Assembly (NCBI GenBank): GCA_041601615.1
Contig: JBFIHX010000002.1
Coordinates: 192,001-256,000, forward strand
DNA: 64,000 nucleotides
Source of the DNA: Thermoplasmatota archaeon
Lineage (GTDB): Archaea; Thermoplasmatota; E2; JACPAO01; JAHFTW01
Direction of reading: 5' to 3'
Of the stretch, positions 1-64,000 are shown piece after piece. Numbering within the stretch: position 1 is the stretch's first letter; each line of letters begins with the position of its first letter. The notes under the pieces were generated by a model. The model saw only the letters and a program-made list of their open reading frames with translations, searched no databases and had not been told where the DNA came from. The translations under genes were made by a program, and so were the position numbers.

Positions 1-134
1 GTGTCCGCTTCTTGGCTGGCTCGGCGGACTTCAGCGGGATCCTTTCCGACGCTGACGACCTCTTGGCCACTTTCTTTCAGGCCCTTCGCGAGGGCCGTTC
101 CGACGTTTCCTGTTCCAATGATTGCAATGGTCAT
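1..134 (-). CDS. NADPH-dependent F420 reductase-like / dinucleotide-binding oxidoreductase, N-terminal part (runs off window)
   Basis: Manual translation MTIAIIGTGNVGTALAKGL contains a Rossmann GxGxxG motif; GGAG-like RBS upstream. Confidence 0.7.
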   Translation of the reverse strand, partial: MTIAIIGTGNVGTALAKGLKESGQEVVSVGKDPAEVRRASQEAD

Positions 135-167
135 GTTGAATTCTCCTTGGGTTTGAGGTGAAGGGGG

Positions 168-563
168 TTAGATGAGGCTCCAGGCCCAGGGCGTCGCGAC
201 GCCGTACAGTGCGAGAACGGCGCCCAAGAGACCGAGGTTCTTGGTGAAGTTCACTTGCTCACCCATGCGTTGCATGGGGTCTTCGACCTTCCAGAAGTCA
301 TGCATCTTCGGGGTAACGCCCACGAAGAAGAGGGCGGCTAGGGCGAGTCCGACTTGTGGGAAGACACCGAGCAGAATGCTTGCGCCGGCGGCCAGTAGCA
401 GGGCGCCGCTTGCGAGCACGGCGAACATAGCGGCAGGAACGCCTTTGCTTTGGGCGTACCCAGCCATCATTTTGCGGCCGGCGAAGTGTCCGATGCCGGA
501 GTAGAGCAGGTAGGCGCCGAGGAGGGCGCGGCCGATCACGAATGCGATGGTGGTTGGTTCCAT
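168..563 (-). CDS. DoxX family membrane protein
   Basis: GR..LG..L.SGIGHF, GVP and MHDFW..NFTKNLGL motifs; 4 hydrophobic segments; ATG at 563 preferred. Confidence 0.85.
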   Translation of the reverse strand: MEPTTIAFVIGRALLGAYLLYSGIGHFAGRKMMAGYAQSKGVPAAMFAVLASGALLLAAGASILLGVFPQVGLALAALFFVGVTPKMHDFWKVEDPMQRMGEQVNFTKNLGLLGAVLALYGVATPWAWSLI

Positions 564-700
564 GTGTGTTGTCTCCACGGGCATTGCCCGCAGACTATAC
601 TACGCATCGAGGAGTATTATACTATCAAGTTCGAAGCTTAGGAGTTGCTCCTAACTCCGGGAGCAATAGCATTAAGGCTCCCGGATTGCAAGTATAGTTC

Positions 701-1033
701 ATGGCAGATGGGGAAACCTGCACCCTCAGCGACCTCTTTCGACTCCTGGGCGAGCGGCACGTCCCCGATGTCATTCACCGCGTCCTCCAAGAGGAGTCCG
801 TGCGATTCAACGCGATTCAAGAGGATCTCAGCATGAGTCCCAACACCCTCAGTGACCGCCTCAAGAAACTCCAGGCGGCCGGCCTGGTCACGCGCCACGC
901 CTACCAGGAAATTCCGCCCCGCGTCGAATACCGCGCCACAGCCAAAGCCCGCGAACTGGCCACGGTGTTCGACATCCTCGGGCACTGGGCTGGGAAGCAC
1001 ACGCTGACGCCCGAACCCGTGGTTCCGACCTAG
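701..1033 (+). CDS. HxlR-family winged-HTH regulator
   Basis: RFNAIQ..L.DRLK.L...GLV.R...EIPPRVEY signature; divergent from DoxX. Confidence 0.85.
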   Translation: MADGETCTLSDLFRLLGERHVPDVIHRVLQEESVRFNAIQEDLSMSPNTLSDRLKKLQAAGLVTRHAYQEIPPRVEYRATAKARELATVFDILGHWAGKHTLTPEPVVPT

Positions 1034-1242
1034 GCCCGCACGGCGATTTGCAAAGCCGCGTTTATCATGCGGTTTTCCCCTGTTGGCGACCCAGAAGATT
1101 TCCGCCAATGCCGTAGAAATTTTCAGCGTACCTTGGCGCCCGTCGGGCAGCCGCTGGCTCAAACATGACTCAAACACGGGGGCAGTGGGCTTGGTTGGGT
1201 GGGGGTTGCGAGTCTTAGGTGAAATGCCGTACGCCCGCTGCG

Positions 1243-1812
1243 TCAGGATAGGACTTCGAAGAGGAGCATGGCCGATCCGATGAGCAGGAAGACTGCAGCA
1301 CCTACAAGTTGCACAATTTCCGGACGGACGTTTCGCCCAATCCAGGACCCGATGAGAATTGCAAGAGCTGCGGACGCCCACAATGCTATTGTCCCGCCGA
1401 GGGCGGTCGCCCAGAATGCGCCGGATTCGGCGGCAAGTGCGGCCACGGCCAACTGTGTCTTGTCCCCGAGTTCTGCGACGAAAATCAGGGAAAACGCGGG
1501 CAGGACTCCGGCCGCCGCAACGCCCATGGAGCCCCCCTCTTCTCGATTGCGCAGTGATTTGATGCCGAACAAGATGAAGAGCCCCGCAGCCAGCAAAACG
1601 ACGACCCTTCGAGGAACGAGTCCCTGGATGAATTCCCCCGCGACAGCCGCCCCGAACGTGAGCAGAAGAAATGCAGCGGCAGCTCCGATCCAGACGCGCA
1701 CGCTGCTGCCGCGACCGGAGGACATGGCCAACAACGCCAGTTGGGTCTTGTCCGCGAATTCCGCGAGGAAAACGACGCCAAAGGCGAGGGCAAAATCCAA
1801 CGGAAATCCCAC
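1243..1812 (-). CDS. TMEM165/GDT1 (UPF0016) Ca2+/Mn2+ transporter
   Basis: Two E-x-(G/A)-D-K-T-Q motifs (EFADKTQ, ELGDKTQ). Confidence 0.9.
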   Translation of the reverse strand: MGFPLDFALAFGVVFLAEFADKTQLALLAMSSGRGSSVRVWIGAAAAFLLLTFGAAVAGEFIQGLVPRRVVVLLAAGLFILFGIKSLRNREEGGSMGVAAAGVLPAFSLIFVAELGDKTQLAVAALAAESGAFWATALGGTIALWASAALAILIGSWIGRNVRPEIVQLVGAAVFLLIGSAMLLFEVLS

Positions 1813-1835
1813 GGGGGCGGGACACCTTGGGGGCG

Positions 1836-2492
1836 TTAGAACCGAGCGGTCTCAACAGACGCGGCCGGAGGCCGGACCCGCCACGAGGCGCCATGCAACG
1901 GAGGCATGTGGCCGCGTCGCGTAACTTGTTCTCTCGAATCGCTGCCGCAGCGCGTTTGGATTCCCGCTTGGAGTTTCTTGATGATTTTGCCCATCTCTCC
2001 CGTGGCAAGCCGGCCAGGTCCGAGCGGGCCTGAACGATCCTGGCCGATGGGCGGCAGCGTGTTCAGGGCGTGGAGTAGGTCAACTGAGGCATGTTTGATT
2101 TGCCAACGGATCTCGTCGGCTATCGTCGTTGGATTATCCGGCGCGGCCAGCGCTGCGGCTCGCACTGCGTACGCCGCAGCTCCCAATGCGTGTGCTCCCA
2201 TGTGACAAACGGCTCCCGCTTGACCTGCTGCATGGGCTGCGGCCTTGGCGGCCGGCGTGGTGGCCGCGCGAATAGCCCCACCCCCCTCGAAGCGGGAGCC
2301 AATACCTGTGGAGGCGCTGATTTCATCACTCGCGAATGTGCGGGCGCGAGCAATGTCTTCGTGAGGGCGACGGTCACCTGGGTTGGAGGCTTCGAACAAC
2401 GAGAGCACCCTCTCAGCGCAATCTGCAGCCCAGGCCGCCGCAAGCCGGCGATCATCTTGGCTTAGGGTCTGCTGCGAGGTCCGTCCCGCCAT
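1836..2492 (-). CDS. Imm5-like putative immunity protein
   Basis: WAADCAERVL..FE...P.D.RP and AAGQA..V.HM..HALGAAAYA motifs; start uncertain (2492-2543). Confidence 0.7.
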   Translation of the reverse strand: MAGRTSQQTLSQDDRRLAAAWAADCAERVLSLFEASNPGDRRPHEDIARARTFASDEISASTGIGSRFEGGGAIRAATTPAAKAAAHAAGQAGAVCHMGAHALGAAAYAVRAAALAAPDNPTTIADEIRWQIKHASVDLLHALNTLPPIGQDRSGPLGPGRLATGEMGKIIKKLQAGIQTRCGSDSREQVTRRGHMPPLHGASWRVRPPAASVETARF

Positions 2493-2710
2493 GTTTGGTG
2501 CCGGCATATTCCATGCCGGCTTCATGGCACTTGGGTTTGACACGCGATTCGTGCCTATGCGACGGGCAATGGCACCAAAGCTAGATGCGGGTCGATCTCA
2601 GCGGCCGCCCCGTCCCGCACGAGCGTGTTGTTCGGCGGAGCCTTACGCCCGATCTTCTGTCCCGGCGGCCACGTTCTGCCCCTCCGCATTGATGAAAGCG
2701 CGGCACGAAC

Positions 2711-3280
2711 TCACCGCACGGCGTACCGCAAGAAGACCACGCCCGACGGGAATTGCTTCTGATCAATCAATTCGAGGTTCAGGCGGAGGCCCTCTGGGAA
2801 AAACCGTTTCCCACCACCCACGATAATCGGGCACTGGATGAGATGGATCTCGTCCACGAGGCCTGCGTGAAGTGCTTGACCAGCAAGCTCGGGACCATCC
2901 ACCGAGATGCCGTGCGCGGCCCCCGCCTTGAGTCGCCGAATTGCATCCGGGTCAAATCCTCGCTCGATGCGCGTGTTTTCGCTTCGGGGCTGCTTGAGCG
3001 ACCTTGAGTAGACGACCTTGTGAGCCGCCTTCCACAGACGCGCAAACACCTGGCCCACCGGGGGCAAGTCCGGGTCGTGCTCGGCCGTCTCCCAGAACAC
3101 CATGACGTCGTACATGCGTCAGCCGTGCAGGTACGTTTGGTTGGATGCGTACAAGTCGTTGATGTACGCGAGCAAGTCCTCGTCTTCGGGGAAGCCCCAA
3201 CCAAATCGACCAGCGGAATCCTCTGCGTACCCATCAAGAGAGACAAACATGGCGTAGGTCAGCTTTGCCGTGCAAATCAC
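2711..3280 (-). pseudogene. RibD C-terminal/DHFR-like protein interrupted by an in-frame TGA
   Basis: The frame reads TAKLTYAMFVSLDGY...TYLHG*RMYDVM; TGA at 3119-3121 replaces the Arg of the conserved GRR motif; the expected MAK start reads ACG. Confidence 0.75.
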
Positions 3281-3849
3281 CGGCTTTCGTTTGTCAGCTG
3301 CTTCACGAGATTGCCATAGTGCCTGTCAAGCTCTTCACGACCCGCCCAAAGCCCCGTGCCGGGGGCCTCGACGTGCAGCTGGCCACCCGTGAACGTCCCT
3401 CGGGGCGGGCCATGTTCACTACGATGGGCACCATCCAGCACGGCGCTCAGGACGTCGAGACAGATGTGCCACCCTGCAAGCTCGCCCTCGGCGCCATCCA
3501 GGGAGCGAAGCCAATACGTCATGACGAGTCGCGAACCGTTGCCGTCGGGGTGAATCTCCCAGAGGATGCTTGCCTCTGGCTCATTTGCGCTATCCTCGGC
3601 CTCCCATGTGTGGGCGAAGGCGCGCGGCGGGTCAAACCGGGTCACCCGGCCGGACATCGAAAGTCCAACATGGTCATGATGTTCGACGATGCGCCCCCCC
3701 ACGCGCGGCTCGAGCTCCGTACGCACGAACCACTCCCCAATGTGGGCCGGGTCGGTGATGGCCTTCCAGACCTTTTCGGGAGGGTGCTTGAGCATGCGCT
3801 CATAGGTGGCTTCGTAGCCCTTGCTCGTCTTTCGAATGGATCCGTACAT
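3277..3849 (-). CDS. SRPBCC/AHSA1 family protein
   Basis: ER.L.HPPEKVW.AITDP..I.EWF and GWH..LD motifs. Confidence 0.85.
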   Translation of the reverse strand: MYGSIRKTSKGYEATYERMLKHPPEKVWKAITDPAHIGEWFVRTELEPRVGGRIVEHHDHVGLSMSGRVTRFDPPRAFAHTWEAEDSANEPEASILWEIHPDGNGSRLVMTYWLRSLDGAEGELAGWHICLDVLSAVLDGAHRSEHGPPRGTFTGGQLHVEAPGTGLWAGREELDRHYGNLVKQLTNESR

Positions 3850-3853
3850 GGTC

Positions 3854-4162
3854 TCACATCTTGTCCAAGTGGTATTCCAGCGCGTCGAACTGTTCCTGCC
3901 ACACCGGCATGTGTCGCTCCAGCCAGGCGCGCATGGCCTGGAGTTCCTCGGCCCGCGTCGAATACAGCCGCCTCCGGCCGTCTTTGCGGACCGCGACGAG
4001 GCCGCCCTTACGAAGGATCGCCAACTGCTTGGACACCGCCGGCTGACTCAAGCCCAAGGCATCTGCCAGTTCTCCAACGTTGCGCTCTTGCTTCGCCGTG
4101 AGCTCGACGAGGCGTCGGCGGGTTGGATCGGCGAGAAGCTGGAACGCGTCGACCACACCCAT
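3854..4162 (-). CDS. ArsR/SmtB family regulator
   Basis: F..LADPTRR..., SQPAVSKQL..L...GLV...GR.R.Y. Confidence 0.9.
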   Translation of the reverse strand: MGVVDAFQLLADPTRRRLVELTAKQERNVGELADALGLSQPAVSKQLAILRKGGLVAVRKDGRRRLYSTRAEELQAMRAWLERHMPVWQEQFDALEYHLDKM

Positions 4163-4597
4163 ACATACCTAACCAGACATATTTCTACATTTGCATGTTT
4201 TGGATTGGCGGCGCCTGAGCCTTGCCCCCGAACGGCGGACCAAGCAGCACGACCGCAGCCATCGACAGAAGCGACGTGGTGGGCGGCACGCACTGTGTAT
4301 GAATTGGTACTATTGCCACCAATCATGCGCGTAGAATTATCTCCATTCCTGTACCTGGTGCGCGTTTGTCGACGAATTGCCCAACCAACGAAGCTGCTGC
4401 AGCAGTGAGTCCTTGACCTTCAATACGCAGGTCACCGACGCCGCCATGGTCACTGAGGCGAATGTCCGCCCCGCCAGCGCCGGGGGGCTCGCGTGTTCTT
4501 GGCGGCCGACCAGTAAGTAGCTTCTTCGAACTACGTCACACATTCGCTTGGCCTTACCAACCGATGCCGCTCGACGATTTCGAAGCTCAGCAGCAGG

Positions 4598-4960
4598 CTA
4601 CTTGCCAAACGTATTGATCGCGCGAATCACAGTACCCTTGGAATTGGCAAACTGAATCACGTGGCAGAAGCTCCTCTCTCTGCCAGTGGTTGAGATGGAT
4701 GTTCCTGAGACAGCCCCAGCCTTGCCGTGCGTGACCACGCAGTGAATAGTCAAGGTTGCGGGCTGCGGAGGCTCTGCCAGACTCGCTAGGAATCGCGTCG
4801 CGTCGAGGAGGTCGCCGACCCCATTTGTCCACGTGAAGTCCTTGGAAAGGGCAGGTTTGAGTAAACCTGCCTCCCCCGTTTCAATGGAGATGGCGGTGTC
4901 TTCGGCGAATTGGTTCTTGGGGGAGTTGCCGCAGTCCGCGCTGCGCCGTACGGTTGTCAT
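4598..4960 (-). CDS. SnoaL/NTF2-like protein
   Basis: N-terminal DCGNSPKN motif and THGK.GAVSG; ATG at 4960. Confidence 0.55.
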   Translation of the reverse strand: MTTVRRSADCGNSPKNQFAEDTAISIETGEAGLLKPALSKDFTWTNGVGDLLDATRFLASLAEPPQPATLTIHCVVTHGKAGAVSGTSISTTGRERSFCHVIQFANSKGTVIRAINTFGK

Positions 4961-5118
4961 CGACGATTGCAATTCTCGCCAACACTTCATTGCAGCGAAA
5001 TGCTGATCGACAACGAGCGGCACACGCGGGGCAACCGGATGTCAGCGCTGCAGACGGTGGCTGTTCCACTGATCTGTTGAACAAGCCGCCGACCATGCTG
5101 TCCGTGCAGATCCTGCCA

Positions 5119-5532
5119 TCAATTTGAGCGGTCGAAGTCTTTCTCTTCTAGCAATTTGCCCTGCTTGTCAAACTTCTTCCAAACGCCGACCTTCTTGCCG
5201 TCCTTGAACAGACCTTCGTCGTACAGGATGCCCGTCCCACCGTGGAAGCGGCGCCACATGCCGTGTTGCACACCCTCCTTGAAGTGACCTTCTTGGCGCA
5301 GGGTTCCATTGGCTGCATTCCACGTGAAGTGTCCATGTTCCAGGCCTTCCCGGTACTCCCCTGTGGACCACACCTTGCCATCTTTGTGGTAAGTCACCCA
5401 CGCGCCGTGCTTCTTGCCCGCTTTCCTCGGCCCCGTCTCTTTGACTTGGCCATTGGGGTAATGCGTGGTGTCCATGCCGTCTTGGATTCCTGTGGTCTCG
5501 CCGGTTCCACCGGGCCCTTTCTTCGCACTCAT
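5119..5532 (-). CDS. MORN-variant repeat protein (YwqK-like)
   Basis: Repeated Y.NG....G....GK.HG.W units. Confidence 0.8.
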   Translation of the reverse strand: MSAKKGPGGTGETTGIQDGMDTTHYPNGQVKETGPRKAGKKHGAWVTYHKDGKVWSTGEYREGLEHGHFTWNAANGTLRQEGHFKEGVQHGMWRRFHGGTGILYDEGLFKDGKKVGVWKKFDKQGKLLEEKDFDRSN

Positions 5533-5936
5533 CGTTCATCCCTCGATTGGGCGACTTGGATTAGGTTGCCACATGTGTCGTCGAAGACCGCCAATTTGAC
5601 GGGGCCGGCGTCCATTAGCGGCTGCACAAAAGTGACGCCGCGCTCTGTCAATGCGGCCACTTCGGATTCAATTTCCGTCGATCCCATGGAGGTCCAAGGA
5701 ATCCCGTTTGCGACCAGCGCTGTGCGGTACGCCTTCAGCTCGGCGGCGATTTCTGGGGTGCCGATGGGCTCCAGCAGCAGTTCGACGCCGTCCGGGCTTT
5801 CCGGATCGACAACGGTAAGCCATCGATGGTCTCCCATTGGAATGTCGTGCTTGACTTGGAAGCCTAGCTTTTTGGTGTAGAACTCGAGGGCGGTTGCTTG
5901 GTCATCCACGGGGATGCTGGTGACGACGATTTTCAT
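5529..5936 (-). CDS. VOC/glyoxalase family protein
   Basis: V.DQ..AL.FYT.KLGF and FDDTCGNLIQ. Confidence 0.9.
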   Translation of the reverse strand: MKIVVTSIPVDDQATALEFYTKKLGFQVKHDIPMGDHRWLTVVDPESPDGVELLLEPIGTPEIAAELKAYRTALVANGIPWTSMGSTEIESEVAALTERGVTFVQPLMDAGPVKLAVFDDTCGNLIQVAQSRDER

Positions 5937-6253
5937 TTCATGGTCCTCCTAATCTTGTCGAGCCACTTCTGCACGTCGGCCAGTTGGGTGCTACCAGTGA
6001 AGGCGAGTTGCTTGTACTTGCCTTCTTGTCGCGTGGTCACAAAGCCCGCATCTTCCAAGACTGCTAGGTGCTTGCGGATTGCTTGGCGCGTCATGTCGAT
6101 CCCATGGTTCATGATGAGTCGAGTGCCAAGTTCGTACAGAGTTTGCTCCTTGCGTTGTGCCAGTTCTTCCAGAATGGTCCGGCGCGTCATGTCCGACAGG
6201 GCGCGGAATGGATCACTGGGTTCGTCGGCCAACAAGCAACCATATGGTTGCAT
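5933..6253 (-). CDS. ArsR family regulator
   Basis: F.ALSD.TRR.IL..L and RQAI.KHL.VLE.AG; start uncertain. Confidence 0.85.
   Translation of the reverse strand: MQPYGCLLADEPSDPFRALSDMTRRTILEELAQRKEQTLYELGTRLIMNHGIDMTRQAIRKHLAVLEDAGFVTTRQEGKYKQLAFTGSTQLADVQKWLDKIRRTMK
6236..6251. promoter_or_regulatory. Perfect 16-bp palindrome GCAACCATATGGTTGC, probable ArsR autoregulatory operator
   Basis: Self-complementary; overlaps the 5' end of the ArsR ORF. Confidence 0.6.
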
Positions 6254-6297
6254 GATGATTTGAAGTTAGCGGGAGAAGACCATCGTACGCAAATTGC

Positions 6298-6699
6298 CTA
6301 TGCCTTACCAAGAGGATTCTGCTCGAACCATTCGACGATGCTTGGCATGTTCTCTTCAAACCCGCCTGGGAACGAAAGATTCAGCAAGCCCGCCTTGGCA
6401 TCGGACCTGTTCTCGAAATCGTGCTCCACACCGCCCGGGGCCAAGGCAAACCCACCCTTTGGAACGTCGTGCCATGTCCCGTCCACGAAGATGCTCATCA
6501 CGCCTTCGAAGACGAAGAACACGTCATCGTCGTCGTGTTTGTGGATGCCGGGCCCTTTGGAATGGGGCTCCAACCACCATTCGGAAATGGCGTAGCCACT
6601 CTCTGTCTCGCTGCCGTCCGCAAGGAACCGTGCCGTCATGGGGCCCATGTCGTAGTGGCGCCCCTCCCCGGGCGCCCTGACGAGCGGTTGCTTTGACAT
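6298..6699 (-). CDS. Cupin domain protein
   Basis: PG.H.H...D.F.V.EG and PGG.EH.F.N motifs. Confidence 0.85.
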   Translation of the reverse strand: MSKQPLVRAPGEGRHYDMGPMTARFLADGSETESGYAISEWWLEPHSKGPGIHKHDDDDVFFVFEGVMSIFVDGTWHDVPKGGFALAPGGVEHDFENRSDAKAGLLNLSFPGGFEENMPSIVEWFEQNPLGKA

Positions 6700-6834
6700 A
6701 ACGCAACAATCGCGGAAAGCCGGTTAACTGTTGATGGCGGGCGGCACCCAAGGACATTGATTGGCAGCGGCCCCATCACAGCAGGCGTCCCTTCGGCCTG
6801 GTCGCGAATTAGCTCGTGATGTCCGTATGCATGG

Positions 6835-7335
6835 TCACTCCGTACCTTCGTAGGCGGCACGGATGGCCGCGACGTCCAGTTTCTGCATCTCCAGCAACGC
6901 CGCAAAGGCACGGGCATACGCCACCGAGTCGTCGCCTTTGACCATGTCCACCCAGTCGCGTGGCACCACCTGCCAGCTGACGCCGAAACGGTCCCGCAGC
7001 CATCCGCACTGGCTGTGCACCCCGCCCTCGGCGACGAGCGCCTCCCAATAGTGGTCAATTTCGGCCTGGTCCTTGCACATCACTTGGATGCTGAACGCAT
7101 CCGTCAGGTGCAGGTGCGGCCCGCCATTGAGCGCCGTGAAGGGACGCCCGGACAGTTCGAACTCCACGGTGAGGACACTGCCCGGCGGTTTGTTGCTGGG
7201 GTTCTCCATGCCATCGGGGTAGCGGCTGATGTGCGTGATGCGGCTTGCCGGGAACAAACCAGTGGCGAATTCCGCGAACGCTTCGGCTTGGTCGTCGAAC
7301 CACAGACACGGCACGAGGGGAACGATCTCTGTCAT
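6835..7335 (-). CDS. VOC/PhnB-like protein (3-demethylubiquinone-9 3-methyltransferase family)
   Basis: PCLWFDDQAE, LNGGP and CGWL.DRFGVSWQV. Confidence 0.9.
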   Translation of the reverse strand: MTEIVPLVPCLWFDDQAEAFAEFATGLFPASRITHISRYPDGMENPSNKPPGSVLTVEFELSGRPFTALNGGPHLHLTDAFSIQVMCKDQAEIDHYWEALVAEGGVHSQCGWLRDRFGVSWQVVPRDWVDMVKGDDSVAYARAFAALLEMQKLDVAAIRAAYEGTE

Positions 7336-7336
7336 G

Positions 7337-7756
7337 TTATTCCCCGTGGTGGTTGATCATCCAGGACATGCCGTACTTGTCCACGAAGGAGCCAAAGTAG
7401 TCGCCCCACGGCGCATCCATCAGAGGCATCTCCACTTTGCCGCCGGCCGAGAGCGCGGCGAACAGGTGGTCGGCTTCCTCGCGGCTGTCTGGGTGGACGC
7501 TGACGTGGTTGTGGTTTCCGACGGTGAGCACGTGCCCCATGGACGGCATGATGTCGCTGCCCATGAGCGCGCCGTTGCCGACGGGGAAGTTGACGTGCAT
7601 GATGCGGTCCAAATCGTCGTCGGGCACTTTGGCGTCGGGAGACAGGTCCCGGAAGCGCGTCAGGCGTTGCAATTCGGCGCCGAAGGCCGCAGCGTAGAAC
7701 CGCATGGCCTCCTCGCAGTTGCCGTCAAAGTTCAGGTAAGGGTTCAGTTGTGTCAT
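7337..7756 (-). CDS. VOC/PhnB family protein
   Basis: LNPYLNFDGNCEEAM.FY and DKYG.SWMIN; ATG at 7756. Confidence 0.9.
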   Translation of the reverse strand: MTQLNPYLNFDGNCEEAMRFYAAAFGAELQRLTRFRDLSPDAKVPDDDLDRIMHVNFPVGNGALMGSDIMPSMGHVLTVGNHNHVSVHPDSREEADHLFAALSAGGKVEMPLMDAPWGDYFGSFVDKYGMSWMINHHGE

Positions 7757-7766
7757 GTCGATTCCT

Positions 7767-8231
7767 TCAGAGCGATTCCACGTACGCGGCGAGGCGGCCG
7801 AGGGTTTGGTAGCCACCTTCGATGGCGCCCGTTTCTTGCACGGCGCGGTCGCGGTCGGCGGCGGTGGGGAATTGGTGCTGCAACGTCACGTGGGTGCCTT
7901 CGGGCACTTCATCAAACCGGACGGTCAAGCGAAACCACGCCGGTTCTCCGTCCTCGGCGCCGTGGTCCCACACGATGGAGGAGGGCGGGTCCAATTCGGC
8001 GTAACGGACCCAGTTGGGGTACACGGTGCCGTCGGGCCCGGTCATGGTGAAACGCCAGAATCCACCCACGCGTGGCTCCATGCCAGCGGTCTCGGTGCGG
8101 AAGCCGTCGGGCCCGAACCAGCTGCCGACGTGGGTCGCGTCGAGGAAAGCGTCGTACACGCGTTGGCGGGGGGCGCGCACCACGCGGGTGATGGTGATGC
8201 CGCGCTCGGAGGTCAGCTCCTGCATGCTCAC
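7767..8231 (-). CDS. SRPBCC/AHSA1 family protein
   Basis: R...APR..V..AF.D...W.GP.GF. Confidence 0.85.
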   Translation of the reverse strand: MSMQELTSERGITITRVVRAPRQRVYDAFLDATHVGSWFGPDGFRTETAGMEPRVGGFWRFTMTGPDGTVYPNWVRYAELDPPSSIVWDHGAEDGEPAWFRLTVRFDEVPEGTHVTLQHQFPTAADRDRAVQETGAIEGGYQTLGRLAAYVESL

Positions 8232-8713
8232 GCCTCCGGGCTGCCGTCCGGGATTTCAGGGACGACGAGCTGTTCGAGCATCGTGAGGGATTCCTGCCAG
8301 CCCATGGTGGCGAACTCGACGGGCACCTGCGGCGGAATGTTGCGTTGCGTGATTGTGACGAACGTTCCCGCTATCCCCTCTTCCAGTTCGATGGTGACGC
8401 CCATCTCGCCGGCCATAGCGGGGTCGTCGAACTCGTCCACGTACTGGATGAGGGTGTACGGCACGAGCTTGACATACTTCGAGGTGAAGCTGTGGCTGGC
8501 CCCGGTACCGAAGTTGGTGAAACTCATCTTGCATAGGCCACCTTCCTTGGCGTCCATAGAGTGGACGGTGCCGGTGAAGCCGTGCGGCGGGGCCCATTTC
8601 ACCATGGCGGCAGGGTCCAGGAACGCCTTGTAGACGCGCTCGGCAGGGGCGCGGAAGTGGCGGTGCAGTTGCAGGGTGTTGCCGGACGGGGCGGTTTTCT
8701 TCGGGGGTGTCAC
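8228..8713 (-). CDS. SRPBCC/AHSA1 family protein
   Basis: APAERVY.AFLDP..W.PP.GF and GWQESL. Confidence 0.85.
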   Translation of the reverse strand: MTPPKKTAPSGNTLQLHRHFRAPAERVYKAFLDPAAMVKWAPPHGFTGTVHSMDAKEGGLCKMSFTNFGTGASHSFTSKYVKLVPYTLIQYVDEFDDPAMAGEMGVTIELEEGIAGTFVTITQRNIPPQVPVEFATMGWQESLTMLEQLVVPEIPDGSPEA

Positions 8714-9276
8714 GGGGATGCCTCCTTGGGTTGGTAGGTGAGGGCGACGACGCCGTTGCTCATGGCCTGGCTCGATGTCAACTCCAGGGCTGCCTTGAGG
8801 CCGTCGCCAAAGAGCCGCCGGCCTTCGCCCAAGACGACCGGGTAGACGAGGAGGCGAAGTTCGTCGACCAGTCCTTCGGCCAGCAGGTCGCGGGCCAATG
8901 TGATGCTGCCGTGGACGACCAGGTCCCCGCCCTTCTGTGCTTTGAGCTCCTCGACTTCCTTGCGCAAGTCACCAGCCAGGAACGTGGCGTTCTCCCAGAT
9001 GTCTTTGGTCCGGGTCGCGCTGACCACGTGCTTTCGCACCGGATTGAAGTAGGTCCCGCCCGACTCCTCCGTCGTCTGCTGAGGCCAAGCCTGGGCGAAT
9101 TGTTCGTATGTTACGCGGCCCAAGAGCAATTCTTGGCCGTGGCGGGTCTCTTCGCCCTTGAACGCAGCAATCTCGTCGTTCCAATAGGGTGCGGTCCACG
9201 CGGGGTTCTCCACGACGCCGTCAAGGGTCGAGAAGAAGGTCGCGACGACGCGTCGGGGTTTCTTGATCTGGGTCAT
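8710..9276 (-). CDS. RibD C-terminal/DHFR-like protein
   Basis: STLDGV, LLGR.TY, GS..L and LVDEL.L..YPV.LG.G; ATGA overlap with ArsR. Confidence 0.85.
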   Translation of the reverse strand: MTQIKKPRRVVATFFSTLDGVVENPAWTAPYWNDEIAAFKGEETRHGQELLLGRVTYEQFAQAWPQQTTEESGGTYFNPVRKHVVSATRTKDIWENATFLAGDLRKEVEELKAQKGGDLVVHGSITLARDLLAEGLVDELRLLVYPVVLGEGRRLFGDGLKAALELTSSQAMSNGVVALTYQPKEASP

Positions 9277-9641
9277 GGGTTCACTTCCGGAGGATGGATT
9301 TCGGCCGCCTCCACTTTTTGCTGGATGTGGTCCAGGACGTCTTCCCACATGACGCGGTAACGCAGGATCCACGAGAACGCGGCCGAGAGGGGTGCCGCTT
9401 CCAGGTTGCAGATGCGGAGCCGGCCGTCCTTCGTCTGCGCCAGGAGGCCCGCGTCCTCCAGGACCCGGAGGTGCTGGCTGATGGCGGGAAGGCTGACGTC
9501 GTGGGGGGCGGCCAGGTCCGATACCGTGCATTCGCCGTGGGCCAGTTGCTCGATGATTGCGCGGCGGATGGGGTGGGCCAAAGCTGCGAAGATGGCATCG
9601 AGGTCAAGAGCTGGCTTTTGGTTAAGCACTAGCTTATGCAT
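9273..9641 (-). CDS. ArsR family regulator
   Basis: F.ALAHP.RR.I and SLPAISQHLRVLE.AGL. Confidence 0.9.
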   Translation of the reverse strand: MHKLVLNQKPALDLDAIFAALAHPIRRAIIEQLAHGECTVSDLAAPHDVSLPAISQHLRVLEDAGLLAQTKDGRLRICNLEAAPLSAAFSWILRYRVMWEDVLDHIQQKVEAAEIHPPEVNP

Positions 9642-9724
9642 TGGCTGCACCATTAGTTAATGGTTTGCTTAACTTTGCCCGCCGAGGTCGGCAAATCAAA
9701 GATACTCGCCGGCCATCGGACTCC

Positions 9725-10384
9725 GTGACCCGAGTCCGCGTCGAATCATTCAGCGTTTCCCAGGATGGGTTCGGAGCCGGCCCCAACCAAAGCATCGATC
9801 AACCCTTGGGAACCGGAGGCGAGCAACTCCATGCGTGGGCGATGCAAACCAAAACATTCCACGAACGCGTGTTGGGGGCGCAAGGTGGAACCGAAGGCAT
9901 TGACGATCGCTTCGCCCAGCGGGGGTTCGACAACATCGGTGCGTGGATTCTGGGTCGCAACATGTTTACCCCCAGCCGAGGCCCCTGGCCCGACGACGAC
10001 TGGAAGGGCTGGTGGGGCGACAATCCACCCTACCGCGCGCCTACCTTCACCCTAACCCACCATGAACGCGACCCGATTGAGATGGAGGGCGGTACCACGT
10101 TCTACTTTGTCACGGGCGGAATCAACGATGCGCTACGATTGGCCACGGAGGCTGCGGGAGCCAAAGATGTCCGCATTGGCGGCGGCCCGAACACCATTCG
10201 CCAATTCTTGGAGGCATCCTTGATTGACGAAATGCACATCGCTGTCGCACAGGTTGAGCTTGGCCGCGGTGAGCCGCTCTGGCCCGGTGAAAGCGCCTTG
10301 ATCCCCGGCTACGATTGCGTCGAAAATACCCAGGGCGAACTTGCGAGGCACCGAATCTTCAAACGGCGCGAGGCCGCCAACTAG
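9725..10384 (+). CDS. RibD C-terminal/DHFR-like protein
   Basis: S.DGFGAGP.QS, ILGRNMF and IGGG..T..Q.L.A.LIDE; GTG at 9725. Confidence 0.85.
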   Translation: MTRVRVESFSVSQDGFGAGPNQSIDQPLGTGGEQLHAWAMQTKTFHERVLGAQGGTEGIDDRFAQRGFDNIGAWILGRNMFTPSRGPWPDDDWKGWWGDNPPYRAPTFTLTHHERDPIEMEGGTTFYFVTGGINDALRLATEAAGAKDVRIGGGPNTIRQFLEASLIDEMHIAVAQVELGRGEPLWPGESALIPGYDCVENTQGELARHRIFKRREAAN

Positions 10385-10474
10385 GCCCGAATTAACATTT
10401 GCAATTCGAAGATTATCACTCGATTTGTTCCTTTTGGAGCCCGAAAGAATTCCACCGATTCAATGGAAATTCTC

Positions 10475-11200
10475 TCAGCGAACCTTGTAGTACGTCGCGT
10501 TGAGCTTCGACTCGTAGCGAGGCTTGTGGCGGGTCAGGAACCAGTAGGCCAGCCAGGTAACGGCAAGACTCTGCCAGAGCGTGATGATGCCGAGCCAGTT
10601 GATCAATTCCGAGGGGCTCGGAGTTACACCACTTTCGCTGAGCCAGTGGAAGACACCCTTCAGGGGCTGCACTTCGTAGGCGTAGATCACGTCGGCGATT
10701 CCGACCATGCTCATCCACCAGATGAACGCCAGTCCGAAGACACCCCATGCCGCGGGAGTGGCGTCCTCGACGGGACGCTTGGTTTTGCCGCGTCCAGCGA
10801 AGAACGGGATCACCATGAGCACCACGAAGGCGACGTTGACGAGGATGGTTCCGAGGAACTTGGTGTCGACCAAGGGGTCGGGGCCCCAGGGCAGGGGGTT
10901 GCCGATGGGCCACTTTGCCAAGAAGATCGGACCGAGCGACCACAGCAGGTACCAGTCCGGTTTGACGAACGTGGGCGGCTTGGTCATGTCGTAGGCCGCG
11001 TGCAGGGGCGGGCCCGCGACGGCAATCATCAGGAAGATGACGCCCATCATGAACGCGATGATGGCGCCGTCACGAACGAGTTCGTCCATGAGCGGGATGC
11101 CTTCGATGGCCTTCTGTTTCTTGGGAGGTCCGCGCTGGGCTTCCAGCTTCTCCTTGGCTTCGATGTAGAGGTTGGTGAGTTCGCCGATTTTCATCATCAC
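10475..11200 (-). CDS. petD: Cytochrome b C-terminal subunit (subunit IV-like)
   Basis: PDWY Qo-site motif (PEWY variant); multiple TM segments. Confidence 0.8.
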   Translation of the reverse strand: MMMKIGELTNLYIEAKEKLEAQRGPPKKQKAIEGIPLMDELVRDGAIIAFMMGVIFLMIAVAGPPLHAAYDMTKPPTFVKPDWYLLWSLGPIFLAKWPIGNPLPWGPDPLVDTKFLGTILVNVAFVVLMVIPFFAGRGKTKRPVEDATPAAWGVFGLAFIWWMSMVGIADVIYAYEVQPLKGVFHWLSESGVTPSPSELINWLGIITLWQSLAVTWLAYWFLTRHKPRYESKLNATYYKVR

Positions 11201-11207
11201 ACCTCGA

Positions 11208-12011
11208 TCAGTGGGGTTCCGCCATCCCTTGCAGCCACACGATGAACATATGCAGCACCATGAGTCCGAACAGAATGAACGGCAGGACCCAGACGTGCAG
11301 GACGTACATGCGCGGAATCAGGCCCGCGTTGATGTCTGTGCCACTGAACATCAGCTTGGATAGTGTCTCTCCGAGCAGCGGGATGCTGCCGAACATATTC
11401 TGGCCAATGGTCGCAGCTGCGATGGCCAATTGGTCGGCGGGCAGGAGGTAGCCGGAGTAGGCAAAGAAGAACGTGATGCCGAGCAGGGCAACACCGAGCA
11501 CCCAGTTGAGTTCGCGGGGCTTCTTGTAGGCGCCCACGAAGTAGACGCGCATCATGTGCAGGAACACGCAGGCGACCATCAAGTGGGCGCCCCAGTGGTG
11601 CACGCCACGCAGCACGTACCCGAGGGTGACATCGTTCATGATGAAATCCACGGAGTCACGCGCCGTGAACACTTCCTGTGGCTCGTAGTGGGGAATGTAG
11701 TACAGCGCCAAGATGACGCCGCTGATGGTCAGAATCAGGAACGAAACGAAGGCCAAACCGCCCAGACAGTACAGGGGATACCAGTACCAGATGGTGCGAA
11801 GCTTGTAGCGCTCGGTGTGGCTGCGGGGCAGCTCACGGTTGATGCTGAGGCTTGCGCGCTTGGCGGCTTCGATGTGGTTGCGAATCCGAATGGAGTCGTC
11901 CAGGTACGCCAGCATCATCAGGTAGAAGCGGGCGAGGAACCCGAGCTTCTTCTGCTTGGCAAGCTCCTCGTAGGCGCGTTTGCCTTGCTTGTGGGCTCGT
12001 TCTTCGCTCAT
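11208..12011 (-). CDS. petB: Cytochrome b N-terminal (b6-like) subunit
   Basis: Heme ligands RGVHHWGAH..FLHMMR and LHVW..LHMF; SGYLLP. Confidence 0.9.
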   Translation of the reverse strand: MSEERAHKQGKRAYEELAKQKKLGFLARFYLMMLAYLDDSIRIRNHIEAAKRASLSINRELPRSHTERYKLRTIWYWYPLYCLGGLAFVSFLILTISGVILALYYIPHYEPQEVFTARDSVDFIMNDVTLGYVLRGVHHWGAHLMVACVFLHMMRVYFVGAYKKPRELNWVLGVALLGITFFFAYSGYLLPADQLAIAAATIGQNMFGSIPLLGETLSKLMFSGTDINAGLIPRMYVLHVWVLPFILFGLMVLHMFIVWLQGMAEPH

Positions 12012-12814
12012 GCGGACCATCCAGGATTGCGGATTTGGAAGGAGGTGCCCGAGGGAGCAGTGGCGCTGGCGCCGTTTGCTTCCAGGGGCCCGTTTTGAAT
12101 GTGCTTGACTTCGCCGTGCACCACTTCGGTGAATGCGGTGCCGGTGGTTTCGTCGTTCCAGCCCTTGACGTCAAATTCGATGACGTTGAGGGGGGCGGGC
12201 GGCGGTGTGCCTGGGACGTTCAGCGCGAGGTTGTAGATGTCGTACTGGCCCTGGTGGCAGGGGCAGAGGACTCGACCATCATTGAAGCCGTCTTCGTCGT
12301 AGTCGGGGACATCCAGCGATCCGCCGAGGTCGCCGTTCCATCCAATGGTGCAGCCAAGGTGCTTGCACTTGCCGTCGTAGACTACGATGGCGTGCTCGGG
12401 TTCCGTGGGGTGCTGAATGGCGAATTGCGCGGTGTTGTAGCCGCGCTTCTTGGTGGATGCTTCCAGGGTTGCGCGCTTGACTTTGTACACAACGGCGGGC
12501 AGGAAGTTCCATTCCGCTGTGATGACCACGGGGGGGTCACCGGCGAGGTCGCCGAGCGTGATGGGGATCTTCGCGTTTGTTTGCGGATCGCGGCGCACCA
12601 CGGGGCCAGGACCGACGCCACCCAAGGCATCGGGGGCAATGGCCGGCAGAAGTTGGGCCATGGTTCCGGGGAGGATGGCGCCGACGACGGCGAGGCGCAC
12701 GGTGTTGCGGATGAATTCGCGGCGCGACAGGAGGCTGGGCGCGGCTTCTTCCTTCTCGGGGCGTTGGTCTTCGCGGCCTGCGTATGCGTCGTAGGCTCGG
12801 TTTGCGCGGTTCAT
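12008..12814 (-). CDS. Rieske [2Fe-2S] protein with Tat signal
   Basis: SRREFI twin-Arg; CKHLGC and CPCH; TAATG overlap with the upstream gene. Confidence 0.9.
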   Translation of the reverse strand: MNRANRAYDAYAGREDQRPEKEEAAPSLLSRREFIRNTVRLAVVGAILPGTMAQLLPAIAPDALGGVGPGPVVRRDPQTNAKIPITLGDLAGDPPVVITAEWNFLPAVVYKVKRATLEASTKKRGYNTAQFAIQHPTEPEHAIVVYDGKCKHLGCTIGWNGDLGGSLDVPDYDEDGFNDGRVLCPCHQGQYDIYNLALNVPGTPPPAPLNVIEFDVKGWNDETTGTAFTEVVHGEVKHIQNGPLEANGASATAPSGTSFQIRNPGWSA

Positions 12815-13185
12815 TAGAGTTGCACCCCCTCGTCTTCCCACTTCCTGAAGCGGCGCTTGGCTATGGTGACGTGGTCCATGAAGAAGCGCTGGTACAGGAA
12901 GACGATGAAGGAGAGATTGAAGAAAATGCCCGCAAGCCACAGACTGATGACTTGTTGCTCGGACTTCAGGACGGAGCCCATGAAGGACGCCTTGATGGCG
13001 GGGTCCATTTCACTGGCTAGGTTTGCGCCTTTGAAGATGGCGTCGAAGACCAGGAACATCAGCACGAACTCGATGAGTGTCAGTGCTACGATGCACAAGC
13101 CGATGAACGCCGGCCGTTCGGCAGGAGTGGTCCGGATGGTATCTCCGGGCGTCTTGTTGGTCTGAATCTCAAGGCCCATGGTCAC
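12814..13185 (-). CDS. Two-TM small membrane protein in the Rieske/cytochrome b operon
   Basis: Two hydrophobic helices; overlaps both neighbours. Confidence 0.7.
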   Translation of the reverse strand: MTMGLEIQTNKTPGDTIRTTPAERPAFIGLCIVALTLIEFVLMFLVFDAIFKGANLASEMDPAIKASFMGSVLKSEQQVISLWLAGIFFNLSFIVFLYQRFFMDHVTIAKRRFRKWEDEGVQL

Positions 13186-13931
13186 CGGTCCTTTTGGTCC
13201 GTGTTGTGGGGGTTGACGAACTTGAGGTAGACGAAGGAGAACATGATGACGAGAATCATGCTCGCGAGGGCCACCAAGCCGAGCCAGTATTGGGGCAGAG
13301 CCAGTCCGTAGTGTTGTTCGTGCTCCTCGGGGGCGGCGCCAAGTTGGGCGCCGTGGTCATCGGTGAGCGCGAAGAAGGAGCGGTAGACGTTGTCGCCTTC
13401 GTCGGGCGAGAAGCTGCCGTCCACGTCGTTGACGAGGAGTTGGAAGGCGATGGCGCCCTCGGCAGGGGCGGTCCAGGTGAAGGTCCAGGAGGTCTGGGTT
13501 GCGTCCGTGTGGCTGACTTCCTTGTCGCCGCCTGTCACTTGCACGCCGGAGCCTTCAGCGGCCTCGAACTTGCCCTCGGAGGCGGACATGTAGAAGCCGG
13601 CGTGGTTGGCCGCTTCGGGGTTGATTTCGTCCATCAGGGTGATGGTGAATGTGTAGACGGCGTCGTGTTCGTAGACGCTGCCGGTCAGGTCGTTGCCCTC
13701 GGCGTCCGTCAGGGTCCACGAGACCTTGTTTTCGGTGGCCGCGAAGCTGTGTTCGCCGTGGCAAGAGGTGCAGCCGGATTCGTTGAAGTCCGTGGGCCAC
13801 GCGGGGTTTTCGGAGTTCATGCCGTTGCTGCTGCCAAAGACACTGGGTGCGTACGCAAAGAGCAGTGCCAGGACGACAAGCGCCACAGGAGTGGCCTTTT
13901 GAAGGACCCTGGCCCCCGACAGACGGTTCAC
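13182..13931 (-). CDS. Exported CxxCH (c-type heme motif) Reeler-like protein with C-terminal membrane anchor
   Basis: Signal peptide, GCTSCHG, beta-rich domain with SH...W.F.W.AP, C-terminal TM; GTG at 13931 is about 25 nt from TTATAT. Confidence 0.7.
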   Translation of the reverse strand: MNRLSGARVLQKATPVALVVLALLFAYAPSVFGSSNGMNSENPAWPTDFNESGCTSCHGEHSFAATENKVSWTLTDAEGNDLTGSVYEHDAVYTFTITLMDEINPEAANHAGFYMSASEGKFEAAEGSGVQVTGGDKEVSHTDATQTSWTFTWTAPAEGAIAFQLLVNDVDGSFSPDEGDNVYRSFFALTDDHGAQLGAAPEEHEQHYGLALPQYWLGLVALASMILVIMFSFVYLKFVNPHNTDQKDR

Positions 13932-13952
13932 AGGCGCGCCAAGAAGGGGTGT

Positions 13953-13960
13953 GATATAAC
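13953..13960 (-). promoter_or_regulatory. Archaeal TATA-like box of the bc-complex operon
   Basis: GTTATATC 22-29 nt upstream of GTG 13931 in a GC-rich context. Confidence 0.5.
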
Positions 13961-14187
13961 CGGTGCGGGGGAGTGTTCTCGGAGAGCATGGGTCCCTGGC
14001 GGCGGCTTCGGTGGGTGCTGTGGGCGATATCAGTCCATCCTTGGGGCGTGGGTGCGTCGATCGGGGGGTGCAGGGGCCGGGATTTTTCGCCAGGATTTGA
14101 CCATGTGAATTCACGCCGAAATCCGCCAGCCATCGGAGCTCTCAGGAGGGGCGCCGAAATCCACCTAACGTGAAAATGGCGTGAATT

Positions 14188-15633
14188 TCACGCAGGTGGC
14201 ACTTGGGCGAGGGCGTCCCGCAAGAGTTTTCCTTTCAGGGCGCCGCTGAGTTCGGCAAAAAACGCGCAGTGGCTGATTTCTTTGGGCCACTGCTTGCGGA
14301 GTCGTAGGCGCGAGCGTTCGATGCTTCGCCAGTACGCATACACCGAGAGCACGAGGAATGCGCCGGCGTAGCCAAAGTGTCGCTTGACCATGCCTGGAGC
14401 TTGAGAGCGCCCCATGAATGCGCCATGGCGCATGAACAACGATTCACATGCCCACCTCCGAGCATAAATGTAGCAAAACCAGTGGGCATTGGCGCGAGTG
14501 ACAGGAAGATTGCTGTAGAATGCAATCCCCCGAATCGGAATCTCAGCGTCGCCAGGCGTGACGACTGCCACGGACATCTCACTGGCAATGTCCGAGCGAA
14601 ATTCGTTGCGGCTGTAAACGAAGCCCAGCATGTGCTGCTTCTTCGGGTCGTTCTCACTCGTGTAGGCTTGTTCGGAGAAGTACAGCAATTCATGGGCTTC
14701 CGGCAAGACCTTGGCGTCGCCATTGGCCCAAGCTTCGCGCATGGCGAGTACGACTTTCGCGTAGCGCTTCTGGGGCCCGATGATGTAGACGCCGCGCGGA
14801 TCTGCGTAATCACGCAAAAGTGCCAAGCGATCGTAGGCGCCAGTGAATTCCTTGTCCAGTAGGATGACCGAGGGATCTCGGTAGAGGCCGTCCAGTGCTT
14901 CGACGAGGAGCATCATCTGCTTCTCCTGGGTCGTGTTGCGGTGAATAACGGCCAAAGGGAAGCATTCGCCAGTCACTGCATGGTGGATGGTGAGGTGCAA
15001 CCATTCGTGCGCCCGCCACGTGCCCTTCCACTCCTGGATGGATTTGTTGGCAATCTTGTCGCCGATTTCCGTCTTCTTAGACTTCACGCCTGGGCATGTC
15101 ATACGCCCGCCCAGGCTCAAGCGATGAACGTAATCCTCTTCGATGTTGGATTGGTTGCTGCCGACTCCATAGAAGGGGCGCTTGCGGCCATCAATCGTCG
15201 CAAAGAGATCCTTGGATTGCCACTTCCGGTGCTTGATGGCATGGTTGGCGATTGCGAGCATGGGGGCGTGCAGTTGCCGGGCTACCTGGGTTGTGAGCTC
15301 AATCTCCGCTTCATAGCGCTCCTGCGGAGCAATTCCTTCGGGCGCCTCGGGCAGGATTTCGCTTCGAAGGACACTGGACAACGACGGAGTGATTCGGCGC
15401 GCCTGGGGCCAGTTAGCGTTCAATTGTTGCACCATTTGCCTGAGCTCTCGGTCGAGGGCCTGGTTGCTTCCGTACGGGTTGCCATTGGCCGTGATCCAGG
15501 TCATGATCCACGTGGCGGCATTTTCCTGTGCCGAGTAGTCGCGCGATTCTTTGAACCACGGCAACAACACCGTCAAGACGGCCTCCAAGGGCTTGCCCTT
15601 ATGGAGATACACGGCTGCGCCGTCGATGTTCAC
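14188..15633 (-). CDS. IS4/ISH3-like DDE transposase (divergent)
   Basis: ATIDG...PFYG (D1), LLDKEF (D2), Y..RW..ES.F (YREK-like E). Confidence 0.7.
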   Translation of the reverse strand: MNIDGAAVYLHKGKPLEAVLTVLLPWFKESRDYSAQENAATWIMTWITANGNPYGSNQALDRELRQMVQQLNANWPQARRITPSLSSVLRSEILPEAPEGIAPQERYEAEIELTTQVARQLHAPMLAIANHAIKHRKWQSKDLFATIDGRKRPFYGVGSNQSNIEEDYVHRLSLGGRMTCPGVKSKKTEIGDKIANKSIQEWKGTWRAHEWLHLTIHHAVTGECFPLAVIHRNTTQEKQMMLLVEALDGLYRDPSVILLDKEFTGAYDRLALLRDYADPRGVYIIGPQKRYAKVVLAMREAWANGDAKVLPEAHELLYFSEQAYTSENDPKKQHMLGFVYSRNEFRSDIASEMSVAVVTPGDAEIPIRGIAFYSNLPVTRANAHWFCYIYARRWACESLFMRHGAFMGRSQAPGMVKRHFGYAGAFLVLSVYAYWRSIERSRLRLRKQWPKEISHCAFFAELSGALKGKLLRDALAQVPPA

Positions 15634-16718
15634 AGATCCTCCACGAGTTGGAAACCCGCCTTTGTGACATCACTGGCATTGCCCGTTGTGAGGTTGATTC
15701 GGGGAACCTCGACGTCAGTCTCCACGAGCTTGTATTTCTTGCCGTCAATCGTCGCGCCGTTCCTCCTCCGGCCGCACTTGAATTGCCTCAAGTGGCCCAT
15801 CACGGCCGGGGACGCATCGTGTGCTGCGGTGTTCTCGTCCTTCCAGAATTCGAAGATGTCTGTATAGGTGCGGGCGTCGTCCCGCATGAACTTCAACACA
15901 CCCTCGCGCTTGCTGTTGGGGAGAATTTCCTTGGCTGCGCGTGGGGCCTTTTCGGACTTCAGGAGGTCCTTGCACGTCGTATACCATAGTAGGGCGGTGG
16001 GGGATCCAGTAACGGCCCCGGTCGTCGGGTTGAGCGTCATGGATTCGACGTTGCAGAGTGTCGGCGGGGCGGGCAAGGACATCATGGCCTCGGCCAAATC
16101 GATGTCCGCTATGGCCTCATTTGCCTGAGGTGCGACGCTGATGCGGGTCGGGCCTGTGCTGGCGGCCTTGGACCCCACCACGGCGATTTCTTCCGGAGTC
16201 GCCTCGCGAGGGGCAGGGATGAAAATTGGTTGCTTGGTCGGCTGTAGTTGCGTTACCGGGCCGCCAATGACGCGGATACAATCCTTGAGTTGGGGGTGAT
16301 TCATGTGGGCCCAGAGGCGAGCCGCAAGGAGGGGACGGTTGAGGTGGTGATCGTTGCCCGTGCACGCACGATCATCTGTTGTGAACCGGCAGTTCTTCGG
16401 GTGGACGCGCACCAGGCTCTCGGTTTGGTGGTGCCATTCGACGATGGCATGGAAACACCCCATGTTGTTCGTCACAATGACTCCGTTCACGAGGAACTTG
16501 GCAGCGACGCGCACGCCCTTCAGGAAGCCCTTCTTCGTGCATTGATCAGGATTGTACGCCTGGAGGACGCTAGTGCTCTCGAGTTCAACGGCCTTGATTT
16601 CGTCGCCGGCGGCGACGGCGAACGTGAACACCTTACCGCCCTCTGCATGGTCGTGGTGGGGCTCTAAGTCGGCGATACCGGCGAGTCGCCTGAGACGGGA
16701 TTCCTCGCTCATGTGCAT
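15630..16718 (-). CDS. Hypothetical protein translationally coupled to the transposase
   Basis: 362-aa ORF with GTGA overlap; no motif recognised. Confidence 0.65.
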   Translation of the reverse strand: MHMSEESRLRRLAGIADLEPHHDHAEGGKVFTFAVAAGDEIKAVELESTSVLQAYNPDQCTKKGFLKGVRVAAKFLVNGVIVTNNMGCFHAIVEWHHQTESLVRVHPKNCRFTTDDRACTGNDHHLNRPLLAARLWAHMNHPQLKDCIRVIGGPVTQLQPTKQPIFIPAPREATPEEIAVVGSKAASTGPTRISVAPQANEAIADIDLAEAMMSLPAPPTLCNVESMTLNPTTGAVTGSPTALLWYTTCKDLLKSEKAPRAAKEILPNSKREGVLKFMRDDARTYTDIFEFWKDENTAAHDASPAVMGHLRQFKCGRRRNGATIDGKKYKLVETDVEVPRINLTTGNASDVTKAGFQLVEDL

Positions 16719-17427
16719 ACCTCAGGGCCAGCATGAACGACGATGACGGCGACAGCAAGGCAAGAAACCAACTCTGATGTCACCAAATACCGTGAATCCG
16801 TTCCAATGAGACGGGGCGGCGTAATAGCGGGGGGGACGACGGCTCCCGTCGCCCACGAGACAAACAGGGTTTGGGCAATCCAAGTCCCTGCAAGCAAGTG
16901 AATGATCACCACCATTACAACGTCATCTGGGGAATCCCCATCAACGTCTTGGTTAGGCGGATCGGCTGGTTCTAGTGGGCTTGCCTGAATCAGTGCACCC
17001 GTGCGGGCCGCGTCATAGGTGGCGCGGCCCTCCGGGGTTGCGGAGTCTGTGTTCATGTTTTCGTTCCATGCACATCGACTTGGTCGGCTCAGCGGCAAAC
17101 TGAGTCGACCCCACCCCCCGGGAGCGAGATCGAAGACTCGGCGATGTGCAGAACCTTGACGGTCAGCATCACTACTAGAATGCTGCTACCACACCCCGAA
17201 ATTGCTCCGAATTTCGGTTTCTCGCGAAACTGGTATTAATGACCACCGTCGAGCAAACCGCAATTGCTGCCGAGCAAAACCCTGGCACGGACAGCAGGTT
17301 TCCGCAGCTTCTGCAGAGGCCCCCCTCTCCCCTCCCTAAGTGTAGGGCGCCATTAGCCCCCCATATTGGGGAATCCACACACAGTATCATTGGCAACCTG
17401 CAAATCCCCCATCAGATGGCAGATGCC

Positions 17428-17586
17428 ATGACAACCAAACCCCGCCTCATCGACGGCCAAAACCGCGTCGCCCTCCCACGTGAGGTCCTTGACGCACTCG
17501 GCGTTGAACGCGGGGATCACGTGGCCTTTGAGGTTAGTGGAAACCGAGTCCGATTACTTCGTGCTACCTGGAGGACCGAACCCTAA
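17428..17586 (+). CDS. AbrB/MazE/SpoVT family DNA-binding protein
   Basis: IDGQNRVALPREV.DALG...GD.V.F. Confidence 0.8.
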   Translation: MTTKPRLIDGQNRVALPREVLDALGVERGDHVAFEVSGNRVRLLRATWRTEP

Positions 17587-17688
17587 CAATTATGGGTGCC
17601 GCAATCTTCCCAAACAGAGCGACTGCCTTCAATGGGAAAACCCCCTCGGTCCTTGGGGTATCAACGCAGGCATTAGGGGATTCACCAC

Positions 17689-18327
17689 GTGAGCGACTCA
17701 GAACAAGAAAGCTACCTTGCACTCTTTGACGTGCTTGGATTCGCATCTAAGATCAAAACCTCGTCCATCCAGGACATGATTTCTAGCCTTCAACACCTTG
17801 AATACATCGCCGGCACTAAAGGCGTCCAAAGCATCGTGTTCAGCGACACGGTCCTCCTCTACACAATTGGCACTAACCCACAAGATCTCTACGAACTCGT
17901 CGAGCATTGCTGTAAACTCGTCGCCGAGTGCAACCGCAACGACCTCATGCTCCGCGGCGCCATCACTCGAGGCGAATTTTACCACGAAAGACAAATTTTC
18001 CTGGGCAAAGCAATGGTCACTGCCTATTACCTCGAACAAAGCCAAGAGTGGATGGGCGCCGTCATGGACCGCGTTTTAGTTGACAAGTTAGACCATAGTG
18101 ACAATCCAGGAGAGCAACGCTGCTGGAAGGAACTTCGTGACCATCAGCTACTGATTCCTTACAGGGCGCCGCTCAAGGACGGACCAGCCGGCAACTTATG
18201 GTGCCTCGGCTGGCCAAAATACGGCGACAAACAACGAAGAATAGCACCCGCCGCACCAGATGATGCGCACCGAAAGGCCGCCAATACGGACGAATTCGTG
18301 GAAAAATACAAGGAATGGTGCATCTAA
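17689..18327 (+). CDS. Class III nucleotidyl cyclase-like protein
   Basis: YLALFDVLGF, FSDTV, LRGAITRGEF and FLGKAMV.AY.LE motifs. Confidence 0.65.
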   Translation: MSDSEQESYLALFDVLGFASKIKTSSIQDMISSLQHLEYIAGTKGVQSIVFSDTVLLYTIGTNPQDLYELVEHCCKLVAECNRNDLMLRGAITRGEFYHERQIFLGKAMVTAYYLEQSQEWMGAVMDRVLVDKLDHSDNPGEQRCWKELRDHQLLIPYRAPLKDGPAGNLWCLGWPKYGDKQRRIAPAAPDDAHRKAANTDEFVEKYKEWCI

Positions 18328-18328
18328 C

Positions 18329-20206
18329 TTGGATTACGAGGAATGGAACAAGCGCCTCGTTGACCACTTCTTCCACCAAGAACGCGACCAGACTGTCGTC
18401 CGCCTCTACATCACCCCCGCCGAAATCGAGGCTCTCGTGCCCCACGCGGGCCTCGACGATTTCATCCAAGCAATCCGTGCAGGCCCAAACCACCTCGGCG
18501 GCAAAGGCGGCCCCTGCAACCGAGCATATCGACTCTGGAAAGAATGGGATCACGAATCCCCGCCACCCTTTCTGGCATACCTGGTTTGCTTCGTCGCTGC
18601 CTGGACCCTAGAAGCAACTAACCTCGGGAAAATCAACTACTACGGACGACTGTACCAGTTCTTGGAACTCCAGAATTCAAGATCTGGGTTCCCCTCCTTC
18701 GAGCGTATGGCCCCCCTTTGGCTCGACGTGGCCGCCTGGGCCAACGACCACCACGAAGGTAGCCTCGGCGTATTCCAACCTACCACGAACAAGAACTGGG
18801 TCCACGTGGGCTACCCTGAGGCACAGGCAATCTTCTCGGGGGCACAACGCGCAGAACTCCACCGCGCCTTCGCCAGGAACCACCTCTCCCCCTACCAATC
18901 CTATCCTCGGAACCAGCTACTCCGCATTGCAACCACCGATGGCAAGAGGGCCTTGTCCGATCGACAATTCAAAGCTGTGGCTGGACCCCAGAGCGATGAG
19001 CAGGACAAACTCATCGCCGCCATTCGCCATGAACTCAGCGAATGGACAACAGAAAACAAGGCAACTGCTGCACGTCCGTTCCACCCATTATTGCGTATTG
19101 ACTACTTTCCAGGTAGCCAACGAATCAACGCGCATCTACACATCCAAACGCAACGGGAAATCCCTGAAGATGGCTTGGACGTCACCGACGACGACGGCAA
19201 CCAAGCCTTTTTCGAGCTCGATGATGCCACACTGACGGGGCCGCTACTTGATGCACGGGGTGCCCCCATCCTACTACGGCCCGAGGAACTTGAAGCCCCG
19301 CGGGGATGGTACATCCTGCCTGGGCCGGAATCCATTCATCTGCCTCCGGCCAAAGTCCGATGCTTCGCACTAGCCAGCCAAGATGAGCCCACGCGATTTC
19401 ATGAAGTAGCGTCACCTCCAACCCGTGGCCGCTTCCTCCTCATAGGAGAATCCGACTCCTTAAACCAGGAAGTCGCCCGCCAAGAAATTCCCGTAGTCCT
19501 GCCCCTTAGCATCAAGTTTGGCCTGCCTGAAAATTGGCTGGCCATGGAAGTCCCCAGTGTAAATCCGGGTAAAGTCGGGAGCCAAGTCCGCACTCAAATC
19601 CGCCTCAATGGCGGCATCCGTGCCACCGCAGGCAACACGTTCTTCGATTTCGCCCCGCCAATACTCACCCTACTCGGCGAAGATGACTGCAGCATGCGCG
19701 TCAATGAAATTCTTAAGCCAAACTGGAATCCGCACGTGCTGCGAGATCAAACTCACGGCCGCTACGTCATTCAAGCAGAAACCGACGAAGGTGCACTAGC
19801 CAAGCGCACCATCCACCTTGTCAAACCACGCACAACAATCCCTGTCGCTACGCTTAGCGAACCGAGAATCCAACCTACCCTTCAGCCAACTTGGGAGGCG
19901 CACTGGCCCACCGGATCCCACATCCTGCTTGGAGCGCTACCGGGCCAAATTGCAGATTTACGCCATGATACTCACCCCGTTACTTGGCAACCCGCCTGGC
20001 TCATCGTCCGCGGCCGCCCACCGACAGCAATCCAACTCGACGCAATCAACCACCTCACAGTAAAACCTTGGAAGACGACGCCCCACCAAGTGCGTGCATG
20101 GCGAAAACAAATCCAAGGCCTACATCGAAAAGCCACAATACAAGATGCCGAATTTTCCCGTCCCCACTGGGAAGACCTCTGCAAGCGAGCCCTAGATGCA
20201 ACTTAG
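18329..20206 (+). CDS. Druantia accessory protein (DruF/DruH N-terminal-like), uncertain
   Basis: Large ORF in an operon with the DUF1998 helicase; Y..WN..L..HFF and VGYP..Q; TTG start 2 nt after the cyclase-like stop. Confidence 0.55.
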   Translation: MDYEEWNKRLVDHFFHQERDQTVVRLYITPAEIEALVPHAGLDDFIQAIRAGPNHLGGKGGPCNRAYRLWKEWDHESPPPFLAYLVCFVAAWTLEATNLGKINYYGRLYQFLELQNSRSGFPSFERMAPLWLDVAAWANDHHEGSLGVFQPTTNKNWVHVGYPEAQAIFSGAQRAELHRAFARNHLSPYQSYPRNQLLRIATTDGKRALSDRQFKAVAGPQSDEQDKLIAAIRHELSEWTTENKATAARPFHPLLRIDYFPGSQRINAHLHIQTQREIPEDGLDVTDDDGNQAFFELDDATLTGPLLDARGAPILLRPEELEAPRGWYILPGPESIHLPPAKVRCFALASQDEPTRFHEVASPPTRGRFLLIGESDSLNQEVARQEIPVVLPLSIKFGLPENWLAMEVPSVNPGKVGSQVRTQIRLNGGIRATAGNTFFDFAPPILTLLGEDDCSMRVNEILKPNWNPHVLRDQTHGRYVIQAETDEGALAKRTIHLVKPRTTIPVATLSEPRIQPTLQPTWEAHWPTGSHILLGALPGQIADLRHDTHPVTWQPAWLIVRGRPPTAIQLDAINHLTVKPWKTTPHQVRAWRKQIQGLHRKATIQDAEFSRPHWEDLCKRALDAT

Positions 20207-21113
20207 TCTCAATCATCTTCGAAGCGCTTTCGCGCATTGGGGTACACGATCCATTGGAAGCGCCCTCCAGGCCATTCAAGCACTACCCCCCAAGCGGCGT
20301 CCCATGGCACCTTGGGTTACGCTTCGCACACTAAGCAATCACTGCGTCATAGACATCGACGAGGGCGCACGGTCTGCCTCGGCTCGGCCCCCACAAATGT
20401 TCCGGCTCCCACAACAAGGACTACCACGATACCTCCTAACTGGCGCGTTTACCCTGGAACAAGTCCAGGAATGGAACAAAAACAACCACCGTGCGGCAGT
20501 CACGAGGTGGGCCACGGAACCTCAAGAGGCTGCACCAAGAAACCTCCACTTGATTTCCGCATCACCAGATGATGCCGCTCAATGGGCCAACGCCAACGGA
20601 ATCCCAATCGCCTCGCAAACTGGCCCCCACTACATGGTGTGCAATCACACGGCCACCAAACAACACCTAGACCAAGGTGCTTGGGAACCACACCACGAAC
20701 TCAATCACCTCCGCCGCAATTTCGATGCCCGGATTCTTCGATTCTCAAACGCCTCCACAGACCAGCCTCGGCTCACCCAATACGAAAATCCCATCACGCG
20801 CAGCATCCATTACGCTCTCATCTGCAACGACCGACGACTACGCTTACCTCGCAGCGACGGCATTTACGCATTACTGCACCTTGCAGAGAAAACTGTCTTA
20901 CGATACAACGAGGAACAACATGTTCTGCTTGTGCCACTCAGGGCGCCATTACCCGATTTTCTGGCCCGCGCCGTGTTTCTGGCAAGCGGCATCAACCCTC
21001 GCCACGAAGTACTCGAAGACACCAAACAAAACGCTCTCGCGTACCCTGCAATCCATCCACAGATGGCTAGCACGATTTTCGATGAATTAGGCCAAGACTG
21101 GAGCCAACGATGA
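20196..21113 (+). CDS. Druantia accessory protein (DruG/DruH C-terminal-like), uncertain
   Basis: Overlaps both neighbours; P....LP..LARA..L.SG..P motif. Confidence 0.55.
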
Positions 21114-24100
21114 ACGACCCTCTCGGTGCATTTCAAGCACTCAAAGACCACGTTATTGATTATGTCCAAACTGCGTTCCGAACCAGTAGCGCAAGCATCG
21201 AAGCCGAGCGAAAAGAGCTCCTCGAATCCAACGAAACCCTCTGCCAAGACAGTTGGATTGAACCGGTTCCACAGTACCGGTCCTCTGGCAAACGCGTGGA
21301 AGATCTGACCCCTGACGACCTTCCCGGATTCTCCATGAAAGAGCTCCGAGCATTCCAGGAACTTGCCCGGCGAGGCCTCGTGGGCGACCTCGCGCTCTAC
21401 GAACACCAGCTTGTGGCATTACAGCGCGCTGCGCGCGGCGATAACATCCTCATCACTTCAGGGACCGGGTCCGGAAAAACTGAAGCCTTTCTTTTGCCCA
21501 TTCTTGCATCTCTGGCCAAGGAAGCAACATCGTGGCCGGCCGCTCCGAGGAACGAAGATTCCAGGCCTTGGTGGGATGACGAGGCTTGGCTCGCAACACA
21601 CCGCGTGCCCGACACCGACGATGAATACGTCGATTCGCCTCGCAGGCACCCACGCTCGTCGCACCGCCCAGCTGCCGTTCGGACCCTCATCATATACCCG
21701 ATGAATGCGCTGGTTGAAGATCAGCTCACACGCTTGCGAAAGGCACTGGACTCAGAACCAGTTTACCAAGTTATGGATGAACAGTTCAATGGCAATCGAA
21801 TTCACTTCGCTCGGTACACCGGAGCGACACCCGTTGCAGGTCCAGAGTACAAGGGGCCGACAAAACGAACACCCAATTCCCCCAAGATTCACCAATTGAT
21901 TGCCAACCTACAATCCATGACGCAAGCCTGGATCGCAGCCCAGGCAGCAGATGCGAACGTTGAGGGCATGTTCCAACGACCAGATGGGTCGGAAATGAGC
22001 AACCGCTGGGACATGATTGAATCGCCCCCGGACCTCCTAATCACAAACCACAGCATGCTCTCGATCATGCTGATGCGCCAAGCCGAGCAACCCATTTTCG
22101 AAGCCACGCGACTATGGCTTAGATCTAATCCAAGCCACACGTTCACCTTGGTTCTCGACGAATTGCACCTAGAGCGCGGCACCAGAGGAACTGAAATTAG
22201 CCACATGCTCAGGCTCGTCTTGAAGCGACTCGACCTGCACCCAGGGCACAAGCAACTACGAATCATTGCCAGCAGCGCATCGATGGAGGATCCAGAACAA
22301 GCGACCAAGTTCCTCACCGAATTCTTCGCCACGCCGTGGACTGCTGATGCACTCATCACTGGCACTACCAAACAACCCCAACTACGGGCACCCTACCAGC
22401 ATCTCAATCCGGTGCCATTCCAAGCGACGTCTGCTGCATCACTGCTACGAACCCCCGATCAAGACGCGGCCATCCGAGCGTGGCTCCCAGAAGAAAATAC
22501 GCCAATCGAAGGCGTTGACGCATTCATTCAATCCGTTTGCATGCAAGAGGGTCGACCTCTGGCCCGCAGCGCCACTGTACTGGCCCAAGCCATCTTTGGC
22601 GAATCAAACATCGCAGCACTACGAGGGCTCCTTGCTTGGCGAAGTCAATTCCAAGACCAAGCATCCACGCTGCGAATGCATTGGATGTTCCGAAACATCG
22701 ACGGCCTCTGGGCCTGCTGTGATCCAAGCTGTGGCAACCATGAACCGGACGAAGAACGCCACATCGGCCAGCTGCAAACCGAACCCACCATTCTCTGCCA
22801 AGGGTCCAGCCGCCATCGCGCTCTCGAAGTCCTCTACTGTGAGCGATGTGGCACGACACTTCTGGGCGGAAACCGCGTCAAGCGCCACGCCTCCGAAGAG
22901 CTCATAATCACGGAGCCCGATATCGAGGGCATCCCGGACAAGGTCCAAACTCATCTCGTCTTTGAGAAAAAGTACCGTGACTTCGGGGTCTTCTGGCCAA
23001 CCAGGAACCGCCAGGTCCATCCCGATGCCGCAAAATGGAAATTCACGCCCGAAAGCCCTTCGAAGCAGGGAGCACGCATTGAAGCCAGGTGGGACAAGGT
23101 CAACTTGAATCCAAAAAATGCGGAAATCCGCGACGTGAAAAGACACCTCGAAGGGCACGTGCCAGGTTACTTCTATCGGATCAAAGGCAACGACGAAGAC
23201 ATCGACAAGCAATCAGCATTACCCAGCCATTGCCCTTGTTGCGGCGCCGATTACACAAGAAAGCGCAAGGACAGCAGCATCCGCGCATTCAGAACTGGCT
23301 TCGGCAAAATGAGTCAATTGCTTGGCTCGGAACTTTTTCAACAACTCGACGCCTCCAACCAGAAACTCGTAATTTTTTCCGACAGCCGAGAGGACGCGGC
23401 TACAATCTCCAATGAAATGGAGCGCCACCATTACCGCGATGTTCTGCGCGCCACCTTCTATCGCGAACTTCATGCACTCCTGATCGATGCCCCGCGTGCC
23501 TTGGAGCAAGCCAAAGGGGGGCACGCGGACGCAAATGAGGCAAAGGCATTCGCCGATCGTCACCCAGCCACGTGGGAACTTATTCAGGATGCCGTTGCCG
23601 CAACCGCGCAACCCCCGGCGGCCGACGCACCTCGGATCTACCAAGACGTCTACGAGGAAAACAAACGACTTCTCGCGGAATTCGAACGTTATGGACGCAA
23701 CCGTTCCGGCCCCATCGAACGCCTCTTTATCCACGCACGCAGTCAAGGTAAGAGAATTCCTGGCCTGATGCTCACGAACTTTCTAGTCAAGGGCATCAAT
23801 CCCGCCGGCGTCGACATCGATTACCAATATTTCGAACAGGACAACCAGAAACGACACTGGACCAACCTCTACAATTGGGGTGCCGTACCGAGCTGGGCCG
23901 AAGATCTGGATAACGAAGGCATCGCCGAATCTGAGAAAGCCCTACGCAAAGTGCGAAGCGAAGTTGCCGACTTGATCTTTGGAAGCCTCTATTTCGGGTT
24001 CGAGGAAGCAGGACTTGGATACCCGGTACACTCGCTCCCAGGCACCAACATCAAAGAACACGCCGACAAGCTCGGCCTCTCCGCCATCCACCTAGAACAA

Positions 24101-26749
24101 ATCACCAACGCCAGCCTCCGCGTTCTTGGTGATGATTGGCGCTACCCCGTGTCAAACAGGACCTACGAGAAAGACGACTGGGAAGACCAAACCGCCGTCC
24201 GAGGGAAACTCAAGCAGTTCCTCGAATCGGCCGCCAAAGTACACAAAGTTCCGTACTTAGACCTGCGAAACGCCATTTGGGACCTCGTGGCCAAGCAATG
24301 CAAGCACACCCATCTCATGCTCTCCATGACGAGCATGTGGATGCACCTCTCGAATCCCGAAGACCCTGCCTGGACCTGCCCCTCTTGCTTCCGAAACCAC
24401 CTCCACTTTGCCGGGGGTACGTGCACGAACTGCCAGTCACTGCTCAACCAGGCGCCAAATACGACCGCCGGCGGTCTTCACGACCAAAACGCGTACGCCA
24501 AGCACGCGACCAGCAAACGCGAACTCCCCCGCCTCCATTGCGAGGAGCTCAGCGCACAAACAGACAACCCCCTCGATCGCCAACGAAACTTCCGAGGCAT
24601 TGCCGTTGCAACGCCAGATCGAAGCCCCGAGTCACAAGGCAAAGTCGACCCCATCGACGTACTCAGCGTCACCACCACCATGGAAGTCGGCGTCGACATT
24701 GGTAACCTAGACGCTGTGTTCCTAGCCAACATGCCGCCGATGCGATTCAACTACCAACAACGAGTCGGCCGGGCCGGTCGACGCCAACGACCCTATGCTA
24801 TCGCGCTCACCCTTTGCAGGGGGCGAAGTCACGACGACTACTACTTCCACCGACCCGACGAAGTCACCAACGGAGCCATCCCCGCACCTTTCCTATCCAC
24901 GGATCAAAAGGAAGTGGGCCGCCGCATCATGGCCAAAGAGGCACTCCGACGCGCTTTCCAAGACCGCCTCACATACACGGCCCTCAAAGATGCCCGCAAG
25001 GACATCCACGGAGAATTCGGCACCGTCACTAATTGGAATAAATCTGGGGTCATCCGGGGCCAAGTCCAAGAGTTCCTGGCAGAAAGTCCGCACATTGACG
25101 AAATCGCTAAAATCATCTACCCACAATCGCCCGGCCATCAACAAGACATCATTCAATTTGCACGCCAACGGCTCTTCGACGCCATCCAAGATGCAGCAAG
25201 CAACCCCGAAGCCGTCGCCCGCACCCTTGGGCAACGACTCGCAGAATCCGGGGTTTTGCCAATGTTTGGCATGCCCTCCCGTATGCGTTCACTATACCAC
25301 GAACTACCCCTCGGTGGCCCTGCCAAGACCATCGACCGCGACCTAGACCTGGCCATCACGGAATTTGCCCCAGGAAACGAGAAAACCAAGGACAAGGCCA
25401 TACACCAAGCCATCGGCTTCACAAATCCCATTACGCACGTGGGGAGGCTGGGGTACCGCATTCACCGAGACGCATCGCCCCTCGCACACGAGCAATGGAT
25501 GGTCCGGTGCAAACGCTGCCGACACTCCCAAATCCATCCCGCCGGCCCCGAACCCGCACCGCAATGCCCGAACAATTGCGGCGCCGACGAAAACAAGATC
25601 CTCCGGGGACGTATCGCGGTCCCAACCGCGTTCCGAACCGATTGGACTCGAGGCCGCAACCGCGCGGATCACGTCAAGCGCGACTTTAGTCGCGCCGTCT
25701 TGGAAACACCGTTCACAAACTCAGCGCCCCCAACCAAGCCTGGGCAAAATTGGGAAATCACCGAACTCTTCCAGAAACAAGTTTACAAGATCAATGACAA
25801 CTTCGAGACCGGTTTCATTGGCCAACCTGGTCGCTGCGGCACTATCGATTATGGGGGACCCGAGATGCGAAACCAATGGGTCTGCGACGAATTCAAGAAC
25901 AAGGGCGGCCACGTTCGCCTCACCAACGGCGGCGCAAGGAATACAATCTGGCTCGCGGCCCCCAAAGTTACCGATGCCATTCGCATCCAACCTCGCCGCT
26001 ACCCCGACGGATTAACGCTCCACCCAGAACACAACGGTGACGCCGTGCGCGGCGCCATCGTCTCTGCCGCCCACCTCCTGCGCACCATTGTCGCACTCGA
26101 TCAAGATTTCGACCCCGTCGAAATTGACATTGGTCGCATCCGACACGCCACCAACACAAACGGCGTCATCGTCCCTGAAATCATCCTCGCTGATTCCGCC
26201 CCTAACGGTTCCGGATTCGTCAAATGGATATACGAAAACTGGGCAACCATACTAGCTAAAATCCACGACGACCCCCACGACCCTACCACCTTCGTTGGCA
26301 CACTCTTTGGCGAAGAACACCAACAAGAATGCCAATCCTTCTGCGCGAGCTGTCTTCGCGAGTACAACAACCAAGCCTATCACGGCGTCCTGGACTGGCG
26401 GCTCGGGGTCTCCGTATTGCGCGCATTCACCGACCGAAGCTACAATGCCGGCCTCGACGCAGACTTCAACGGCTACCCCGAGCTAAGGAACTGGCCGAAG
26501 CAAGCCCCGCGCCTCGCCGAGGACTTCGCATCAACCTTCCAAATTCAATACACCAGGGCCGGAAAGTTGCCCGCACTTGTCAACGGAGATGAAACATGGA
26601 TAGTCACACACCCACTCTGGGACACGGAGAACCCTGGCGGCATTCTCGCCGAAGCAATTGAGTCCATTGACGGAGAATTCGATTTCGTCAACACATTCAA
26701 TCTACTGCGTCGCCCCGGCCTCATGTACGAAAACATGAACCACGTATGA
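21110..26749 (+). CDS. druE: DruE-like large SF2 DExH helicase with C-terminal DUF1998
   Basis: [46 protein letters not shown] and C-terminal C..C..CL..Y.N...H..LDWR; 1879 aa. Confidence 0.85.
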
Positions 26750-27957
26750 TGAGCCAAGCAACCCTCCCATCCGTGGACCTCAGCCAGGCAAGGAAGGTCT
26801 TCCAGAATTGGAAGAGCGCAGACCTGTGCAGTGGCCTCGGGGGCTTCTCCATAGCCGCCAAAATGCTTGGAATGAACCCGGTTGTAAGCATCGACAATTG
26901 GAGCCTCGGGGCCCAAACTTACGCCCACAACTTCCCCGATGCAACCAGTTACACCAATAACATTTGCAAATCCCCAGATCGACGAGAACTCGTCCGCACC
27001 TCCCGCAAGGAAGATGTAGACATTGTATTCGCCGGGCCCCCATGTCAAGGATTCACACAAGTCCGTAATGGGCAGCGAACCTCCAACGATGCTAATATCG
27101 CGGTCACGCACGGAGTCAAAAGAGCCCTCAAGGAAATCCAACCACCCTACTTCGTCATTGAAAACGTACCACTCCTACTGAACCACCACGATGGAAACTT
27201 CGCCAAGCACCTGTTCCAGAACCTACGCGCCCTTGCACCTGAAGGTTATAACGTCACCCATCAAGTCTACAATGCTAGCAGCCTCGGTGTGCCACAACAG
27301 CGTCGCCGGTTGCTAATCCTAGGTTCACGGAGAGACTACGAAGAACTTCGACTTCAAGAACTCCCAGATTACCAATACCAATTCTCCACTGCTCGCCGAA
27401 ACCAGGCCTCCAGCGACGAATGGCCCAACATCAAGAAAATTCTCGATGACAAAGACGACGCACGCATGGTAACCGCCAAACAAGCCATCGGGGATCTTCC
27501 AAAACTTGAATCTGGAACAAGCCCCGTCGAACCTGCCTATAATTTCAAGCCCAATCCGTATCAAGCCTTGATGCGCGGTGTGGAAACTGCACCCACTCTC
27601 GTAGCAACCCCTCGGATGCTATTGAAGACTAAGCAACGCCTCGCCCGCATCCCACCAGGCCAATGCCTTCACGACATCCCTGCCAAGGATCGCGGCGACC
27701 TGAAGCGCAAATTCTTCTCCGCGTACCGGCGCCTACACCCGGATCTACCCTCTACGACGTTATTCACGAAGATTGATTGCGCATATCACTACGAACAACT
27801 TCGAGCCCTAAGCGTCCGAGAATATGCCCGCTTGCAAAGTATCCCCGATGCATACCAATTTCCCGTCGCCAATCGCAATGCATACGCCATGATAGGCAAT
27901 GCAGTTCCTCCCCTTATGGTCGCAAACGCCTTAGCACTCGCCGCACGTCCTTCGTAG
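26746..27957 (+). CDS. DNA cytosine-5 methyltransferase (DruM-like)
   Basis: DLCSG.GG, GPPCQGF, ENV, Q.RRR, RE.ARLQ..PD and GNAVPP. Confidence 0.92.
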
Positions 27958-28033
27958 TTGGGTAATGCGGCAAATCAAGACCATCGCCGACTAAACCAGG
28001 CTTATATTGATTTCAACCCACATCAATCACCTC

Positions 28034-28495
28034 TTATAGGGGAGCTCGGGCCGGCAACGGCGGCAACTCCCCTGCCAAGAACCGTGCTGCGTCGAGGAAC
28101 CTGACGCGCGCCAGACGCGCCGCGGCCTTGTCGATTTGCGGGTTATCCCCCACGTACACGCACACAGCCAGTTCCTGAAGAACCGACGCCTTCCACGCAG
28201 CTTGCGCTTGACAAGACAATCCAACGTGGTCGGGGCGAGCCACGACCGGGAGCCAATGGCCTGTGAATTCATGCAGCCAGTACCGCAGTGGCGACACATG
28301 GTTCTCTCCTCGGCCGGTTACAACGACAACGTCGTGGTCCTGCGCAATGAGTTGCTTGAGCCACTTCACCGTCGCCAAGACCGCTGCCGCCCGTGGCAAG
28401 GACCAGTCCGCGTCATCGTAGCGTACCTGAACGCCGGCGGGCCAAACAGCAAGGGTGCCGTCGAAATCGAAGCCTATCTTGAGGCGACTACTCAC
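28034..28495 (-). CDS. HAD-superfamily phosphatase
   Basis: FDFDGTL, VTGR, K and YVGDN..D motifs; GTG start overlapping the upstream gene. Confidence 0.75.
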   Translation of the reverse strand: MSSRLKIGFDFDGTLAVWPAGVQVRYDDADWSLPRAAAVLATVKWLKQLIAQDHDVVVVTGRGENHVSPLRYWLHEFTGHWLPVVARPDHVGLSCQAQAAWKASVLQELAVCVYVGDNPQIDKAAARLARVRFLDAARFLAGELPPLPARAPL

Positions 28496-29036
28496 GCCGC
28501 CACCAACCTCGATGGATTGCCGCATCCTTGGCCACCTTGTCGCCCTTCTTGGCGGCGGCCAAGACATGCGCCCTCATGCGGCGGCTCGCGGCGTACGGCG
28601 GAAGCTTCTGGCTGCGAATCCACCGCACCATCGAACTTTCGCTGACTCCAGCACGCTCCGCTGCCTGCTTCGACGAGGTGGACAAGCAATACGCGGCCCA
28701 CCGCTTCAACTGCATCTCCGACTTCCAAGGCCGAATCGTCCGATTCGCCTTGGCCTTCGAAGGAACATGCCTGCGCTTGCGCCACCCCTGGACGCCCGAC
28801 CTCGAAACCCCAAGAAGTTCCGCCACCTCCCGATCACTATCGGTGGCATCGACCCCCTGAAGCACCGACACAGGGGGTGGTAGCGGCGCGTACCCCCCGT
28901 TCGCCGGCAACTCAGCCCGACGCCGCCAGTACCGAATTAACGATGCACTGACGCCCAGCAGCCCGCCAATCTCGTAGTCGAACCAACCCTCGTCATACAG
29001 CACGCGACAAGCATCTACGTCGAAAGAAAACGGCAT
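28488..29036 (-). CDS. Protein with three tandem HTH repeats
   Basis: EIGGLLGVS..LIRYWRRR; EVAELLGVS..VQGWRKR; QAAERAGVS..MVRWIR. Confidence 0.75.
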   Translation of the reverse strand: MPFSFDVDACRVLYDEGWFDYEIGGLLGVSASLIRYWRRRAELPANGGYAPLPPPVSVLQGVDATDSDREVAELLGVSRSGVQGWRKRRHVPSKAKANRTIRPWKSEMQLKRWAAYCLSTSSKQAAERAGVSESSMVRWIRSQKLPPYAASRRMRAHVLAAAKKGDKVAKDAAIHRGWWRRE

Positions 29037-29077
29037 AGCTGGGACACCGCGTGGGCCATCATAACACGCCGCACGGA

Positions 29078-29152
29078 ATCGGAGTCATCGGACTCCGATG
29101 TGAACCATCGGACCAAGGCCACGCTCCATCCCAACAGGGAAATCCGATGGTT
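29078..29152. repeat. Cluster of ATCGGA/TCCGAT inverted repeats
   Basis: ATCGGAGTC-ATCG-GACTCCGAT hairpin (29078-29099); AACCATCGGA (29103-29112) inverted to TCCGATGGTT (29143-29152). Confidence 0.6.
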
Positions 29153-29290
29153 AGGGCCGAAATGCACGTTTTGGCAAAATCCTGTTTCGCCCCAAAACCC
29201 CCATATACCAGACCCTTCTCGGCGCGTCCTGTCCCTGGCGGACCCCCCTGCTTCTTCGGAAGTGGTAGACCTTGCGAGGCAAGGCCACAT

Positions 29291-29364
29291 GGGCTGCTAG
29301 CTTAGTCAGGTAGAGCATCGGACTCTTAATCCGACGGTCGCCGGTTCGAACCCGGTGCAGCCCG
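29291..29364 (+). tRNA. tRNA-Lys(CTT)
   Basis: Cloverleaf with acceptor GGGCTGC/GCAGCCC, anticodon arm TCGGA-CTCTTAA-TCCGA and TTCGAA T-loop; no CCA. Confidence 0.95.
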
Positions 29365-29491
29365 CCTACCCTCCGTCTTCCAGGGACACTTTTTGATTCG
29401 CTGTAGCGGGTCGCTTGGCGGGATTTTTGCTGGGCGCAACGAAGGAAATTGAGGAAGAAGGAGGGGGCGGCACGTGATGGCGGGTCGTGGC

Positions 29492-29995
29492 CTAGGCGGC
29501 GTTTTCGACGTTGGGTTCGATTTCCACCATGACGGTCGTTGCTTCCACGTTGGCGCCGGTTGTGACGTGGACGCGGCTGACGGTGCCGGTCATGGGGGAT
29601 TTGAGGTCGTTTTGCATCTTCATGGCTTCCAGCACGAGGATGATGGCGCCTTCTTCGACGGGGTCGCCTTCTTTGACGCGCACTTCGACGATCTTGCCGG
29701 GCATGGGGGGTTTGATTTTGCCGTCTTTGCGGCGGCCGGCGCCTCCGGCTCGTACTAGCTCGGGTTTGGCGCGGCGGATTTCGAGGTCCAGGACGGTGCG
29801 GTCGAGGAGGAAGTTGCCGTCTTCGATGCGGAATTCGAAGCTGTCGCCTTCGAGGGTTGCGCGGTAGTGGCTGGGGCCGAGGCGTTCGACTTCGGGTTGG
29901 AAGCTGGTGCCTTCGACGAGGAAGCGCGGGCCTTCGGCGTGTTCTTCGAGTTGGACGTAGTGGGTGCGTCCGTCGAGTTTGAATCCGTAGCGCAT
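29492..29995 (-). CDS. accB: Biotin carboxyl carrier protein
   Basis: PMPGKI and LEAMKMQN biotinylation motif; TAATG overlap. Confidence 0.92.
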   Translation of the reverse strand: MRYGFKLDGRTHYVQLEEHAEGPRFLVEGTSFQPEVERLGPSHYRATLEGDSFEFRIEDGNFLLDRTVLDLEIRRAKPELVRAGGAGRRKDGKIKPPMPGKIVEVRVKEGDPVEEGAIILVLEAMKMQNDLKSPMTGTVSRVHVTTGANVEATTVMVEIEPNVENAA

Positions 29996-31566
29996 TAGTT
30001 CCACACTCCTGAGTTTTCGCGGCGGGCTCGTTGGCCCCATGAGTTGAGCACGCGGCGGCCGTGTTCGTCTGCGTCGCCGTTGGCACTCTTGAAGCCGTAA
30101 TTGCGGTTGACGAAGGCGTCGATGCCGCCGGGTTCTTGGCTCATGGCTGCGGCGAGGGCGGCCAGCAGTTTGCGGGTGCCGGCGTCGGTTTCTTCGGCTA
30201 CTCCGTTGTAGCGCTCGAGGACGTTGTGTTCGTCGAGGTACTTGGTGGTCATGTCGCCGGCGCAGAAGGGCGCGTCTTCCATCAGGAGTTGGTGCAGGCC
30301 GCGGTTGGTGACGAGGTCGCCGAGGTCGTATTCGGCAAGTGCGCGGCGCATTTTGCGGATGGCGTCGGGGCGGTCGCTGCCGGTGACGATGAGCTTTGCG
30401 ACCATGCTGTCGTAGCTGCTGGGGACTTTGAGGCCGGCGTAGAGGAAGGTGTCGACGCGCACGCCGTTTCCTTGTGGGGGGGCGTGGCGTTTGATGGTGC
30501 CGGGGGTGGGCATGAAGTTTTGGCCCGGGTCTTCGGCGTTGATGCGGCATTCGATGCTCCAGCCGCGTTTGCGGGCGTCCACGGTGGCCTGATCGTAGCC
30601 CAGGGGTTCGCCTGCGGCGACACGGATCTGTTCGCGCACGAGGTCCATGCCGTACACTTGTTCGGTGACGGGGTGTTCGACTTGCAGGCGGGTGTTGACT
30701 TCGTTGAAGTAGAATTCGCCGTTCTCGTAGAGGAATTCGGCGGTGCCGGCGTTGGTGTATCCGACGGTCTTCGCGAGGGCACACACGGCGGCTCCGACGC
30801 GGGCGCGGTCTTCGTCGGTGACGATGGGGCTGGGTGCTTCTTCGATGAGTTTCTGGTGGCGGCGCTGGATGCTGCATTCGCGCTCGCCAAAGTGGACGGC
30901 GTTGCCGTGGGTGTCGGCGAGCAATTGGATTTCGATGTGGCGGGGTCGGCCGATGAATTTCTCGATGAAGCATTCGTGGCGGCCGAAGGCGGCTTTGGCT
31001 TGGCGTTGTGTTGCGCCGAGGGCTTCTTCGAGGTCCGCTTCGGATTTGACGACGCGCATGCCCATGCCGCCTCCTCCGAAGGCTGCTTTGATGATGACGG
31101 GGTAGCCGGCGACATCTGCTGCGACTTTGGCTTCTTCGAAGGTCTCGACGAATTGGTCGAGGCCGGGAACGACCGGGACGCCGGCGGCGCGGGCGGCTTC
31201 TTTGCTGGCCACTTTGTCGCCGAGGATGCGGATGGCGCTAGCGGGTGGGCCGATGAAGGTGATGCCGGCCTTTGTCAGGGCGTCTACGAAGTCGGCGCGT
31301 TCGGAGAGGAACCCGTAGCCGGGGTGGACGGCGTCGGCGCCGCTCTTGAGGCAGGTTTCGACGATGGCGTCGATGTCGAGGTAGTTGGTGGCGGCGGATT
31401 CGTCGCCGAGGAGGTATGCTTCGTCGGCAAACTTGACGTGTGCAGATTGGGCGTCTTGGGGCGAGTGGATGGCGACGGTCTTGATGCCGAGTTCGCGCGC
31501 GGTGCGCATGACGCGCAGGGCAATCTCGCCGCGGTTGGCGACTAGGATCTTCGTGATTTCAGGCAT
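29995..31566 (-). CDS. accC: Biotin carboxylase subunit of acyl-CoA carboxylase
   Basis: LVANRGEIA, HPGYGFLSE, GGGGMGM, ERECSIQRRHQK and EVNTRLQVEH. Confidence 0.95.
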   Translation of the reverse strand: MPEITKILVANRGEIALRVMRTARELGIKTVAIHSPQDAQSAHVKFADEAYLLGDESAATNYLDIDAIVETCLKSGADAVHPGYGFLSERADFVDALTKAGITFIGPPASAIRILGDKVASKEAARAAGVPVVPGLDQFVETFEEAKVAADVAGYPVIIKAAFGGGGMGMRVVKSEADLEEALGATQRQAKAAFGRHECFIEKFIGRPRHIEIQLLADTHGNAVHFGERECSIQRRHQKLIEEAPSPIVTDEDRARVGAAVCALAKTVGYTNAGTAEFLYENGEFYFNEVNTRLQVEHPVTEQVYGMDLVREQIRVAAGEPLGYDQATVDARKRGWSIECRINAEDPGQNFMPTPGTIKRHAPPQGNGVRVDTFLYAGLKVPSSYDSMVAKLIVTGSDRPDAIRKMRRALAEYDLGDLVTNRGLHQLLMEDAPFCAGDMTTKYLDEHNVLERYNGVAEETDAGTRKLLAALAAAMSQEPGGIDAFVNRNYGFKSANGDADEHGRRVLNSWGQRARRENSGVWN

Positions 31567-32437
31567 GGAGGGTCTCCGGTTCAGAGGATGAGGGGGAGGG
31601 GAGAGAAGCGGTGGGGGGAGGGGATGGGAGGAAGGGCAGGGTGAGGGCGACGGCGAGTCCGGCCTTGACGATGTCGAAGGGCAGGAAGACGGTGCTGCCG
31701 AGTGCGATGGATTGGATGAGGGTGTAGGGTGTGAGGGCCCAGAGGACGGTGACGCCGCAGGCGTGCAGAAGCAGGAGCGTGCCTAGCATCACGAGCCAGA
31801 GGTTGGCGGCTGCGGCGCCTTCGCCGCGTTTGTTGCCAAGCAGGACGTAGGTGAGGCCGAGGCTTGTGAGGGTGATGAATGCGAGGGCCCAGAGGGTGCT
31901 GGCGCCGACGCCGAAGTCGGCTTCGAGGCCGGTGCCGGTGCGGTTCATCCAGGCGATGACGGCGACGGCGGCGACCAGCGATACGGCCACCAGTGCCACC
32001 AGAGCGACGAGCAGGCGGTGGGGTAGGTGTGGGCGGCGGTGTTGCATGTATCTGCTAACGAGTGCTGCGACGAGTACGAAGCCGAACAGGTAGCCGGCGG
32101 TGGCGCCGACGAAGTGTTGTAATCCGCTAGCGCCTTGGGCAAAGACTGGGGCGCCGAGGGCTCCGGCGGCAAGATAGATGAGCACGGAAAGGGCGGCCAA
32201 GCCGGGCTTTTGGTAGCCGCCGGCCACCAGCAGCGCGAAGGGCATCATGGAGAAGGGCACGGGAGTCCAAGGCAGCGGGAAGCTGATTTGTGCCATGAGG
32301 GCCAGGAATCCTGCAAAGCCGAGGCTGGTGGCGAGGCGCACGGGCCAGCCGGGGACCGTGGGCGTTGCTAGGAGGTGCGACAGCACTTGCTCGTTCTGGC
32401 CCATGCGGGCGCCACATTCAGCCCCGGGTTTAGGCAT
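31559..32437 (-). CDS. bioY: Biotin transporter BioY with extra TM insertion
   Basis: PLP.TPVPF, YL..GA.GAPVFA, T.GYL.GF and FLPFD..K. Confidence 0.88.
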   Translation of the reverse strand: MPKPGAECGARMGQNEQVLSHLLATPTVPGWPVRLATSLGFAGFLALMAQISFPLPWTPVPFSMMPFALLVAGGYQKPGLAALSVLIYLAAGALGAPVFAQGASGLQHFVGATAGYLFGFVLVAALVSRYMQHRRPHLPHRLLVALVALVAVSLVAAVAVIAWMNRTGTGLEADFGVGASTLWALAFITLTSLGLTYVLLGNKRGEGAAAANLWLVMLGTLLLLHACGVTVLWALTPYTLIQSIALGSTVFLPFDIVKAGLAVALTLPFLPSPPPTASLPSPSSSEPETLHA

Positions 32438-35400
32438 GGCTGGCGGTCTCCGGTTCTTCGGTCATGGGGTCGAAGTCGGCGAGGCTCACGGCGAGTACGC
32501 GGCCTTCGATGCTCCAGAAGCGCACGCCGAAGGTGCCGTCGGGGCCGGTGACGGTTGCTCCTCCGGCGCCGTCGGGCATGACGGTCCAGGCGCGTAGCGC
32601 GGAGCGGAGGCCTGTGCCGGTGCGTTTGAAGACGGCTTCTTTGGCGGCCCACATGCAGGCAGCGGCGTTGTCGTCGGCGGCTACGGGGGCTTCGGTGTCG
32701 TTGAAGGCTTCTTCGCGCCAGGCGGCGGATCGCTGTTTGACGGTTTCGAGGTCGATGCCGAGGGCGGTGGGGGCCAGGGCTGCGATGGCGAGGCCGTCGC
32801 GGTGGGTCAGGCTGAGTTCGTAGTTGGCTGCTTTTCCGTGTAAGTGCAGGACCGGTTTGCCGCCATCGGAGTTGACCACCGTGACCTCAAGCGCGGAGAC
32901 GTTGGCTCCGGCTGCGATGGCGACTGCTTTGGCGGCGAGTCGTCCGGCGCGCCATTCTTCGGCGCGCTTGGGGGCCTTGAACGCTTCTGCGGTGCCGAGT
33001 TCTTCTTCCGTGAACCATTGGGGGTCGGGGTCTGCGTCGGCGACGGGGACGGCGGCAAACAGGGCGCCGGTGTCGTCGGGAAGGCCGAGGTCCACGGTGG
33101 GAATGGGGACGGCTTCGGGTTCTGCCGAGGCGGCGGCGGGCGTGCTTTCGGACAGGGTTTTTTGCACGGGTGCGGCGGAGTTGTCCGTGGCTTGGGGTTC
33201 CGACAGTTCCACGATTGGCTTGGGCGTCGCGTCCTTGTCTGCGTGCCCGTTTTGGTGGCCGTTGGTGGGTTCGGATGCCGCTGGAGGCGCGGGGGTGTCG
33301 GTGTCGCTGCCGGGGACGTCTCCGGTTTCGACCATGCCGTATTGGACCATGCGGACGAGGACGGCGCCGTCTTCGGTGCAGGCGGCGGCGTCGAAGCGGT
33401 AGAGGCCGTTGTCGTCGCGACCGGCAAATCGAGTCCAGAGTCGTGTTTCCTTGGGCAGGGGCCCGTAGTGCAGGATGTCCAGGCGTTCGATGGCAGCGGG
33501 CAGGCTCATGCGGCCATCGACGGTCATGGTGCGCAGACCGCAGACCTGGAACAGGGCTTCCACGAGCAGCGGGTGGACGTGCCATTCTGGCGATGTTCCT
33601 TCAAGCACGGGCGCTTCGGGGGTGACGCCGATGCCGACGCTTTCGTCGTCGAGTGGGCCGGCGTAGCGTAGCACTTGGAAGCTTGGGCCGTGGAAGAATG
33701 GCGGGTAGATCGAAGCGTGGTCGCGGTCGCGGGTGCAGGCGGGCACTTCGCTGGTGCGGCGGGGGGCTGCGGCGGCGCCGAAGTGGATCGTGGCGGCAAA
33801 GTGGGTCCGTGGCTCGCCGCGTTCTTTGCCGTCAGGGCCGACCATGCGGCTCCAGAGCGTGCAGGTGATTCCGTCGCCTTCGGCGGCGCGGGTTGCGGTG
33901 ATGCGGGCCACGGCGGGGCGGTCCTTGAGTTGCTTTAGGGGGATGCCGAAGGAGGCGTTGGTCACACGAGTACAGACGGTGTCGGCGGGTGCAAGAAGGG
34001 AGGCTGTCTCGGCGAAGGCTTCGAGGCCAAACACGCCGGGCAGGTAGGGCACGCCGTCGATGGCGTGATCGCGAGCGTAGGCTTGGGTCGCTTGGTCCAT
34101 TTCGATGCGCGTGGTCACCGAGTCGGCCGTTGCGGTCTCGACGCCGGCCAGAAGCGCGAACCGTTCGGGTGCGGATTCCATGCGGGCTTGGTGTTCGCCG
34201 AGGCGCGGGTCCCATGCAGCGTCGACCACTTGGCCGTCGGCGTCGATGGCGCCCACGTTCCCAGCGACGACCGATTCGCGGATGCCGGGGGTGCCTAGTT
34301 CGGCGAGGAATTGGGCGACTCCGTCGGCGGTGGGGATCGGAGTCACACCGGTGCTTTCCATGATTTGCAGGATGCTGCCTTTGGTCGCCATGCCCACTTC
34401 GCCCCAGGGGCCCCATGCGATGGTGAATGCGGTGGGGACGTTGCGCTCGGCTGCGGCGACTTGGACGGCCTTGCAGAGGTATTCGTTGGCGGCGCTGTAG
34501 TCGGTTTGGCCGATGTTGCCAAAGCGTCCGGCGACACTGCCGAAGGCCACCAAAAATTCGAGCTCGTCTTCGGCGGTGGCGGCCATGAGGGCGTTCCAGC
34601 CGTCGTGTTTGATGCCAAAAACCCAGTCGAATTGCTCGCGGTCCTTCGAGGCGAGGTCTTTGCTGATTTCGACGCCGGCTGCATGGATGACGCCGTGGAT
34701 GGCGCCGAATCGTTCGCGTGCGTGGTCGAGGGCTTCGCGCACGGCGTCGTGGTCGGTGACGTCGACGCTTGCGTAGGTCACTTCGGCGCCAAGATCCGAG
34801 AGGCGTTGCAGGTTGCGTTGCACTTCGGCGGCTTTGCGAAGTGGCGACATGGCTTTCTGAATCGACACCGGGGTGACCTTGGCGCCGGCTTCCTTCATCG
34901 CGGCCATTTGGCGTTGTTCTTCGGCCTTCCACTCATCGTCCGTCCAGCTGGCCCAGGTTTCGGCTTCTTCGGCCATGGTGGTGCGGCCAAGCAGCATGAA
35001 GTTGGGGTGTTGCGGTGCGAGGGCGGCCAGGAGTTCGACGGTGATGCCTTGGGCACCGCCGGGAACGATGAGGGTCTTGCCGGAGACATTCGGGGTGCCT
35101 TCGAGCGCTTCGGGAGCTACGTCGATGACAAACCGGGTACCCTCCGCGTCAAAGGCAATCTCGGTGCGGCGGCCGCCTTCGATGACTTCGGCAAGCACCA
35201 TGGCGGGGGCGTCCGAAAGTTTGGGGTGGAGATCGATGACCTTGACCACGGCGCCTTCGAATTCCTTTTTGAGTGCCTTGCCGAAACCGGCCACGGCGGC
35301 CATGGTGGCGTCGCGGGGAGCCGCCAATCCGTGGGCTCCGTCTTGGCGAGTGACGACTGCGACGAAGCCGTTTTTGAGGGCGTTTTGGTGCGCTTTGGCG

Positions 35401-38400
35401 GCGTCGAACATGGGTCCGAGGCGAGCGGGAGCGGAGTCCCCGCGTCGCGTGGCGAGGCACAGCAGACCGACGGGGGTGTCGTCGTCGTGCAGGCGGAAGG
35501 TTGGCTTCCAGCCGGCTTCTTTCCAGGCGTCCAGGAATGCGGTGTCGGCGTCGCCGACCACGAGGAGGGTTCCTTTGGCAAGGTCGTTGCTTTGGTGGGG
35601 GCTGGGGGCGGGGCGCACCGTGGGCACGCGGCGAACGATCGCTTGGCTGGGCTCAGAGGCCGTGGTCGCATCTGCCGTGGCATCGGCGGCGGGCGCGTCG
35701 GTTGCGCCGGCGTTGCTTGCCATATATGCGGCGACCTTGGCGAGGGTGTTGTAGTCCTTGAGTTGCAGGTCCTCGCGCATCGGGACGCTGAAGCGGTCGC
35801 GCAGTTCGCCAAACAGTTCGGCTTGCTTGACGGTGTCAATGCCAAGGTCTGCTTCCATGTCCAGTTCGGGTTCGAGCATGTCCACGGGGTAGCCGGTTTT
35901 ATCGGCCACGAGGGCGATGACTTGGGCCAGTACGTCGGCGGTGTCGGTGCCGGCCGTGGATGCGGCAGCGGGCGCTGGCGTCGAAACCACAGTGGCGACG
36001 GGCGCAGCGGCGCTTGCTCCTCCACCCATATATGCCGCGACTTTTCGCAGCGTGTTGTAGTCGGCGAGGCTCAGGTTTTCGTCGAGCGGGACGCCGAAGT
36101 GATCGCGCAGTTCGCCAAACAGTTCGGCTTGTTTGACGGTGTCGATGCCGAGGTCTGCTTCCATGTCGAGATCCGCTTCGAGCATCTCGACGGGGTAGCC
36201 GGTTTTGTCCGCGATGACGGCGGTGACCTTGGCAAGCACTGCATCGTCGGTCTCGGCGGTGGTCGCGGAAACCGGTGTCGCGGGTGCGGCGGCAGCCGGC
36301 GAGGCGGCGGCGGGTGCACTTTCTGCGGTGGCGACGGGCGCGGCGGTGCTGCCTCCCACGCCAAGCCCGACTTGCGTCGGACTCGGCCGCGCCGAAACTT
36401 CGCTTTGCGAAGTTCCGCCACCCATGTACTCGGCCACTTTGCGCAGGGTGTTGTAGTCCTTGAGTTGGAGATTTTCGTCGAGCGGCACGCCGAAGCGGTC
36501 GCGCAGTTCGCCAAACAGTTCGGCTTGTTTGACGGTGTCGATGCCGAGGTCCGCTTCCATGTCGAGGTCGGCTTCGAGCATCTCGGGTGGGTAGCCGGTT
36601 TTTTCGGCCACGAGGGCGGTTACGTCGGCCAGCACATCGGTTTCGGGTGCGGTTTGTGCGGCGGCGGGAACGGGGGCGGGCGATGCGACCTCTGCGGCGG
36701 CGATGGGCGCGGAGTTGCTTGTTCCTCCAGCCATATATCCCGCGACCTTGCGCAGGGTGTTGTAGTCCTTCAAGGACAGCGATTCGTCCAGGGGCACGCC
36801 GAAGGTCTCGCGAAGCTCGCCAAACAGTTCGGCTTGCTTGACGGTGTCAATGCCGAGGTCCGCTTCCATGTCCAGATCTGCTTCGAGCATCTCAGGCGGG
36901 TAGCCGGTCTTGGAGGCGACGAGGTCCGTCACTTTCTGCAGCACGTCGGCTTCGTCTGCGACCACGACAGGCGAGGCGACTGCGGCGACGGGGGCAGGTT
37001 CGGCTGCTACCACGACAGCGGGTGCGGTGCGCTCGGGTGCTCCTTGGTCCACGATGCGCAGGGTGCGGTTTTGCACCTCGGTTGCGGCGGCGGGAAGGCC
37101 ACTGACGCTGGACAGCCAAGCGTCGTACTGGGCCTGGTTTGCCACGCGCTCGTCTTCGCGGGCCACGAGTTGGGTGAGGGTCATGGCGACTTGGCTGCCG
37201 AATCCGGCGGCGAGGCGTAAGGCGTAGCGCACGTCGTAGGCGCCGCCCTTGGACAGGTTGAGGTCGCCCAGTTCGGGGTCGGGGTCGCGGAAGTTGGCGA
37301 TGGGGGGCACGGTGCCGCGTTGGAGTGCCTTGAGGGCAATCGCATCTTCAACGCCGGCACCTTGTGGGTGTCCCGTGAAGCCCTTGGTGTTGGCGATGAC
37401 GACCTTGTTGGCGTTGGTGCCGAAGGTCGCGCGCAGGGCGTGGATTTCTGCCGAGGCCGAGCCGCCGCGTGCGGGGGTGTAGGTCTCGTGGCTCATGAAC
37501 ATGGTCTGGGCCGCGATGGCGTCGGCGTGGATGCCGTACCGGGCGCCGGCTTTGGCCATGAGGCCCTGCATGCATTGGCTGATGTGGTCCACGTCGAGGC
37601 GGCTGCCGTGGAAGGCGCTGTTTGCGACGGTGGTGGCCAGGAGTTTGGCGATGGGTCGCATGCCGCGTGCTTCGGTTTCGGGGGTGGCTTCGATGACGAG
37701 GCCGACGGCGCCCATGCCGACAATCATGCCATGGCGCCGAGCGTCGAAGGGAAGGGCTGCGTCTTCTACGCGGTTTTTGGTCGTCGCGGCGCCGGAGGCC
37801 AGGAATCCGCTGCCGATCCATTCGAAGAGGGCGTCGCTGGTTACATCGTCGGCGCCGACTACGAGTACGCGTTTGCAGCGGCCGGTGCGAATCCAGTCTT
37901 CGGCGACGGTGATGGCTTGGGTGGTGCTGGCGCAGGCGGCGTTGAGTTGGGTGTTGGGTCCGCGAGCACCGATGAATTGCGCGAGTTGCGCGTGTCCCAT
38001 ACTTAGGACGTTGAACAGGAATTTGCGGTTGAATTCGTAGCGGGCAGCGCCGTGGTCGGGCAGCACGTCTTGCAGGCGGGCAAATTCCGCTTCAAAGCCG
38101 GTGGTGAGGTTGTTGCGTAGGTCGTCGTCGGTAACTTGGCCAAGCAGTTCGTCGTAGAGGTTGCGCAGGTCGTCGAGGGTGCGGCCGGCGTATTTGTCGG
38201 CAAGGTATCTGCTGATGTCGCGCACGAGGTTGTCGATGCCGGGGAAGGCGCTGGCAAACACGATGCCTGTGTCGTCGCGCATGGGTTCGGGCAGTTTCCA
38301 GTCCTTGGGCAGGTGGCTGCCGGTGGTGGTTTGGAGGTAGGTGCGCTGGAGCGGGATGCCTGCGTCGCGTAGTGCTTCGAGGCCGGCGGCGATGGCGTAT

Positions 38401-41400
38401 TGGAAGGTGCGGTCGAGGGTGGAGGCGAAGTCGGCGTCGACGCCCCATTCGGTGACGTCGAAGTCGCCGCGGCGGCCTGCGAGTTGGATGACTTGGGCGA
38501 TGTCGTCGATGGCTTGGAAGGTGCCTTGGCCGCCGCCGCCTTTGACGAGGCGGACGATGTTTTTGCTGGCCATTTTTTGCTGCTCGGTTTCGGGCAGGGC
38601 GTCGATGAGGTTGTCGCCGCGCAGGATGCGGTCCCAGTCGTCGGTGGCAAAGAGTGGTTTGTGGGTGCCGGGGAGTCCAACACTGATGCCGCTGATGCCG
38701 ATGTCGTCGAGGTTGATGCCGAAGGCGTCCATCTTCGCCTTTAGTAGCAATTCGCTACTGTTTGGTAGGTTTTTGCTACTAAGGGCTGCGACGGGGGCTG
38801 GGGCGCTGGTGGCTACGGCGGAGGCGGGTGCGGAGTTTGTGGTCGGAGTCGGAGTGGAGGGGGCGGCGGGCGAGGAGCTCATGCCGTCGAGGGTGCGGGC
38901 TAGGTCGCGAAGGGCGCCGGCGATGATGTCGATGCGGGCGTCGGCCACGGGTGCGGGCGCGGCTGCGGGGGCGGCTTGGGCGAGGGCGCTCGTGGTGCGG
39001 GTGAAGGCGGTTTTGGGCTCGCGGAATTCTGCGGTGTAGACGGCGGAGTCGTTGAGGTCCGGGAGCTTGGGAAGGTAGCCCCAGGCGCCGAGGAAGGCAA
39101 ACAGTTCGTTGATGTGTTGGATTCCGCCCTTTTTGGGGTGGTTGGCGCAGATGGCGACGGCGTCGCCTTTGCTGCCGAGGATGTCGTAGGCGAATCCGGT
39201 GAGCGCCTTCTTGGGGCCCACTTCGATGAAGGTGCGCACACCTTCGCTGTACATGCGCTCCATGATGTCGATCCATTCGACGGGGCTTGCCACTTGCACG
39301 GCGAGGTTGTCGCGGATGGCTTCGGGGTCGTTGCCGTAGGGTTCGGCGCCGACGTTGCTGAGGATGCGGACCTTGGGGGCTTGCACGTCGAGGCGGGCCA
39401 ATACGTTGCGCAGGGGTTTGCTTGCGGGGGCGACGATGTCGCTGTGGAAGGCGGCGCTGACGGGCAGTGGGATGCACTGGAGGCCTTGTGCGGTGAGTTT
39501 GGCCATGGCGGCGTCCACTCCGGCGCTGCTGCCGGCGATGACGGTTTGGCTGGGGCAGTTTTTGTTGGCGCAGATGACGTATTCGTCTACGTCGGCGATG
39601 GCGGCGGACACGGTTTCCCAGTCGGCGGGGATGCTGGCCATTTTGCCAAGGTCGGGAAGATCCACGTTGGCCATTTCGCGGCCGCGTGCGGCGACGGCGT
39701 GGAGCGCGTCGGCGAAGGTGAGGACGCCGGCTGCGACCAGGGCGCCGTATTCGCCGAGTGAGTGTCCGGCGACCACGTCGGGTTGGATGCCCCATTGCTT
39801 CATCATGCGAAGCAGGGCGACGTCCATGGCAAGAACGGCGGGCTGGGTGAACTCGGTGAGTTTGAGTTTTTCTTCGGAGGCGGCGCGGTTTTCGGCGGTG
39901 TCTGGGGTGGGCCAGAGGATGTCGGTGAGTTTGACGCCGTCCAGTTCGTCGTGGAGGACTGCGTCGGCTTCTTCGAAGGTGTGTTTGACGACGGCGTATT
40001 TTTGGGCAAGGTCGCGGCCCATGTTGACGTACTGGGTGCCTTGGCCGGGGAATAGGAAGGCGACTTTGCCGCGTGGTTCGCCTTGGCCTAGAAATACGCC
40101 TTGGTTGAAGGCGAGTTTGGCGACGGCGGATTGGGTGGCGGCTTTGGCGGCGAGTTCCAGCTTCTTGGGGATTTCGTCAAGGTCCGTGGGGGCGATGCCG
40201 ACGCGGCGCTCGGCGCGTACACCGGCTTGGGTGAGTTCGTAGAAGGCGGCGCGGTAGCGGGGGCCGTTGCCGGTCTTGGCGAAGGTCACGGCCGAGGGAA
40301 GCGCGGTGAGGCTTGCGGGGAGGGCGTCGGCGTCTAGGACGAGCGGAGTCTGTTCTAGTGCGGCGGCTTGCTCCATGTGGGAAGCAAAGCCGGCGGCGTC
40401 GAAGGTGGTCATGGGGATGGTCGCCTCGGGTTGCGTCGTGGCGGACGGAGGGGTGGGGGCTGTGGCGGCGGTGGGCGCCGGGGCGGGGATGGGTGCGGAG
40501 TTGCGGGTGGCGGGGTCCACGAATTGGAGGGCGCCGGGAACGTATTGTTCGAGGACGACGTGGAAGTTGGTGCCGCCGAATCCGAAGCTGCTGACGGCGG
40601 CGCGGCGCGGGTGGTCGGCAGGGGTTTCCCAGGGCGTTCGGGACGTTGCGACTTGGAAGGGGCTGGTGGCCCATTCGATTGCGGGGTTGAGGGTCTGGAC
40701 GTTGATGCTGGGTGGAATGATGCCTTCGCGCACGGCGAGCACGGCCTTGAGCATCCCGGCGGCGCCGGCGGCGGCCTTGAGGTGGCCGATGTTGCTTTTG
40801 ACGGATCCGACGCGGATGCTGCCGACGGGTACGTCGGCGGCGCGGATCTGTTGGAACGCTTCGCGCACCGAATTGAGTTCGACGGGGTCGCCAACGGGGG
40901 TGCTGGTGCCGTGGGCTTCGACGTAGCCGACGGTGTAGGGGTCCATTTCGGCTTCTTCATAGGCGCGGCGTACGGCTTTGACTTGGCCGCGCGGGTTGGG
41001 GGCGGTGATTCCCTTGCCTTTGCCGTCGCTGCTGCCGCCAACGCCTCGGATGACGGCGTGGATGCGGTCGCCGTCGCGTTCGGCGTCGCCGAGGCGTTTG
41101 AGGATGAACATGGCGCAGCCTTCGCCCATGACGAATCCGTTGGCGCCGGCGTCGAAGGGCCGGCTGCCGTCGGGCGACAGGGCTCCGATGGCGCTGAATT
41201 GGATGTAGGGCGTGATGTCCATGCTGCGGTCGGTGCCGCCCCAGACGACGAGGTCGCTTTCGGCGTCACGAAGAGAGTCGATGGCGGCGTCGAGGGCCGC
41301 AAGGGAGGACGCGCAGGCGGCGTCGGTGGTGAAGTTCTTGCCCCCGAGGTCGAACACGTTGGCGATGCGGCCGGCGACCACGTTGGACAGGTGCCCCGGC

Positions 41401-41981
41401 ATGGTGTCTTCGGTGACGGGGACGGTGTTGGCTTTGTAGCGCGCTTCGGCGCGGTCGAGCATCGCCGCCCGATCGCTGCTGCTGAGGTGTTGGAAGGTCT
41501 CATCGGCTTCGATGGCGGCGCGGGCTTCGGGCCAGAAGAGGCGTTTGGTGGCAATTTTGTTGGATTCGCCGCCCATGGCGTTGCCGATGATGACGGCGGT
41601 GCGGTTGCGGTCGAAGTCGCGTCCGGGTGCGTCGCCTCGGATGCCGGTTGCGAGTCCCGCGTCGAGGAGTGCTTGGCGGGCGGCCGACAGCGCCCACTGT
41701 TGGCTTTGGTCCACCTGTTTTTGCACTTGTGGCGGCATGCGGTATTCGAGGCCCTGGAAGTTGTCGTCGCTGACGAAGGCGCCGATTTTGGCGTAGGTTT
41801 TGTCTGGTGTTTTTGCCGAGTCGTAGTAGAGCGCGGTGTCCCAGCGGGTGGGCGGGACTTCGCGGATGCTGTTGCGGCCCTCGACGAGGTTGTTCCAGAA
41901 GGTTGGAATGTCGGGGGCGTCGGGCAGGACGCAGCCCAGGCCGATGATGGCGATGGGCTCCTTGGTGACGGTGTCGGACAT
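32430..41981 (-). CDS. Type I iterative PKS/FAS-like megasynthase: KS-AT-KS-4xACP-KR-DH-PPTase
   Basis: KS1 DAACASS/HGTST/NIGH; AT GQG.Q, GHSLG, AFHS; KS2 NAACAST/SHET/TGH; 4x LGIDTVKQ; KR GGAQGI..YSAAN; DH H.IDG...LPG; PPTase GIDLE..WAAKEA..K. Confidence 0.92.
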   Translation of the reverse strand: MSDTVTKEPIAIIGLGCVLPDAPDIPTFWNNLVEGRNSIREVPPTRWDTALYYDSAKTPDKTYAKIGAFVSDDNFQGLEYRMPPQVQKQVDQSQQWALSAARQALLDAGLATGIRGDAPGRDFDRNRTAVIIGNAMGGESNKIATKRLFWPEARAAIEADETFQHLSSSDRAAMLDRAEARYKANTVPVTEDTMPGHLSNVVAGRIANVFDLGGKNFTTDAACASSLAALDAAIDSLRDAESDLVVWGGTDRSMDITPYIQFSAIGALSPDGSRPFDAGANGFVMGEGCAMFILKRLGDAERDGDRIHAVIRGVGGSSDGKGKGITAPNPRGQVKAVRRAYEEAEMDPYTVGYVEAHGTSTPVGDPVELNSVREAFQQIRAADVPVGSIRVGSVKSNIGHLKAAAGAAGMLKAVLAVREGIIPPSINVQTLNPAIEWATSPFQVATSRTPWETPADHPRRAAVSSFGFGGTNFHVVLEQYVPGALQFVDPATRNSAPIPAPAPTAATAPTPPSATTQPEATIPMTTFDAAGFASHMEQAAALEQTPLVLDADALPASLTALPSAVTFAKTGNGPRYRAAFYELTQAGVRAERRVGIAPTDLDEIPKKLELAAKAATQSAVAKLAFNQGVFLGQGEPRGKVAFLFPGQGTQYVNMGRDLAQKYAVVKHTFEEADAVLHDELDGVKLTDILWPTPDTAENRAASEEKLKLTEFTQPAVLAMDVALLRMMKQWGIQPDVVAGHSLGEYGALVAAGVLTFADALHAVAARGREMANVDLPDLGKMASIPADWETVSAAIADVDEYVICANKNCPSQTVIAGSSAGVDAAMAKLTAQGLQCIPLPVSAAFHSDIVAPASKPLRNVLARLDVQAPKVRILSNVGAEPYGNDPEAIRDNLAVQVASPVEWIDIMERMYSEGVRTFIEVGPKKALTGFAYDILGSKGDAVAICANHPKKGGIQHINELFAFLGAWGYLPKLPDLNDSAVYTAEFREPKTAFTRTTSALAQAAPAAAPAPVADARIDIIAGALRDLARTLDGMSSSPAAPSTPTPTTNSAPASAVATSAPAPVAALSSKNLPNSSELLLKAKMDAFGINLDDIGISGISVGLPGTHKPLFATDDWDRILRGDNLIDALPETEQQKMASKNIVRLVKGGGGQGTFQAIDDIAQVIQLAGRRGDFDVTEWGVDADFASTLDRTFQYAIAAGLEALRDAGIPLQRTYLQTTTGSHLPKDWKLPEPMRDDTGIVFASAFPGIDNLVRDISRYLADKYAGRTLDDLRNLYDELLGQVTDDDLRNNLTTGFEAEFARLQDVLPDHGAARYEFNRKFLFNVLSMGHAQLAQFIGARGPNTQLNAACASTTQAITVAEDWIRTGRCKRVLVVGADDVTSDALFEWIGSGFLASGAATTKNRVEDAALPFDARRHGMIVGMGAVGLVIEATPETEARGMRPIAKLLATTVANSAFHGSRLDVDHISQCMQGLMAKAGARYGIHADAIAAQTMFMSHETYTPARGGSASAEIHALRATFGTNANKVVIANTKGFTGHPQGAGVEDAIALKALQRGTVPPIANFRDPDPELGDLNLSKGGAYDVRYALRLAAGFGSQVAMTLTQLVAREDERVANQAQYDAWLSSVSGLPAAATEVQNRTLRIVDQGAPERTAPAVVVAAEPAPVAAVASPVVVADEADVLQKVTDLVASKTGYPPEMLEADLDMEADLGIDTVKQAELFGELRETFGVPLDESLSLKDYNTLRKVAGYMAGGTSNSAPIAAAEVASPAPVPAAAQTAPETDVLADVTALVAEKTGYPPEMLEADLDMEADLGIDTVKQAELFGELRDRFGVPLDENLQLKDYNTLRKVAEYMGGGTSQSEVSARPSPTQVGLGVGGSTAAPVATAESAPAAASPAAAAPATPVSATTAETDDAVLAKVTAVIADKTGYPVEMLEADLDMEADLGIDTVKQAELFGELRDHFGVPLDENLSLADYNTLRKVAAYMGGGASAAAPVATVVSTPAPAAASTAGTDTADVLAQVIALVADKTGYPVDMLEPELDMEADLGIDTVKQAELFGELRDRFSVPMREDLQLKDYNTLAKVAAYMASNAGATDAPAADATADATTASEPSQAIVRRVPTVRPAPSPHQSNDLAKGTLLVVGDADTAFLDAWKEAGWKPTFRLHDDDTPVGLLCLATRRGDSAPARLGPMFDAAKAHQNALKNGFVAVVTRQDGAHGLAAPRDATMAAVAGFGKALKKEFEGAVVKVIDLHPKLSDAPAMVLAEVIEGGRRTEIAFDAEGTRFVIDVAPEALEGTPNVSGKTLIVPGGAQGITVELLAALAPQHPNFMLLGRTTMAEEAETWASWTDDEWKAEEQRQMAAMKEAGAKVTPVSIQKAMSPLRKAAEVQRNLQRLSDLGAEVTYASVDVTDHDAVREALDHARERFGAIHGVIHAAGVEISKDLASKDREQFDWVFGIKHDGWNALMAATAEDELEFLVAFGSVAGRFGNIGQTDYSAANEYLCKAVQVAAAERNVPTAFTIAWGPWGEVGMATKGSILQIMESTGVTPIPTADGVAQFLAELGTPGIRESVVAGNVGAIDADGQVVDAAWDPRLGEHQARMESAPERFALLAGVETATADSVTTRIEMDQATQAYARDHAIDGVPYLPGVFGLEAFAETASLLAPADTVCTRVTNASFGIPLKQLKDRPAVARITATRAAEGDGITCTLWSRMVGPDGKERGEPRTHFAATIHFGAAAAPRRTSEVPACTRDRDHASIYPPFFHGPSFQVLRYAGPLDDESVGIGVTPEAPVLEGTSPEWHVHPLLVEALFQVCGLRTMTVDGRMSLPAAIERLDILHYGPLPKETRLWTRFAGRDDNGLYRFDAAACTEDGAVLVRMVQYGMVETGDVPGSDTDTPAPPAASEPTNGHQNGHADKDATPKPIVELSEPQATDNSAAPVQKTLSESTPAAASAEPEAVPIPTVDLGLPDDTGALFAAVPVADADPDPQWFTEEELGTAEAFKAPKRAEEWRAGRLAAKAVAIAAGANVSALEVTVVNSDGGKPVLHLHGKAANYELSLTHRDGLAIAALAPTALGIDLETVKQRSAAWREEAFNDTEAPVAADDNAAACMWAAKEAVFKRTGTGLRSALRAWTVMPDGAGGATVTGPDGTFGVRFWSIEGRVLAVSLADFDPMTEEPETASHA
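35720..36955 (-). repeat. Four tandem near-identical ACP-coding repeats with Ala/Pro-rich linkers
   Basis: KTGYP.EMLE..LDMEADLGIDTVKQAELFGELR..F.VP....L.L.DYNTL repeated four times. Confidence 0.9.
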
Positions 41982-42092
41982 GGTTGGGGGCTCCGTGGGC
42001 GGGGTCGGAGGGGAACGGGAGAGGCGGGGGGTTGGAAAAAGGACTGGACTGATGGAGGTCGGGTCGGCGGGCGCCGACGGGGGGCTGGGGGG

Positions 42093-43703
42093 TTAGAGGG
42101 GGGTGAGGCCGTGCTTCTTGGCGGGCCGGGTTTCGCGCTTTTGCAGGAGCGGTAGCAGGGCTGCGATGAGGCGGGGCCGGGTCTCGCGGGGTTCGATGAT
42201 GTCGTCGATCCAGCCGCGTTCGGCCGCGACATACGGATTGGCGAATTTGCGTTCGTATTCAGCGGTGAATTCGGCTTTGCGTGCCTCGGCTGCGGCGGGG
42301 TCGGTTTTGGCAAGTTCCATGAGTTCGCGCCGGTGCAAGATTTCCACGGCGCCGCTGCCGCCCATGACGGCGATTTCGGTGCCGGGCCAGGCGAGGTTGC
42401 AGTCGCTTCCCACGTGCTTCGAGGACATGACGATGTAGGCGCCGCCGTAGGATTTGCGCAGAACCACGGAGAGCTTGGGCACGGTGGCTTCACAGTAGGC
42501 GTACAGGAGTTTGGCTCCGTTGCGGATGATGCCGCCGTGTTCCTGGCCAAGGCCGGGCAGGAAGCCGGGCACGTCCACGAAGCTGACGATCGGGATGTTG
42601 AAGGCGTCGCAGAAGCGGATGAATTTGGCGCCTTTGATGCTGGCTTCGATGTCGAGGGCACCGGCGAGGACGGCGGGTTGGTTGGCGACGATGCCGACGG
42701 GGATGCCGTCGAGGCGGCTGAAGCCAATGACGAGGTTTTGGGCCCACTTGGGTTGAATTTCTAGGAACGAATCGGTGTCCACTACGCGCTTGACGACGTC
42801 GCGCACGTCGTAGGGTTTGTTGGCGTTGGAGGGGACGATGTTGTCCAATTCGGGGTCCATGCGGCCGCGTGCGTCGCCGGGGTTTTCCTTGATGGGGAGG
42901 TCGGCGAGGTTGTTGGCGGGAATGTAGCTGAGAAGTTTGCGGATGAGGAAGATGCTGTCGTCTTCGTCGACGCCGCTGAAGCTTGCGACACCGGATTTTA
43001 CGGTGTGGACGCTGCTGCCGCCGAGTTCCTCTTGGCTGGCTTCTTCGCCGGTGACGGTCTTGACCACGTCGGGGCCGGTGACGAACATGTGGCTGGTGTC
43101 GTCCGTCATGATGACGAAGTCGGTGAGGGCGGGGGAGTACACGGCGCCGCCGGCAGAAGGGCCGACGATGACCGAAATCTGCGGCACTACGCCGCTGGCC
43201 TTGACGTTCCTGAAGAAAATGTCACCGTAGCCGGCAAGGCTTGCCACACCTTCTTGGATGCGTGCGCCGCCAGAGTCATTGAAGCCGATGACGGGGGCTC
43301 CGATGGCGAGCGCCTGGTCGAGGACTTTGGCAATTTTTTGCCCGGTTTGGTAGCCGAGGCTGCCGCCGAGGACGGTGAAGTCTTGGGCGTAAGTGAAGAT
43401 GACTTGGCCGTTGATGGTGCCGTGGCCGGTGACGACGCCGTCGCCGTCGAAGGCGTGACGATCCATGCCAAAGTCGGTGGATTGGGTGCGCACGTAGGGA
43501 TCCATCTCTACGAAGGAGCCTGGATCGAGCAGAAGTTCGATGCGTTCGCGGGCGGTGTATTTTCCCTTCTTGTGTTGCGCTTCGATGCGAGCTGCCCCGC
43601 CTCCCATGTGTGCCTTGGCGCGGCGTTCGCGCAGGATTTCCACGGGGGAGGGCTTGATGTGGCCGTTCGTAGCCTGGGGGCTCGCGGGGACGGTCTTGGC
43701 CAT
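42093..43703 (-). CDS. pccB: Acyl-CoA carboxylase carboxyltransferase (PccB-like)
   Basis: ARERI..LLD.GSF, DSGGARIQEG, GGAVYSPALTD, DVPGFLPG and K.YGGAY; ATG at 43703. Confidence 0.93.
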   Translation of the reverse strand: MAKTVPASPQATNGHIKPSPVEILRERRAKAHMGGGAARIEAQHKKGKYTARERIELLLDPGSFVEMDPYVRTQSTDFGMDRHAFDGDGVVTGHGTINGQVIFTYAQDFTVLGGSLGYQTGQKIAKVLDQALAIGAPVIGFNDSGGARIQEGVASLAGYGDIFFRNVKASGVVPQISVIVGPSAGGAVYSPALTDFVIMTDDTSHMFVTGPDVVKTVTGEEASQEELGGSSVHTVKSGVASFSGVDEDDSIFLIRKLLSYIPANNLADLPIKENPGDARGRMDPELDNIVPSNANKPYDVRDVVKRVVDTDSFLEIQPKWAQNLVIGFSRLDGIPVGIVANQPAVLAGALDIEASIKGAKFIRFCDAFNIPIVSFVDVPGFLPGLGQEHGGIIRNGAKLLYAYCEATVPKLSVVLRKSYGGAYIVMSSKHVGSDCNLAWPGTEIAVMGGSGAVEILHRRELMELAKTDPAAAEARKAEFTAEYERKFANPYVAAERGWIDDIIEPRETRPRLIAALLPLLQKRETRPAKKHGLTPL

Positions 43704-43722
43704 GGCTTTGCGGGGCCGGGGA

Positions 43723-43730
43723 TCATATAT
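43723..43730 (-). promoter_or_regulatory. TATA-like box for the carboxylase/PKS operon
   Basis: ATATATGA 20-27 nt upstream of ATG 43703. Confidence 0.45.
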
Positions 43731-43893
43731 CAGGCTTCGCGTAGAATTTTCCGGCAATGGTAGGGAATCGGGTGCCCGCGGTTCGGCAATTGTCGTTTGG
43801 TGCACTGACTGGTTGGGCTGACTCGAACATGTCAAGGGTCAAAGCCGCCGCTTGGGCGGTCGTTGCAGCGCGTTGCATTGGGTGTTGCTGGGC

Positions 43894-44337
43894 CTAGACT
43901 TGCAGCACCGTAATCGTGTCCGTCATGGACCCGTGCACGCGGCAATGGTACGGAAATTCGCCCGCCTCGGTGAACGTAAACGAGAACTCGGAGTTGGCAA
44001 ATTCGCTCATGCAGGTGTTGCCGGGGCATGCGCCAGAATCGAACGTCCCGCCGCCTGCGGTGACCGAGTGCGGAATGGCGCCGTCTTCGTGCGTCCAGAC
44101 GACTTTATCGCCCACTTGAATCGTCAGCGACCCCTCGACGAAGTCATTGCCTGCGATGCTGATGTGCCAGGTCAGAGGCTCCTGGCGGGGTGCTGGCGGC
44201 GTGGGGGTTGGTGCGGGCGGTGGGTCCGTGGAGTTTTGGTCTGGATTGGGGTCCGGGTCGGGGTCGCCGTCGTCGCCCCCAAAACAACCGGTCAGCAGCA
44301 TCAGCAGGACAGCCAAAACCGAAGCAAGGGCGCGCAT
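43894..44337 (-). CDS. Cupredoxin (halocyanin/plastocyanin-like) lipoprotein
   Basis: Lipobox LLTGC; type-1 Cu ligands PHSV...YHCRVHGSM. Confidence 0.88.
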   Translation of the reverse strand: MRALASVLAVLLMLLTGCFGGDDGDPDPDPNPDQNSTDPPPAPTPTPPAPRQEPLTWHISIAGNDFVEGSLTIQVGDKVVWTHEDGAIPHSVTAGGGTFDSGACPGNTCMSEFANSEFSFTFTEAGEFPYHCRVHGSMTDTITVLQV

Positions 44338-44470
44338 GGTCTGTCAGGCACCTAAGCATCGAATGAGTTTGCCCTACGCGATATGGCGGGGACGAAACGG
44401 CCCGAACTCGCCACAACGGCCAAGCCCCTCAGATTCCTGCCTGATGGCCGGGGCAACCCGGTGTGATCCC

Positions 44471-44749
44471 ATGCGTATTGCCACCCCCACCACACTGATC
44501 TTGCTCCTGGCGCTCTTGTCGCCAGCGGCGCTCGCCTCGGATGCCCCGACCCAAGCGGAACGGGCACCAGCCGAAATCATCTGCGACGAAGCGGGCCTTC
44601 CCGCTGCCGTTTGTGCGCTCATCGACAAAATCTGCTCGCTCATCGAACGCGCCGCCCAGGACCTAGAAGAGCTGCTGCCTCCCGACATCTGGGACATCAT
44701 CGAACCACTCATCGACTACATCAAGCGACTTTGCCAGCGACTGCGCTAA
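44471..44749 (+). CDS. Small secreted hypothetical protein
   Basis: Signal peptide (ALA-S), four Cys, amphipathic helices. Confidence 0.6.
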   Translation: MRIATPTTLILLLALLSPAALASDAPTQAERAPAEIICDEAGLPAAVCALIDKICSLIERAAQDLEELLPPDIWDIIEPLIDYIKRLCQRLR

Positions 44750-45117
44750 GCTGAAGGGTCTGATTGCAATGCGGCTTGTGCCGCTTCCCACGCCAGACTC
44801 GCGCATCGCTTGCGGGTCGGATTCAGGGGCGCATCCACGAGCGCCAGCACCTCCTCGCGAGTCATTGCTTGAACCTCTGCCACGGGCGCTCCGTTCCAGC
44901 GCTTGGTGAGCAGGCTAGCCGCTGCAACACTGACGGCGCACCCGACTCCCTCCCAGCTTGCGTCGACCACGACTCCGTCCGCCACGCGAAGGTGTACGGT
45001 CACTTCGTCGCCGCACAGCGGGTTGTCGGCTTTGTGCTGGTGGGTGGCCTCGGGCATGGCGCGGCGGTTGTGCGGTGCGCGGTAGTGCTCCAGGACGTGG
45101 GCCGGGTAGGCGGTCAA
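44746..45117 (-). CDS. SufU/IscU-like Fe-S scaffold
   Basis: HY..P.N, NPLCGD, GCAVS.AAAS and R.RC. Confidence 0.88.
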   Translation of the reverse strand: MTAYPAHVLEHYRAPHNRRAMPEATHQHKADNPLCGDEVTVHLRVADGVVVDASWEGVGCAVSVAAASLLTKRWNGAPVAEVQAMTREEVLALVDAPLNPTRKRCASLAWEAAQAALQSDPSA

Positions 45118-45193
45118 CGGGCTGAGAGTCGCAGCGGGGGGCTTTAGGTGCGGCGGTGGGGGCTACCCAAGGCGTGCTCCTGAAGTAGTCTCC

Positions 45194-47017
45194 ATGAAAG
45201 TCGCCCTCATGCAAGCGTGGGTCGTTCCGGCAGCCGTTGCGGCCGTGCTTGTGATGAGCCTTGGCGCCGGCCTTGCATTGGACCATGACCGAGATGGCGC
45301 GAGCCTTTGGACGGAGCTGGGGGCGGGCACGAGTCCCTGGCGCGGCGACACGGACGGCGACGGCCTTCCGGACGGATACGAGCTGAACGCGGGGCTGCCT
45401 GCCCGGCGCGCCGACGCAGACCGCGACGGTTTGTTGGATGGTGCTGAGGTTGCGGCGCGCAGCAATCCGTTGGCCTCGGACTCGGACGGCGATGGAATTC
45501 CGGATGGCGAGGAAGCGGCGCGGGACTGCGACGGGGACGGCTTGTTCGCGGTGGCAAGTTCCGATGACGACGCGGACGGACGACCTGATGCGGCGGAACC
45601 GGGGCGCGACTGCAATGCCGACGTGGATGGCGATGGGGTCCTGGATGGCCGCGAGGGCAACGAGGTGTGCATTGTGTCCGCGGATTGTGACCGAGATGGA
45701 TTGACAGATGGCGTGGAAGCGGAACTTGCTTACGATCCGTTGGACCCGGACACGTTCGATACTGGGCTTACGGATGCGGTGGCGTATGCGTTCCAGCGCG
45801 GCGGCCAAGACCCTGGCGCGGACGCGGACAGGGACGGCATCCCGGATCCATGGGAGTCAGAGGATGGCCTCATTGCGTGGGGCGGTCTTCAGCCAGAAGC
45901 GGGGCGGCGAGATCTCTTGGTGGAGTACCTGCGCGTCGTCGGTCCGGGCAGCGAAAAATACCCGGGATTGAACTTCGACGAGGTGTACAGGAACGTGGCG
46001 CGGATGTTTGCGGATGAGGCAGGCATCACCATGTCTTGGGTCGAGACCATTGTGCGGCTGGACATGGACGAGCGCCCGGACATTTTGACGCCTGAGACTC
46101 TGCCGTACTATGATCTTGTTCTTGACGGCGCCGTGCACACGGACAACCCGTTTGTCACCACGGTCGTCTTGAACCCCCAGCAACAACAGCAGCATGCCGG
46201 GGACGTACTCGGCGCCGCTTTCTTGCGCTCCATGATTGCCACCATCGACTACGGGGCGCACACGAATCTCATCTTTACCAATCCCGACCTTGGAGAGCTG
46301 CGCGTCAGCCCGGTCTTTGAGAGTCATGTGGCCACCGGCAACGCCGCCAAAATCCGTGCGCTTGGATTCGAATCGAGCGGCGCAAACGGCAACCGCGTCT
46401 GGCTGCGCGACGCCGACGGAGATGTTCTAGGCGCGCCCGGGAAGGTCGAATGGCGGCCGGAGTGGTTCTTTGAGCCGCCCACTTTGACCTTCGACGAGTT
46501 CGGCACCTATGAGTTCCTTCGAGATCGCGCTTGGACGGACGAGCCCGAATTGGCCTCCACCATCGCCCACGAGGTCGGGCACACTTTGGGCCTGTGCCAC
46601 GCGCACGAATCGGAATGCTTTGGCGCGTACTCGCCCAGCGACCGGGAAGCGCGCCACAGTAGCACCATGAGCTACGGCGCTCCGGTTGGGACTCTGCATT
46701 TTCTTGCCTCCGAGTGGGATCAAGTAGCGGCGTACCTGCGCTGTCCTCCGCAACAAACCGTGCAACTCGTGGCAGACGGAGGCGACGAGGATGCGCTGCG
46801 GAGGGCCAAGTACCAGACCAGTTTCGTGGAAGCTGGATCACAACGAGCGTGCGGTGATCTTGCGCCGATGCCGCGTCAATTTGAACCCGTAGATGCCACC
46901 ACATATCGGTCCACGTTTGCAGCTCCCGGGGCGGTGCATGGTGGCGGCTGGGCGATGCTTGCGCATGGTGCCTTGACCGCTGTGGCCGTGGTGCTGATTT
47001 TGCGCAGACGACCTTAG
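45194..47017 (+). CDS. Membrane-anchored metzincin-like metalloprotease with DxDxDG Ca-binding repeats
   Basis: HEVGHTLGLCH plus Met-turn STMSY; TSP3-like repeats; C-terminal TM followed by RRR. Confidence 0.75.
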   Translation: MKVALMQAWVVPAAVAAVLVMSLGAGLALDHDRDGASLWTELGAGTSPWRGDTDGDGLPDGYELNAGLPARRADADRDGLLDGAEVAARSNPLASDSDGDGIPDGEEAARDCDGDGLFAVASSDDDADGRPDAAEPGRDCNADVDGDGVLDGREGNEVCIVSADCDRDGLTDGVEAELAYDPLDPDTFDTGLTDAVAYAFQRGGQDPGADADRDGIPDPWESEDGLIAWGGLQPEAGRRDLLVEYLRVVGPGSEKYPGLNFDEVYRNVARMFADEAGITMSWVETIVRLDMDERPDILTPETLPYYDLVLDGAVHTDNPFVTTVVLNPQQQQQHAGDVLGAAFLRSMIATIDYGAHTNLIFTNPDLGELRVSPVFESHVATGNAAKIRALGFESSGANGNRVWLRDADGDVLGAPGKVEWRPEWFFEPPTLTFDEFGTYEFLRDRAWTDEPELASTIAHEVGHTLGLCHAHESECFGAYSPSDREARHSSTMSYGAPVGTLHFLASEWDQVAAYLRCPPQQTVQLVADGGDEDALRRAKYQTSFVEAGSQRACGDLAPMPRQFEPVDATTYRSTFAAPGAVHGGGWAMLAHGALTAVAVVLILRRRP

Positions 47018-47215
47018 AGCCATAGTAGCGACTCCGTTGCAGCTCGTGTTCCGCATGCTCTCGCCGCATGATCCATCCAATTTGGTTCGCAATCAGCGGA
47101 TTTGGACGGTAGAGCGGCAACGACCACATCGACGCTCGGACGTTTTCACGGGTTGCCTACCCGATTGCGTTCGGGCGCATCAATGTTTATCACGCGACTT
47201 GGACCTCGAACCTTG

Positions 47216-49255
47216 ATGCGTGGGCGGGCCCTCCTTCTTGCTCTGCTGATGCTACCACTTGGGGCCACCAGCCAAGAAAGCCCACCGTCGGCCCCGGTTG
47301 GGTACGTCGAGGAGAGCTTCATGCACACCGCCGCCGACGGCACGGAGTTGGCCGCCACACGGTTTACGCCGCATGGCGACGGCCCTTTCGCCGCGATGCT
47401 CATTACCAACGGCTGGACCAATCGGCACAGCACCGGCAACGAACGCTGGTGGAGCGAACACTACGCCGAACAAGGCTACCTTGTGTATGCCTACACCAGT
47501 CGTGGCTGGGGCAAAAGCAGCGGCGAAATCGAATTGAACGGACCCAAGGAAGTCAGCGACGCGCGCGAATTCGTGGACTTGATTGCCGCCGATCCAAACG
47601 TCCTCCTGGATGCTCCGGGGGATCCTCGTGTCGGTATGATCGGATCCTCCTACGGCGGCGGCATCCAATTGCTCACGGCCCGAGAGGAGCCACGCATCGA
47701 CGCCATTGCTCCGCACAACACCTGGAGTGATCTCCTGGAAAGCCTCGTTCCTGATGATGTTCTCAAGCGCATCTGGACAAGCCTCTTGCTTGCAAGCGGT
47801 GCCGCCGAGGGCAACGGGATTCCCCTCGACGGCAACCCAGGCATGGCAGAGCCAGGCTCCGAAGGCCCCATGCGGCAGCTGTACGAATGGTATGCAGAAG
47901 TCACGGCCTTGAATGCGCCCAGCAGCAATATGCGCGAAGCCTTGGGCAACGTTCGTAGCCTGCACGCGGGCGAACTGGAGACCCCCACGTTCCTCGTCCA
48001 AGGCTGGCCCGATACCTTGTTTCCCGCAAGCCAAGCACTGCGCACCCAAGCCATGCTGCAAGAGTACGGCGTGCCCGTGCGCATGGCCATCGCCGACATC
48101 GGCCACGGCGGCTTCGGCACCGTCGATCCCGCCGTCCAGGCATACGTCGACGACTGGTTCAACACCACGCTGAAAGACCGAGCGCCCACGCTTCCGCCCT
48201 ATCCGGTGTTGCGCCATCGCTACGGCCAAAACGACCTCGTGGGCGAGATGCAGTGGCCCCCCGCCGGCACCACTCTCGCGCGTTACTACCTCCACGCGGC
48301 CGGCGAAGGCGGGCTCCGGCCAGGCTTTCCTGAATCCTCCACCCAGACTTTGCTTGTTGCTCCGGCCGTTCCCGCATCCTGCACGGAGTTCAGCCAATTT
48401 CAGTCCTACAGCAACGAAATCTGCCCCTTCGGCGTCCCGCAAACGCTTGCCCAATGGAGCACAAAGCCGCTTGCGGCCGCCGTCGAGGTCACGGGCACGC
48501 CGCGCCTCAGTCTGACGCTGGAGGGTGATCAAATCGAGGGCGTGATGCTGTTTGCCCAGCTTCAAGACATCGCCCCCGACGGCAGCGTGACGCCCGTTTT
48601 GTACCAAGTGACCGCCATGCGTGACTCCACCAGCACCCCGCACCGGCGCGACTTGGATTTGGAATCGATCAGCCACGAATTTGCCGTTGGCCACCGCATT
48701 GGCCTTCAAGTTGCGACCACCGATCTTGCATTCGCTTGGAGCCGTACCCACGGCCTCGTGACTTTGCACTCCGGCGGAGCTGCAGAAGCCTGGCTGGACG
48801 TGCCCATGGTCCCGAGCGACGCCCACGGGGACCGCATCCCTCCGACCGTCCGCGTGCGCGGCAGCGAAGAAGCCCGGCCCGGCGCCTCGTTCCATTTCAC
48901 CGTGGTCGCGTTCGACAATCTTGCCATGGGGCCACTCGAGGTCACCGTCGGAGACACCCGCCTCCAGAGCCTATCATCGGAGGGCATTCTGCATCGCTTC
49001 CAAGTGCAGCTCCCCGAAAATGAAACCGCCGCCCAGGTGTTGCTTGACAGCATCACGGCAACCGCGACGGACCTTGTGGGAAACCGCGCAACGGCCACCC
49101 TCCGAGAATCCTCCCAGCCCGAGCCAAGCCCAGGAGAATTGCCCGAGCCGCCGAGCAAAAAGAAGAGCCCCGGCCTCGGACCCGTGCTTCTCATCGGTCT
49201 TCTTGCAGCACTCGCCACCGCGCGACGACGCAACGAAGGATCGCCCCGAGCCTAG
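47216..49255 (+). CDS. CocE/NonD (X-Pro dipeptidyl-peptidase-like) hydrolase with PGF-CTERM-like sorting signal
   Basis: RG.G.S.G, GSSYGGG and D/H triad candidates; C-terminal SPGLG-TM-RRR. Confidence 0.85.
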   Translation: MRGRALLLALLMLPLGATSQESPPSAPVGYVEESFMHTAADGTELAATRFTPHGDGPFAAMLITNGWTNRHSTGNERWWSEHYAEQGYLVYAYTSRGWGKSSGEIELNGPKEVSDAREFVDLIAADPNVLLDAPGDPRVGMIGSSYGGGIQLLTAREEPRIDAIAPHNTWSDLLESLVPDDVLKRIWTSLLLASGAAEGNGIPLDGNPGMAEPGSEGPMRQLYEWYAEVTALNAPSSNMREALGNVRSLHAGELETPTFLVQGWPDTLFPASQALRTQAMLQEYGVPVRMAIADIGHGGFGTVDPAVQAYVDDWFNTTLKDRAPTLPPYPVLRHRYGQNDLVGEMQWPPAGTTLARYYLHAAGEGGLRPGFPESSTQTLLVAPAVPASCTEFSQFQSYSNEICPFGVPQTLAQWSTKPLAAAVEVTGTPRLSLTLEGDQIEGVMLFAQLQDIAPDGSVTPVLYQVTAMRDSTSTPHRRDLDLESISHEFAVGHRIGLQVATTDLAFAWSRTHGLVTLHSGGAAEAWLDVPMVPSDAHGDRIPPTVRVRGSEEARPGASFHFTVVAFDNLAMGPLEVTVGDTRLQSLSSEGILHRFQVQLPENETAAQVLLDSITATATDLVGNRATATLRESSQPEPSPGELPEPPSKKKSPGLGPVLLIGLLAALATARRRNEGSPRA

Positions 49256-51180
49256 AGTGGCACGCAAGTAATGTCGAGGCCCTGCTGATGCGCGGCCGCG
49301 AGCGCCTTGCCCTCTGGACTCGTGGTCTTGAAGCGCAATTTGCCCTCCGCCGATGAGCGCAGTTGGCCCACGGTCGCATCCTCGATTTCGACGCGGAAGT
49401 CCCGACCGCCAAAGCCTGACCCAACCGCCAGGAAGATGTTGTTGCCGGACTTCTTGTACTCCGCGTGCACCGGACTGGAGCCGCCTTCGGAGTGCCTGTG
49501 TGCGGCCGGCGCCTTGCCGCCGCCAAGGGGCACTTTGCGTGCAGAACGACCCGGAACGTGCGCGGGTGCCTGCTCTGATTTGCTGCGAATGTCGAGGCGG
49601 ATTCCCAAGCGATCTTGGAGGGCCTGCACCGTCCGTCCGCCCTTGCCAATGACCTGCGGGACCGCCCAGTCCTCCACGAAAATGATTGCGCCATTGCCGC
49701 GCATCTCTACCTCAAGCGTGCTGCCCTTGGCGTACCGTGCCAAGGCCCGCTTGACTTCGCGTTCGGCAAGAGCCGCAGCACCCTTGGCCGGGCCGCCCGC
49801 CGTGCCGCTGCCGCCGGAGACTTGGTCCAAGGGCATGACGACAATTTGCTCGCCGTAGGTGTAGAGTTCGTACAGATCCTCGCCCGTGGACACATCGGAC
49901 ACCACGACCACGGGTCGCGCCAGGTCTTCCTGCATCATGCCAGACGGCACCTTCACGGTGAAACGAAGCTCTAGAATCGTCTCGATGCGGCCCGCGTCGA
50001 TGAACACCACAGAATCGACAATCTGCGGAATCATACCTAGGTCCACGCGTCCGATCAATCGCTGCACCGCATCGATGGCGCGGTTGGCGTGCGTGACTCC
50101 GATGAGGCCAACGCCGGCCAATCGCATGTCTGCAAACACCTTGAAATCGTTCGTCGTGCGCACCTCGTCGTAGATGACATGATCCGGGCGAACCAGCAGC
50201 ATCACTTCGCCCGTCCACGCCATGTCGCGATCCAAGGCGCCGTACTGAGTGATCTCCTTGGGCACCTGCAAATCGCGTGGCTGCTCCATGGTTTTGACTA
50301 CGCGGGACAGGCCGTGCAAGTGCTCGGCCACCGCCGCCGCAAAAGTCGACTTGCCGCTGCCGGGGGGGCCGGCCACGAATACACCGCGAGACCGGCCCTC
50401 AAGGCGTTCCAAGATCTCCTGCGGCAGCTCGTAGTCGTCGATGGTCGCCTTGAACACCGGCCGCACCGCCGTCACCTCCAACGCATCCGAGAACGGCGGC
50501 TGGGCGATGGTGATGCGCATCGGGCCAAGTTGCACGACAGTGCAGCCGTGGCGCTCGAGTTCGAGGAAGGAGTTGTAGTCGCGCTTGGCAAATTCGATGC
50601 ACTCGCGGGTCAAGGCACGAATTTCTGTGTGCGGCATGGCGCTCGTTCCCAGCGCTTCGTAGGCAACACTTCCGGGCTTGCCGCGCTTGACCATGGGAAC
50701 GCAGTCGGCCTTGAGGTGGACACTCATGGTCTCGTCGTCAAAGAACGACCAAATGCCGAGGCCCGTTAGGTCTGGGTCTTCGTCCACGATGGGTCGAATG
50801 TAGTGGTGGCGAAGGCCCTGCGCTGCCGCTGCGTGGGCTTGGACTCGGTCGCTTGTGACCAGTAGGCCACCCACGTCCACGGCCGTGTCTCGCATCAGCG
50901 CGTCGATGGCGCCCGTGGAGGCATGCTCGATTTCGTCCGAGGTTGGGCGGGTGCCAGCAAATTCCACCGTGACTTCTTCAAGTGTCGCGAGCCGATGCAG
51001 TTCGGTCAGTTCCGTGAGTCCTGCGAATCCCGTCTCCAAGCCTCGGTTTGCCTGTGCTTCCAGTTCCGCGAGGGCTGCATTGGGCACGACCACGCGAGCG
51101 CCTGGAAACTCATCCTGGACGAGGCTGGTGATGCGGCCGTCGATCAGGACAGAAGTGTCGGGGACGAGGGTCTCTGCCAC
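49252..51180 (-). CDS. PINA: PIN domain + PilT-like ATPase + KH domain
   Basis: PDTSVLIDG, GPPGSGKST, YDEVR and IGKGG. Confidence 0.9.
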   Translation of the reverse strand: MAETLVPDTSVLIDGRITSLVQDEFPGARVVVPNAALAELEAQANRGLETGFAGLTELTELHRLATLEEVTVEFAGTRPTSDEIEHASTGAIDALMRDTAVDVGGLLVTSDRVQAHAAAAQGLRHHYIRPIVDEDPDLTGLGIWSFFDDETMSVHLKADCVPMVKRGKPGSVAYEALGTSAMPHTEIRALTRECIEFAKRDYNSFLELERHGCTVVQLGPMRITIAQPPFSDALEVTAVRPVFKATIDDYELPQEILERLEGRSRGVFVAGPPGSGKSTFAAAVAEHLHGLSRVVKTMEQPRDLQVPKEITQYGALDRDMAWTGEVMLLVRPDHVIYDEVRTTNDFKVFADMRLAGVGLIGVTHANRAIDAVQRLIGRVDLGMIPQIVDSVVFIDAGRIETILELRFTVKVPSGMMQEDLARPVVVVSDVSTGEDLYELYTYGEQIVVMPLDQVSGGSGTAGGPAKGAAALAEREVKRALARYAKGSTLEVEMRGNGAIIFVEDWAVPQVIGKGGRTVQALQDRLGIRLDIRSKSEQAPAHVPGRSARKVPLGGGKAPAAHRHSEGGSSPVHAEYKKSGNNIFLAVGSGFGGRDFRVEIEDATVGQLRSSAEGKLRFKTTSPEGKALAAAHQQGLDITCVPL

Positions 51181-51241
51181 GAGGGAAGAGAAGGGATGGT
51201 GGGGGATGAAGGCGCCGGTATCCCTCGGCGCGTGGCTTGCG

Positions 51242-51490
51242 CTATGAGGCGGGGATCCAGCAGAATTCGAGGGTGCCGAACACGGTGGTGCGGGTTTCGT
51301 GGAGGATGCAGTCGGGGTCTGTGGGGTCGAGGCAGAATCGACTGCCCATGTCGACGCCGCCGGGGACGTTGACGTTCCAACAGACGGGGAATCCTGAGGC
51401 CGCTGTTTCCGTCTCCGTCTCTGCTGAGGCGGCGGGGGCCACGAGGAGGGCGGCTAGAGTTAGGCCTGCAAGCATTGCAATTGCGCGCAT
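51242..51490 (-). CDS. Small secreted Cys-containing hypothetical protein
   Basis: Signal peptide ASA-E; 4 Cys in the mature part. Confidence 0.55.
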   Translation of the reverse strand: MRAIAMLAGLTLAALLVAPAASAETETETAASGFPVCWNVNVPGGVDMGSRFCLDPTDPDCILHETRTTVFGTLEFCWIPAS

Positions 51491-51554
51491 ACACGGGACA
51501 ATCATTTGCGGTATGGAATGCCTCGCCCGAGGGGGATGAAACTACACCTGAACG

Positions 51555-52505
51555 TTATGCAAGTTCTGCAGGTGCTTGTGTCTCCGTTGTCTCGGTGCGC
51601 CTTGTTGCTTGTTTTTTGGCACCTGTGATGAGCACCACGGCCGCCACGATGAGCGCTGCCGCTGTGATGGAGCGAGTAGTCAGCGGTTCGGAGACGAGCC
51701 AGACGCCAAGCGCGAGGGCGACCACGGGGTTCACGAAGGCGTAGGTGGCGACCGCGGGGGCGGACACGTTGCGAAGAAGCCAGATGTAGGATGTGAACGC
51801 GATAACGGACCCAAACAACACGAGGTAGCCGAGCGCCAACCAGTTGCGGGCGGACACAGAGGCCCACGACAAAGGCTCGCCTTGTGCAAGCGCTCCGACG
51901 CCAAGCGCTAGGGCTCCACCCAGCATTTGGGTCCCGGCGCGCATACGGAGGCTTGCGATGGCGCTTCTTCGTGATCGAAGTGATCCGTACGCCCACGCGG
52001 CACTGCCGGCGATGATCATCAACACGAACCACGGGTCCGAGCGACCGCCCACCCAGCCCGCATCGACCGTGGATAGCAATGCAACACCCACCACTCCGAG
52101 CACCATGCCGGTGGCGACCCGCGTCGAGGGCAGGCGCCTTGCGGTGAAGGACTCCATCACCACGACCCACAGGGGAACGGTGGCCACTAGGAGCGCTGTG
52201 ATTCCTGTGGGCATCTTCGACTCAGCAACCGATACCGCGCCGTTGCCAATGGCGAGCATCATAGCCCCCACAACGAATGCCTCTGCCATGTCGGCGCGCG
52301 CTGGCCACGGCGAGCCTCGCCACCGCGCCCACGCGACCATCAAGAGGCCTGCCGCAAGAAACCGTAGGCACGCCATCAGCAGAGGCGGGATGCCTTCGAT
52401 GGCCCACAAGATAGCAATGTACGTAGAACCCCAGACTAGGTAGACGGCCGCAAAAGCCAGAAGCATGCCAACGCGGGAGAGCGCCGGGGCCGGAGCATCG
52501 GTCAA
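51555..52505 (-). CDS. EamA/DMT family transporter
   Basis: VYLVWGSTY, YLV.FGS..AF and YAFVNPVVA; about 10 TM segments. Confidence 0.9.
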   Translation of the reverse strand: MTDAPAPALSRVGMLLAFAAVYLVWGSTYIAILWAIEGIPPLLMACLRFLAAGLLMVAWARWRGSPWPARADMAEAFVVGAMMLAIGNGAVSVAESKMPTGITALLVATVPLWVVVMESFTARRLPSTRVATGMVLGVVGVALLSTVDAGWVGGRSDPWFVLMIIAGSAAWAYGSLRSRRSAIASLRMRAGTQMLGGALALGVGALAQGEPLSWASVSARNWLALGYLVLFGSVIAFTSYIWLLRNVSAPAVATYAFVNPVVALALGVWLVSEPLTTRSITAAALIVAAVVLITGAKKQATRRTETTETQAPAELA

Positions 52506-52545
52506 CGTGCCGGCAAGCCGTCGTGGCTAGATGAGCCGGACGGAA

Positions 52546-53382
52546 TCAGCCATCCGTCCCGCCGACCCCCAGCGCCTCAAGCCAGGCCTTGACGCGCTGG
52601 CGCTGCGGTCCCTTCAGCCCCTTCTTGTGGATGTACACGGGCGCTTCCTCGTCGGCTCCCGGTGTTGCTTCGATGGCCCGCCGCAGGACTTCCGGGGATT
52701 CCTCGTCCGCGTCCACGCCGTACGCTGGCAGCAAATGTCCAAAGTCCACTTCGCCCGCCAAGGCCAGGTCCGTCATGCGTGGAACATAGTGCCCCCCGCC
52801 GACTCCCGCTCGAATCGGACCTTCGATGAATCCTTCGCCATCAAGCACGTCCGTCACGGCCCCGGCAAGCGCCTCGCCCGACGGAACGTCCTCGTACCAC
52901 GTCTCGTCGCTGCCGATCTCCACGAACAGGCTCGGGAGGGCCATGTGGGGGCCGTGGTGGGTCGCCTCGTAGGTGACGCCGTGCGGAAGCCCGCGCCGGT
53001 CGCGATGCACCCGGAGCCGCCGAAGAAGCGCCCCCATGTCGCGGGGAGCCGCCGGAGACAACGTCCGGGGCCGGCCTCCAAATTCGGCGTCCTGGTGGTT
53101 GCCGATGGGGTGTACCGTCAGGCTCGGTTGACCGCTTGCCGCCCGGTGTCGGCTGAGAAACCACACCGCCGAGATCGGCCACGCGAGTGCTTCCAGGTCC
53201 CCGGATAATTCTTCGTCAAGGATCGTCGGCCCGTCCACCTCCACCAGCATGTCGTAGCCGCGCTGGTGCATCGGGTGGCCTCGAAACGTGCTTGCTGTGT
53301 CCACCCAATCGCCCGTCTCCAAGAGCCGGTCGCGGATGTTGACGCTGGCACTGTCGCTGCGGTTGACCACGAGGACGCGCAC
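52546..53382 (-). CDS. dtdA: Archaeal D-aminoacyl-tRNA deacylase (DTD2)
   Basis: FLSRH, LTVHP.GN, EATHHGP, FVEIGS and GGGHY. Confidence 0.92.
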   Translation of the reverse strand: MRVLVVNRSDSASVNIRDRLLETGDWVDTASTFRGHPMHQRGYDMLVEVDGPTILDEELSGDLEALAWPISAVWFLSRHRAASGQPSLTVHPIGNHQDAEFGGRPRTLSPAAPRDMGALLRRLRVHRDRRGLPHGVTYEATHHGPHMALPSLFVEIGSDETWYEDVPSGEALAGAVTDVLDGEGFIEGPIRAGVGGGHYVPRMTDLALAGEVDFGHLLPAYGVDADEESPEVLRRAIEATPGADEEAPVYIHKKGLKGPQRQRVKAWLEALGVGGTDG

Positions 53383-53452
53383 GAAGCGGACAGGAATGGG
53401 CGCGTTGATGGCGCTTGCGACCGGAGCAGGCTCCGAGTTTGCCTACCGTCGC

Positions 53453-54724
53453 TTACTGTCGCACAATGGTCTGTGCCCGGCCTGGGCCGATGCCGACGAG
53501 TTTGATCTTGGCGCCAGTCTTCTCGCGGATGAATTGCAAGTACGTTCGCGCTTCCGCCGGAAGGCCCTGCCAGGTGCCGTCGCCCATGGCGCTCCAGCCC
53601 TTGAAGGACTCGTAGATGGGGCGCGCCGCCGCAAACAAGTCCGGGTCGCTGGGGATGCGGTCGGTCTTGGTGCCATCGGGCAACTCGTACTGGGTGCAGA
53701 CGAGCACTTCGTCGAGGCCCGCCATGACATCCATCTTCGTGACTGCGACGTGGGTGATGCCGCACAAGCGCACGGCGTGGTTGACGACGACGAGGTCGAG
53801 CCAGCCGCAGCGACGGGCGCGGCCGGTGGTGGTGCCCACTTCGTGCCCGACTTGTGCTAGGTGTTCGCCGATGCCCTTGTCGGTGGGCAGTTCGGTAGGG
53901 AACGGGCCGGCGCCGACGCGAGTGGTGTACGCCTTGACGACGCCAATCACGTCGCCGATGTCGCGGGGGGCGAGCCCGCTGCCGGTGCACATGCCGCCGC
54001 CGCTGACGCTGCTGCTGGTGACATAGGGGAAGGTGCCGTGGTCGATGTCGAGCATGACGCCCTGGGCGCCTTCCAGCAGGATGCCGTCGCCGTCGTGGAC
54101 TGCTTCTTGCAGCAGCGCCACGGTGTCGGTGATGAAGGGGCGCAGCACTTCGGCAGCACTCATCAAATCACTGACGATGTCTTCGGCGTTGAGTTTGTCG
54201 CGGCGACCGTAGGCCTTCAGAACTGCTTGCTTGACGGCTACGTTTTCTTCGACGCGGGCAGCTAGGCGCTCAGGGTGCAGAAGGTCCCCGGCGCGGATGC
54301 CGGCGCGGCTTGCCTTGTCTTGGTACGCGGGGCCGATGCCGCGGCCGGTTGTGCCCACTGCGTTGCCGCCTCGGAACGCTTCTTCGGCGCCGTCCAGGAG
54401 CTTGTGGTAGGGCATGATGAGGTGGGCGCAGTCGCTGAGGTGCAATTCGAATTCGACGCCGCGGGCGCGCAGCCGCTCGACTTCTTCGACCAGGACCATG
54501 GGGTCCACGACGCAGCCGTTGCCGATGACGCCGGTTTTGCCACTGACGCACCCGCTGGGCAGAAGATGGAGCTTGAACACTTCCTCCCCGACCACGATGG
54601 TGTGCCCTGCGTTGTTGCCTCCCTGGAAACGCACCACGAACTTGGCGCGCTCTGCGAGGTAGTCGACAATCTTGCCCTTGCCTTCGTCTCCCCACTGGGT
54701 CCCAACGACGGCGCTGACAGCCAT
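53453..54724 (-). CDS. purA: Adenylosuccinate synthetase (long form)
   Basis: QWGDEGKGK, GG.NAGHT, EGAQG and GTTTGR.RRCGW.D. Confidence 0.97.
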   Translation of the reverse strand: MAVSAVVGTQWGDEGKGKIVDYLAERAKFVVRFQGGNNAGHTIVVGEEVFKLHLLPSGCVSGKTGVIGNGCVVDPMVLVEEVERLRARGVEFELHLSDCAHLIMPYHKLLDGAEEAFRGGNAVGTTGRGIGPAYQDKASRAGIRAGDLLHPERLAARVEENVAVKQAVLKAYGRRDKLNAEDIVSDLMSAAEVLRPFITDTVALLQEAVHDGDGILLEGAQGVMLDIDHGTFPYVTSSSVSGGGMCTGSGLAPRDIGDVIGVVKAYTTRVGAGPFPTELPTDKGIGEHLAQVGHEVGTTTGRARRCGWLDLVVVNHAVRLCGITHVAVTKMDVMAGLDEVLVCTQYELPDGTKTDRIPSDPDLFAAARPIYESFKGWSAMGDGTWQGLPAEARTYLQFIREKTGAKIKLVGIGPGRAQTIVRQ

Positions 54725-54807
54725 GCGGCGGCCACTCGGGCCCTGTATTTGAGGGCGAGGGCCAAGGCCGGTGCGACGGGTGGGCAGATCGCAGCGTCGA
54801 AGGGAAT

Positions 54808-55527
54808 TCAGGGACTCATCGGCCCGCGAACGGTGATTTCCTTGATGTCGCTGGTTTGCGGTTGCTCGATCATCGAAAGGACCGCGTGTGCCACGTCTTC
54901 GGGCTGGAGGGCTCCCTTGAAGCTCCGCTCGCCGGCTTCTTGGTCAAAGAAGTGGGTCTCGGTGTAGCCAGGCGAAACGAGTCCGACTTTGATGTTCTCG
55001 CGGGCCACTTCGTGCCGAACACTTTCGGTCATGCCGCGCACGGCGAACTTGGTGGCGGCGTAGAGGCTCCAGTCGGCGCGCCCGAAGTAGCTGAGCCCGC
55101 TGCCAATGGTGACGATTTGGCCTCGCTTGCGTCGGCGCATGATCTTTACGGCGGCTTGGGTCAGCATGTAGGGAGCACGGACGTTGACGGCCATGGTGTG
55201 GTCGAATTCTTCGTCGCTCACCTCGGTGATTGGTTTGACGGAGCCGATGCCGGCGTTGTTGACGAGGATGTCGAAGCCATCGCATTCGCGAACGCTTGTC
55301 ATGACGATGCGGTCGAGGTCCTTGTAGTCAGCTACGTCCGCCGCGATGGTGAGAACGTGCGGGCTGCCGGCGGCGCGACAGGTCTCTGCGGTGGCTTCCA
55401 GAGCCTCTTCGCCTCGGGCTACGAGAATCAAGCGGGCGCCGCGAGTGGCGAGTGCGAGGCTGATGGCGCGGCCGATGCCTTTGCTGGCGCCGGTGACGAG
55501 GGCGATTCGGCCTTGGAGGCTGGACAT
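54808..55527 (-). CDS. SDR family oxidoreductase
   Basis: TGASKGIG, NNAG and YAATK. Confidence 0.92.
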   Translation of the reverse strand: MSSLQGRIALVTGASKGIGRAISLALATRGARLILVARGEEALEATAETCRAAGSPHVLTIAADVADYKDLDRIVMTSVRECDGFDILVNNAGIGSVKPITEVSDEEFDHTMAVNVRAPYMLTQAAVKIMRRRKRGQIVTIGSGLSYFGRADWSLYAATKFAVRGMTESVRHEVARENIKVGLVSPGYTETHFFDQEAGERSFKGALQPEDVAHAVLSMIEQPQTSDIKEITVRGPMSP

Positions 55528-55538
55528 GTTTTGGTCTC

Positions 55539-56021
55539 CTAGCCAGCGTAGTGAAGCCCGGCGCTTTCGTGGCTCATCGCCTTGGCATCCGAATCAAACA
55601 CGTGTGCCTCGGTGACTTCGAACAAACACGGCGCGTGGTCACCGCCTTCGAGTTCGGCCACGAATTTCAGTTCAAGGGCGGCGGGGAGCGCGGGAAGAAG
55701 CGGGCAGCCATTGTCGCCGACTTGGACATCGAGGCCGCCGGCTTTGCCGTCTTCCACGTCGACGTGCTTGAAGAACGCCTTCATGGTATCCTTGTCGTCG
55801 GCGCCTAGGAGATTGAGCGCCAGTACGCCCGTCTCCTTTGCGGCGGCATACGCGGAGCCTTCACGGTGGAGGCCGAGCACGACGCGGGGTGGATCAAAGC
55901 TGGTTTGGGTGAACCAGCTGACGAGGTTGATGCCGGTGCTGCCGTCGGTGCGCTTGAAGCCTGCAAGGTACAAGCCGTAGGGGACCAATCGGAGGGCGTG
56001 TTTCTTGGCTGCCGCGTCCAT
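55539..56021 (-). CDS. Flavin reductase-like FMN-binding protein
   Basis: SW.TQ.SF.PP and GDH motifs. Confidence 0.85.
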   Translation of the reverse strand: MDAAAKKHALRLVPYGLYLAGFKRTDGSTGINLVSWFTQTSFDPPRVVLGLHREGSAYAAAKETGVLALNLLGADDKDTMKAFFKHVDVEDGKAGGLDVQVGDNGCPLLPALPAALELKFVAELEGGDHAPCLFEVTEAHVFDSDAKAMSHESAGLHYAG

Positions 56022-56045
56022 GGGCGCCGCACTGGCAGGGGCCTC

Positions 56046-56777
56046 TTAGAAGAAACCCACCGCAATGGCCGTGACGACGACTGCTGGCACAAGGCTTGCA
56101 AGGAAATTGACGCTCTCTTTGCCAAGCGGCCGGTCGGGGTGGATGGCGTCGCGCTCCAGGGTCGCGCCAAGCACACTGTCCAATTGGCACCCCAGCCATC
56201 CAGCGAGTGCCGGAATCCACGCCAAGCGCAACGGGAGCCCCAAGAGCGGTACGGCAGCAAGTGCAATCACTCCGGCGCCAAGCACGGCTGAAAATTGACC
56301 CACCCAACTGACGCAACCGTTTTCGCCAGGGGGCCGAAGGTCGAACGGCGGCACAATGCGGCGAGCGCCTCGTCCAAGCGCCCCTAGTTCGCTTGCCATG
56401 GTGTCGGCGGTCACGGCGGCCACGGCGCTGGCAAAAGCGAGTGCGGCGACTTCCGGAGCCACAAAGTGAATGCTGAGGGCTGCCAGAAGAGCGGCGGTTC
56501 CGTTGGCCAGCACATTCGGCACCCCGCGCTCCCCGTCGCGCTCCTCTGCGGCGCCGCGCGCGGCCTTGCGGCGCTTGCCCACGACTGTTACCGTGGCACC
56601 GAGGGCACTGAACAATGACATGAGCACGAGCCAGCCGAGGCCTGCGGACAAGGCAACCACGAGGCCCACAAGAAATGCCATGGCGGCGCCCGGAGCGTCG
56701 AGGGCGCGCAGCGACCAAGCAAGCAGACTCAACCCGCCAAGGGTCAAGAGGAGCACGAGGAGCCACCAGGGGCTCAT
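56046..56777 (-). CDS. DUF92 (TMEM19-like) membrane protein
   Basis: R...NVLANG, ADT.ASELG, G.NG.VS and DS.LGA.LE. Confidence 0.88.
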   Translation of the reverse strand: MSPWWLLVLLLTLGGLSLLAWSLRALDAPGAAMAFLVGLVVALSAGLGWLVLMSLFSALGATVTVVGKRRKAARGAAEERDGERGVPNVLANGTAALLAALSIHFVAPEVAALAFASAVAAVTADTMASELGALGRGARRIVPPFDLRPPGENGCVSWVGQFSAVLGAGVIALAAVPLLGLPLRLAWIPALAGWLGCQLDSVLGATLERDAIHPDRPLGKESVNFLASLVPAVVVTAIAVGFF

Positions 56778-56778
56778 G

Positions 56779-57195
56779 CTACCACGCGAAGTACGGTTCG
56801 TGGACGGATTCCGCCGCCACGACCACAAGGGTCCGTGCCGGGTCGTCCGGGTGGACACCAAGGTACACGACGCGGCCGTCGATGACGCGGTCGTCACCGG
56901 GAGTCGCTTGGGAATCCTGAATGCCTGTGACGAGCACCATGGGCTCTTCCACATCCAGCAGGAACGTCCTGTTGTCCAGCGTCGCGAGCACTGCTTGCCA
57001 GGATGCAAGAGTTGGGGCTTCGAACGCAAGAAGGTCGCCCTTCAAACGCACTTCCTCGCCGGCGGCATCGATGGAATGGAGATCCTCGACTGTGCCGAAC
57101 TCACCGTCATGGCGCAGGAGAACGCCCAATGCGCCCGCACTGGCAAGCAACGCCAGAGACAACGCTAGGATGAACGGATTCCGTACCCGAGTCAC
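56779..57195 (-). CDS. Hypothetical membrane-anchored protein
   Basis: N-terminal TM; stop abuts the DUF92 start; start uncertain. Confidence 0.55.
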   Translation of the reverse strand: MTRVRNPFILALSLALLASAGALGVLLRHDGEFGTVEDLHSIDAAGEEVRLKGDLLAFEAPTLASWQAVLATLDNRTFLLDVEEPMVLVTGIQDSQATPGDDRVIDGRVVYLGVHPDDPARTLVVVAAESVHEPYFAW

Positions 57196-57229
57196 GCACA
57201 CACCCGAAATGGAAGAGAAGGTTTGGGGC

Positions 57230-57910
57230 TTAAGCCTGACTCTCGTCGGATTCCGTGGCTTCTGCCCCGGTTTCCGCCGCGTCGGTGGCTTCGACGTCAT
57301 CGGTTTCGATGACTTCGACAGGTTCGTCGGAGGTGCCGGCGCCCTTCATCTTCTGGCCGTGGGCTTCCTCGGCCACGTGGATCATTTCCTCGACACTGCG
57401 CTCATCGTGGGACACGACGTCGTAGTGGCAGGGCATGGCGATCTTGTTGCTGACCTTGCGCATCGCTTCCTTGGCATGCTCGATGCCGCGTGCGTAGGTG
57501 TGGATGGTGACGATTTCTTGGCCGGCGGCGATGCGGGCGGCGGTGCCGATCGGCTTACCGAATGCGAGGCGCATACCCATGGACACACGGTCAGCACCGG
57601 CACCACTGGCCTGCTTGTTTTGGCGCAGGACGTGGTGGGGGTAGCAGCGGATGTGCAAGTGGTAGTTGTCGCGGCCGAGGTTCTTGTCCAGGTAGCGAAC
57701 GGCGGTGATACGCATCGCTTCAAGGGCAGTGTGGCGGATCTGGCCGCGTTCTTCGGGAACGAGGTGGATGGACACCGGGAAGTCGTGCTTCTGCTTGTTT
57801 CCGGAGTGGAAATGAAGGATGCGCAGACCGGGGACACCGCCCATGTAGGTTCGGCGCGTGTAGGGGCGCTGCGTGATCTTGCGGTACATCCTTGCTGGTA
57901 CGCGTGCCAT
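57230..57910 (-). CDS. rpl10e: 50S ribosomal protein uL16 (L10e, archaeal type) with acidic tail
   Basis: Y.GGVP, QIRH.ALEA.R and GAGADR.S.GMR.AFGKP.G.AAR. Confidence 0.95.
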   Translation of the reverse strand: MARVPARMYRKITQRPYTRRTYMGGVPGLRILHFHSGNKQKHDFPVSIHLVPEERGQIRHTALEAMRITAVRYLDKNLGRDNYHLHIRCYPHHVLRQNKQASGAGADRVSMGMRLAFGKPIGTAARIAAGQEIVTIHTYARGIEHAKEAMRKVSNKIAMPCHYDVVSHDERSVEEMIHVAEEAHGQKMKGAGTSDEPVEVIETDDVEATDAAETGAEATESDESQA

Positions 57911-58043
57911 GGGAGTTCCTCTGAAGTAGGCCGGCCGACATGGGCTCAGTATATCATATTTGCCTGGGTGGACTCGGAGACGAATCTGAGCGTGCGTGCG
58001 TCCATTCGGAGCCATTTCAAGGGGGCGTTGACTGCCAGCGGCC

Positions 58044-58544
58044 ATGGTCGAACTGTTGCAGGTGCTTCGTGCGCTGCACATCCTGTCCGCGATAGCTTGG
58101 GCGGGCGGGGCGGTGTATTCTACTTCTGTGATCCAATCGGCGGTGCGTGCCGGTGGCGTCGGGGCCAAGTTGGAGGCGGCGTTCTATGCGTCGGGGCGCC
58201 ACAGCGTCTTCATGGCGGTGTCGAGCGTTGCGACCATCCTGTTTGGCGGCGCTGTGATGGGCCTTGGCGATTACAGCACCGAGGCAATTGGCTTTGGGGC
58301 GATGGTGATGGGCATGAGCATGACGCTGGCGCTAGGCGCCTTTGGGGTTGGTGTCTTTGGCCACGCTCCCACGGAAAAGAAGCTCAAGCCACTGGCAGGT
58401 AAGTTCTTGGACGGTTCCCTCGAAGCGCCCTCGGAAGGAGAGTACCGGTCGCTCGTGGCCCGCAACCACAAGTTTACCCGGGCGTCCATGGCGCTCATCG
58501 GCTTTGCCATGCTGGGAATGCTGACGTTCCGGATGTTCCTATGA
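58044..58544 (+). CDS. Four-TM membrane protein (DUF2269-like)
   Basis: LH.L.AI.W.G N-terminus; four hydrophobic helices. Confidence 0.7.
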   Translation: MVELLQVLRALHILSAIAWAGGAVYSTSVIQSAVRAGGVGAKLEAAFYASGRHSVFMAVSSVATILFGGAVMGLGDYSTEAIGFGAMVMGMSMTLALGAFGVGVFGHAPTEKKLKPLAGKFLDGSLEAPSEGEYRSLVARNHKFTRASMALIGFAMLGMLTFRMFL

Positions 58545-59155
58545 AAGCGGGAGACTTGTTCGATGACTGGGCCCGCAAGGGTCGCGCCGAGGGCATGGAA
58601 AAGGGCCATGGACAAACCGCGGCCCCCCTGTTGCACGCGCTCCCCATTGCGGCCGGCTCGCGGTTCTTGGATCTAGGCTGCGGCAACGGCTGGGCGGCCC
58701 GCTGGGCCCGCGATCAAGGTGCAGAGGTCTGCGGCATCGATGCAAGTGCCGAGATGGTCGAGCGTGCGGCAAGTGCGGCGCCCGAGGGAGACTTTCGGCA
58801 AGGGGACTTTGCAGCACTTCCGTGGCGGGCGGGCTCTTTTGCCACGGTTTGGAGCATGGAAGCCGTGTACTACGCGCCGGATCCCGACGCGGTCCTTGGC
58901 GAAGTTTCTCGCGTGCTTGCTCCTGGCGGCGCGTTCCACATGCTCATCGATTTCTACGGCGAGAACCCCGATAGCCACTCTTGGCCAACAGATGTAGGTG
59001 TTTCCATGGCGCTGCGCTCCGAGGCCGAATGGGTCGCCGCGTTCGAGGCGGCAGGGCTCGTGGACGTTCGCGCCGAGCGACTGCGTGCCACCGACCCCGA
59101 CGCCGAGGCGTGGAAGCGGGAGCAAGGCACCTTGTACGTTACCGGCTCCCGCTGA
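58541..59155 (+). CDS. Class I SAM-dependent methyltransferase
   Basis: LDLGCGNG, GIDAS..M and RVL.PGG. Confidence 0.9.
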   Translation: MKAGDLFDDWARKGRAEGMEKGHGQTAAPLLHALPIAAGSRFLDLGCGNGWAARWARDQGAEVCGIDASAEMVERAASAAPEGDFRQGDFAALPWRAGSFATVWSMEAVYYAPDPDAVLGEVSRVLAPGGAFHMLIDFYGENPDSHSWPTDVGVSMALRSEAEWVAAFEAAGLVDVRAERLRATDPDAEAWKREQGTLYVTGSR

Positions 59156-59200
59156 TCCGCAAGGCGGCACTCCAAAATCCTCCATTCTCTTTCCTCCCCT

Positions 59201-59344
59201 GTGCGTAAGCGGCAGCCTCACAACAACAAGGCCACCAAGGCCGCTCAGCGCATTGACTACACCGTCGGCGATGAGGACCAAAAACCGAAGGCGCGGCCGA
59301 AGGGCAGGTCTATCGGAGGCCCTTGGATTCGGAAGAAGAAATAA
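59201..59344 (+). CDS. Putative 47-aa basic small protein
   Basis: GTG..TAA ORF MRKRQPHNNKATKAAQRIDYTVGDEDQKPKARPKGRSIGGPWIRKKK with host-like codons; below the ORF-track cut-off. Confidence 0.35.
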   Translation: MRKRQPHNNKATKAAQRIDYTVGDEDQKPKARPKGRSIGGPWIRKKK

Positions 59345-59414
59345 GCGCGCGCTAGGCTTCGAATTTTGAATCACAGGTGCGCCCCGGTGGGCGGGGCATC
59401 AGATGTGGGGTAGT

Positions 59415-59496
59415 GGCTAACGACTCGAACTGACCAGCCGCTCGCGGAGCAAGCCTGCGAGCACAGCGAGTAGTCGGGTTGAGTGACTTGTTAGCG
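59415..59496 (-). other. Integron attC recombination site
   Basis: Minus strand: R'' CGCTAAC, 5 nt, L'' ACTCAACC, palindromic core, L' GGTCAGT, 7 nt, R' GTTAGCC; extra base in L''. Confidence 0.8.
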
Positions 59497-60166
59497 CGCA
59501 ACCGTTTGCCAGGCGGAATCATCTGCTAAGGTTAGGCTATGGGGTTGCGATAGCTTCCATTCCGACTAGTGCTAGCGAAGCAACGGCGTAGATCAGCGGG
59601 AGCATGTCTGCGGCGGCTTCATATAGACGTTCTAGGCGCCGCAAAAGTCCCGTCGTCCATTTTGTTTCATCACGAAGCTTCTTAATTTCGTCTTCCGTGA
59701 ATGACTTGAACAGTTCGGGGTTTTGTTTCTCGACCCGGCCAAGAAGAGATTCGAACGCGTCCTTCTTGAGGTCGTCTGGCAACGTGCCCACGTGCATTTG
59801 GAGTGACTGAAAGGACTCCTCGGATTGAACTGCACTTTTCAGAGAAGCCGCAATGTCGGAGCTGCGGGCTTGAACCCTGAGAATCCTTAACGCCAGAATG
59901 TATAGAAAACCGTACACCAAAATGGCTGCAGCCAGCGCGGCAAGGAGTCGTACATTTTCGTATTCTGGGACACGAAGGAGGCCGAAAAGGAGTCCCTCTG
60001 GCCATGCCCCAATCCATCCAAGGAGCAACAACGCCGTAGTTGAAGCAACAAGGTAGCGGCGCATGGACCGAAACCGCAGGAATTGGGGGGTTTCCCAGGA
60101 CACAAGAAAGCTCACGGGCAAAGAGTATATCGTGGTGGTGGCGCCAACTGCATGACCGCGCGCTAA
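59421..60166 (-). mobile_element. Solitary integron gene cassette
   Basis: Starts at G|TTAGCGCGC (60167-60158), the exact complement of the R'' region GCGCGCTAAC (59499-59490); a single ORF followed by attC. Confidence 0.75.
59537..60064 (-). CDS. Cassette-borne membrane protein (2 N-terminal TM, helical linker, C-terminal TM)
   Basis: Lower-GC ORF; start could be further upstream (GTG around 60115). Confidence 0.65.
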   Translation of the reverse strand: MRRYLVASTTALLLLGWIGAWPEGLLFGLLRVPEYENVRLLAALAAAILVYGFLYILALRILRVQARSSDIAASLKSAVQSEESFQSLQMHVGTLPDDLKKDAFESLLGRVEKQNPELFKSFTEDEIKKLRDETKWTTGLLRRLERLYEAAADMLPLIYAVASLALVGMEAIATP

Positions 60167-60291
60167 CAAAATATTGAGACGCCCTGATGGGGGCCGGGAG
60201 AACGCGCAGCATTCTTGCGGCCAGGGAGGCCCGAAGGGCCGAGCGGACCTTCGGGGTGTTTGACGAACTCGCCGTAGGCGAGGGAGGAAAA

Positions 60292-60364
60292 CGCCCCGAT
60301 GGGGATTTGAACCCCAGTCGACGCCGTGACAGGGCATCATGATAGGCCACTACACTATCGGGGC
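60292..60364 (-). tRNA. tRNA-Asp(GTC)
   Basis: Cloverleaf GCCCCGA/TCGGGGC, anticodon loop CTGTCAC, TTCAAAT T-loop; followed by TTTT. Confidence 0.95.
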
Positions 60365-60492
60365 TGGTGGCAAGGGCACTCAATGAGCGCCCCGATGGGC
60401 GGCGGCAAAAGCCAGAGGTTTTTGCCGGCGAGCGAGGTCAGAAAGTCGAACGGGCCTTCTGATTTGGTTGGCTTGCCAACGGCAGGCCAGAG

Positions 60493-60565
60493 CGCCCCGA
60501 TGGGGATTTGAACCCCAGTCGACGCCGTGACAGGGCATCATGATAGGCCACTACACTATCGGGGC
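60493..60565 (-). tRNA. tRNA-Asp(GTC), identical second copy
   Basis: 73 nt identical to 60292-60364. Confidence 0.95.
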
Positions 60566-60679
60566 GGGCGGTGCGAGTGCGACGGCGGAAGGGACGGACC
60601 GCGATGGGCCGGCTTCCGTGTCTCCGTCTGCTGGGTCGGGCCAAACCGAAGTTTGACCCTCATGGAACGCTGTCCACGA

Positions 60680-60753
60680 TGGGTCCGGCCAGATTCGAAC
60701 TGGCGATCTTCGCCGTGTGAAGGCGACGTCATAACCGACTAGACCACGGACCC
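60680..60753 (-). tRNA. tRNA-Val(CAC)
   Basis: Cloverleaf GGGTCCG/CGGACCC; anticodon arm TCGCC-TTCACAC-GGCGA. Confidence 0.95.
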
Positions 60754-60961
60754 TTTCGGCGGGGAGAATCCCCTCCTTCCCAGTCGGGTACGGCGCCGAC
60801 CCTGGAGGTGTATTTTAGGATTGCGAGGCGTGGGTCGATGCCAGATGCTTGATTCTTGAGGGCGATGCGGTTGGAAAAAAGGGCAGAATGGGCGACATAG
60901 GCGGGATAGGTGGGAGAGGTGGGGGGCGGAGGTGGGGGAGGATGGTCTGGGGGGGCTGGGC

Positions 60962-62983
60962 CTAGATGGGAGGGAATTCGTCTTGGATGCACACGAGGCT
61001 TCGCGAATACCACGCACTGGGGTCGCTACCGGTTTCCACTTCGCGGCTGTCGCTGCATCCGTCCCCATCGGTGTCGGCCTTGGTTGGATCGGTGCCGTGG
61101 ACGAAGACTTCGTCGCCGTCTGTGAGCCCGTCGCCGTCTGTGTCGGGATGGGTGGGATTTGAGCCATATCCGAAGATCTCGTCGCCGTCTCGCAGCCCAT
61201 CGCCGTCGGTGTCGCTGTTGTTGGGGTCCGTGCCGAAGGCAAACAGCTCGTTTCTATCGTTTATGCCATCATCATCCGTGTCGGCCTTCGTCGGGTCCGT
61301 GCCGTGGGTGAAGATTTCGTCCGGGTCAGACAGGCGGTCAGAGTCGGTATCAGCAAGGAATGGTGCGGTGCCATAGATGGCAACTTCGTCGTAATCAGAA
61401 AGAGTGTCGCCATCCGTGTCCCGATTCCGAGGGTTGGAGGAGTGAAGATAAATTTCCTCCCAGTCACCGAGGCCGTCCCCATCTGTGTCCGGGTTGGTGG
61501 GGTCGGTGCCTCGATCAAACTCTTGTCGGTCGTTGAGGCCGTCGCCGTCCGTGTCGTACAGCAGCGGCGAGGAAGTCAGTTGAAGGTGCTCTTTGCCGTC
61601 GCTGAGCCCGTCGCCGTCTGTGTCGGGCCGGAACGGATTTGTTCCGATTTGGGTTTCGAGCCCGTCCTTCAGCAAGTCATTGTCCGTGTCGGGATGCCAA
61701 GGGCTGGTGCCCAAGGCAACTTCCTGCCCGTCCAAGAGGCCATCGTTGTCCATGTCTGGGTTCAAGGGGTAGAAGCCACGGGCCACTTCCACACCGTCGG
61801 ACAATCCGTCGCTGTCTGAATCGACCTTGAGTGGGTTGGTGCCGTGCAGTGCATATTCCTCGTAGTCAGAAAGGTTGTCCTCGTCGGTATCGGCAGCTCT
61901 GGGGTCTGTTCCGATTCGGGCCTCAAGTCTGTCTGCGAGTCCGTCCTCGTCGCTGTCTGGGGCGTAGATGGTCACGGCGCCGCCTTTCCCTATACTGGTC
62001 ACGACGTATCCGTCCACGGTCAGTTCAATGTGGGAGACGTGGTCGCTCAGTCCTCTGGGAAGCATCCCTTCGCGCAGGTCGATCCATTCTCCATTCTGTA
62101 CGGTTGCGTGGACCACTCGACGATGGTAGTTGTCTGGCAAGACCTCTCCGACGAGCGCAAAGGAGTCTGCATCCAGGTCCATATCGACCACGTGAACGTC
62201 TGCAGAGTCGCTCCAAAGAAGGCGAGTGGATTCCGCCCACCCTGCGGCTTGGTCAAAGAAACCAACCACGGTGTCGCCCGCCTCTGTCCAAGTTGCTACA
62301 AGGGAGCCTTCAAAAATGGCCATTTGGGGGTGGAATCCGGAAGAGGCGGCCGGCGCCGGAATGCTGTGCGTCGTGACGAATTTGATGCCGTGGATTCGCA
62401 TCATGTCGATGCGGTCGCCGGAATTGACTGCGATTACACCTGCGTCGGCGGCGGCGTAGGTTCCAGGAACGGTGTAGAAGTGGGGGCCATTGCCTTTGAG
62501 GTTGGCAAGAAGCACTCGGGGGTTGAGGTCGGAATTGATGGCGAGGACAATGGTGTCGCCGTCTGCGTCCACTGTTTTCACGGTCTCTCCCGGTGCGAGG
62601 TCCAGATTGTAGGATGTTGTGCCCTTTGCATCGAATAGGGTGAGTGCATCGCCGGCGGTGACGAGACGGCCGTCGTCGAGATCGATGGCATCGGGGTGGT
62701 GTAGAAACACAATCTCGGATGACTGCCAGACTTTCTCGGTCGGTTCCAGTCGGTAGCGGAAAATGGATGCCGTCCCCTGGCTCAGGACCACCATCTCGTC
62801 ATCCTCGATGACAACGTCCACGCCGAAGCGGCCGTCGTTGAAGGAATAATCCACACCCTCGTATTGGTCGAAACCCAAAGCGGATTGGAACGTGGATTCG
62901 GTTTCGGCTTGAACCTGTGTGGCGGTGGCGAGGGCAAGTAGGGCGATGAGTGGGAGCCAACGCAAGAATGTTGAATGTGCCAT
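60962..62983 (-). CDS. Secreted protein: beta-rich N-terminal domain plus about 14 DxDxDG (TSP3-like) Ca-binding repeats
   Basis: Signal peptide from ATG 62983; repeated DTDGDGL.D..E...GT.P units. Confidence 0.8.
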   Translation of the reverse strand: MAHSTFLRWLPLIALLALATATQVQAETESTFQSALGFDQYEGVDYSFNDGRFGVDVVIEDDEMVVLSQGTASIFRYRLEPTEKVWQSSEIVFLHHPDAIDLDDGRLVTAGDALTLFDAKGTTSYNLDLAPGETVKTVDADGDTIVLAINSDLNPRVLLANLKGNGPHFYTVPGTYAAADAGVIAVNSGDRIDMMRIHGIKFVTTHSIPAPAASSGFHPQMAIFEGSLVATWTEAGDTVVGFFDQAAGWAESTRLLWSDSADVHVVDMDLDADSFALVGEVLPDNYHRRVVHATVQNGEWIDLREGMLPRGLSDHVSHIELTVDGYVVTSIGKGGAVTIYAPDSDEDGLADRLEARIGTDPRAADTDEDNLSDYEEYALHGTNPLKVDSDSDGLSDGVEVARGFYPLNPDMDNDGLLDGQEVALGTSPWHPDTDNDLLKDGLETQIGTNPFRPDTDGDGLSDGKEHLQLTSSPLLYDTDGDGLNDRQEFDRGTDPTNPDTDGDGLGDWEEIYLHSSNPRNRDTDGDTLSDYDEVAIYGTAPFLADTDSDRLSDPDEIFTHGTDPTKADTDDDGINDRNELFAFGTDPNNSDTDGDGLRDGDEIFGYGSNPTHPDTDGDGLTDGDEVFVHGTDPTKADTDGDGCSDSREVETGSDPSAWYSRSLVCIQDEFPPI

Positions 62984-63187
62984 GGGCAAGGGGCACTCCT
63001 GGCGGGGATTAAGGATGTGTGGGGAATGAACGCTGTAGCACAACAGTAGCCAGAAGGATGGTGCAGACCTTGACTCGGTTTGGGGTTTGCAATAGCTGAT
63101 GGCAGGGGTTGGGAAATCGAGGCTAGGCTTTCGGCCTGCACCATCGGCATCCAACAAGTCCTTGGTTTCTGGAGTCCTTTGGGCCTC

Positions 63188-63523
63188 ATGCGATTTCTTA
63201 CGCTGTCCATGCTCGCCGTCGTCGTTCTTGGCGTTCCCGTAGGTGCGGCGGAGCCCACGGAGGCTCCGTTGTGCCTCACGCTCCCGCAAAGCCAGGAACT
63301 TGAAGTCTCTGCAAACGAGTACACCATCATCGCGACTGGCCCTTCCGATTGGGGCGCTTGCGTTGATGAAGGCGAAGTTGTGATTTTCGTCGGCATGGGG
63401 TGCCGCATCATCATCAGTTCGGAAGAGGGAGTGATTCTGGATGTGGACGTGGCCACCTTCGCGCAGGACCCGGTCGGAGAGACGGAGCGAATCCTAGACG
63501 ATCTAGCAAACAACCCGCCGTAA
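63188..63523 (+). CDS. Small secreted acidic hypothetical protein
   Basis: Signal peptide MRFLTLSMLAVVVLGVPVGA. Confidence 0.55.
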   Translation: MRFLTLSMLAVVVLGVPVGAAEPTEAPLCLTLPQSQELEVSANEYTIIATGPSDWGACVDEGEVVIFVGMGCRIIISSEEGVILDVDVATFAQDPVGETERILDDLANNPP

Positions 63524-63773
63524 ATCGGCTGCGGGGGCGATGCCTGCGAGATATCGCCTTGCCGGGAATTGGTGGATTGGAGTGGAAAAATAGCACGCGC
63601 CGCCAAATTTTGGGCCAATGGCTACAAGCCGCAGAGGTTCCAAGGGGGTGGTCGGTATGGGGTGGGGGCGCGTGCCATATGTGGCATTGGGCCCCTAGAC
63701 ATGGTCTTATTGGAGCAAACCCCGGCATTAAGGCAAACCTAAACTTTGGCTGGGTGCCGGCGGGGGCGCGGTT

Positions 63774-64000
63774 TCAGTCCTTTTTCTGGAAGAGACTGGG
63801 CAAATGGATGACGTAGGCGCCGTCCTTGTGCACGACAATGGGGTTGCGCTCCAGTAGGCCCTTGACGTCGATGTTGTAGGAGCCAGGCTTGTCGATGGAG
63901 ACGGTGTCTGGTTTCGGGGCCTCGCCTCGTGCAGCATCCCGTTCCTGTTCTACGCGTTGGCGGGCGGCCTGTGCACGCGCTACTGCCTCGGGGTCCGGCT
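63774..64000 (-). CDS. oapC: OapC/DUF2072 family protein, C-terminal part (start outside window)
   Basis: Manual translation ...DTVSIDKPGSYNIDVKGLLERNPIVVHKDGAYVIHLPSLFQKKD*. Confidence 0.65.
   Translation of the reverse strand, partial: PDPEAVARAQAARQRVEQERDAARGEAPKPDTVSIDKPGSYNIDVKGLLERNPIVVHKDGAYVIHLPSLFQKKD

What the first reader, a model, noticed from the sequence alone, without database searches (positions are those of the whole stretch)
29492..43703. Self-contained fatty-acid/polyketide operon in an archaeon: carboxylase, type I megasynthase, biotin uptake and self-priming
Seen: co-oriented pccB, PKS, bioY, accC and accB; the last four genes overlap (8-, 8- and 1-nt overlaps), and there is a TATA-like box before pccB. 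Codon usage resembles housekeeping genes such as purA, and the neighbours are archaeal markers. Established: archaeal membranes are isoprenoid ethers, and ACP-dependent type I FAS/PKS are rare in archaea; the AT AFHS motif is typical of malonyl-CoA selection. Inference: a naturalised pathway that supplies malonyl-CoA to an iterative synthase making an unknown acyl lipid or polyketide, relevant to the archaeal/bacterial lipid divide.
Basis: partly seen in the sequence, partly recalled or inferred. Interest (0 to 1): 0.82.

Follow-up and report, generated by a model that had tools for sequence, protein, structure and literature searches.

The report
Archaeal Type R fatty-acid-like megasynthase operon
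An uncultured marine archaeon carries a native five-gene operon for a giant fatty-acid/polyketide-type synthase and its malonyl-CoA supply; the enzyme type was already catalogued in bacteria, has no known product, and proves common in this archaeal phylum.

Summary
Five co-oriented minus-strand genes lie at 29492-43703: a carboxyltransferase, a 3183-aa synthase, BioY, AccC and BCCP. Gene overlaps are 8, 8 and 1 nt.

The synthase reads KS-AT-KS'-4xACP-KR-DH-PPTase. This is the "Type R secondary lipid synthase" that Shulse & Allen catalogued in bacteria in 2011, with no product assigned there. It is not a new architecture.

The locus is not a chimera:
- An archaeal 16S fragment lies on the same 351-kb contig.
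- Depth is flat across the operon and both junctions.
- 36 of 38 genomes of the organism's order carry the synthase, with the same carboxyltransferase linkage in those examined.

New here, as far as my searches reach:
- The family is widespread in Thermoplasmatota: 132 of 401 sampled genomes, including 58 of 58 in one Poseidoniales family.
- A FabI-type enoyl reductase occurs in 101 of the 132 synthase-bearing genomes and in none of the other 269. This argues for a reduced fatty-acyl product.
- Nearly every carrier domain in the family has threonine where the phosphopantetheine serine should be.

The product, chain release and cofactor attachment to threonine are all inferred, not shown.

The parts
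43725..43730 (-). TATA-like box (ATATAT) about 24 nt upstream of the carboxyltransferase ATG. Candidate archaeal promoter of a leaderless operon transcript.
   Evidence: Read directly. Similar boxes at similar spacing in L035, L036 and L038. Promoter function is inferred.
42093..43703 (-). Acyl-CoA carboxylase carboxyltransferase subunit (PccB/12S type), 536 aa.
   Evidence: PF01039 at 631 bits. TIGR01117 at 752 bits, below its 998.8 cut-off. A homologue sits directly upstream of the synthase in loci of families f1, f2, f3, f15 and f33.
32430..41981 (-). Type R PfaA-like iterative megasynthase, 3183 aa: KS-AT-KS'-4xACP-KR-DH-PPTase.
   Evidence: Pfam domains. TIGR02813 PfaA model at 1051.9 bits against a 1010.1 cut-off. 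Full-length relatives found.
40542..41960 (-). KS1 (aa 8-480). Cys223, His357 and His400 are invariant in the 19-sequence alignment.
39198..40058 (-). Acyltransferase (aa 642-928) with GHSLGE and SAAFHS motifs.
   Evidence: All 62 family sequences checked read GHSLGE.
37182..38696 (-). KS' (aa about 1096-1600). This is the domain called 'CLF' in the 2011 catalogue, but it keeps Cys1350, His1498 and His1538.
   Evidence: FabF-like PDB matches, best E 2e-26. Invariant residues. 632 representative proteins match it at E<=1e-30.
35727..36944 (-). Four tandem ACP domains (aa 1680-2085). Each reads LGIDTV, with Thr1713, 1816, 1948 and 2050 at the position of the phosphopantetheine serine.
   Evidence: PF00550, four stretches. 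Motif positions. The Thr aligns with the Ser of DSI/DSL in solved ACPs.
34401..35060 (-). Ketoreductase (aa 2308-2527).
   Evidence: PF08659 at 109 bits. Ser2482, Tyr2495 and Asn2499 invariant.
33333..34148 (-). PKS-type dehydratase (aa 2612-2883). His2639, Gly2643 and Pro2648 are conserved.
   Evidence: PF21089 and PF14765. Conserved residues.
32505..32762 (-). C-terminal 4'-phosphopantetheinyl transferase domain (aa 3074-3159).
   Evidence: PF01648 at 35.6 bits and 40.6 bits in the genome search. The same activity is a separate downstream gene in Poseidoniales and in 15 bacterial loci.
31559..32437 (-). BioY, the biotin transporter S component, 292 aa.
   Evidence: PF02632 at 93 bits. Found downstream of the synthase in 3 of 5 f1 loci and in the f2 locus.
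29995..31566 (-). Biotin carboxylase AccC, 523 aa.
   Evidence: PF02786, PF00289 and PF02785. NF006367 at 618 bits against a 597 cut-off.
29492..29995 (-). Biotin carboxyl carrier protein, 167 aa, containing the EAMKM motif.
   Evidence: PF00364 at 67 bits. Sequence read.

Best explanation
This is a vertically inherited archaeal member of the 'Type R' PfaA-like secondary-lipid synthase family, co-transcribed with its own malonyl-CoA supply.

Proposed mechanism, step by step:
1. AccC, BCCP and the carboxyltransferase carboxylate acetyl-CoA to malonyl-CoA. BioY imports the biotin they need.
2. The AT domain loads malonyl units onto four tandem carrier domains. The fused PPTase has previously primed these carriers.
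3. Two catalytically intact ketosynthases extend the chain iteratively.
4. KR and DH process each beta-keto group.
5. A FabI-type enoyl reductase encoded elsewhere in the genome (contig C11) reduces the enoyl intermediate.

The product would then be a largely saturated long-chain fatty acyl group rather than a polyene. It is probably passed to PlsB/PlsC-type acyltransferases.

Shown: the genes, the domains, their catalytic residues, the conservation, the linkage and the co-occurrence.
Inferred: the substrate, the role of FabI, the product, its release, and cofactor attachment to threonine.
For: Architecture and intact active sites. Catalytic residues are invariant in a 19-sequence alignment.

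Match to the published Type R description. The paper gives the same layout, including an ACC gene inside one cluster. Full-length relatives at 37-48% identity come from Acidobacteriota, Elusimicrobiota, Chloroflexota and other phyla.

Native and vertically inherited.
- 36 of 38 genomes of the order match the DH-PPTase tail. All 10 high-quality genomes match, and the two misses are each 74% complete.
- The order forms one clade in the synthase tree, with support 99.

Linkage to the carboxylase. The carboxyltransferase is adjacent to the synthase in 12 of 20 archaeal loci examined, drawn from five families.

Evidence that an enoyl reductase belongs to the pathway.
- The FabI-like gene of this genome has its best NCBIfam hits to FabI models, at 216-260 bits.
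- At E<=1e-40 it is found in 101 of 401 phylum genomes, all within the 132 that carry the synthase. It is found in 0 of the 269 without the synthase.
- In family f13, the same 13 of 36 genomes carry both genes.
- It lies directly beside the synthase in families f31, f13 and f15, and in one genus of the own family.
- Other lineages fuse a PfaD/FabK-like reductase to the synthase (family f33). Many bacteria place an acyl-CoA dehydrogenase, often with ETF, upstream: 35 and 19 of 100 loci.

Possible acceptors. Three PF01553 acyltransferases are present, one of them with a GPAT_C domain. None of the 4 archaeal control genomes has a PF01553 match.
Against: - No product is known for any member of the family.
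- No thioesterase or other release domain is present.
- FabI is unlinked to the synthase in this genome and in most of its family. It scores below the strict cut-offs of every NCBIfam FabI model.
- Three synthase-bearing families have no FabI-like gene at this threshold: f23 (0 of 24), f33 and f39.
- Related genomes are not independent, so the co-occurrence counts overstate the support.
- PlsC-like genes are more widespread than the synthase. In f13 they occur in 31 of 36 genomes against 13 of 36 for the synthase. In f28 they occur in 9 of 10 against 0 of 10.
- The PlsB-like gene is missing from 6 of 18 genomes of the own family.
- Threonine carriers have no demonstrated cofactor attachment.
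Confidence: 0.62

Rival explanations
1. The synthase works without an enoyl reductase and releases a conjugated polyene or hydroxy-polyene secondary metabolite, as enediyne PKSE enzymes do. FabI would be unrelated to it.
For: No ER domain lies in the protein or the operon. The DH is of the PKS type and the PPTase is C-terminal, both reminiscent of PKSE (the PKSE architecture is recalled, not tested). FabI is unlinked in this genome. Families f23 and f39 have the synthase but no FabI-like gene.
Against: FabI-like genes occur only in synthase-bearing genomes: 101 of 132 against 0 of 269. They are adjacent to the synthase in four lineages. Three different kinds of reductase are fused or linked to the synthase in different lineages. 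The dedicated carboxylase, the tandem carriers and the order-wide conservation fit a bulk lipid better than a niche metabolite. No enediyne-type accessory genes appear in the flanks.
Confidence: 0.15
2. It is a PfaA subunit of a canonical PUFA synthase making EPA- or DHA-type polyunsaturated fatty acids, in a marine archaeon.
For: The TIGR02813 PfaA model scores 1051.9 bits, just above its 1010.1 cut-off. Tandem carriers are present. The holding runs are marine metagenomes.
Against: The only other KS/AT-type gene in the genome is an NRPS-linked PKS. No FabA-type dehydratase/isomerase was found (0 matches). There is no convincing PfaD-type reductase: the best PF03060 match scores 30.5 bits over 65 positions. 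The genome is 93% complete, so absence is not proven.
Confidence: 0.05
3. The operon is a bacterial fragment joined to archaeal DNA by mis-assembly or mis-binning.
For: The family is abundant in bacteria. One family member from the same order is labelled 'bacterium' in its public record (P0028).
Against: The contig is 350,839 bases and carries an archaeal 16S fragment. GC3 matches the neighbouring genes. In run X1, depth is 26.6-42.6 in all 30 bins across 27500-46500, and contigs bridge both junctions. In other samples of the same study, identical pieces bridge 43558-44539 (X2) and 29336-30171 (X3). All of these runs come from one study, and X1 may be the source sample. The same gene order is seen in relatives' contigs of up to 449 kb.
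Confidence: 0.01

Closest known systems
Type R secondary lipid synthase cluster (Shulse & Allen 2011, PLoS One 6:e20146, PMC3098273). I read passages only.
   Same: One pfaA homologue with KS-MAT-second KS-like domain-ACP(3-6)-KR and an associated PPTase. An ACC gene sits inside the Koribacter cluster. It is scattered across distant phyla. No product is assigned. Relatives from the same phyla match over the full length at 37-48% identity.
   Different: - The paper lists only bacteria; the word 'archaea' occurs 0 times.
- Here the PPTase is fused, three carboxylase genes and bioY are co-transcribed, and a DH domain is recognised.
- The domain the paper calls CLF keeps Cys/His/His.
- The paper has 0 occurrences of 'threonine' or 'serine'.
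PfaA of bacterial pfaABCD PUFA synthases (NCBIfam TIGR02813)
   Same: KS-MAT-tandem ACP-KR-PKS-type DH. The HMM score passes the curated cut-off.
   Different: An extra KS lies between the AT and the ACPs, and a PPTase is fused. No PfaB, PfaC or PfaD partners and no FabA-type DH were found. The carriers read Thr, not Ser.
Enediyne polyketide synthase PKSE (architecture recalled, not from a call)
   Same: An iterative type I synthase with KS, AT, ACP, KR, DH and a C-terminal PPTase that primes its own carrier.
   Different: This synthase has a second KS and four carriers. No enediyne accessory genes lie nearby. No reference sequences were available to me for a KS phylogeny.
Archaeal/actinobacterial acyl-CoA carboxylase (AccC-AccB-PccB type)
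   Same: Three separate subunits with the expected domains and a biotin-attachment motif.
   Different: The set is split around the synthase gene and joined by bioY. The genome has further paralogues: a carboxyltransferase on C3 (62% identity), a carboxyltransferase on C6 (35%) and an AccC on C6 (54%). This set therefore looks dedicated to the synthase.

Membership tests
Type R secondary lipid synthase (Shulse & Allen 2011) | A single pfaA homologue with domain order KS-MAT-second KS-like ('CLF')-ACP(3-6)-KR | tested here: met
   Pfam and PDB searches give KS 8-480, AT 642-928, KS' about 1096-1600, four PP-binding stretches and KR 2308-2527. The definition is taken from the passages read.
Type R secondary lipid synthase (Shulse & Allen 2011) | A PPTase encoded with the synthase (a downstream gene in the paper) | tested here: met
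   PF01648 at aa 3074-3159, fused to the synthase. It is a separate downstream gene in Poseidoniales and in 15 bacterial loci.
Type R secondary lipid synthase (Shulse & Allen 2011) | Sequence kinship with members in Acidobacteria, Elusimicrobia and Chloroflexi | tested here: met
   Full-length tblastn matches at 37-48% identity to Korobacteraceae, Elusimicrobiaceae, Caldilineaceae and Ardenticatenaceae records. The five strains named in the paper were not themselves among the 80 loci kept.
Type R secondary lipid synthase (Shulse & Allen 2011) | The second KS-like domain is a true chain-length factor with no active-site Cys | tested here: not met
   Cys1350, His1498 and His1538 are invariant in 19 archaeal sequences. 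51 of 62 family sequences show both Cys motifs by regular expression. This is a mislabel in the catalogue, not a difference of this locus; earlier scan notes say the same.
PfaA of pfaABCD PUFA synthase | Score above the curated cut-off of TIGR02813 | tested here: met
   1051.9 bits against 1010.1.
PfaA of pfaABCD PUFA synthase | Partner subunits PfaB, PfaC (KS-CLF-FabA-type DH) and PfaD (ER) | tested here: not met
   tblastn of the synthase finds only itself and an NRPS-linked KS-AT. PF07977 gives 0 matches. The best PF03060 match scores 30.5 bits. Genome completeness is 93%.
Enediyne PKSE | KS-AT-single ACP-KR-DH-PPTase with enediyne accessory genes nearby (definition recalled) | tested here: not met
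   Two KS and four ACPs are present. The flanks hold no such genes. No PKSE-specific model or reference sequence was available.
Biotin-dependent acyl-CoA carboxylase | Biotin carboxylase, BCCP with a biotinyl-lysine motif, and carboxyltransferase | tested here: met
   Substrate (acetyl- versus propionyl-CoA) cannot be tested with these tools.
FabI enoyl-ACP reductase (the unlinked partner on C11) | Score above an NCBIfam FabI equivalog cut-off | tested here: inconclusive
   The top 12 hits are all FabI models at 186-260 bits, but each is below its cut-off of 299-477.

The most novel reading that the evidence does not exclude
Type R synthases, in archaea and bacteria alike, carry their 4'-phosphopantetheine on threonine instead of the otherwise universal serine. 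This would explain why a dedicated PPTase is always fused or adjacent.

In Thermoplasmatota, the synthase plus a FabI-type reductase would form a complete ACP-dependent de novo fatty acid synthase. Such an enzyme is held to be missing from archaea. It would feed PlsB/PlsC-type ester-lipid synthesis in cells that also keep G1PDH and GGGPS, giving a natural mixed-lipid archaeon.
Probability: 0.3. Interest if true: 0.85.

Novelty: new member of a known kind. Interest (0 to 1): 0.62.

Why it matters
Archaea are thought to lack ACP-dependent fatty acid synthesis. The claim that some planktonic Thermoplasmatota make fatty-acid ester lipids has rested on scattered 'bacterial-like' genes.

This locus and its relatives give that question a concrete and compact test object. 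It comprises one synthase gene, its carboxylase and a strictly co-occurring FabI gene. The synthase is conserved across a whole order and in all 58 sampled genomes of one Poseidoniales family.

The locus also points to a biochemical oddity of a very large enzyme family that has no assigned product: threonine at the carrier's cofactor site. A single mass-spectrometry experiment could settle that point.

Tried and rejected
Searches that failed or had to be redone.
I reran it on residues 2600-3183.
- The Atlas call with a part of the 3183-aa protein was rejected for length. I resent the part as a DNA reference. It gave only leads: KS-type clusters in Thermoplasmatota, Actinomycetota and Planctomycetota.

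Literature.
- I found nothing on a Thermoplasmatota or Marine Group II type I synthase beyond bulk surveys. One of these says T1PKS is the second largest biosynthetic cluster class in marine archaeal genomes (PMC10304266, passages).
- I found nothing on threonine carriers.
- No paper other than the original holds both 'Type R' and 'secondary lipid'.
- Passages of four Marine Group II papers mention fatty acid degradation or 'bacterial-like fatty acid genes', but not this enzyme.
- Villanueva et al. 2017 and Herlemann et al. 2009 are not held. They may already describe the gene in Marine Group II and in Elusimicrobium. Supplements were closed.

Solved structures. The KS-AT region matches only generic type I PKS entries. 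The PPTase matches only weak AcpS entries.

Phylogeny against references. I made no KS phylogeny against PfaA, HglE or PKSE, because no reference sequences were available to me.

Taxonomy. The nearest named record reads 'Thermoplasmata archaeon'.

Expression. No RNA holder was listed among the sequencing runs.

Low-GC island. No att-like direct repeat was found around it.

Cluster look-up. It gave almost no organism names.

Complex prediction. I did not run PPTase with ACP. A pass would not distinguish Thr from Ser.


Full report
THE OBSERVATION

The window is G000:C2:192001-256000 of a 2.79-Mb, 30-contig genome. The genome has GC 0.62, is 93% complete and 0.28% contaminated.

Five co-oriented genes lie on the minus strand:
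- a carboxyltransferase at 42093-43703;
- a 3183-aa synthase at 32430-41981;
- BioY at 31559-32437;
- AccC at 29995-31566;
- a biotin carboxyl carrier protein at 29492-29995.

The last four genes overlap by 8, 8 and 1 nt. A 111-nt gap separates the first two. An ATATAT box lies about 24 nt upstream of the first ATG. Three relatives of 11 inspected show a similar box at similar spacing; the other 8 were unresolved because their starts are uncertain.

IS IT REALLY ARCHAEAL DNA?

The evidence says yes.
- The same 350,839-base contig begins with an archaeal 16S fragment scoring 469.5 bits.
- Neighbouring genes include an archaeal-type D-aminoacyl-tRNA deacylase, DUF92 and a PIN-domain ATPase.
- GC3 of the operon genes is 0.78-0.80, like purA at 0.83. 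It is unlike the adjacent low-GC island at 0.55-0.64.
- Public contigs of four runs from one marine study cover 27500-46500 in all 30 bins. In run X1 (possibly the source sample) depth is 26.6-42.6, and contigs bridge 27500-31342 and 42590-46500 without a mismatch. In other samples, identical pieces bridge 43558-44539 (X2) and 29336-30171 (X3).

These runs come from a single study, so they are limited support. Together with the synteny described below, they make a chimera very unlikely.

WHAT THE SYNTHASE IS

Pfam, NCBIfam and PDB comparisons give this layout:
- KS at aa 8-480;
- AT at 642-928;
- a second FabF-like KS at about 1096-1600;
- four tandem ACPs at 1680-2085;
- KR at 2308-2527;
- a PKS-type DH at 2612-2883;
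- a PPTase at 3074-3159.

The catalytic residues of both KS domains, the AT, the KR and the DH are invariant in a 19-sequence alignment of archaeal members. The NCBIfam PfaA model scores 1051.9 bits, just above its 1010.1 cut-off.

The genome shows no PfaB, PfaC or PfaD partners and no FabA-type dehydratase. It is therefore not a canonical PUFA synthase.

The layout matches the 'Type R' secondary lipid synthase of Shulse & Allen 2011. That paper describes KS-MAT-CLF-ACP(3-6)-KR plus a PPTase gene, in Koribacter, Solibacter, Elusimicrobium and Roseiflexus. It assigns no product. In Koribacter, an ACC gene lies between the two genes (passages read).

The best 80 were mostly bacterial: Acidobacteriota, Chloroflexota, Actinomycetota, Myxococcota and Elusimicrobiota. 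They matched over nearly the full length at 37-48% identity.

The KS' domain alone has 632 representative relatives at E<=1e-30 in a library of 1.84 billion proteins.

Four earlier notes of this scan, on other genomes, reached the same 'Type R' filing. I checked the filing against the paper myself.

DISTRIBUTION IN ARCHAEA

I used the DH-PPTase tail (aa 2600-3183) as the query.
- In the organism's own order, 36 of 38 genomes match. All 10 high-quality genomes match, and the two misses are each 74% complete.
- None of the sampled genomes from other families of the same class match. For example, f4 gives 0 of 54, f10 gives 0 of 48 and f5 gives 0 of 14.
- Other classes of the phylum do match. Family f31 gives 58 of 58 and clusters with records named Poseidoniales. 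Family f13 gives 13 of 36. Family f15 gives 9 of 9. Family f23 gives 20 of 24; one of its sequences is identical to a record named EX4484-6.
- In total, 132 of 401 genomes match at E<=1e-8.

I built a tree of the KS-AT-KS' region. It had 62 rows: this protein, 20 archaeal loci, and 41 of the 79 named loci. I dropped the other 38 named loci because their largest reading frame was under 2500 aa.
- The own order forms one clade, with support 99.
- Families f15 and f33 join it, with support 98.
- Poseidoniales group next to a Myxococcota record.
- Families f39 and f23 group next to Elusimicrobiota.

An AU test weakly rejects a single archaeal clade (p = 0.0285). The tree is unrooted, so no direction of transfer can be stated.

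LINKAGE AND THE MISSING REDUCTASE

The carboxyltransferase gene lies directly upstream of the synthase in 12 of 20 archaeal loci examined. These come from families f1, f2, f3, f15 and f33. AccC and BCCP follow the synthase in all five f1 loci and in the f2 locus; bioY was also found there in three of the five f1 loci and in the f2 locus.

Neither the protein nor the operon contains an enoyl reductase. Relatives, however, attach one in three different ways:
- a FabI-like gene directly upstream, in Poseidoniales and in f15;
- a PfaD/FabK-like domain fused to the N-terminus, in f33;
- in bacteria, an acyl-CoA dehydrogenase (35 of 100 loci, 34 of them upstream on the same strand) with an ETF alpha subunit (19 loci).

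This genome has a FabI-like gene at C11:61019-61855. It is 48% identical to the Poseidoniales gene, and its best NCBIfam hits are all FabI models, though each is below its cut-off.

Across the same 401 genomes, this gene is found at E<=1e-40 in 101. All 101 lie within the 132 that carry the synthase. None of the 269 genomes without the synthase has it. In family f13, exactly the same 13 genomes carry both genes.

Related genomes are not independent, so this is not a statistical proof. The pattern is nevertheless strict across several families.

For this reason I favour a reduced fatty-acyl product over a polyene.

WHERE THE PRODUCT MIGHT GO

The genome has three PF01553 acyltransferases, one of them with a GPAT_C domain. 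None of the four archaeal control genomes has a PF01553 match.
- The PlsB-like gene occurs only in this order among the 401 genomes: f1 12 of 18, f2 1 of 1, f3 1 of 1.
- The PlsC-like gene occurs in every synthase-bearing family. It also occurs in some genomes without the synthase.
- No PlsY was found.
- G1PDH-like and GGGPS genes are present. The archaeal ether-lipid route is therefore kept.

Chain release and the acceptor remain inferences.

THREONINE CARRIERS

Every one of the four ACPs reads LGIDTV. The threonine aligns with the serine of the DSI/DSL motif in solved ACPs.

The same threonine is seen throughout the family:
- in 31 of 32 family proteins from the first search;
- in 19 of 20 archaeal loci, the twentieth having one Ser and five Thr;
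- as 208 Thr against 2 Ser motifs in 65 of the 79 named loci, most of them bacterial; the other 14 had no motif in their largest frame;
- as 334 Thr against 17 Ser in 148 family representatives, of which 116 are Thr only, 5 Ser only, 6 both and 21 have no motif.

In the same genome, the carriers of an unrelated NRPS-PKS cluster read Ser. A second, stand-alone PPTase lies near that cluster.

All catalytic domains of the synthase are conserved, and it has no Ser-bearing carrier. The threonine must therefore be the attachment site if the enzyme works at all. The occasional Ser at the same position in family members supports this. This is inference.

I found no mention of the feature in the Type R paper, which has 0 occurrences of 'threonine' or 'serine'. 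My literature searches and earlier scan notes also turned up nothing. My reach is limited and the feature may be known elsewhere.

VERDICT

Three points were wrong or incomplete:
- the architecture is already catalogued;
- the family is common in this phylum and in bacteria;
- the operon is not self-contained.

The locus is a new, archaeal member of a known family that has no assigned product. Its value lies in three things: the strict FabI co-occurrence, the breadth of the family in planktonic archaea, and the threonine carriers. Each of these can be tested directly.

Noticed in passing
window 18260-27957 (+), with 28488-29036 (-) and tRNA-Lys 29291-29366 (+): A Druantia-like defence operon in a low-GC island (GC 0.55-0.58). 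It comprises DruF (207.8 bits), a DruL4-like gene (101 bits), DruE (1879 aa, 1700.8 bits) and a DruM C5 methyltransferase (187.6 bits). An HTH_17 protein and tRNA-Lys lie beside it. No att-like direct repeat was found.
   Followed up: partly
G000 contig C1, about 340-352 kb (L004:8354-19973, minus strand) and C1:365483-365707: An NRPS (C-A-PCP x2-TE), an A-PCP protein and a KS-AT-ACP protein lie next to archaeal Hel308 and Cgi121 genes. A stand-alone PPTase lies about 13 kb away. The carriers of this cluster have the usual serine.
   Followed up: partly
G000 contig C4:71886-73433 (L128:769-2319, minus strand): A 516-aa PlsB-like acyltransferase (PF01553 plus GPAT_C). Among 401 genomes of the phylum it was found only in this order: f1 12 of 18, f2 1 of 1, f3 1 of 1.
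   Followed up: partly
L026-L028 (family f39), L029-L030 (family f33), L022, L024, L032: Variants of the synthase in other Thermoplasmatota lineages: two extra N-terminal ACPs (f39); an N-terminal PfaD/FabK-like reductase (f33); N-terminal extensions of about 340 aa with no Pfam match (f15, f23, f3); up to six tandem carriers.
   Followed up: no
window 42082-42715: In all four runs this bin of the carboxyltransferase gene has extra depth, for example 20.7 against about 5-8 in run X2. The likely cause is contigs of other organisms that share this conserved stretch.
   Followed up: no
window 45194-47017 (+) and 60962-63289 (-): Two large proteins with bacterial thrombospondin type 3 repeats, one also with a reprolysin-like metalloprotease motif. 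tRNA-Asp, tRNA-Asp and tRNA-Val cluster at 60292-60753.
   Followed up: no
P0066 (3234 aa) and 4 other representatives: A few members of the family carry Ser instead of Thr in all their carrier motifs; P0066 has five LGIDSV. They would make natural comparison points for a Thr-versus-Ser experiment.
   Followed up: no

What the first reader, a model, noticed from the sequence alone, without database searches (positions are those of the whole stretch)
35720..36955. All four ACP domains carry threonine (GIDTV) at the canonical phosphopantetheinyl-serine position
Seen: each repeat reads DLGIDTVKQ, with ACC codons at 36843-45, 36534-36, 36138-40 and 35832-34 (about residues 1713, 1816, 1948 and 2050). 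Synonymous sites and flanking residues differ among the repeats while the Thr is kept. No GxDS ACP is visible elsewhere in the protein or window. Established: ACPs, including PfaA tandem ACPs (LGIDSIK), are phosphopantetheinylated on a Ser in the GxDS motif. Inference: the KS, AT, KR, DH and PPTase catalytic motifs look intact, so this synthase may use O-phosphopantetheinyl-threonine carriers, a non-canonical modification. Alternatively the ACPs are structural and the chemistry runs on CoA.
Basis: partly seen in the sequence, partly recalled or inferred. Interest (0 to 1): 0.88.

Follow-up and report, generated by a model that had tools for sequence, protein, structure and literature searches.

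The report
Threonine-type carrier domains in archaeal synthase
An archaeal fatty-acid/polyketide-type megasynthase, like most members of a very large and apparently undescribed family, carries threonine where every textbook acyl carrier protein has the serine that holds the phosphopantetheine arm, which suggests that this cofactor can be attached to threonine in nature.

Summary
The 3183-aa gene at 32430-41981 (-) has four carrier (ACP) domains, each reading DLGIDTVKQ, with ACC codons at the stated coordinates. The Thr aligns with the phosphopantetheine (Ppant) Ser of solved ACPs and is the first residue of helix II in a confident model.

The trait is not peculiar to this gene. It marks a large family with the architecture KS-AT-KS2-ACPn-KR-DH. 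Of the 120 best homologues, 108 have only Thr carriers. In 38 genome loci, 98 carrier motifs are Thr (all four Thr codons) and none is Ser. The array is found in 127 of 401 genomes of the window's archaeal phylum. A PPTase is always fused or adjacent.

In one archaeal family, orthologues toggle between D-S-I (4 genomes) and D-T-V (7 genomes) in an otherwise identical motif. This is the strongest evidence that Thr does the job of Ser.

The same genome uses Ser in its NRPS carriers and has no free-standing ACP.

Ten searches of the open literature found no report of Thr-linked Ppant. E. coli ACP S36T is reported as unmodifiable.

Best reading (0.65): the co-encoded PPTase attaches Ppant to Thr. 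This is not proven, and mass spectrometry would settle it.

The parts
42093..43835 (-). Carboxyltransferase subunit of an acyl-CoA (acetyl-CoA) carboxylase; first gene of the operon
   Evidence: Pfam Carboxyl_trans, 630.8 bits. 79% identical to the gene upstream of the synthase in archaeal locus L041.
32430..41981 (-). 3183-aa megasynthase: KS1-AT-KS2-ACPx4-KR-DH-PPTase
   Evidence: ORF. Pfam domains. TIGR02813 PfaA scores 1051.9 bits against a cut-off of 1010.1.
40542..41960 (-). KS1 (residues 8-480)
   Evidence: Pfam ketoacyl-synt, Ketoacyl-synt_C and KAsynt_C_assoc. The Cys (DAACASS) and the two His (EAHGT, NIGH) can be read. Coordinates.
39198..40058 (-). Acyltransferase (residues 642-928), GHSLG motif
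   Evidence: Pfam Acyl_transf_1, 153 bits. Also matches TIGR00128 FabD.
37032..38714 (-). KS2 (about residues 1090-1650), a FabF-like second ketosynthase with its Cys (NAACAS)
   Evidence: Best solved relatives are FabF enzymes, 2gqd at 1.8e-26. Present in 85 of 87 long Thr-type homologues at this position and in 0 of 10 gammaproteobacterial Ser-type PfaA.
36726..36956 (-). ACP1, Thr1713 (ACC at 36843-36845)
36417..36647 (-). ACP2, Thr1816 (ACC at 36534-36536)
36021..36251 (-). ACP3, Thr1948 (ACC at 36138-36140)
   Evidence: AF2 model with pLDDT 87.3 and Thr as the first residue of helix II. ACP fold with TM about 0.8.
35715..35945 (-). ACP4, Thr2050 (ACC at 35832-35834)
34401..35060 (-). Ketoreductase (residues 2308-2527)
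   Evidence: Pfam KR, 109.4 bits.
33333..34148 (-). PKS-type dehydratase (residues 2612-2883), HAIDGVPYLP motif
   Evidence: Pfam PKS_DH_N and PS-DH.
32433..33026 (-). C-terminal Sfp-type phosphopantetheinyl transferase domain (about residues 2986-3183)
   Evidence: Pfam ACPS 35.6 bits (cut-off 25), plus a weak 4PPT_N hit. Aligns to Sfp 1qr0/4mrt with H, GIDLE and WAAKEAVFK conserved. These residues are invariant in 20 PPTases.
31559..32437 (-). BioY-family biotin transporter
   Evidence: Pfam BioY, 93.3 bits. Same position in archaeal locus L013.
29995..31566 (-). Biotin carboxylase
   Evidence: Pfam Biotin_carb_N, CPSase_L_D2 and Biotin_carb_C. 70% identical to the L013 gene.
29513..29995 (-). 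Biotin carboxyl carrier protein
   Evidence: tblastn with the L013 BCCP (Pfam Biotin_lipoyl) gives 59% identity over 161 aa at C2:221513-221995, which is window 29513-29995.

Best explanation
The four domains are working acyl carrier domains whose 4'-phosphopantetheine arm is attached to a threonine, not a serine. The Thr is the first residue of helix II, in the motif D-T-V. The Sfp-type PPTase fused to the C-terminus of the same protein would transfer Ppant from CoA onto that hydroxyl.

The holo-carriers then serve an iterative synthase (KS1-AT-KS2-ACP4-KR-DH). It is fed with malonyl-CoA by the acetyl-CoA carboxylase encoded around it (CT, BC, BCCP, plus the BioY biotin transporter). The product is a long fatty-acyl or polyenoyl chain.

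What is shown: the sequence facts, the homology of the Thr to the Ser, family-wide conservation, PPTase linkage, and Ser/Thr exchange among orthologues.

What is inferred: that Ppant really sits on Thr, that the co-located PPTase is adapted to Thr, and the nature of the product. No enoyl reductase was found in this operon.
For: 1. Homology of position. The Thr aligns with the Ppant Ser of solved ACPs. It starts helix II in an AF2 model (pLDDT 87.3) whose nearest folds are all ACPs.

2. No other hydroxyl residue is available. The only residues invariant in 30 aligned carriers that carry an OH are T23 (KTGYP), Y25, T44 (the D-T-V Thr) and T73. There is no conserved Ser.

3. Strong purifying selection on Thr. 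There are 554 Thr motif copies in 109 of the 120 best homologues. There are 98 Thr and 0 Ser codons in the 33 of 38 genome loci that reach the ACPs, using ACG 54, ACC 39, ACA 3 and ACT 2. Of 57 carrier motifs in 20 further archaeal regions, 53 are Thr.

4. The enzymes are otherwise intact. Of 83 long Thr-type proteins, 82 keep the KS Cys motif, 83 the KS His, 83 the AT GHSxG, 76 the KR motif and 73 the DH motif, by strict regex.

5. A PPTase is always at hand. It is fused in the window and in archaeal loci L009, L010, L013 and L041, and is a separate gene nearby in bacterial loci. It lies directly downstream in all 6 loci examined from family f12. Its catalytic residues are invariant. In archaeal genome G004 the only PF00550 matches are the three Thr carriers, so the fused PPTase has no other detectable substrate.

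6. A natural swap. In family f12, orthologous synthases with the same architecture read DLGID-T-V-KQAEIM in 7 genomes and DLGID-S-I-KQAEIM in 4. P0083 has one DSV carrier beside five DTV carriers.

7. Thr is specific to these carriers. NRPS carriers of the same genome, and stand-alone ACPs of bacterial hosts, keep Ser.
Against: There is no experimental or proteomic evidence for Ppant on Thr.

In the classical system, Ser-to-Thr abolishes function. E. coli ACP S36T 'cannot be post-translationally modified by 4'-PP' and cannot replace acpP (PMC3340395, passages). Spinach ACP-I S38T/C is reported to lose function (as summarised in the background of PMC9310384).

I found no residue in the linked PPTases that would explain acceptance of Thr. 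The catalytic motifs look like ordinary Sfp-type motifs, and the 3-versus-3 comparison in f12 is confounded by ancestry.

The archaeal operon lacks an enoyl reductase and a release domain, so the pathway is incomplete as read.

Carriers within one protein evolve in concert, so domain counts overstate the number of independent observations.
Confidence: 0.65

Rival explanations
1. The Thr carriers are never phosphopantetheinylated. They would be structural or docking repeats, and the catalytic domains would work on CoA thioesters or on some carrier not recognised here.
For: S36T in E. coli ACP is not modified (PMC3340395). Archaea are described as making fatty acids without ACP (bioRxiv 10.1101/2024.07.05.601840, passages). 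There is no direct evidence of modification.
Against: A merely structural repeat would not be expected to keep D-T invariant in hundreds of copies with synonymous turnover. It would also not be expected to keep 3-8 tandem copies, or to exchange only with Ser. A PPTase with intact catalytic residues is fused or adjacent in every locus that reaches far enough. In genome G004 that PPTase has no other PP-binding domain to act on.
Confidence: 0.12
2. The Thr is functional but carries something other than a standard Ppant phosphodiester. It might hold a different CoA-derived group, or the acyl chain might sit directly on the Thr as an oxoester. Alternatively, Ppant might be attached to another residue.
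For: No rule forbids it, and the secondary alcohol of Thr is a poorer acceptor. The helix II residues that follow the site differ consistently from Ser-type PfaA: TVKQAE.F against SIKRVEIL.
Against: The linked enzyme is an ordinary Sfp-type PPTase by Pfam and by alignment. Ser-type orthologues in f12 have the same downstream PPTase. KS chemistry needs a thioester. No other conserved Ser exists in the domain.
Confidence: 0.1
3. Assembly or sequencing artefact, or an unusual genetic code that reads ACN as Ser.
For: The tandem repeats collapse in short-read unitigs.
Against: The same Thr codons occur in dozens of independent assemblies from archaea and several bacterial phyla. The same genomes use TCN/AGY Ser in their other carriers. 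No variant letters were seen in four runs.
Confidence: 0.01

Closest known systems
PfaA subunit of bacterial polyunsaturated fatty acid (PUFA) synthases (TIGR02813)
   Same: An N-terminal KS-AT, an array of near-identical tandem ACPs, then KR and a PKS-type DH. The carrier domains are clearly homologous: KTGYP...ML...D.EADLG.D and helix II. The window protein scores just above the PfaA cut-off.
   Different: PfaA carriers read LGIDSIKRVEIL with Ser: 73 of 73 copies in the 11 Ser-type proteins among the 120, from Shewanella, Colwellia, Psychromonas and unnamed sources. This family reads LG[IV]DTVKQAE.F. It has an extra FabF-like KS2 between AT and the ACPs, which PfaA lacks. It has a fused or adjacent PPTase. 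In the window there are no PfaB/C/D partners, but there are acetyl-CoA carboxylase genes.
Self-priming synthases with a C-terminal PPTase: enediyne PKSE (KS-AT-ACP-KR-DH-PPTase) and the fungal FAS alpha subunit (recalled from memory, not tested here)
   Same: A PPTase domain fused behind KR-DH lets the synthase activate its own carriers. This is useful in a host (an archaeon) that otherwise has little ACP machinery. One weak PDB hit of the PPTase domain was to the fungal FAS alpha subunit, 4v58, E 0.054.
   Different: Those enzymes use a Ser carrier, have one ACP, and have no second KS. No sequence-level membership was tested.
Canonical ACP with Sfp/AcpS phosphopantetheinylation on the D-S-L serine
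   Same: The same fold, the same position at the N-terminus of helix II, the same preceding Asp, and the same PPTase catalytic residues.
   Different: The acceptor is Thr. In E. coli ACP the S36T change blocks modification (PMC3340395). None of my ten searches of the open library found a report of Ppant on Thr.

Membership tests
Acyl carrier protein / PP-binding (PF00550) | Profile match above the curated cut-off | tested here: met
   129.8 bits against 20.8, four stretches.
Acyl carrier protein / PP-binding (PF00550) | Helical-bundle ACP fold with the attachment residue at the start of helix II | tested here: met
   AF2 model with pLDDT 87.3; helix II starts at the Thr. Foldseek top hits are all ACPs, TM 0.7-0.8.
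Acyl carrier protein / PP-binding (PF00550) | Conserved Ser in the D-S-[LIV] motif as the Ppant acceptor | tested here: not met
   Thr in all four domains and in 554 copies across homologues.
Acyl carrier protein / PP-binding (PF00550) | Covalent 4'-phosphopantetheine on the domain | not testable with these tools
   Needs mass spectrometry.
PfaA of PUFA synthase (TIGR02813) | Score above the NCBIfam cut-off | tested here: met
   1051.9 against 1010.1, a narrow pass.
PfaA of PUFA synthase (TIGR02813) | Domain order KS-MAT-ACPn-KR-DH with no further KS | tested here: not met
   An extra FabF-like KS2 and a C-terminal PPTase. KS2 is absent from 10 of 10 gammaproteobacterial PfaA.
PfaA of PUFA synthase (TIGR02813) | Clustered with pfaB/pfaC/pfaD (AT, KS-CLF-DH2, ER) | tested here: not met
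   The neighbours are ACC subunits and BioY. No PfaD-type ER was found in the genome, by PF03060 (weak hits only) or by tblastn with the Bellilinea PfaD (no hit).
Sfp-type PPTase (PF01648 with 4PPT_N) | Profile match, and the catalytic His, the Asp/Glu of GxDxE and the Glu/Lys of WxxKExxxK (residue roles recalled from Sfp) | tested here: met
   ACPS 35.6 bits against 25; 4PPT_N 19.2 bits, below its cut-off of 27. Alignment to 1qr0/4mrt. These residues are invariant in 20 sequences.
Biotin-dependent acetyl-CoA carboxylase (multi-subunit) | CT, BC and BCCP components present | tested here: met
   Substrate specificity (acetyl- versus propionyl-CoA) was not tested.
Enediyne PKSE | KS-AT-ACP-KR-DH-PPTase with a single Ser ACP, clustered with enediyne genes | not tested
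   The resemblance in architecture is recalled only. The tandem Thr ACPs and KS2 differ.

The most novel reading that the evidence does not exclude
O-phosphopantetheinyl-threonine is the native cofactor linkage of a very large, so far undescribed family of KS-AT-KS2-ACPn-KR-DH synthases. It arose from Ser at least twice, each time with a compensating Ile-to-Val change at the next residue. It is installed by the family's own co-located PPTase, which would make a carrier/PPTase pair insulated from the host's Ser-specific machinery. Together with its own acetyl-CoA carboxylase, it would give about a third of sampled genomes of an archaeal phylum an ACP-dependent route to fatty acids.
Probability: 0.4. 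Interest if true: 0.9.

Novelty: new variant of a known kind. Interest (0 to 1): 0.8.

Why it matters
Every textbook, PROSITE-style rule and annotation pipeline treats the Ppant acceptor of carrier proteins as an invariant serine, and Ser-to-Thr is used as the standard 'dead' ACP mutant. A very large natural family with Thr at that site would add a new linkage to the list of protein modifications. Its scale: 785 clusters at 50% identity reach E<=1e-30 with one carrier as query, though that count includes Ser-type relatives.

It would also imply PPTases with a different acceptor tolerance, which could serve as orthogonal labelling tools. Tools that call such carriers inactive would need correcting.

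There is also a bearing on the archaeal/bacterial 'lipid divide'. ACP and ACP synthase are said to be absent from nearly all Archaea (bioRxiv 10.1101/2024.07.05.601840). Yet this ACP-dependent synthase, with its own PPTase and acetyl-CoA carboxylase, is found in 127 of 401 sampled genomes of this archaeal phylum. In some families nearly every genome has it.

Tried and rejected
Literature. The motif strings LGIDTV, GIDTVK and the like gave only unrelated papers. Four phrases for threonine phosphopantetheinylation gave zero hits. Shulse & Allen 2011 (PMC3098273), PMC13291983 and the review PMC4882568 do not mention threonine ('find' passages only). The main texts of two Marine Group II genome papers (PMC6461757, PMC6336850) contain neither 'polyketide' nor 'acyl carrier'; I do not know whether the window belongs to that group. 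Subscription journals and supplements were not searchable, so an existing report cannot be excluded.

Earlier notes of this scan: nothing was returned.

Expression: no RNA holder was listed.

PPTase determinant of Thr acceptance. I compared 19 Thr-linked PPTases with the genome's NRPS-linked PPTase, and 3 Ser-linked with 3 Thr-linked PPTases in f12. No consistent discriminating residue emerged. The f12 difference (W[ML]A.E against WV[TV]KE) is not shared by other Thr-linked enzymes (W[AS]AKE).

A tree of the KR-DH region of the 120 homologues was uninformative, because only 2 Ser-type rows passed my length filter.

'Sole fatty-acid synthase' argument. This was rejected for bacteria, because Bellilinea and the other bacterial hosts also have stand-alone Ser ACPs. 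It does not apply to archaea, which do not need fatty acids for membranes.

Small Thr-type 'ACP proteins' (44 of 52 hits of 47-151 aa) look mostly like fragments or split calls of tandem arrays. I draw nothing from them.

Complex prediction was not run. A PPTase with its carrier would pass by likeness to solved complexes and could not tell Thr from Ser.
Full report
**1. The observation**

The minus-strand ORF 32430-41981 encodes a 3183-aa protein. Pfam finds:
- KS (residues 8-480)
- AT (642-928)
- further ketosynthase matches around 1330-1640
- four PP-binding stretches
- KR (2308-2527)
- PKS-type DH (2612-2883)
- a C-terminal ACPS-type PPTase (3074-3159)

NCBIfam's PfaA model is passed narrowly, 1051.9 bits against a cut-off of 1010.1.

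The protein has no G.DS motif.

The four repeats are 76-82% identical in DNA, with 15-23 synonymous codon differences per pair.

In alignments to solved ACPs (PigH 5y08, 4dxe, 1x3o, 6lvt, 1hy8) the Thr lies opposite the phosphopantetheinylated Ser. An AlphaFold model of carrier 3, built on 30 related carriers, has pLDDT 87.3 and starts helix II at this Thr. Its nearest solved folds are all ACPs, with TM about 0.7-0.8.

**2. The organism and the operon**

The genome holding the window (2.79 Mb, 30 contigs, 93% complete) has ribosomal protein L15e and a CDP-archaeol synthase homologue. It is therefore archaeal.

The nearest relatives of the synthase in named genome records are MAGs labelled Thermoplasmatota, at 60-82% identity. 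Next come Chloroflexota/Anaerolineae, including the cultured Bellilinea caldifistulae, then Woeseiaceae and Actinomycetota at 35-50%.

On the same strand the synthase is preceded by a carboxyltransferase (42093-43835). It is followed by BioY (31559-32437), biotin carboxylase (29995-31566) and BCCP (29513-29995). Archaeal loci L013 and L041 share parts of this order.

The operon therefore couples malonyl-CoA supply to the synthase.

**3. Carriers and PPTases in this genome**

PF00550 matches 11 places. Four are the domains here, and seven lie in an NRPS/PKS cluster on contig C1. Six of those seven matched my motif regex, and all six carry Ser (GG[DH]S[IL], GAHSL). No free-standing ACP was found.

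There are two PPTases: the fused one, and a 286-residue frame next to the NRPS cluster.

No PfaD-type enoyl reductase was found. PF03060 gave weak hits only, and tblastn with the Bellilinea PfaD gave none. No type II KS was found beyond thiolase-like frames.

**4. The Thr is a family trait**

Of the 120 best homologues (out of 6453 with E<=0.001 among 8000 scored candidates):
- 108 carry only Thr motifs
- 11 carry only Ser motifs; those that are named are Shewanella, Colwellia and Psychromonas PfaA
- one (P0083) has one D-S-V carrier beside five D-T-V carriers

There are 554 Thr copies and 73 Ser copies. A few regex hits lie outside carriers, for example P0083 residue 1133 in the AT domain.

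In 38 genome loci there are 98 carrier motifs, all Thr, using ACG 54, ACC 39, ACA 3 and ACT 2. Five of these loci ended before the carriers.

A phmmer search with one carrier against 1.84 billion representatives gave 6089 hits at E<=0.001, 2947 at E<=1e-10 and 785 at E<=1e-30. Of the best 150:
- 92 are Thr-type (87 clean, 5 with stray non-carrier regex hits)
- 46 are Ser-type
- 12 gave no usable motif
- none mixes Ser and Thr

The two carrier types are plainly homologous but differ in a linked set of helix II residues. Thr-type carriers read EADLG[VI]D-T-V-K-Q-A-E-x-F. Ser-type carriers read EADLGID-S-I-K-R-V-E-I-L-G.

**5. The family is architecturally distinct from PfaA**

A FabF-like second ketosynthase with its active-site Cys lies between AT and the carriers in 85 of 87 long Thr-type proteins. 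The other two are N-terminally shorter and also have it. It is absent from all 10 gammaproteobacterial Ser-type PfaA.

The gene neighbourhoods also differ from pfa clusters:
- Chloroflexi loci have a separate PPTase gene and a PfaD-type ER.
- Woeseiaceae and Actinomycetota loci have an acyl-CoA-dehydrogenase-like gene, a single-chain 1870-aa acetyl-CoA carboxylase (BC-BCCP-central-CT) and a PPTase.
- Archaeal loci have split ACC genes and a fused PPTase.

A PPTase was found in every locus that extends far enough downstream.

The PPTases keep the His, GxDxE and WxxKE...K residues that align with Sfp. The roles of these residues are recalled, not tested here.

**6. Distribution in the archaeal phylum**

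The four-carrier region matches 127 of 401 sampled genomes of the window's phylum at E<=1e-10 (63 of 262 high-quality genomes). Some families are nearly saturated: f30 58/58, f22 23/24, the window's own family f1 16/18, and f14 7/9. Others have none: f5 0/54 and f9 0/48.

In 20 regions sampled from eight families, 53 motifs are Thr and 4 are Ser.

**7. The natural experiment**

All four Ser motifs came from family f12. Following this up, 11 f12 genomes were read:
- 7 genomes (4 genera) have DLGID-T-V-KQAEIM
- 4 genomes (3 genera) have DLGID-S-I-KQAEIM

Both forms have the same architecture: two carriers, KS2 present and a PPTase gene directly downstream.

The two changes, ACN/TCN and GTN/ATN, are single-base changes and are always coupled in this family. 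Thr adds a methyl group and Val removes one, which looks like a volume-compensating pair. DSV and DTI intermediates do exist elsewhere.

On a FastTree of 15 full-length proteins, with carrier regions masked and gammaproteobacterial PfaA as outgroup, the f12 Ser forms are a basal grade and the f12 Thr forms a nested clade. The tree needs at least two changes, which would mean two independent Ser-to-Thr switches. That tree has compositional warnings and only local support values, so this is a lead, not a result.

**8. Interpretation**

Orthologues exchange Ser and Thr at this one site. No other conserved Ser exists in the domain. The synthases are otherwise intact. A PPTase is always supplied, and in archaeal genome G004 it has nothing else to act on. 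The simplest reading is that Thr is the Ppant acceptor.

Against this stand the classical results that E. coli ACP S36T is not modified and is non-functional (PMC3340395) and that spinach ACP-I S38T loses function (as summarised in PMC9310384). There is also no direct evidence at all.

I put Ppant-on-Thr at 0.65. I put unmodified or structural carriers at about 0.12, another modification or attachment site at about 0.1, and artefact at about 0.01. The remainder is unassigned.

Why Thr would be favoured is speculation. One possibility is a linkage more resistant to beta-elimination or to ACP phosphodiesterases. Another is insulation from the host's Ser-specific PPTases.

**9. Product**

KS1, AT, KS2, KR and DH with tandem carriers, fed by a dedicated carboxylase, point to an iterative fatty-acyl or polyenoyl product.

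The enoyl reductase is supplied in trans in Chloroflexi (PfaD-type). It may be supplied by the ACAD-like gene in other bacteria. No ER was identified for the archaeal operon. No thioesterase domain is present in the synthase.

The genome does encode three PlsC-type acyltransferases. This family is absent from the four archaeal control genomes.

**10. Novelty**

None of my ten searches of the open library found a description of Thr-type carriers or of Ppant on Thr. The PUFA-synthase surveys I opened do not mention it.

Subscription literature and supplements were not visible.

I rate this a new variant of a known kind, namely the carrier protein/PPTase system. Interest is high because it contradicts a textbook invariant and is directly testable.

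Noticed in passing
window 16000-28000: A stretch of lower G+C (0.555-0.571 against 0.60-0.66 elsewhere). It holds a 1879-aa DEAD/Helicase_C protein (21110-26749), a C-5 cytosine DNA methylase (26746-27957) and an HTH protein (28488-29036). It ends near tRNA-Lys (29291-29366). It looks like an integrated element or defence island beside the synthase operon.
   Followed up: no
own genome, contig C1 about 338900-367200 (loci L001-L007, L047, L054): A large NRPS/PKS cluster in an archaeal genome: frames of 6037, 1205 and 1051 aa, seven carrier domains with canonical Ser, one KS, and its own Sfp-type PPTase. The genome thus holds a Ser-carrier/PPTase set and a Thr-carrier/PPTase set side by side.
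   Followed up: partly
own genome: C6:139860-140228, C1:5379-5759, C4:72615-73007: Three PlsC-type glycerolipid acyltransferase genes (PF01553) in an archaeon that also has CDP-archaeol synthase. The family matched 10 bacterial controls and none of the 4 archaeal controls. This hints at ester-linked fatty-acyl lipids.
   Followed up: no
phylum scan; families f30, f22, f1, f14, f12: The tandem-carrier synthase is present in 127 of 401 sampled genomes of the phylum. It is nearly universal in some families (f30 58/58) and was not found in others (f5 0/54, f9 0/48). The main texts of two Marine Group II genome surveys do not mention any PKS or ACP.
   Followed up: partly
L032:8240-25155; L045:8127-25328; also L035, L044, L046: In Woeseiaceae and Actinomycetota the Thr-type synthase sits between an acyl-CoA-dehydrogenase-like gene and a single-chain, eukaryote-style acetyl-CoA carboxylase (about 1870 aa: BC-BCCP-ACC_central-CT), followed by a PPTase. 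The ACAD-like protein may stand in for the enoyl reductase.
   Followed up: partly
window 45194-47017 (+) and 60962-63289 (-): Two proteins with bacterial TSP3 (thrombospondin type 3) repeats. One also has a reprolysin-like metallopeptidase domain.
   Followed up: no
window 60292-60753 (-): A cluster of tRNA-Asp (GTC) x2 and tRNA-Val (CAC).
   Followed up: no
window 49252-51180 (-): A PIN domain fused to a PilT/T2SSE-like ATPase.
   Followed up: no
L101, L108, L110-L115, L117-L124 (family f12): On a masked-motif tree the Ser-Ile forms of family f12 are basal and the Thr-Val forms nested. This implies a second, independent Ser-to-Thr switch. It rests on FastTree only.
   Followed up: partly
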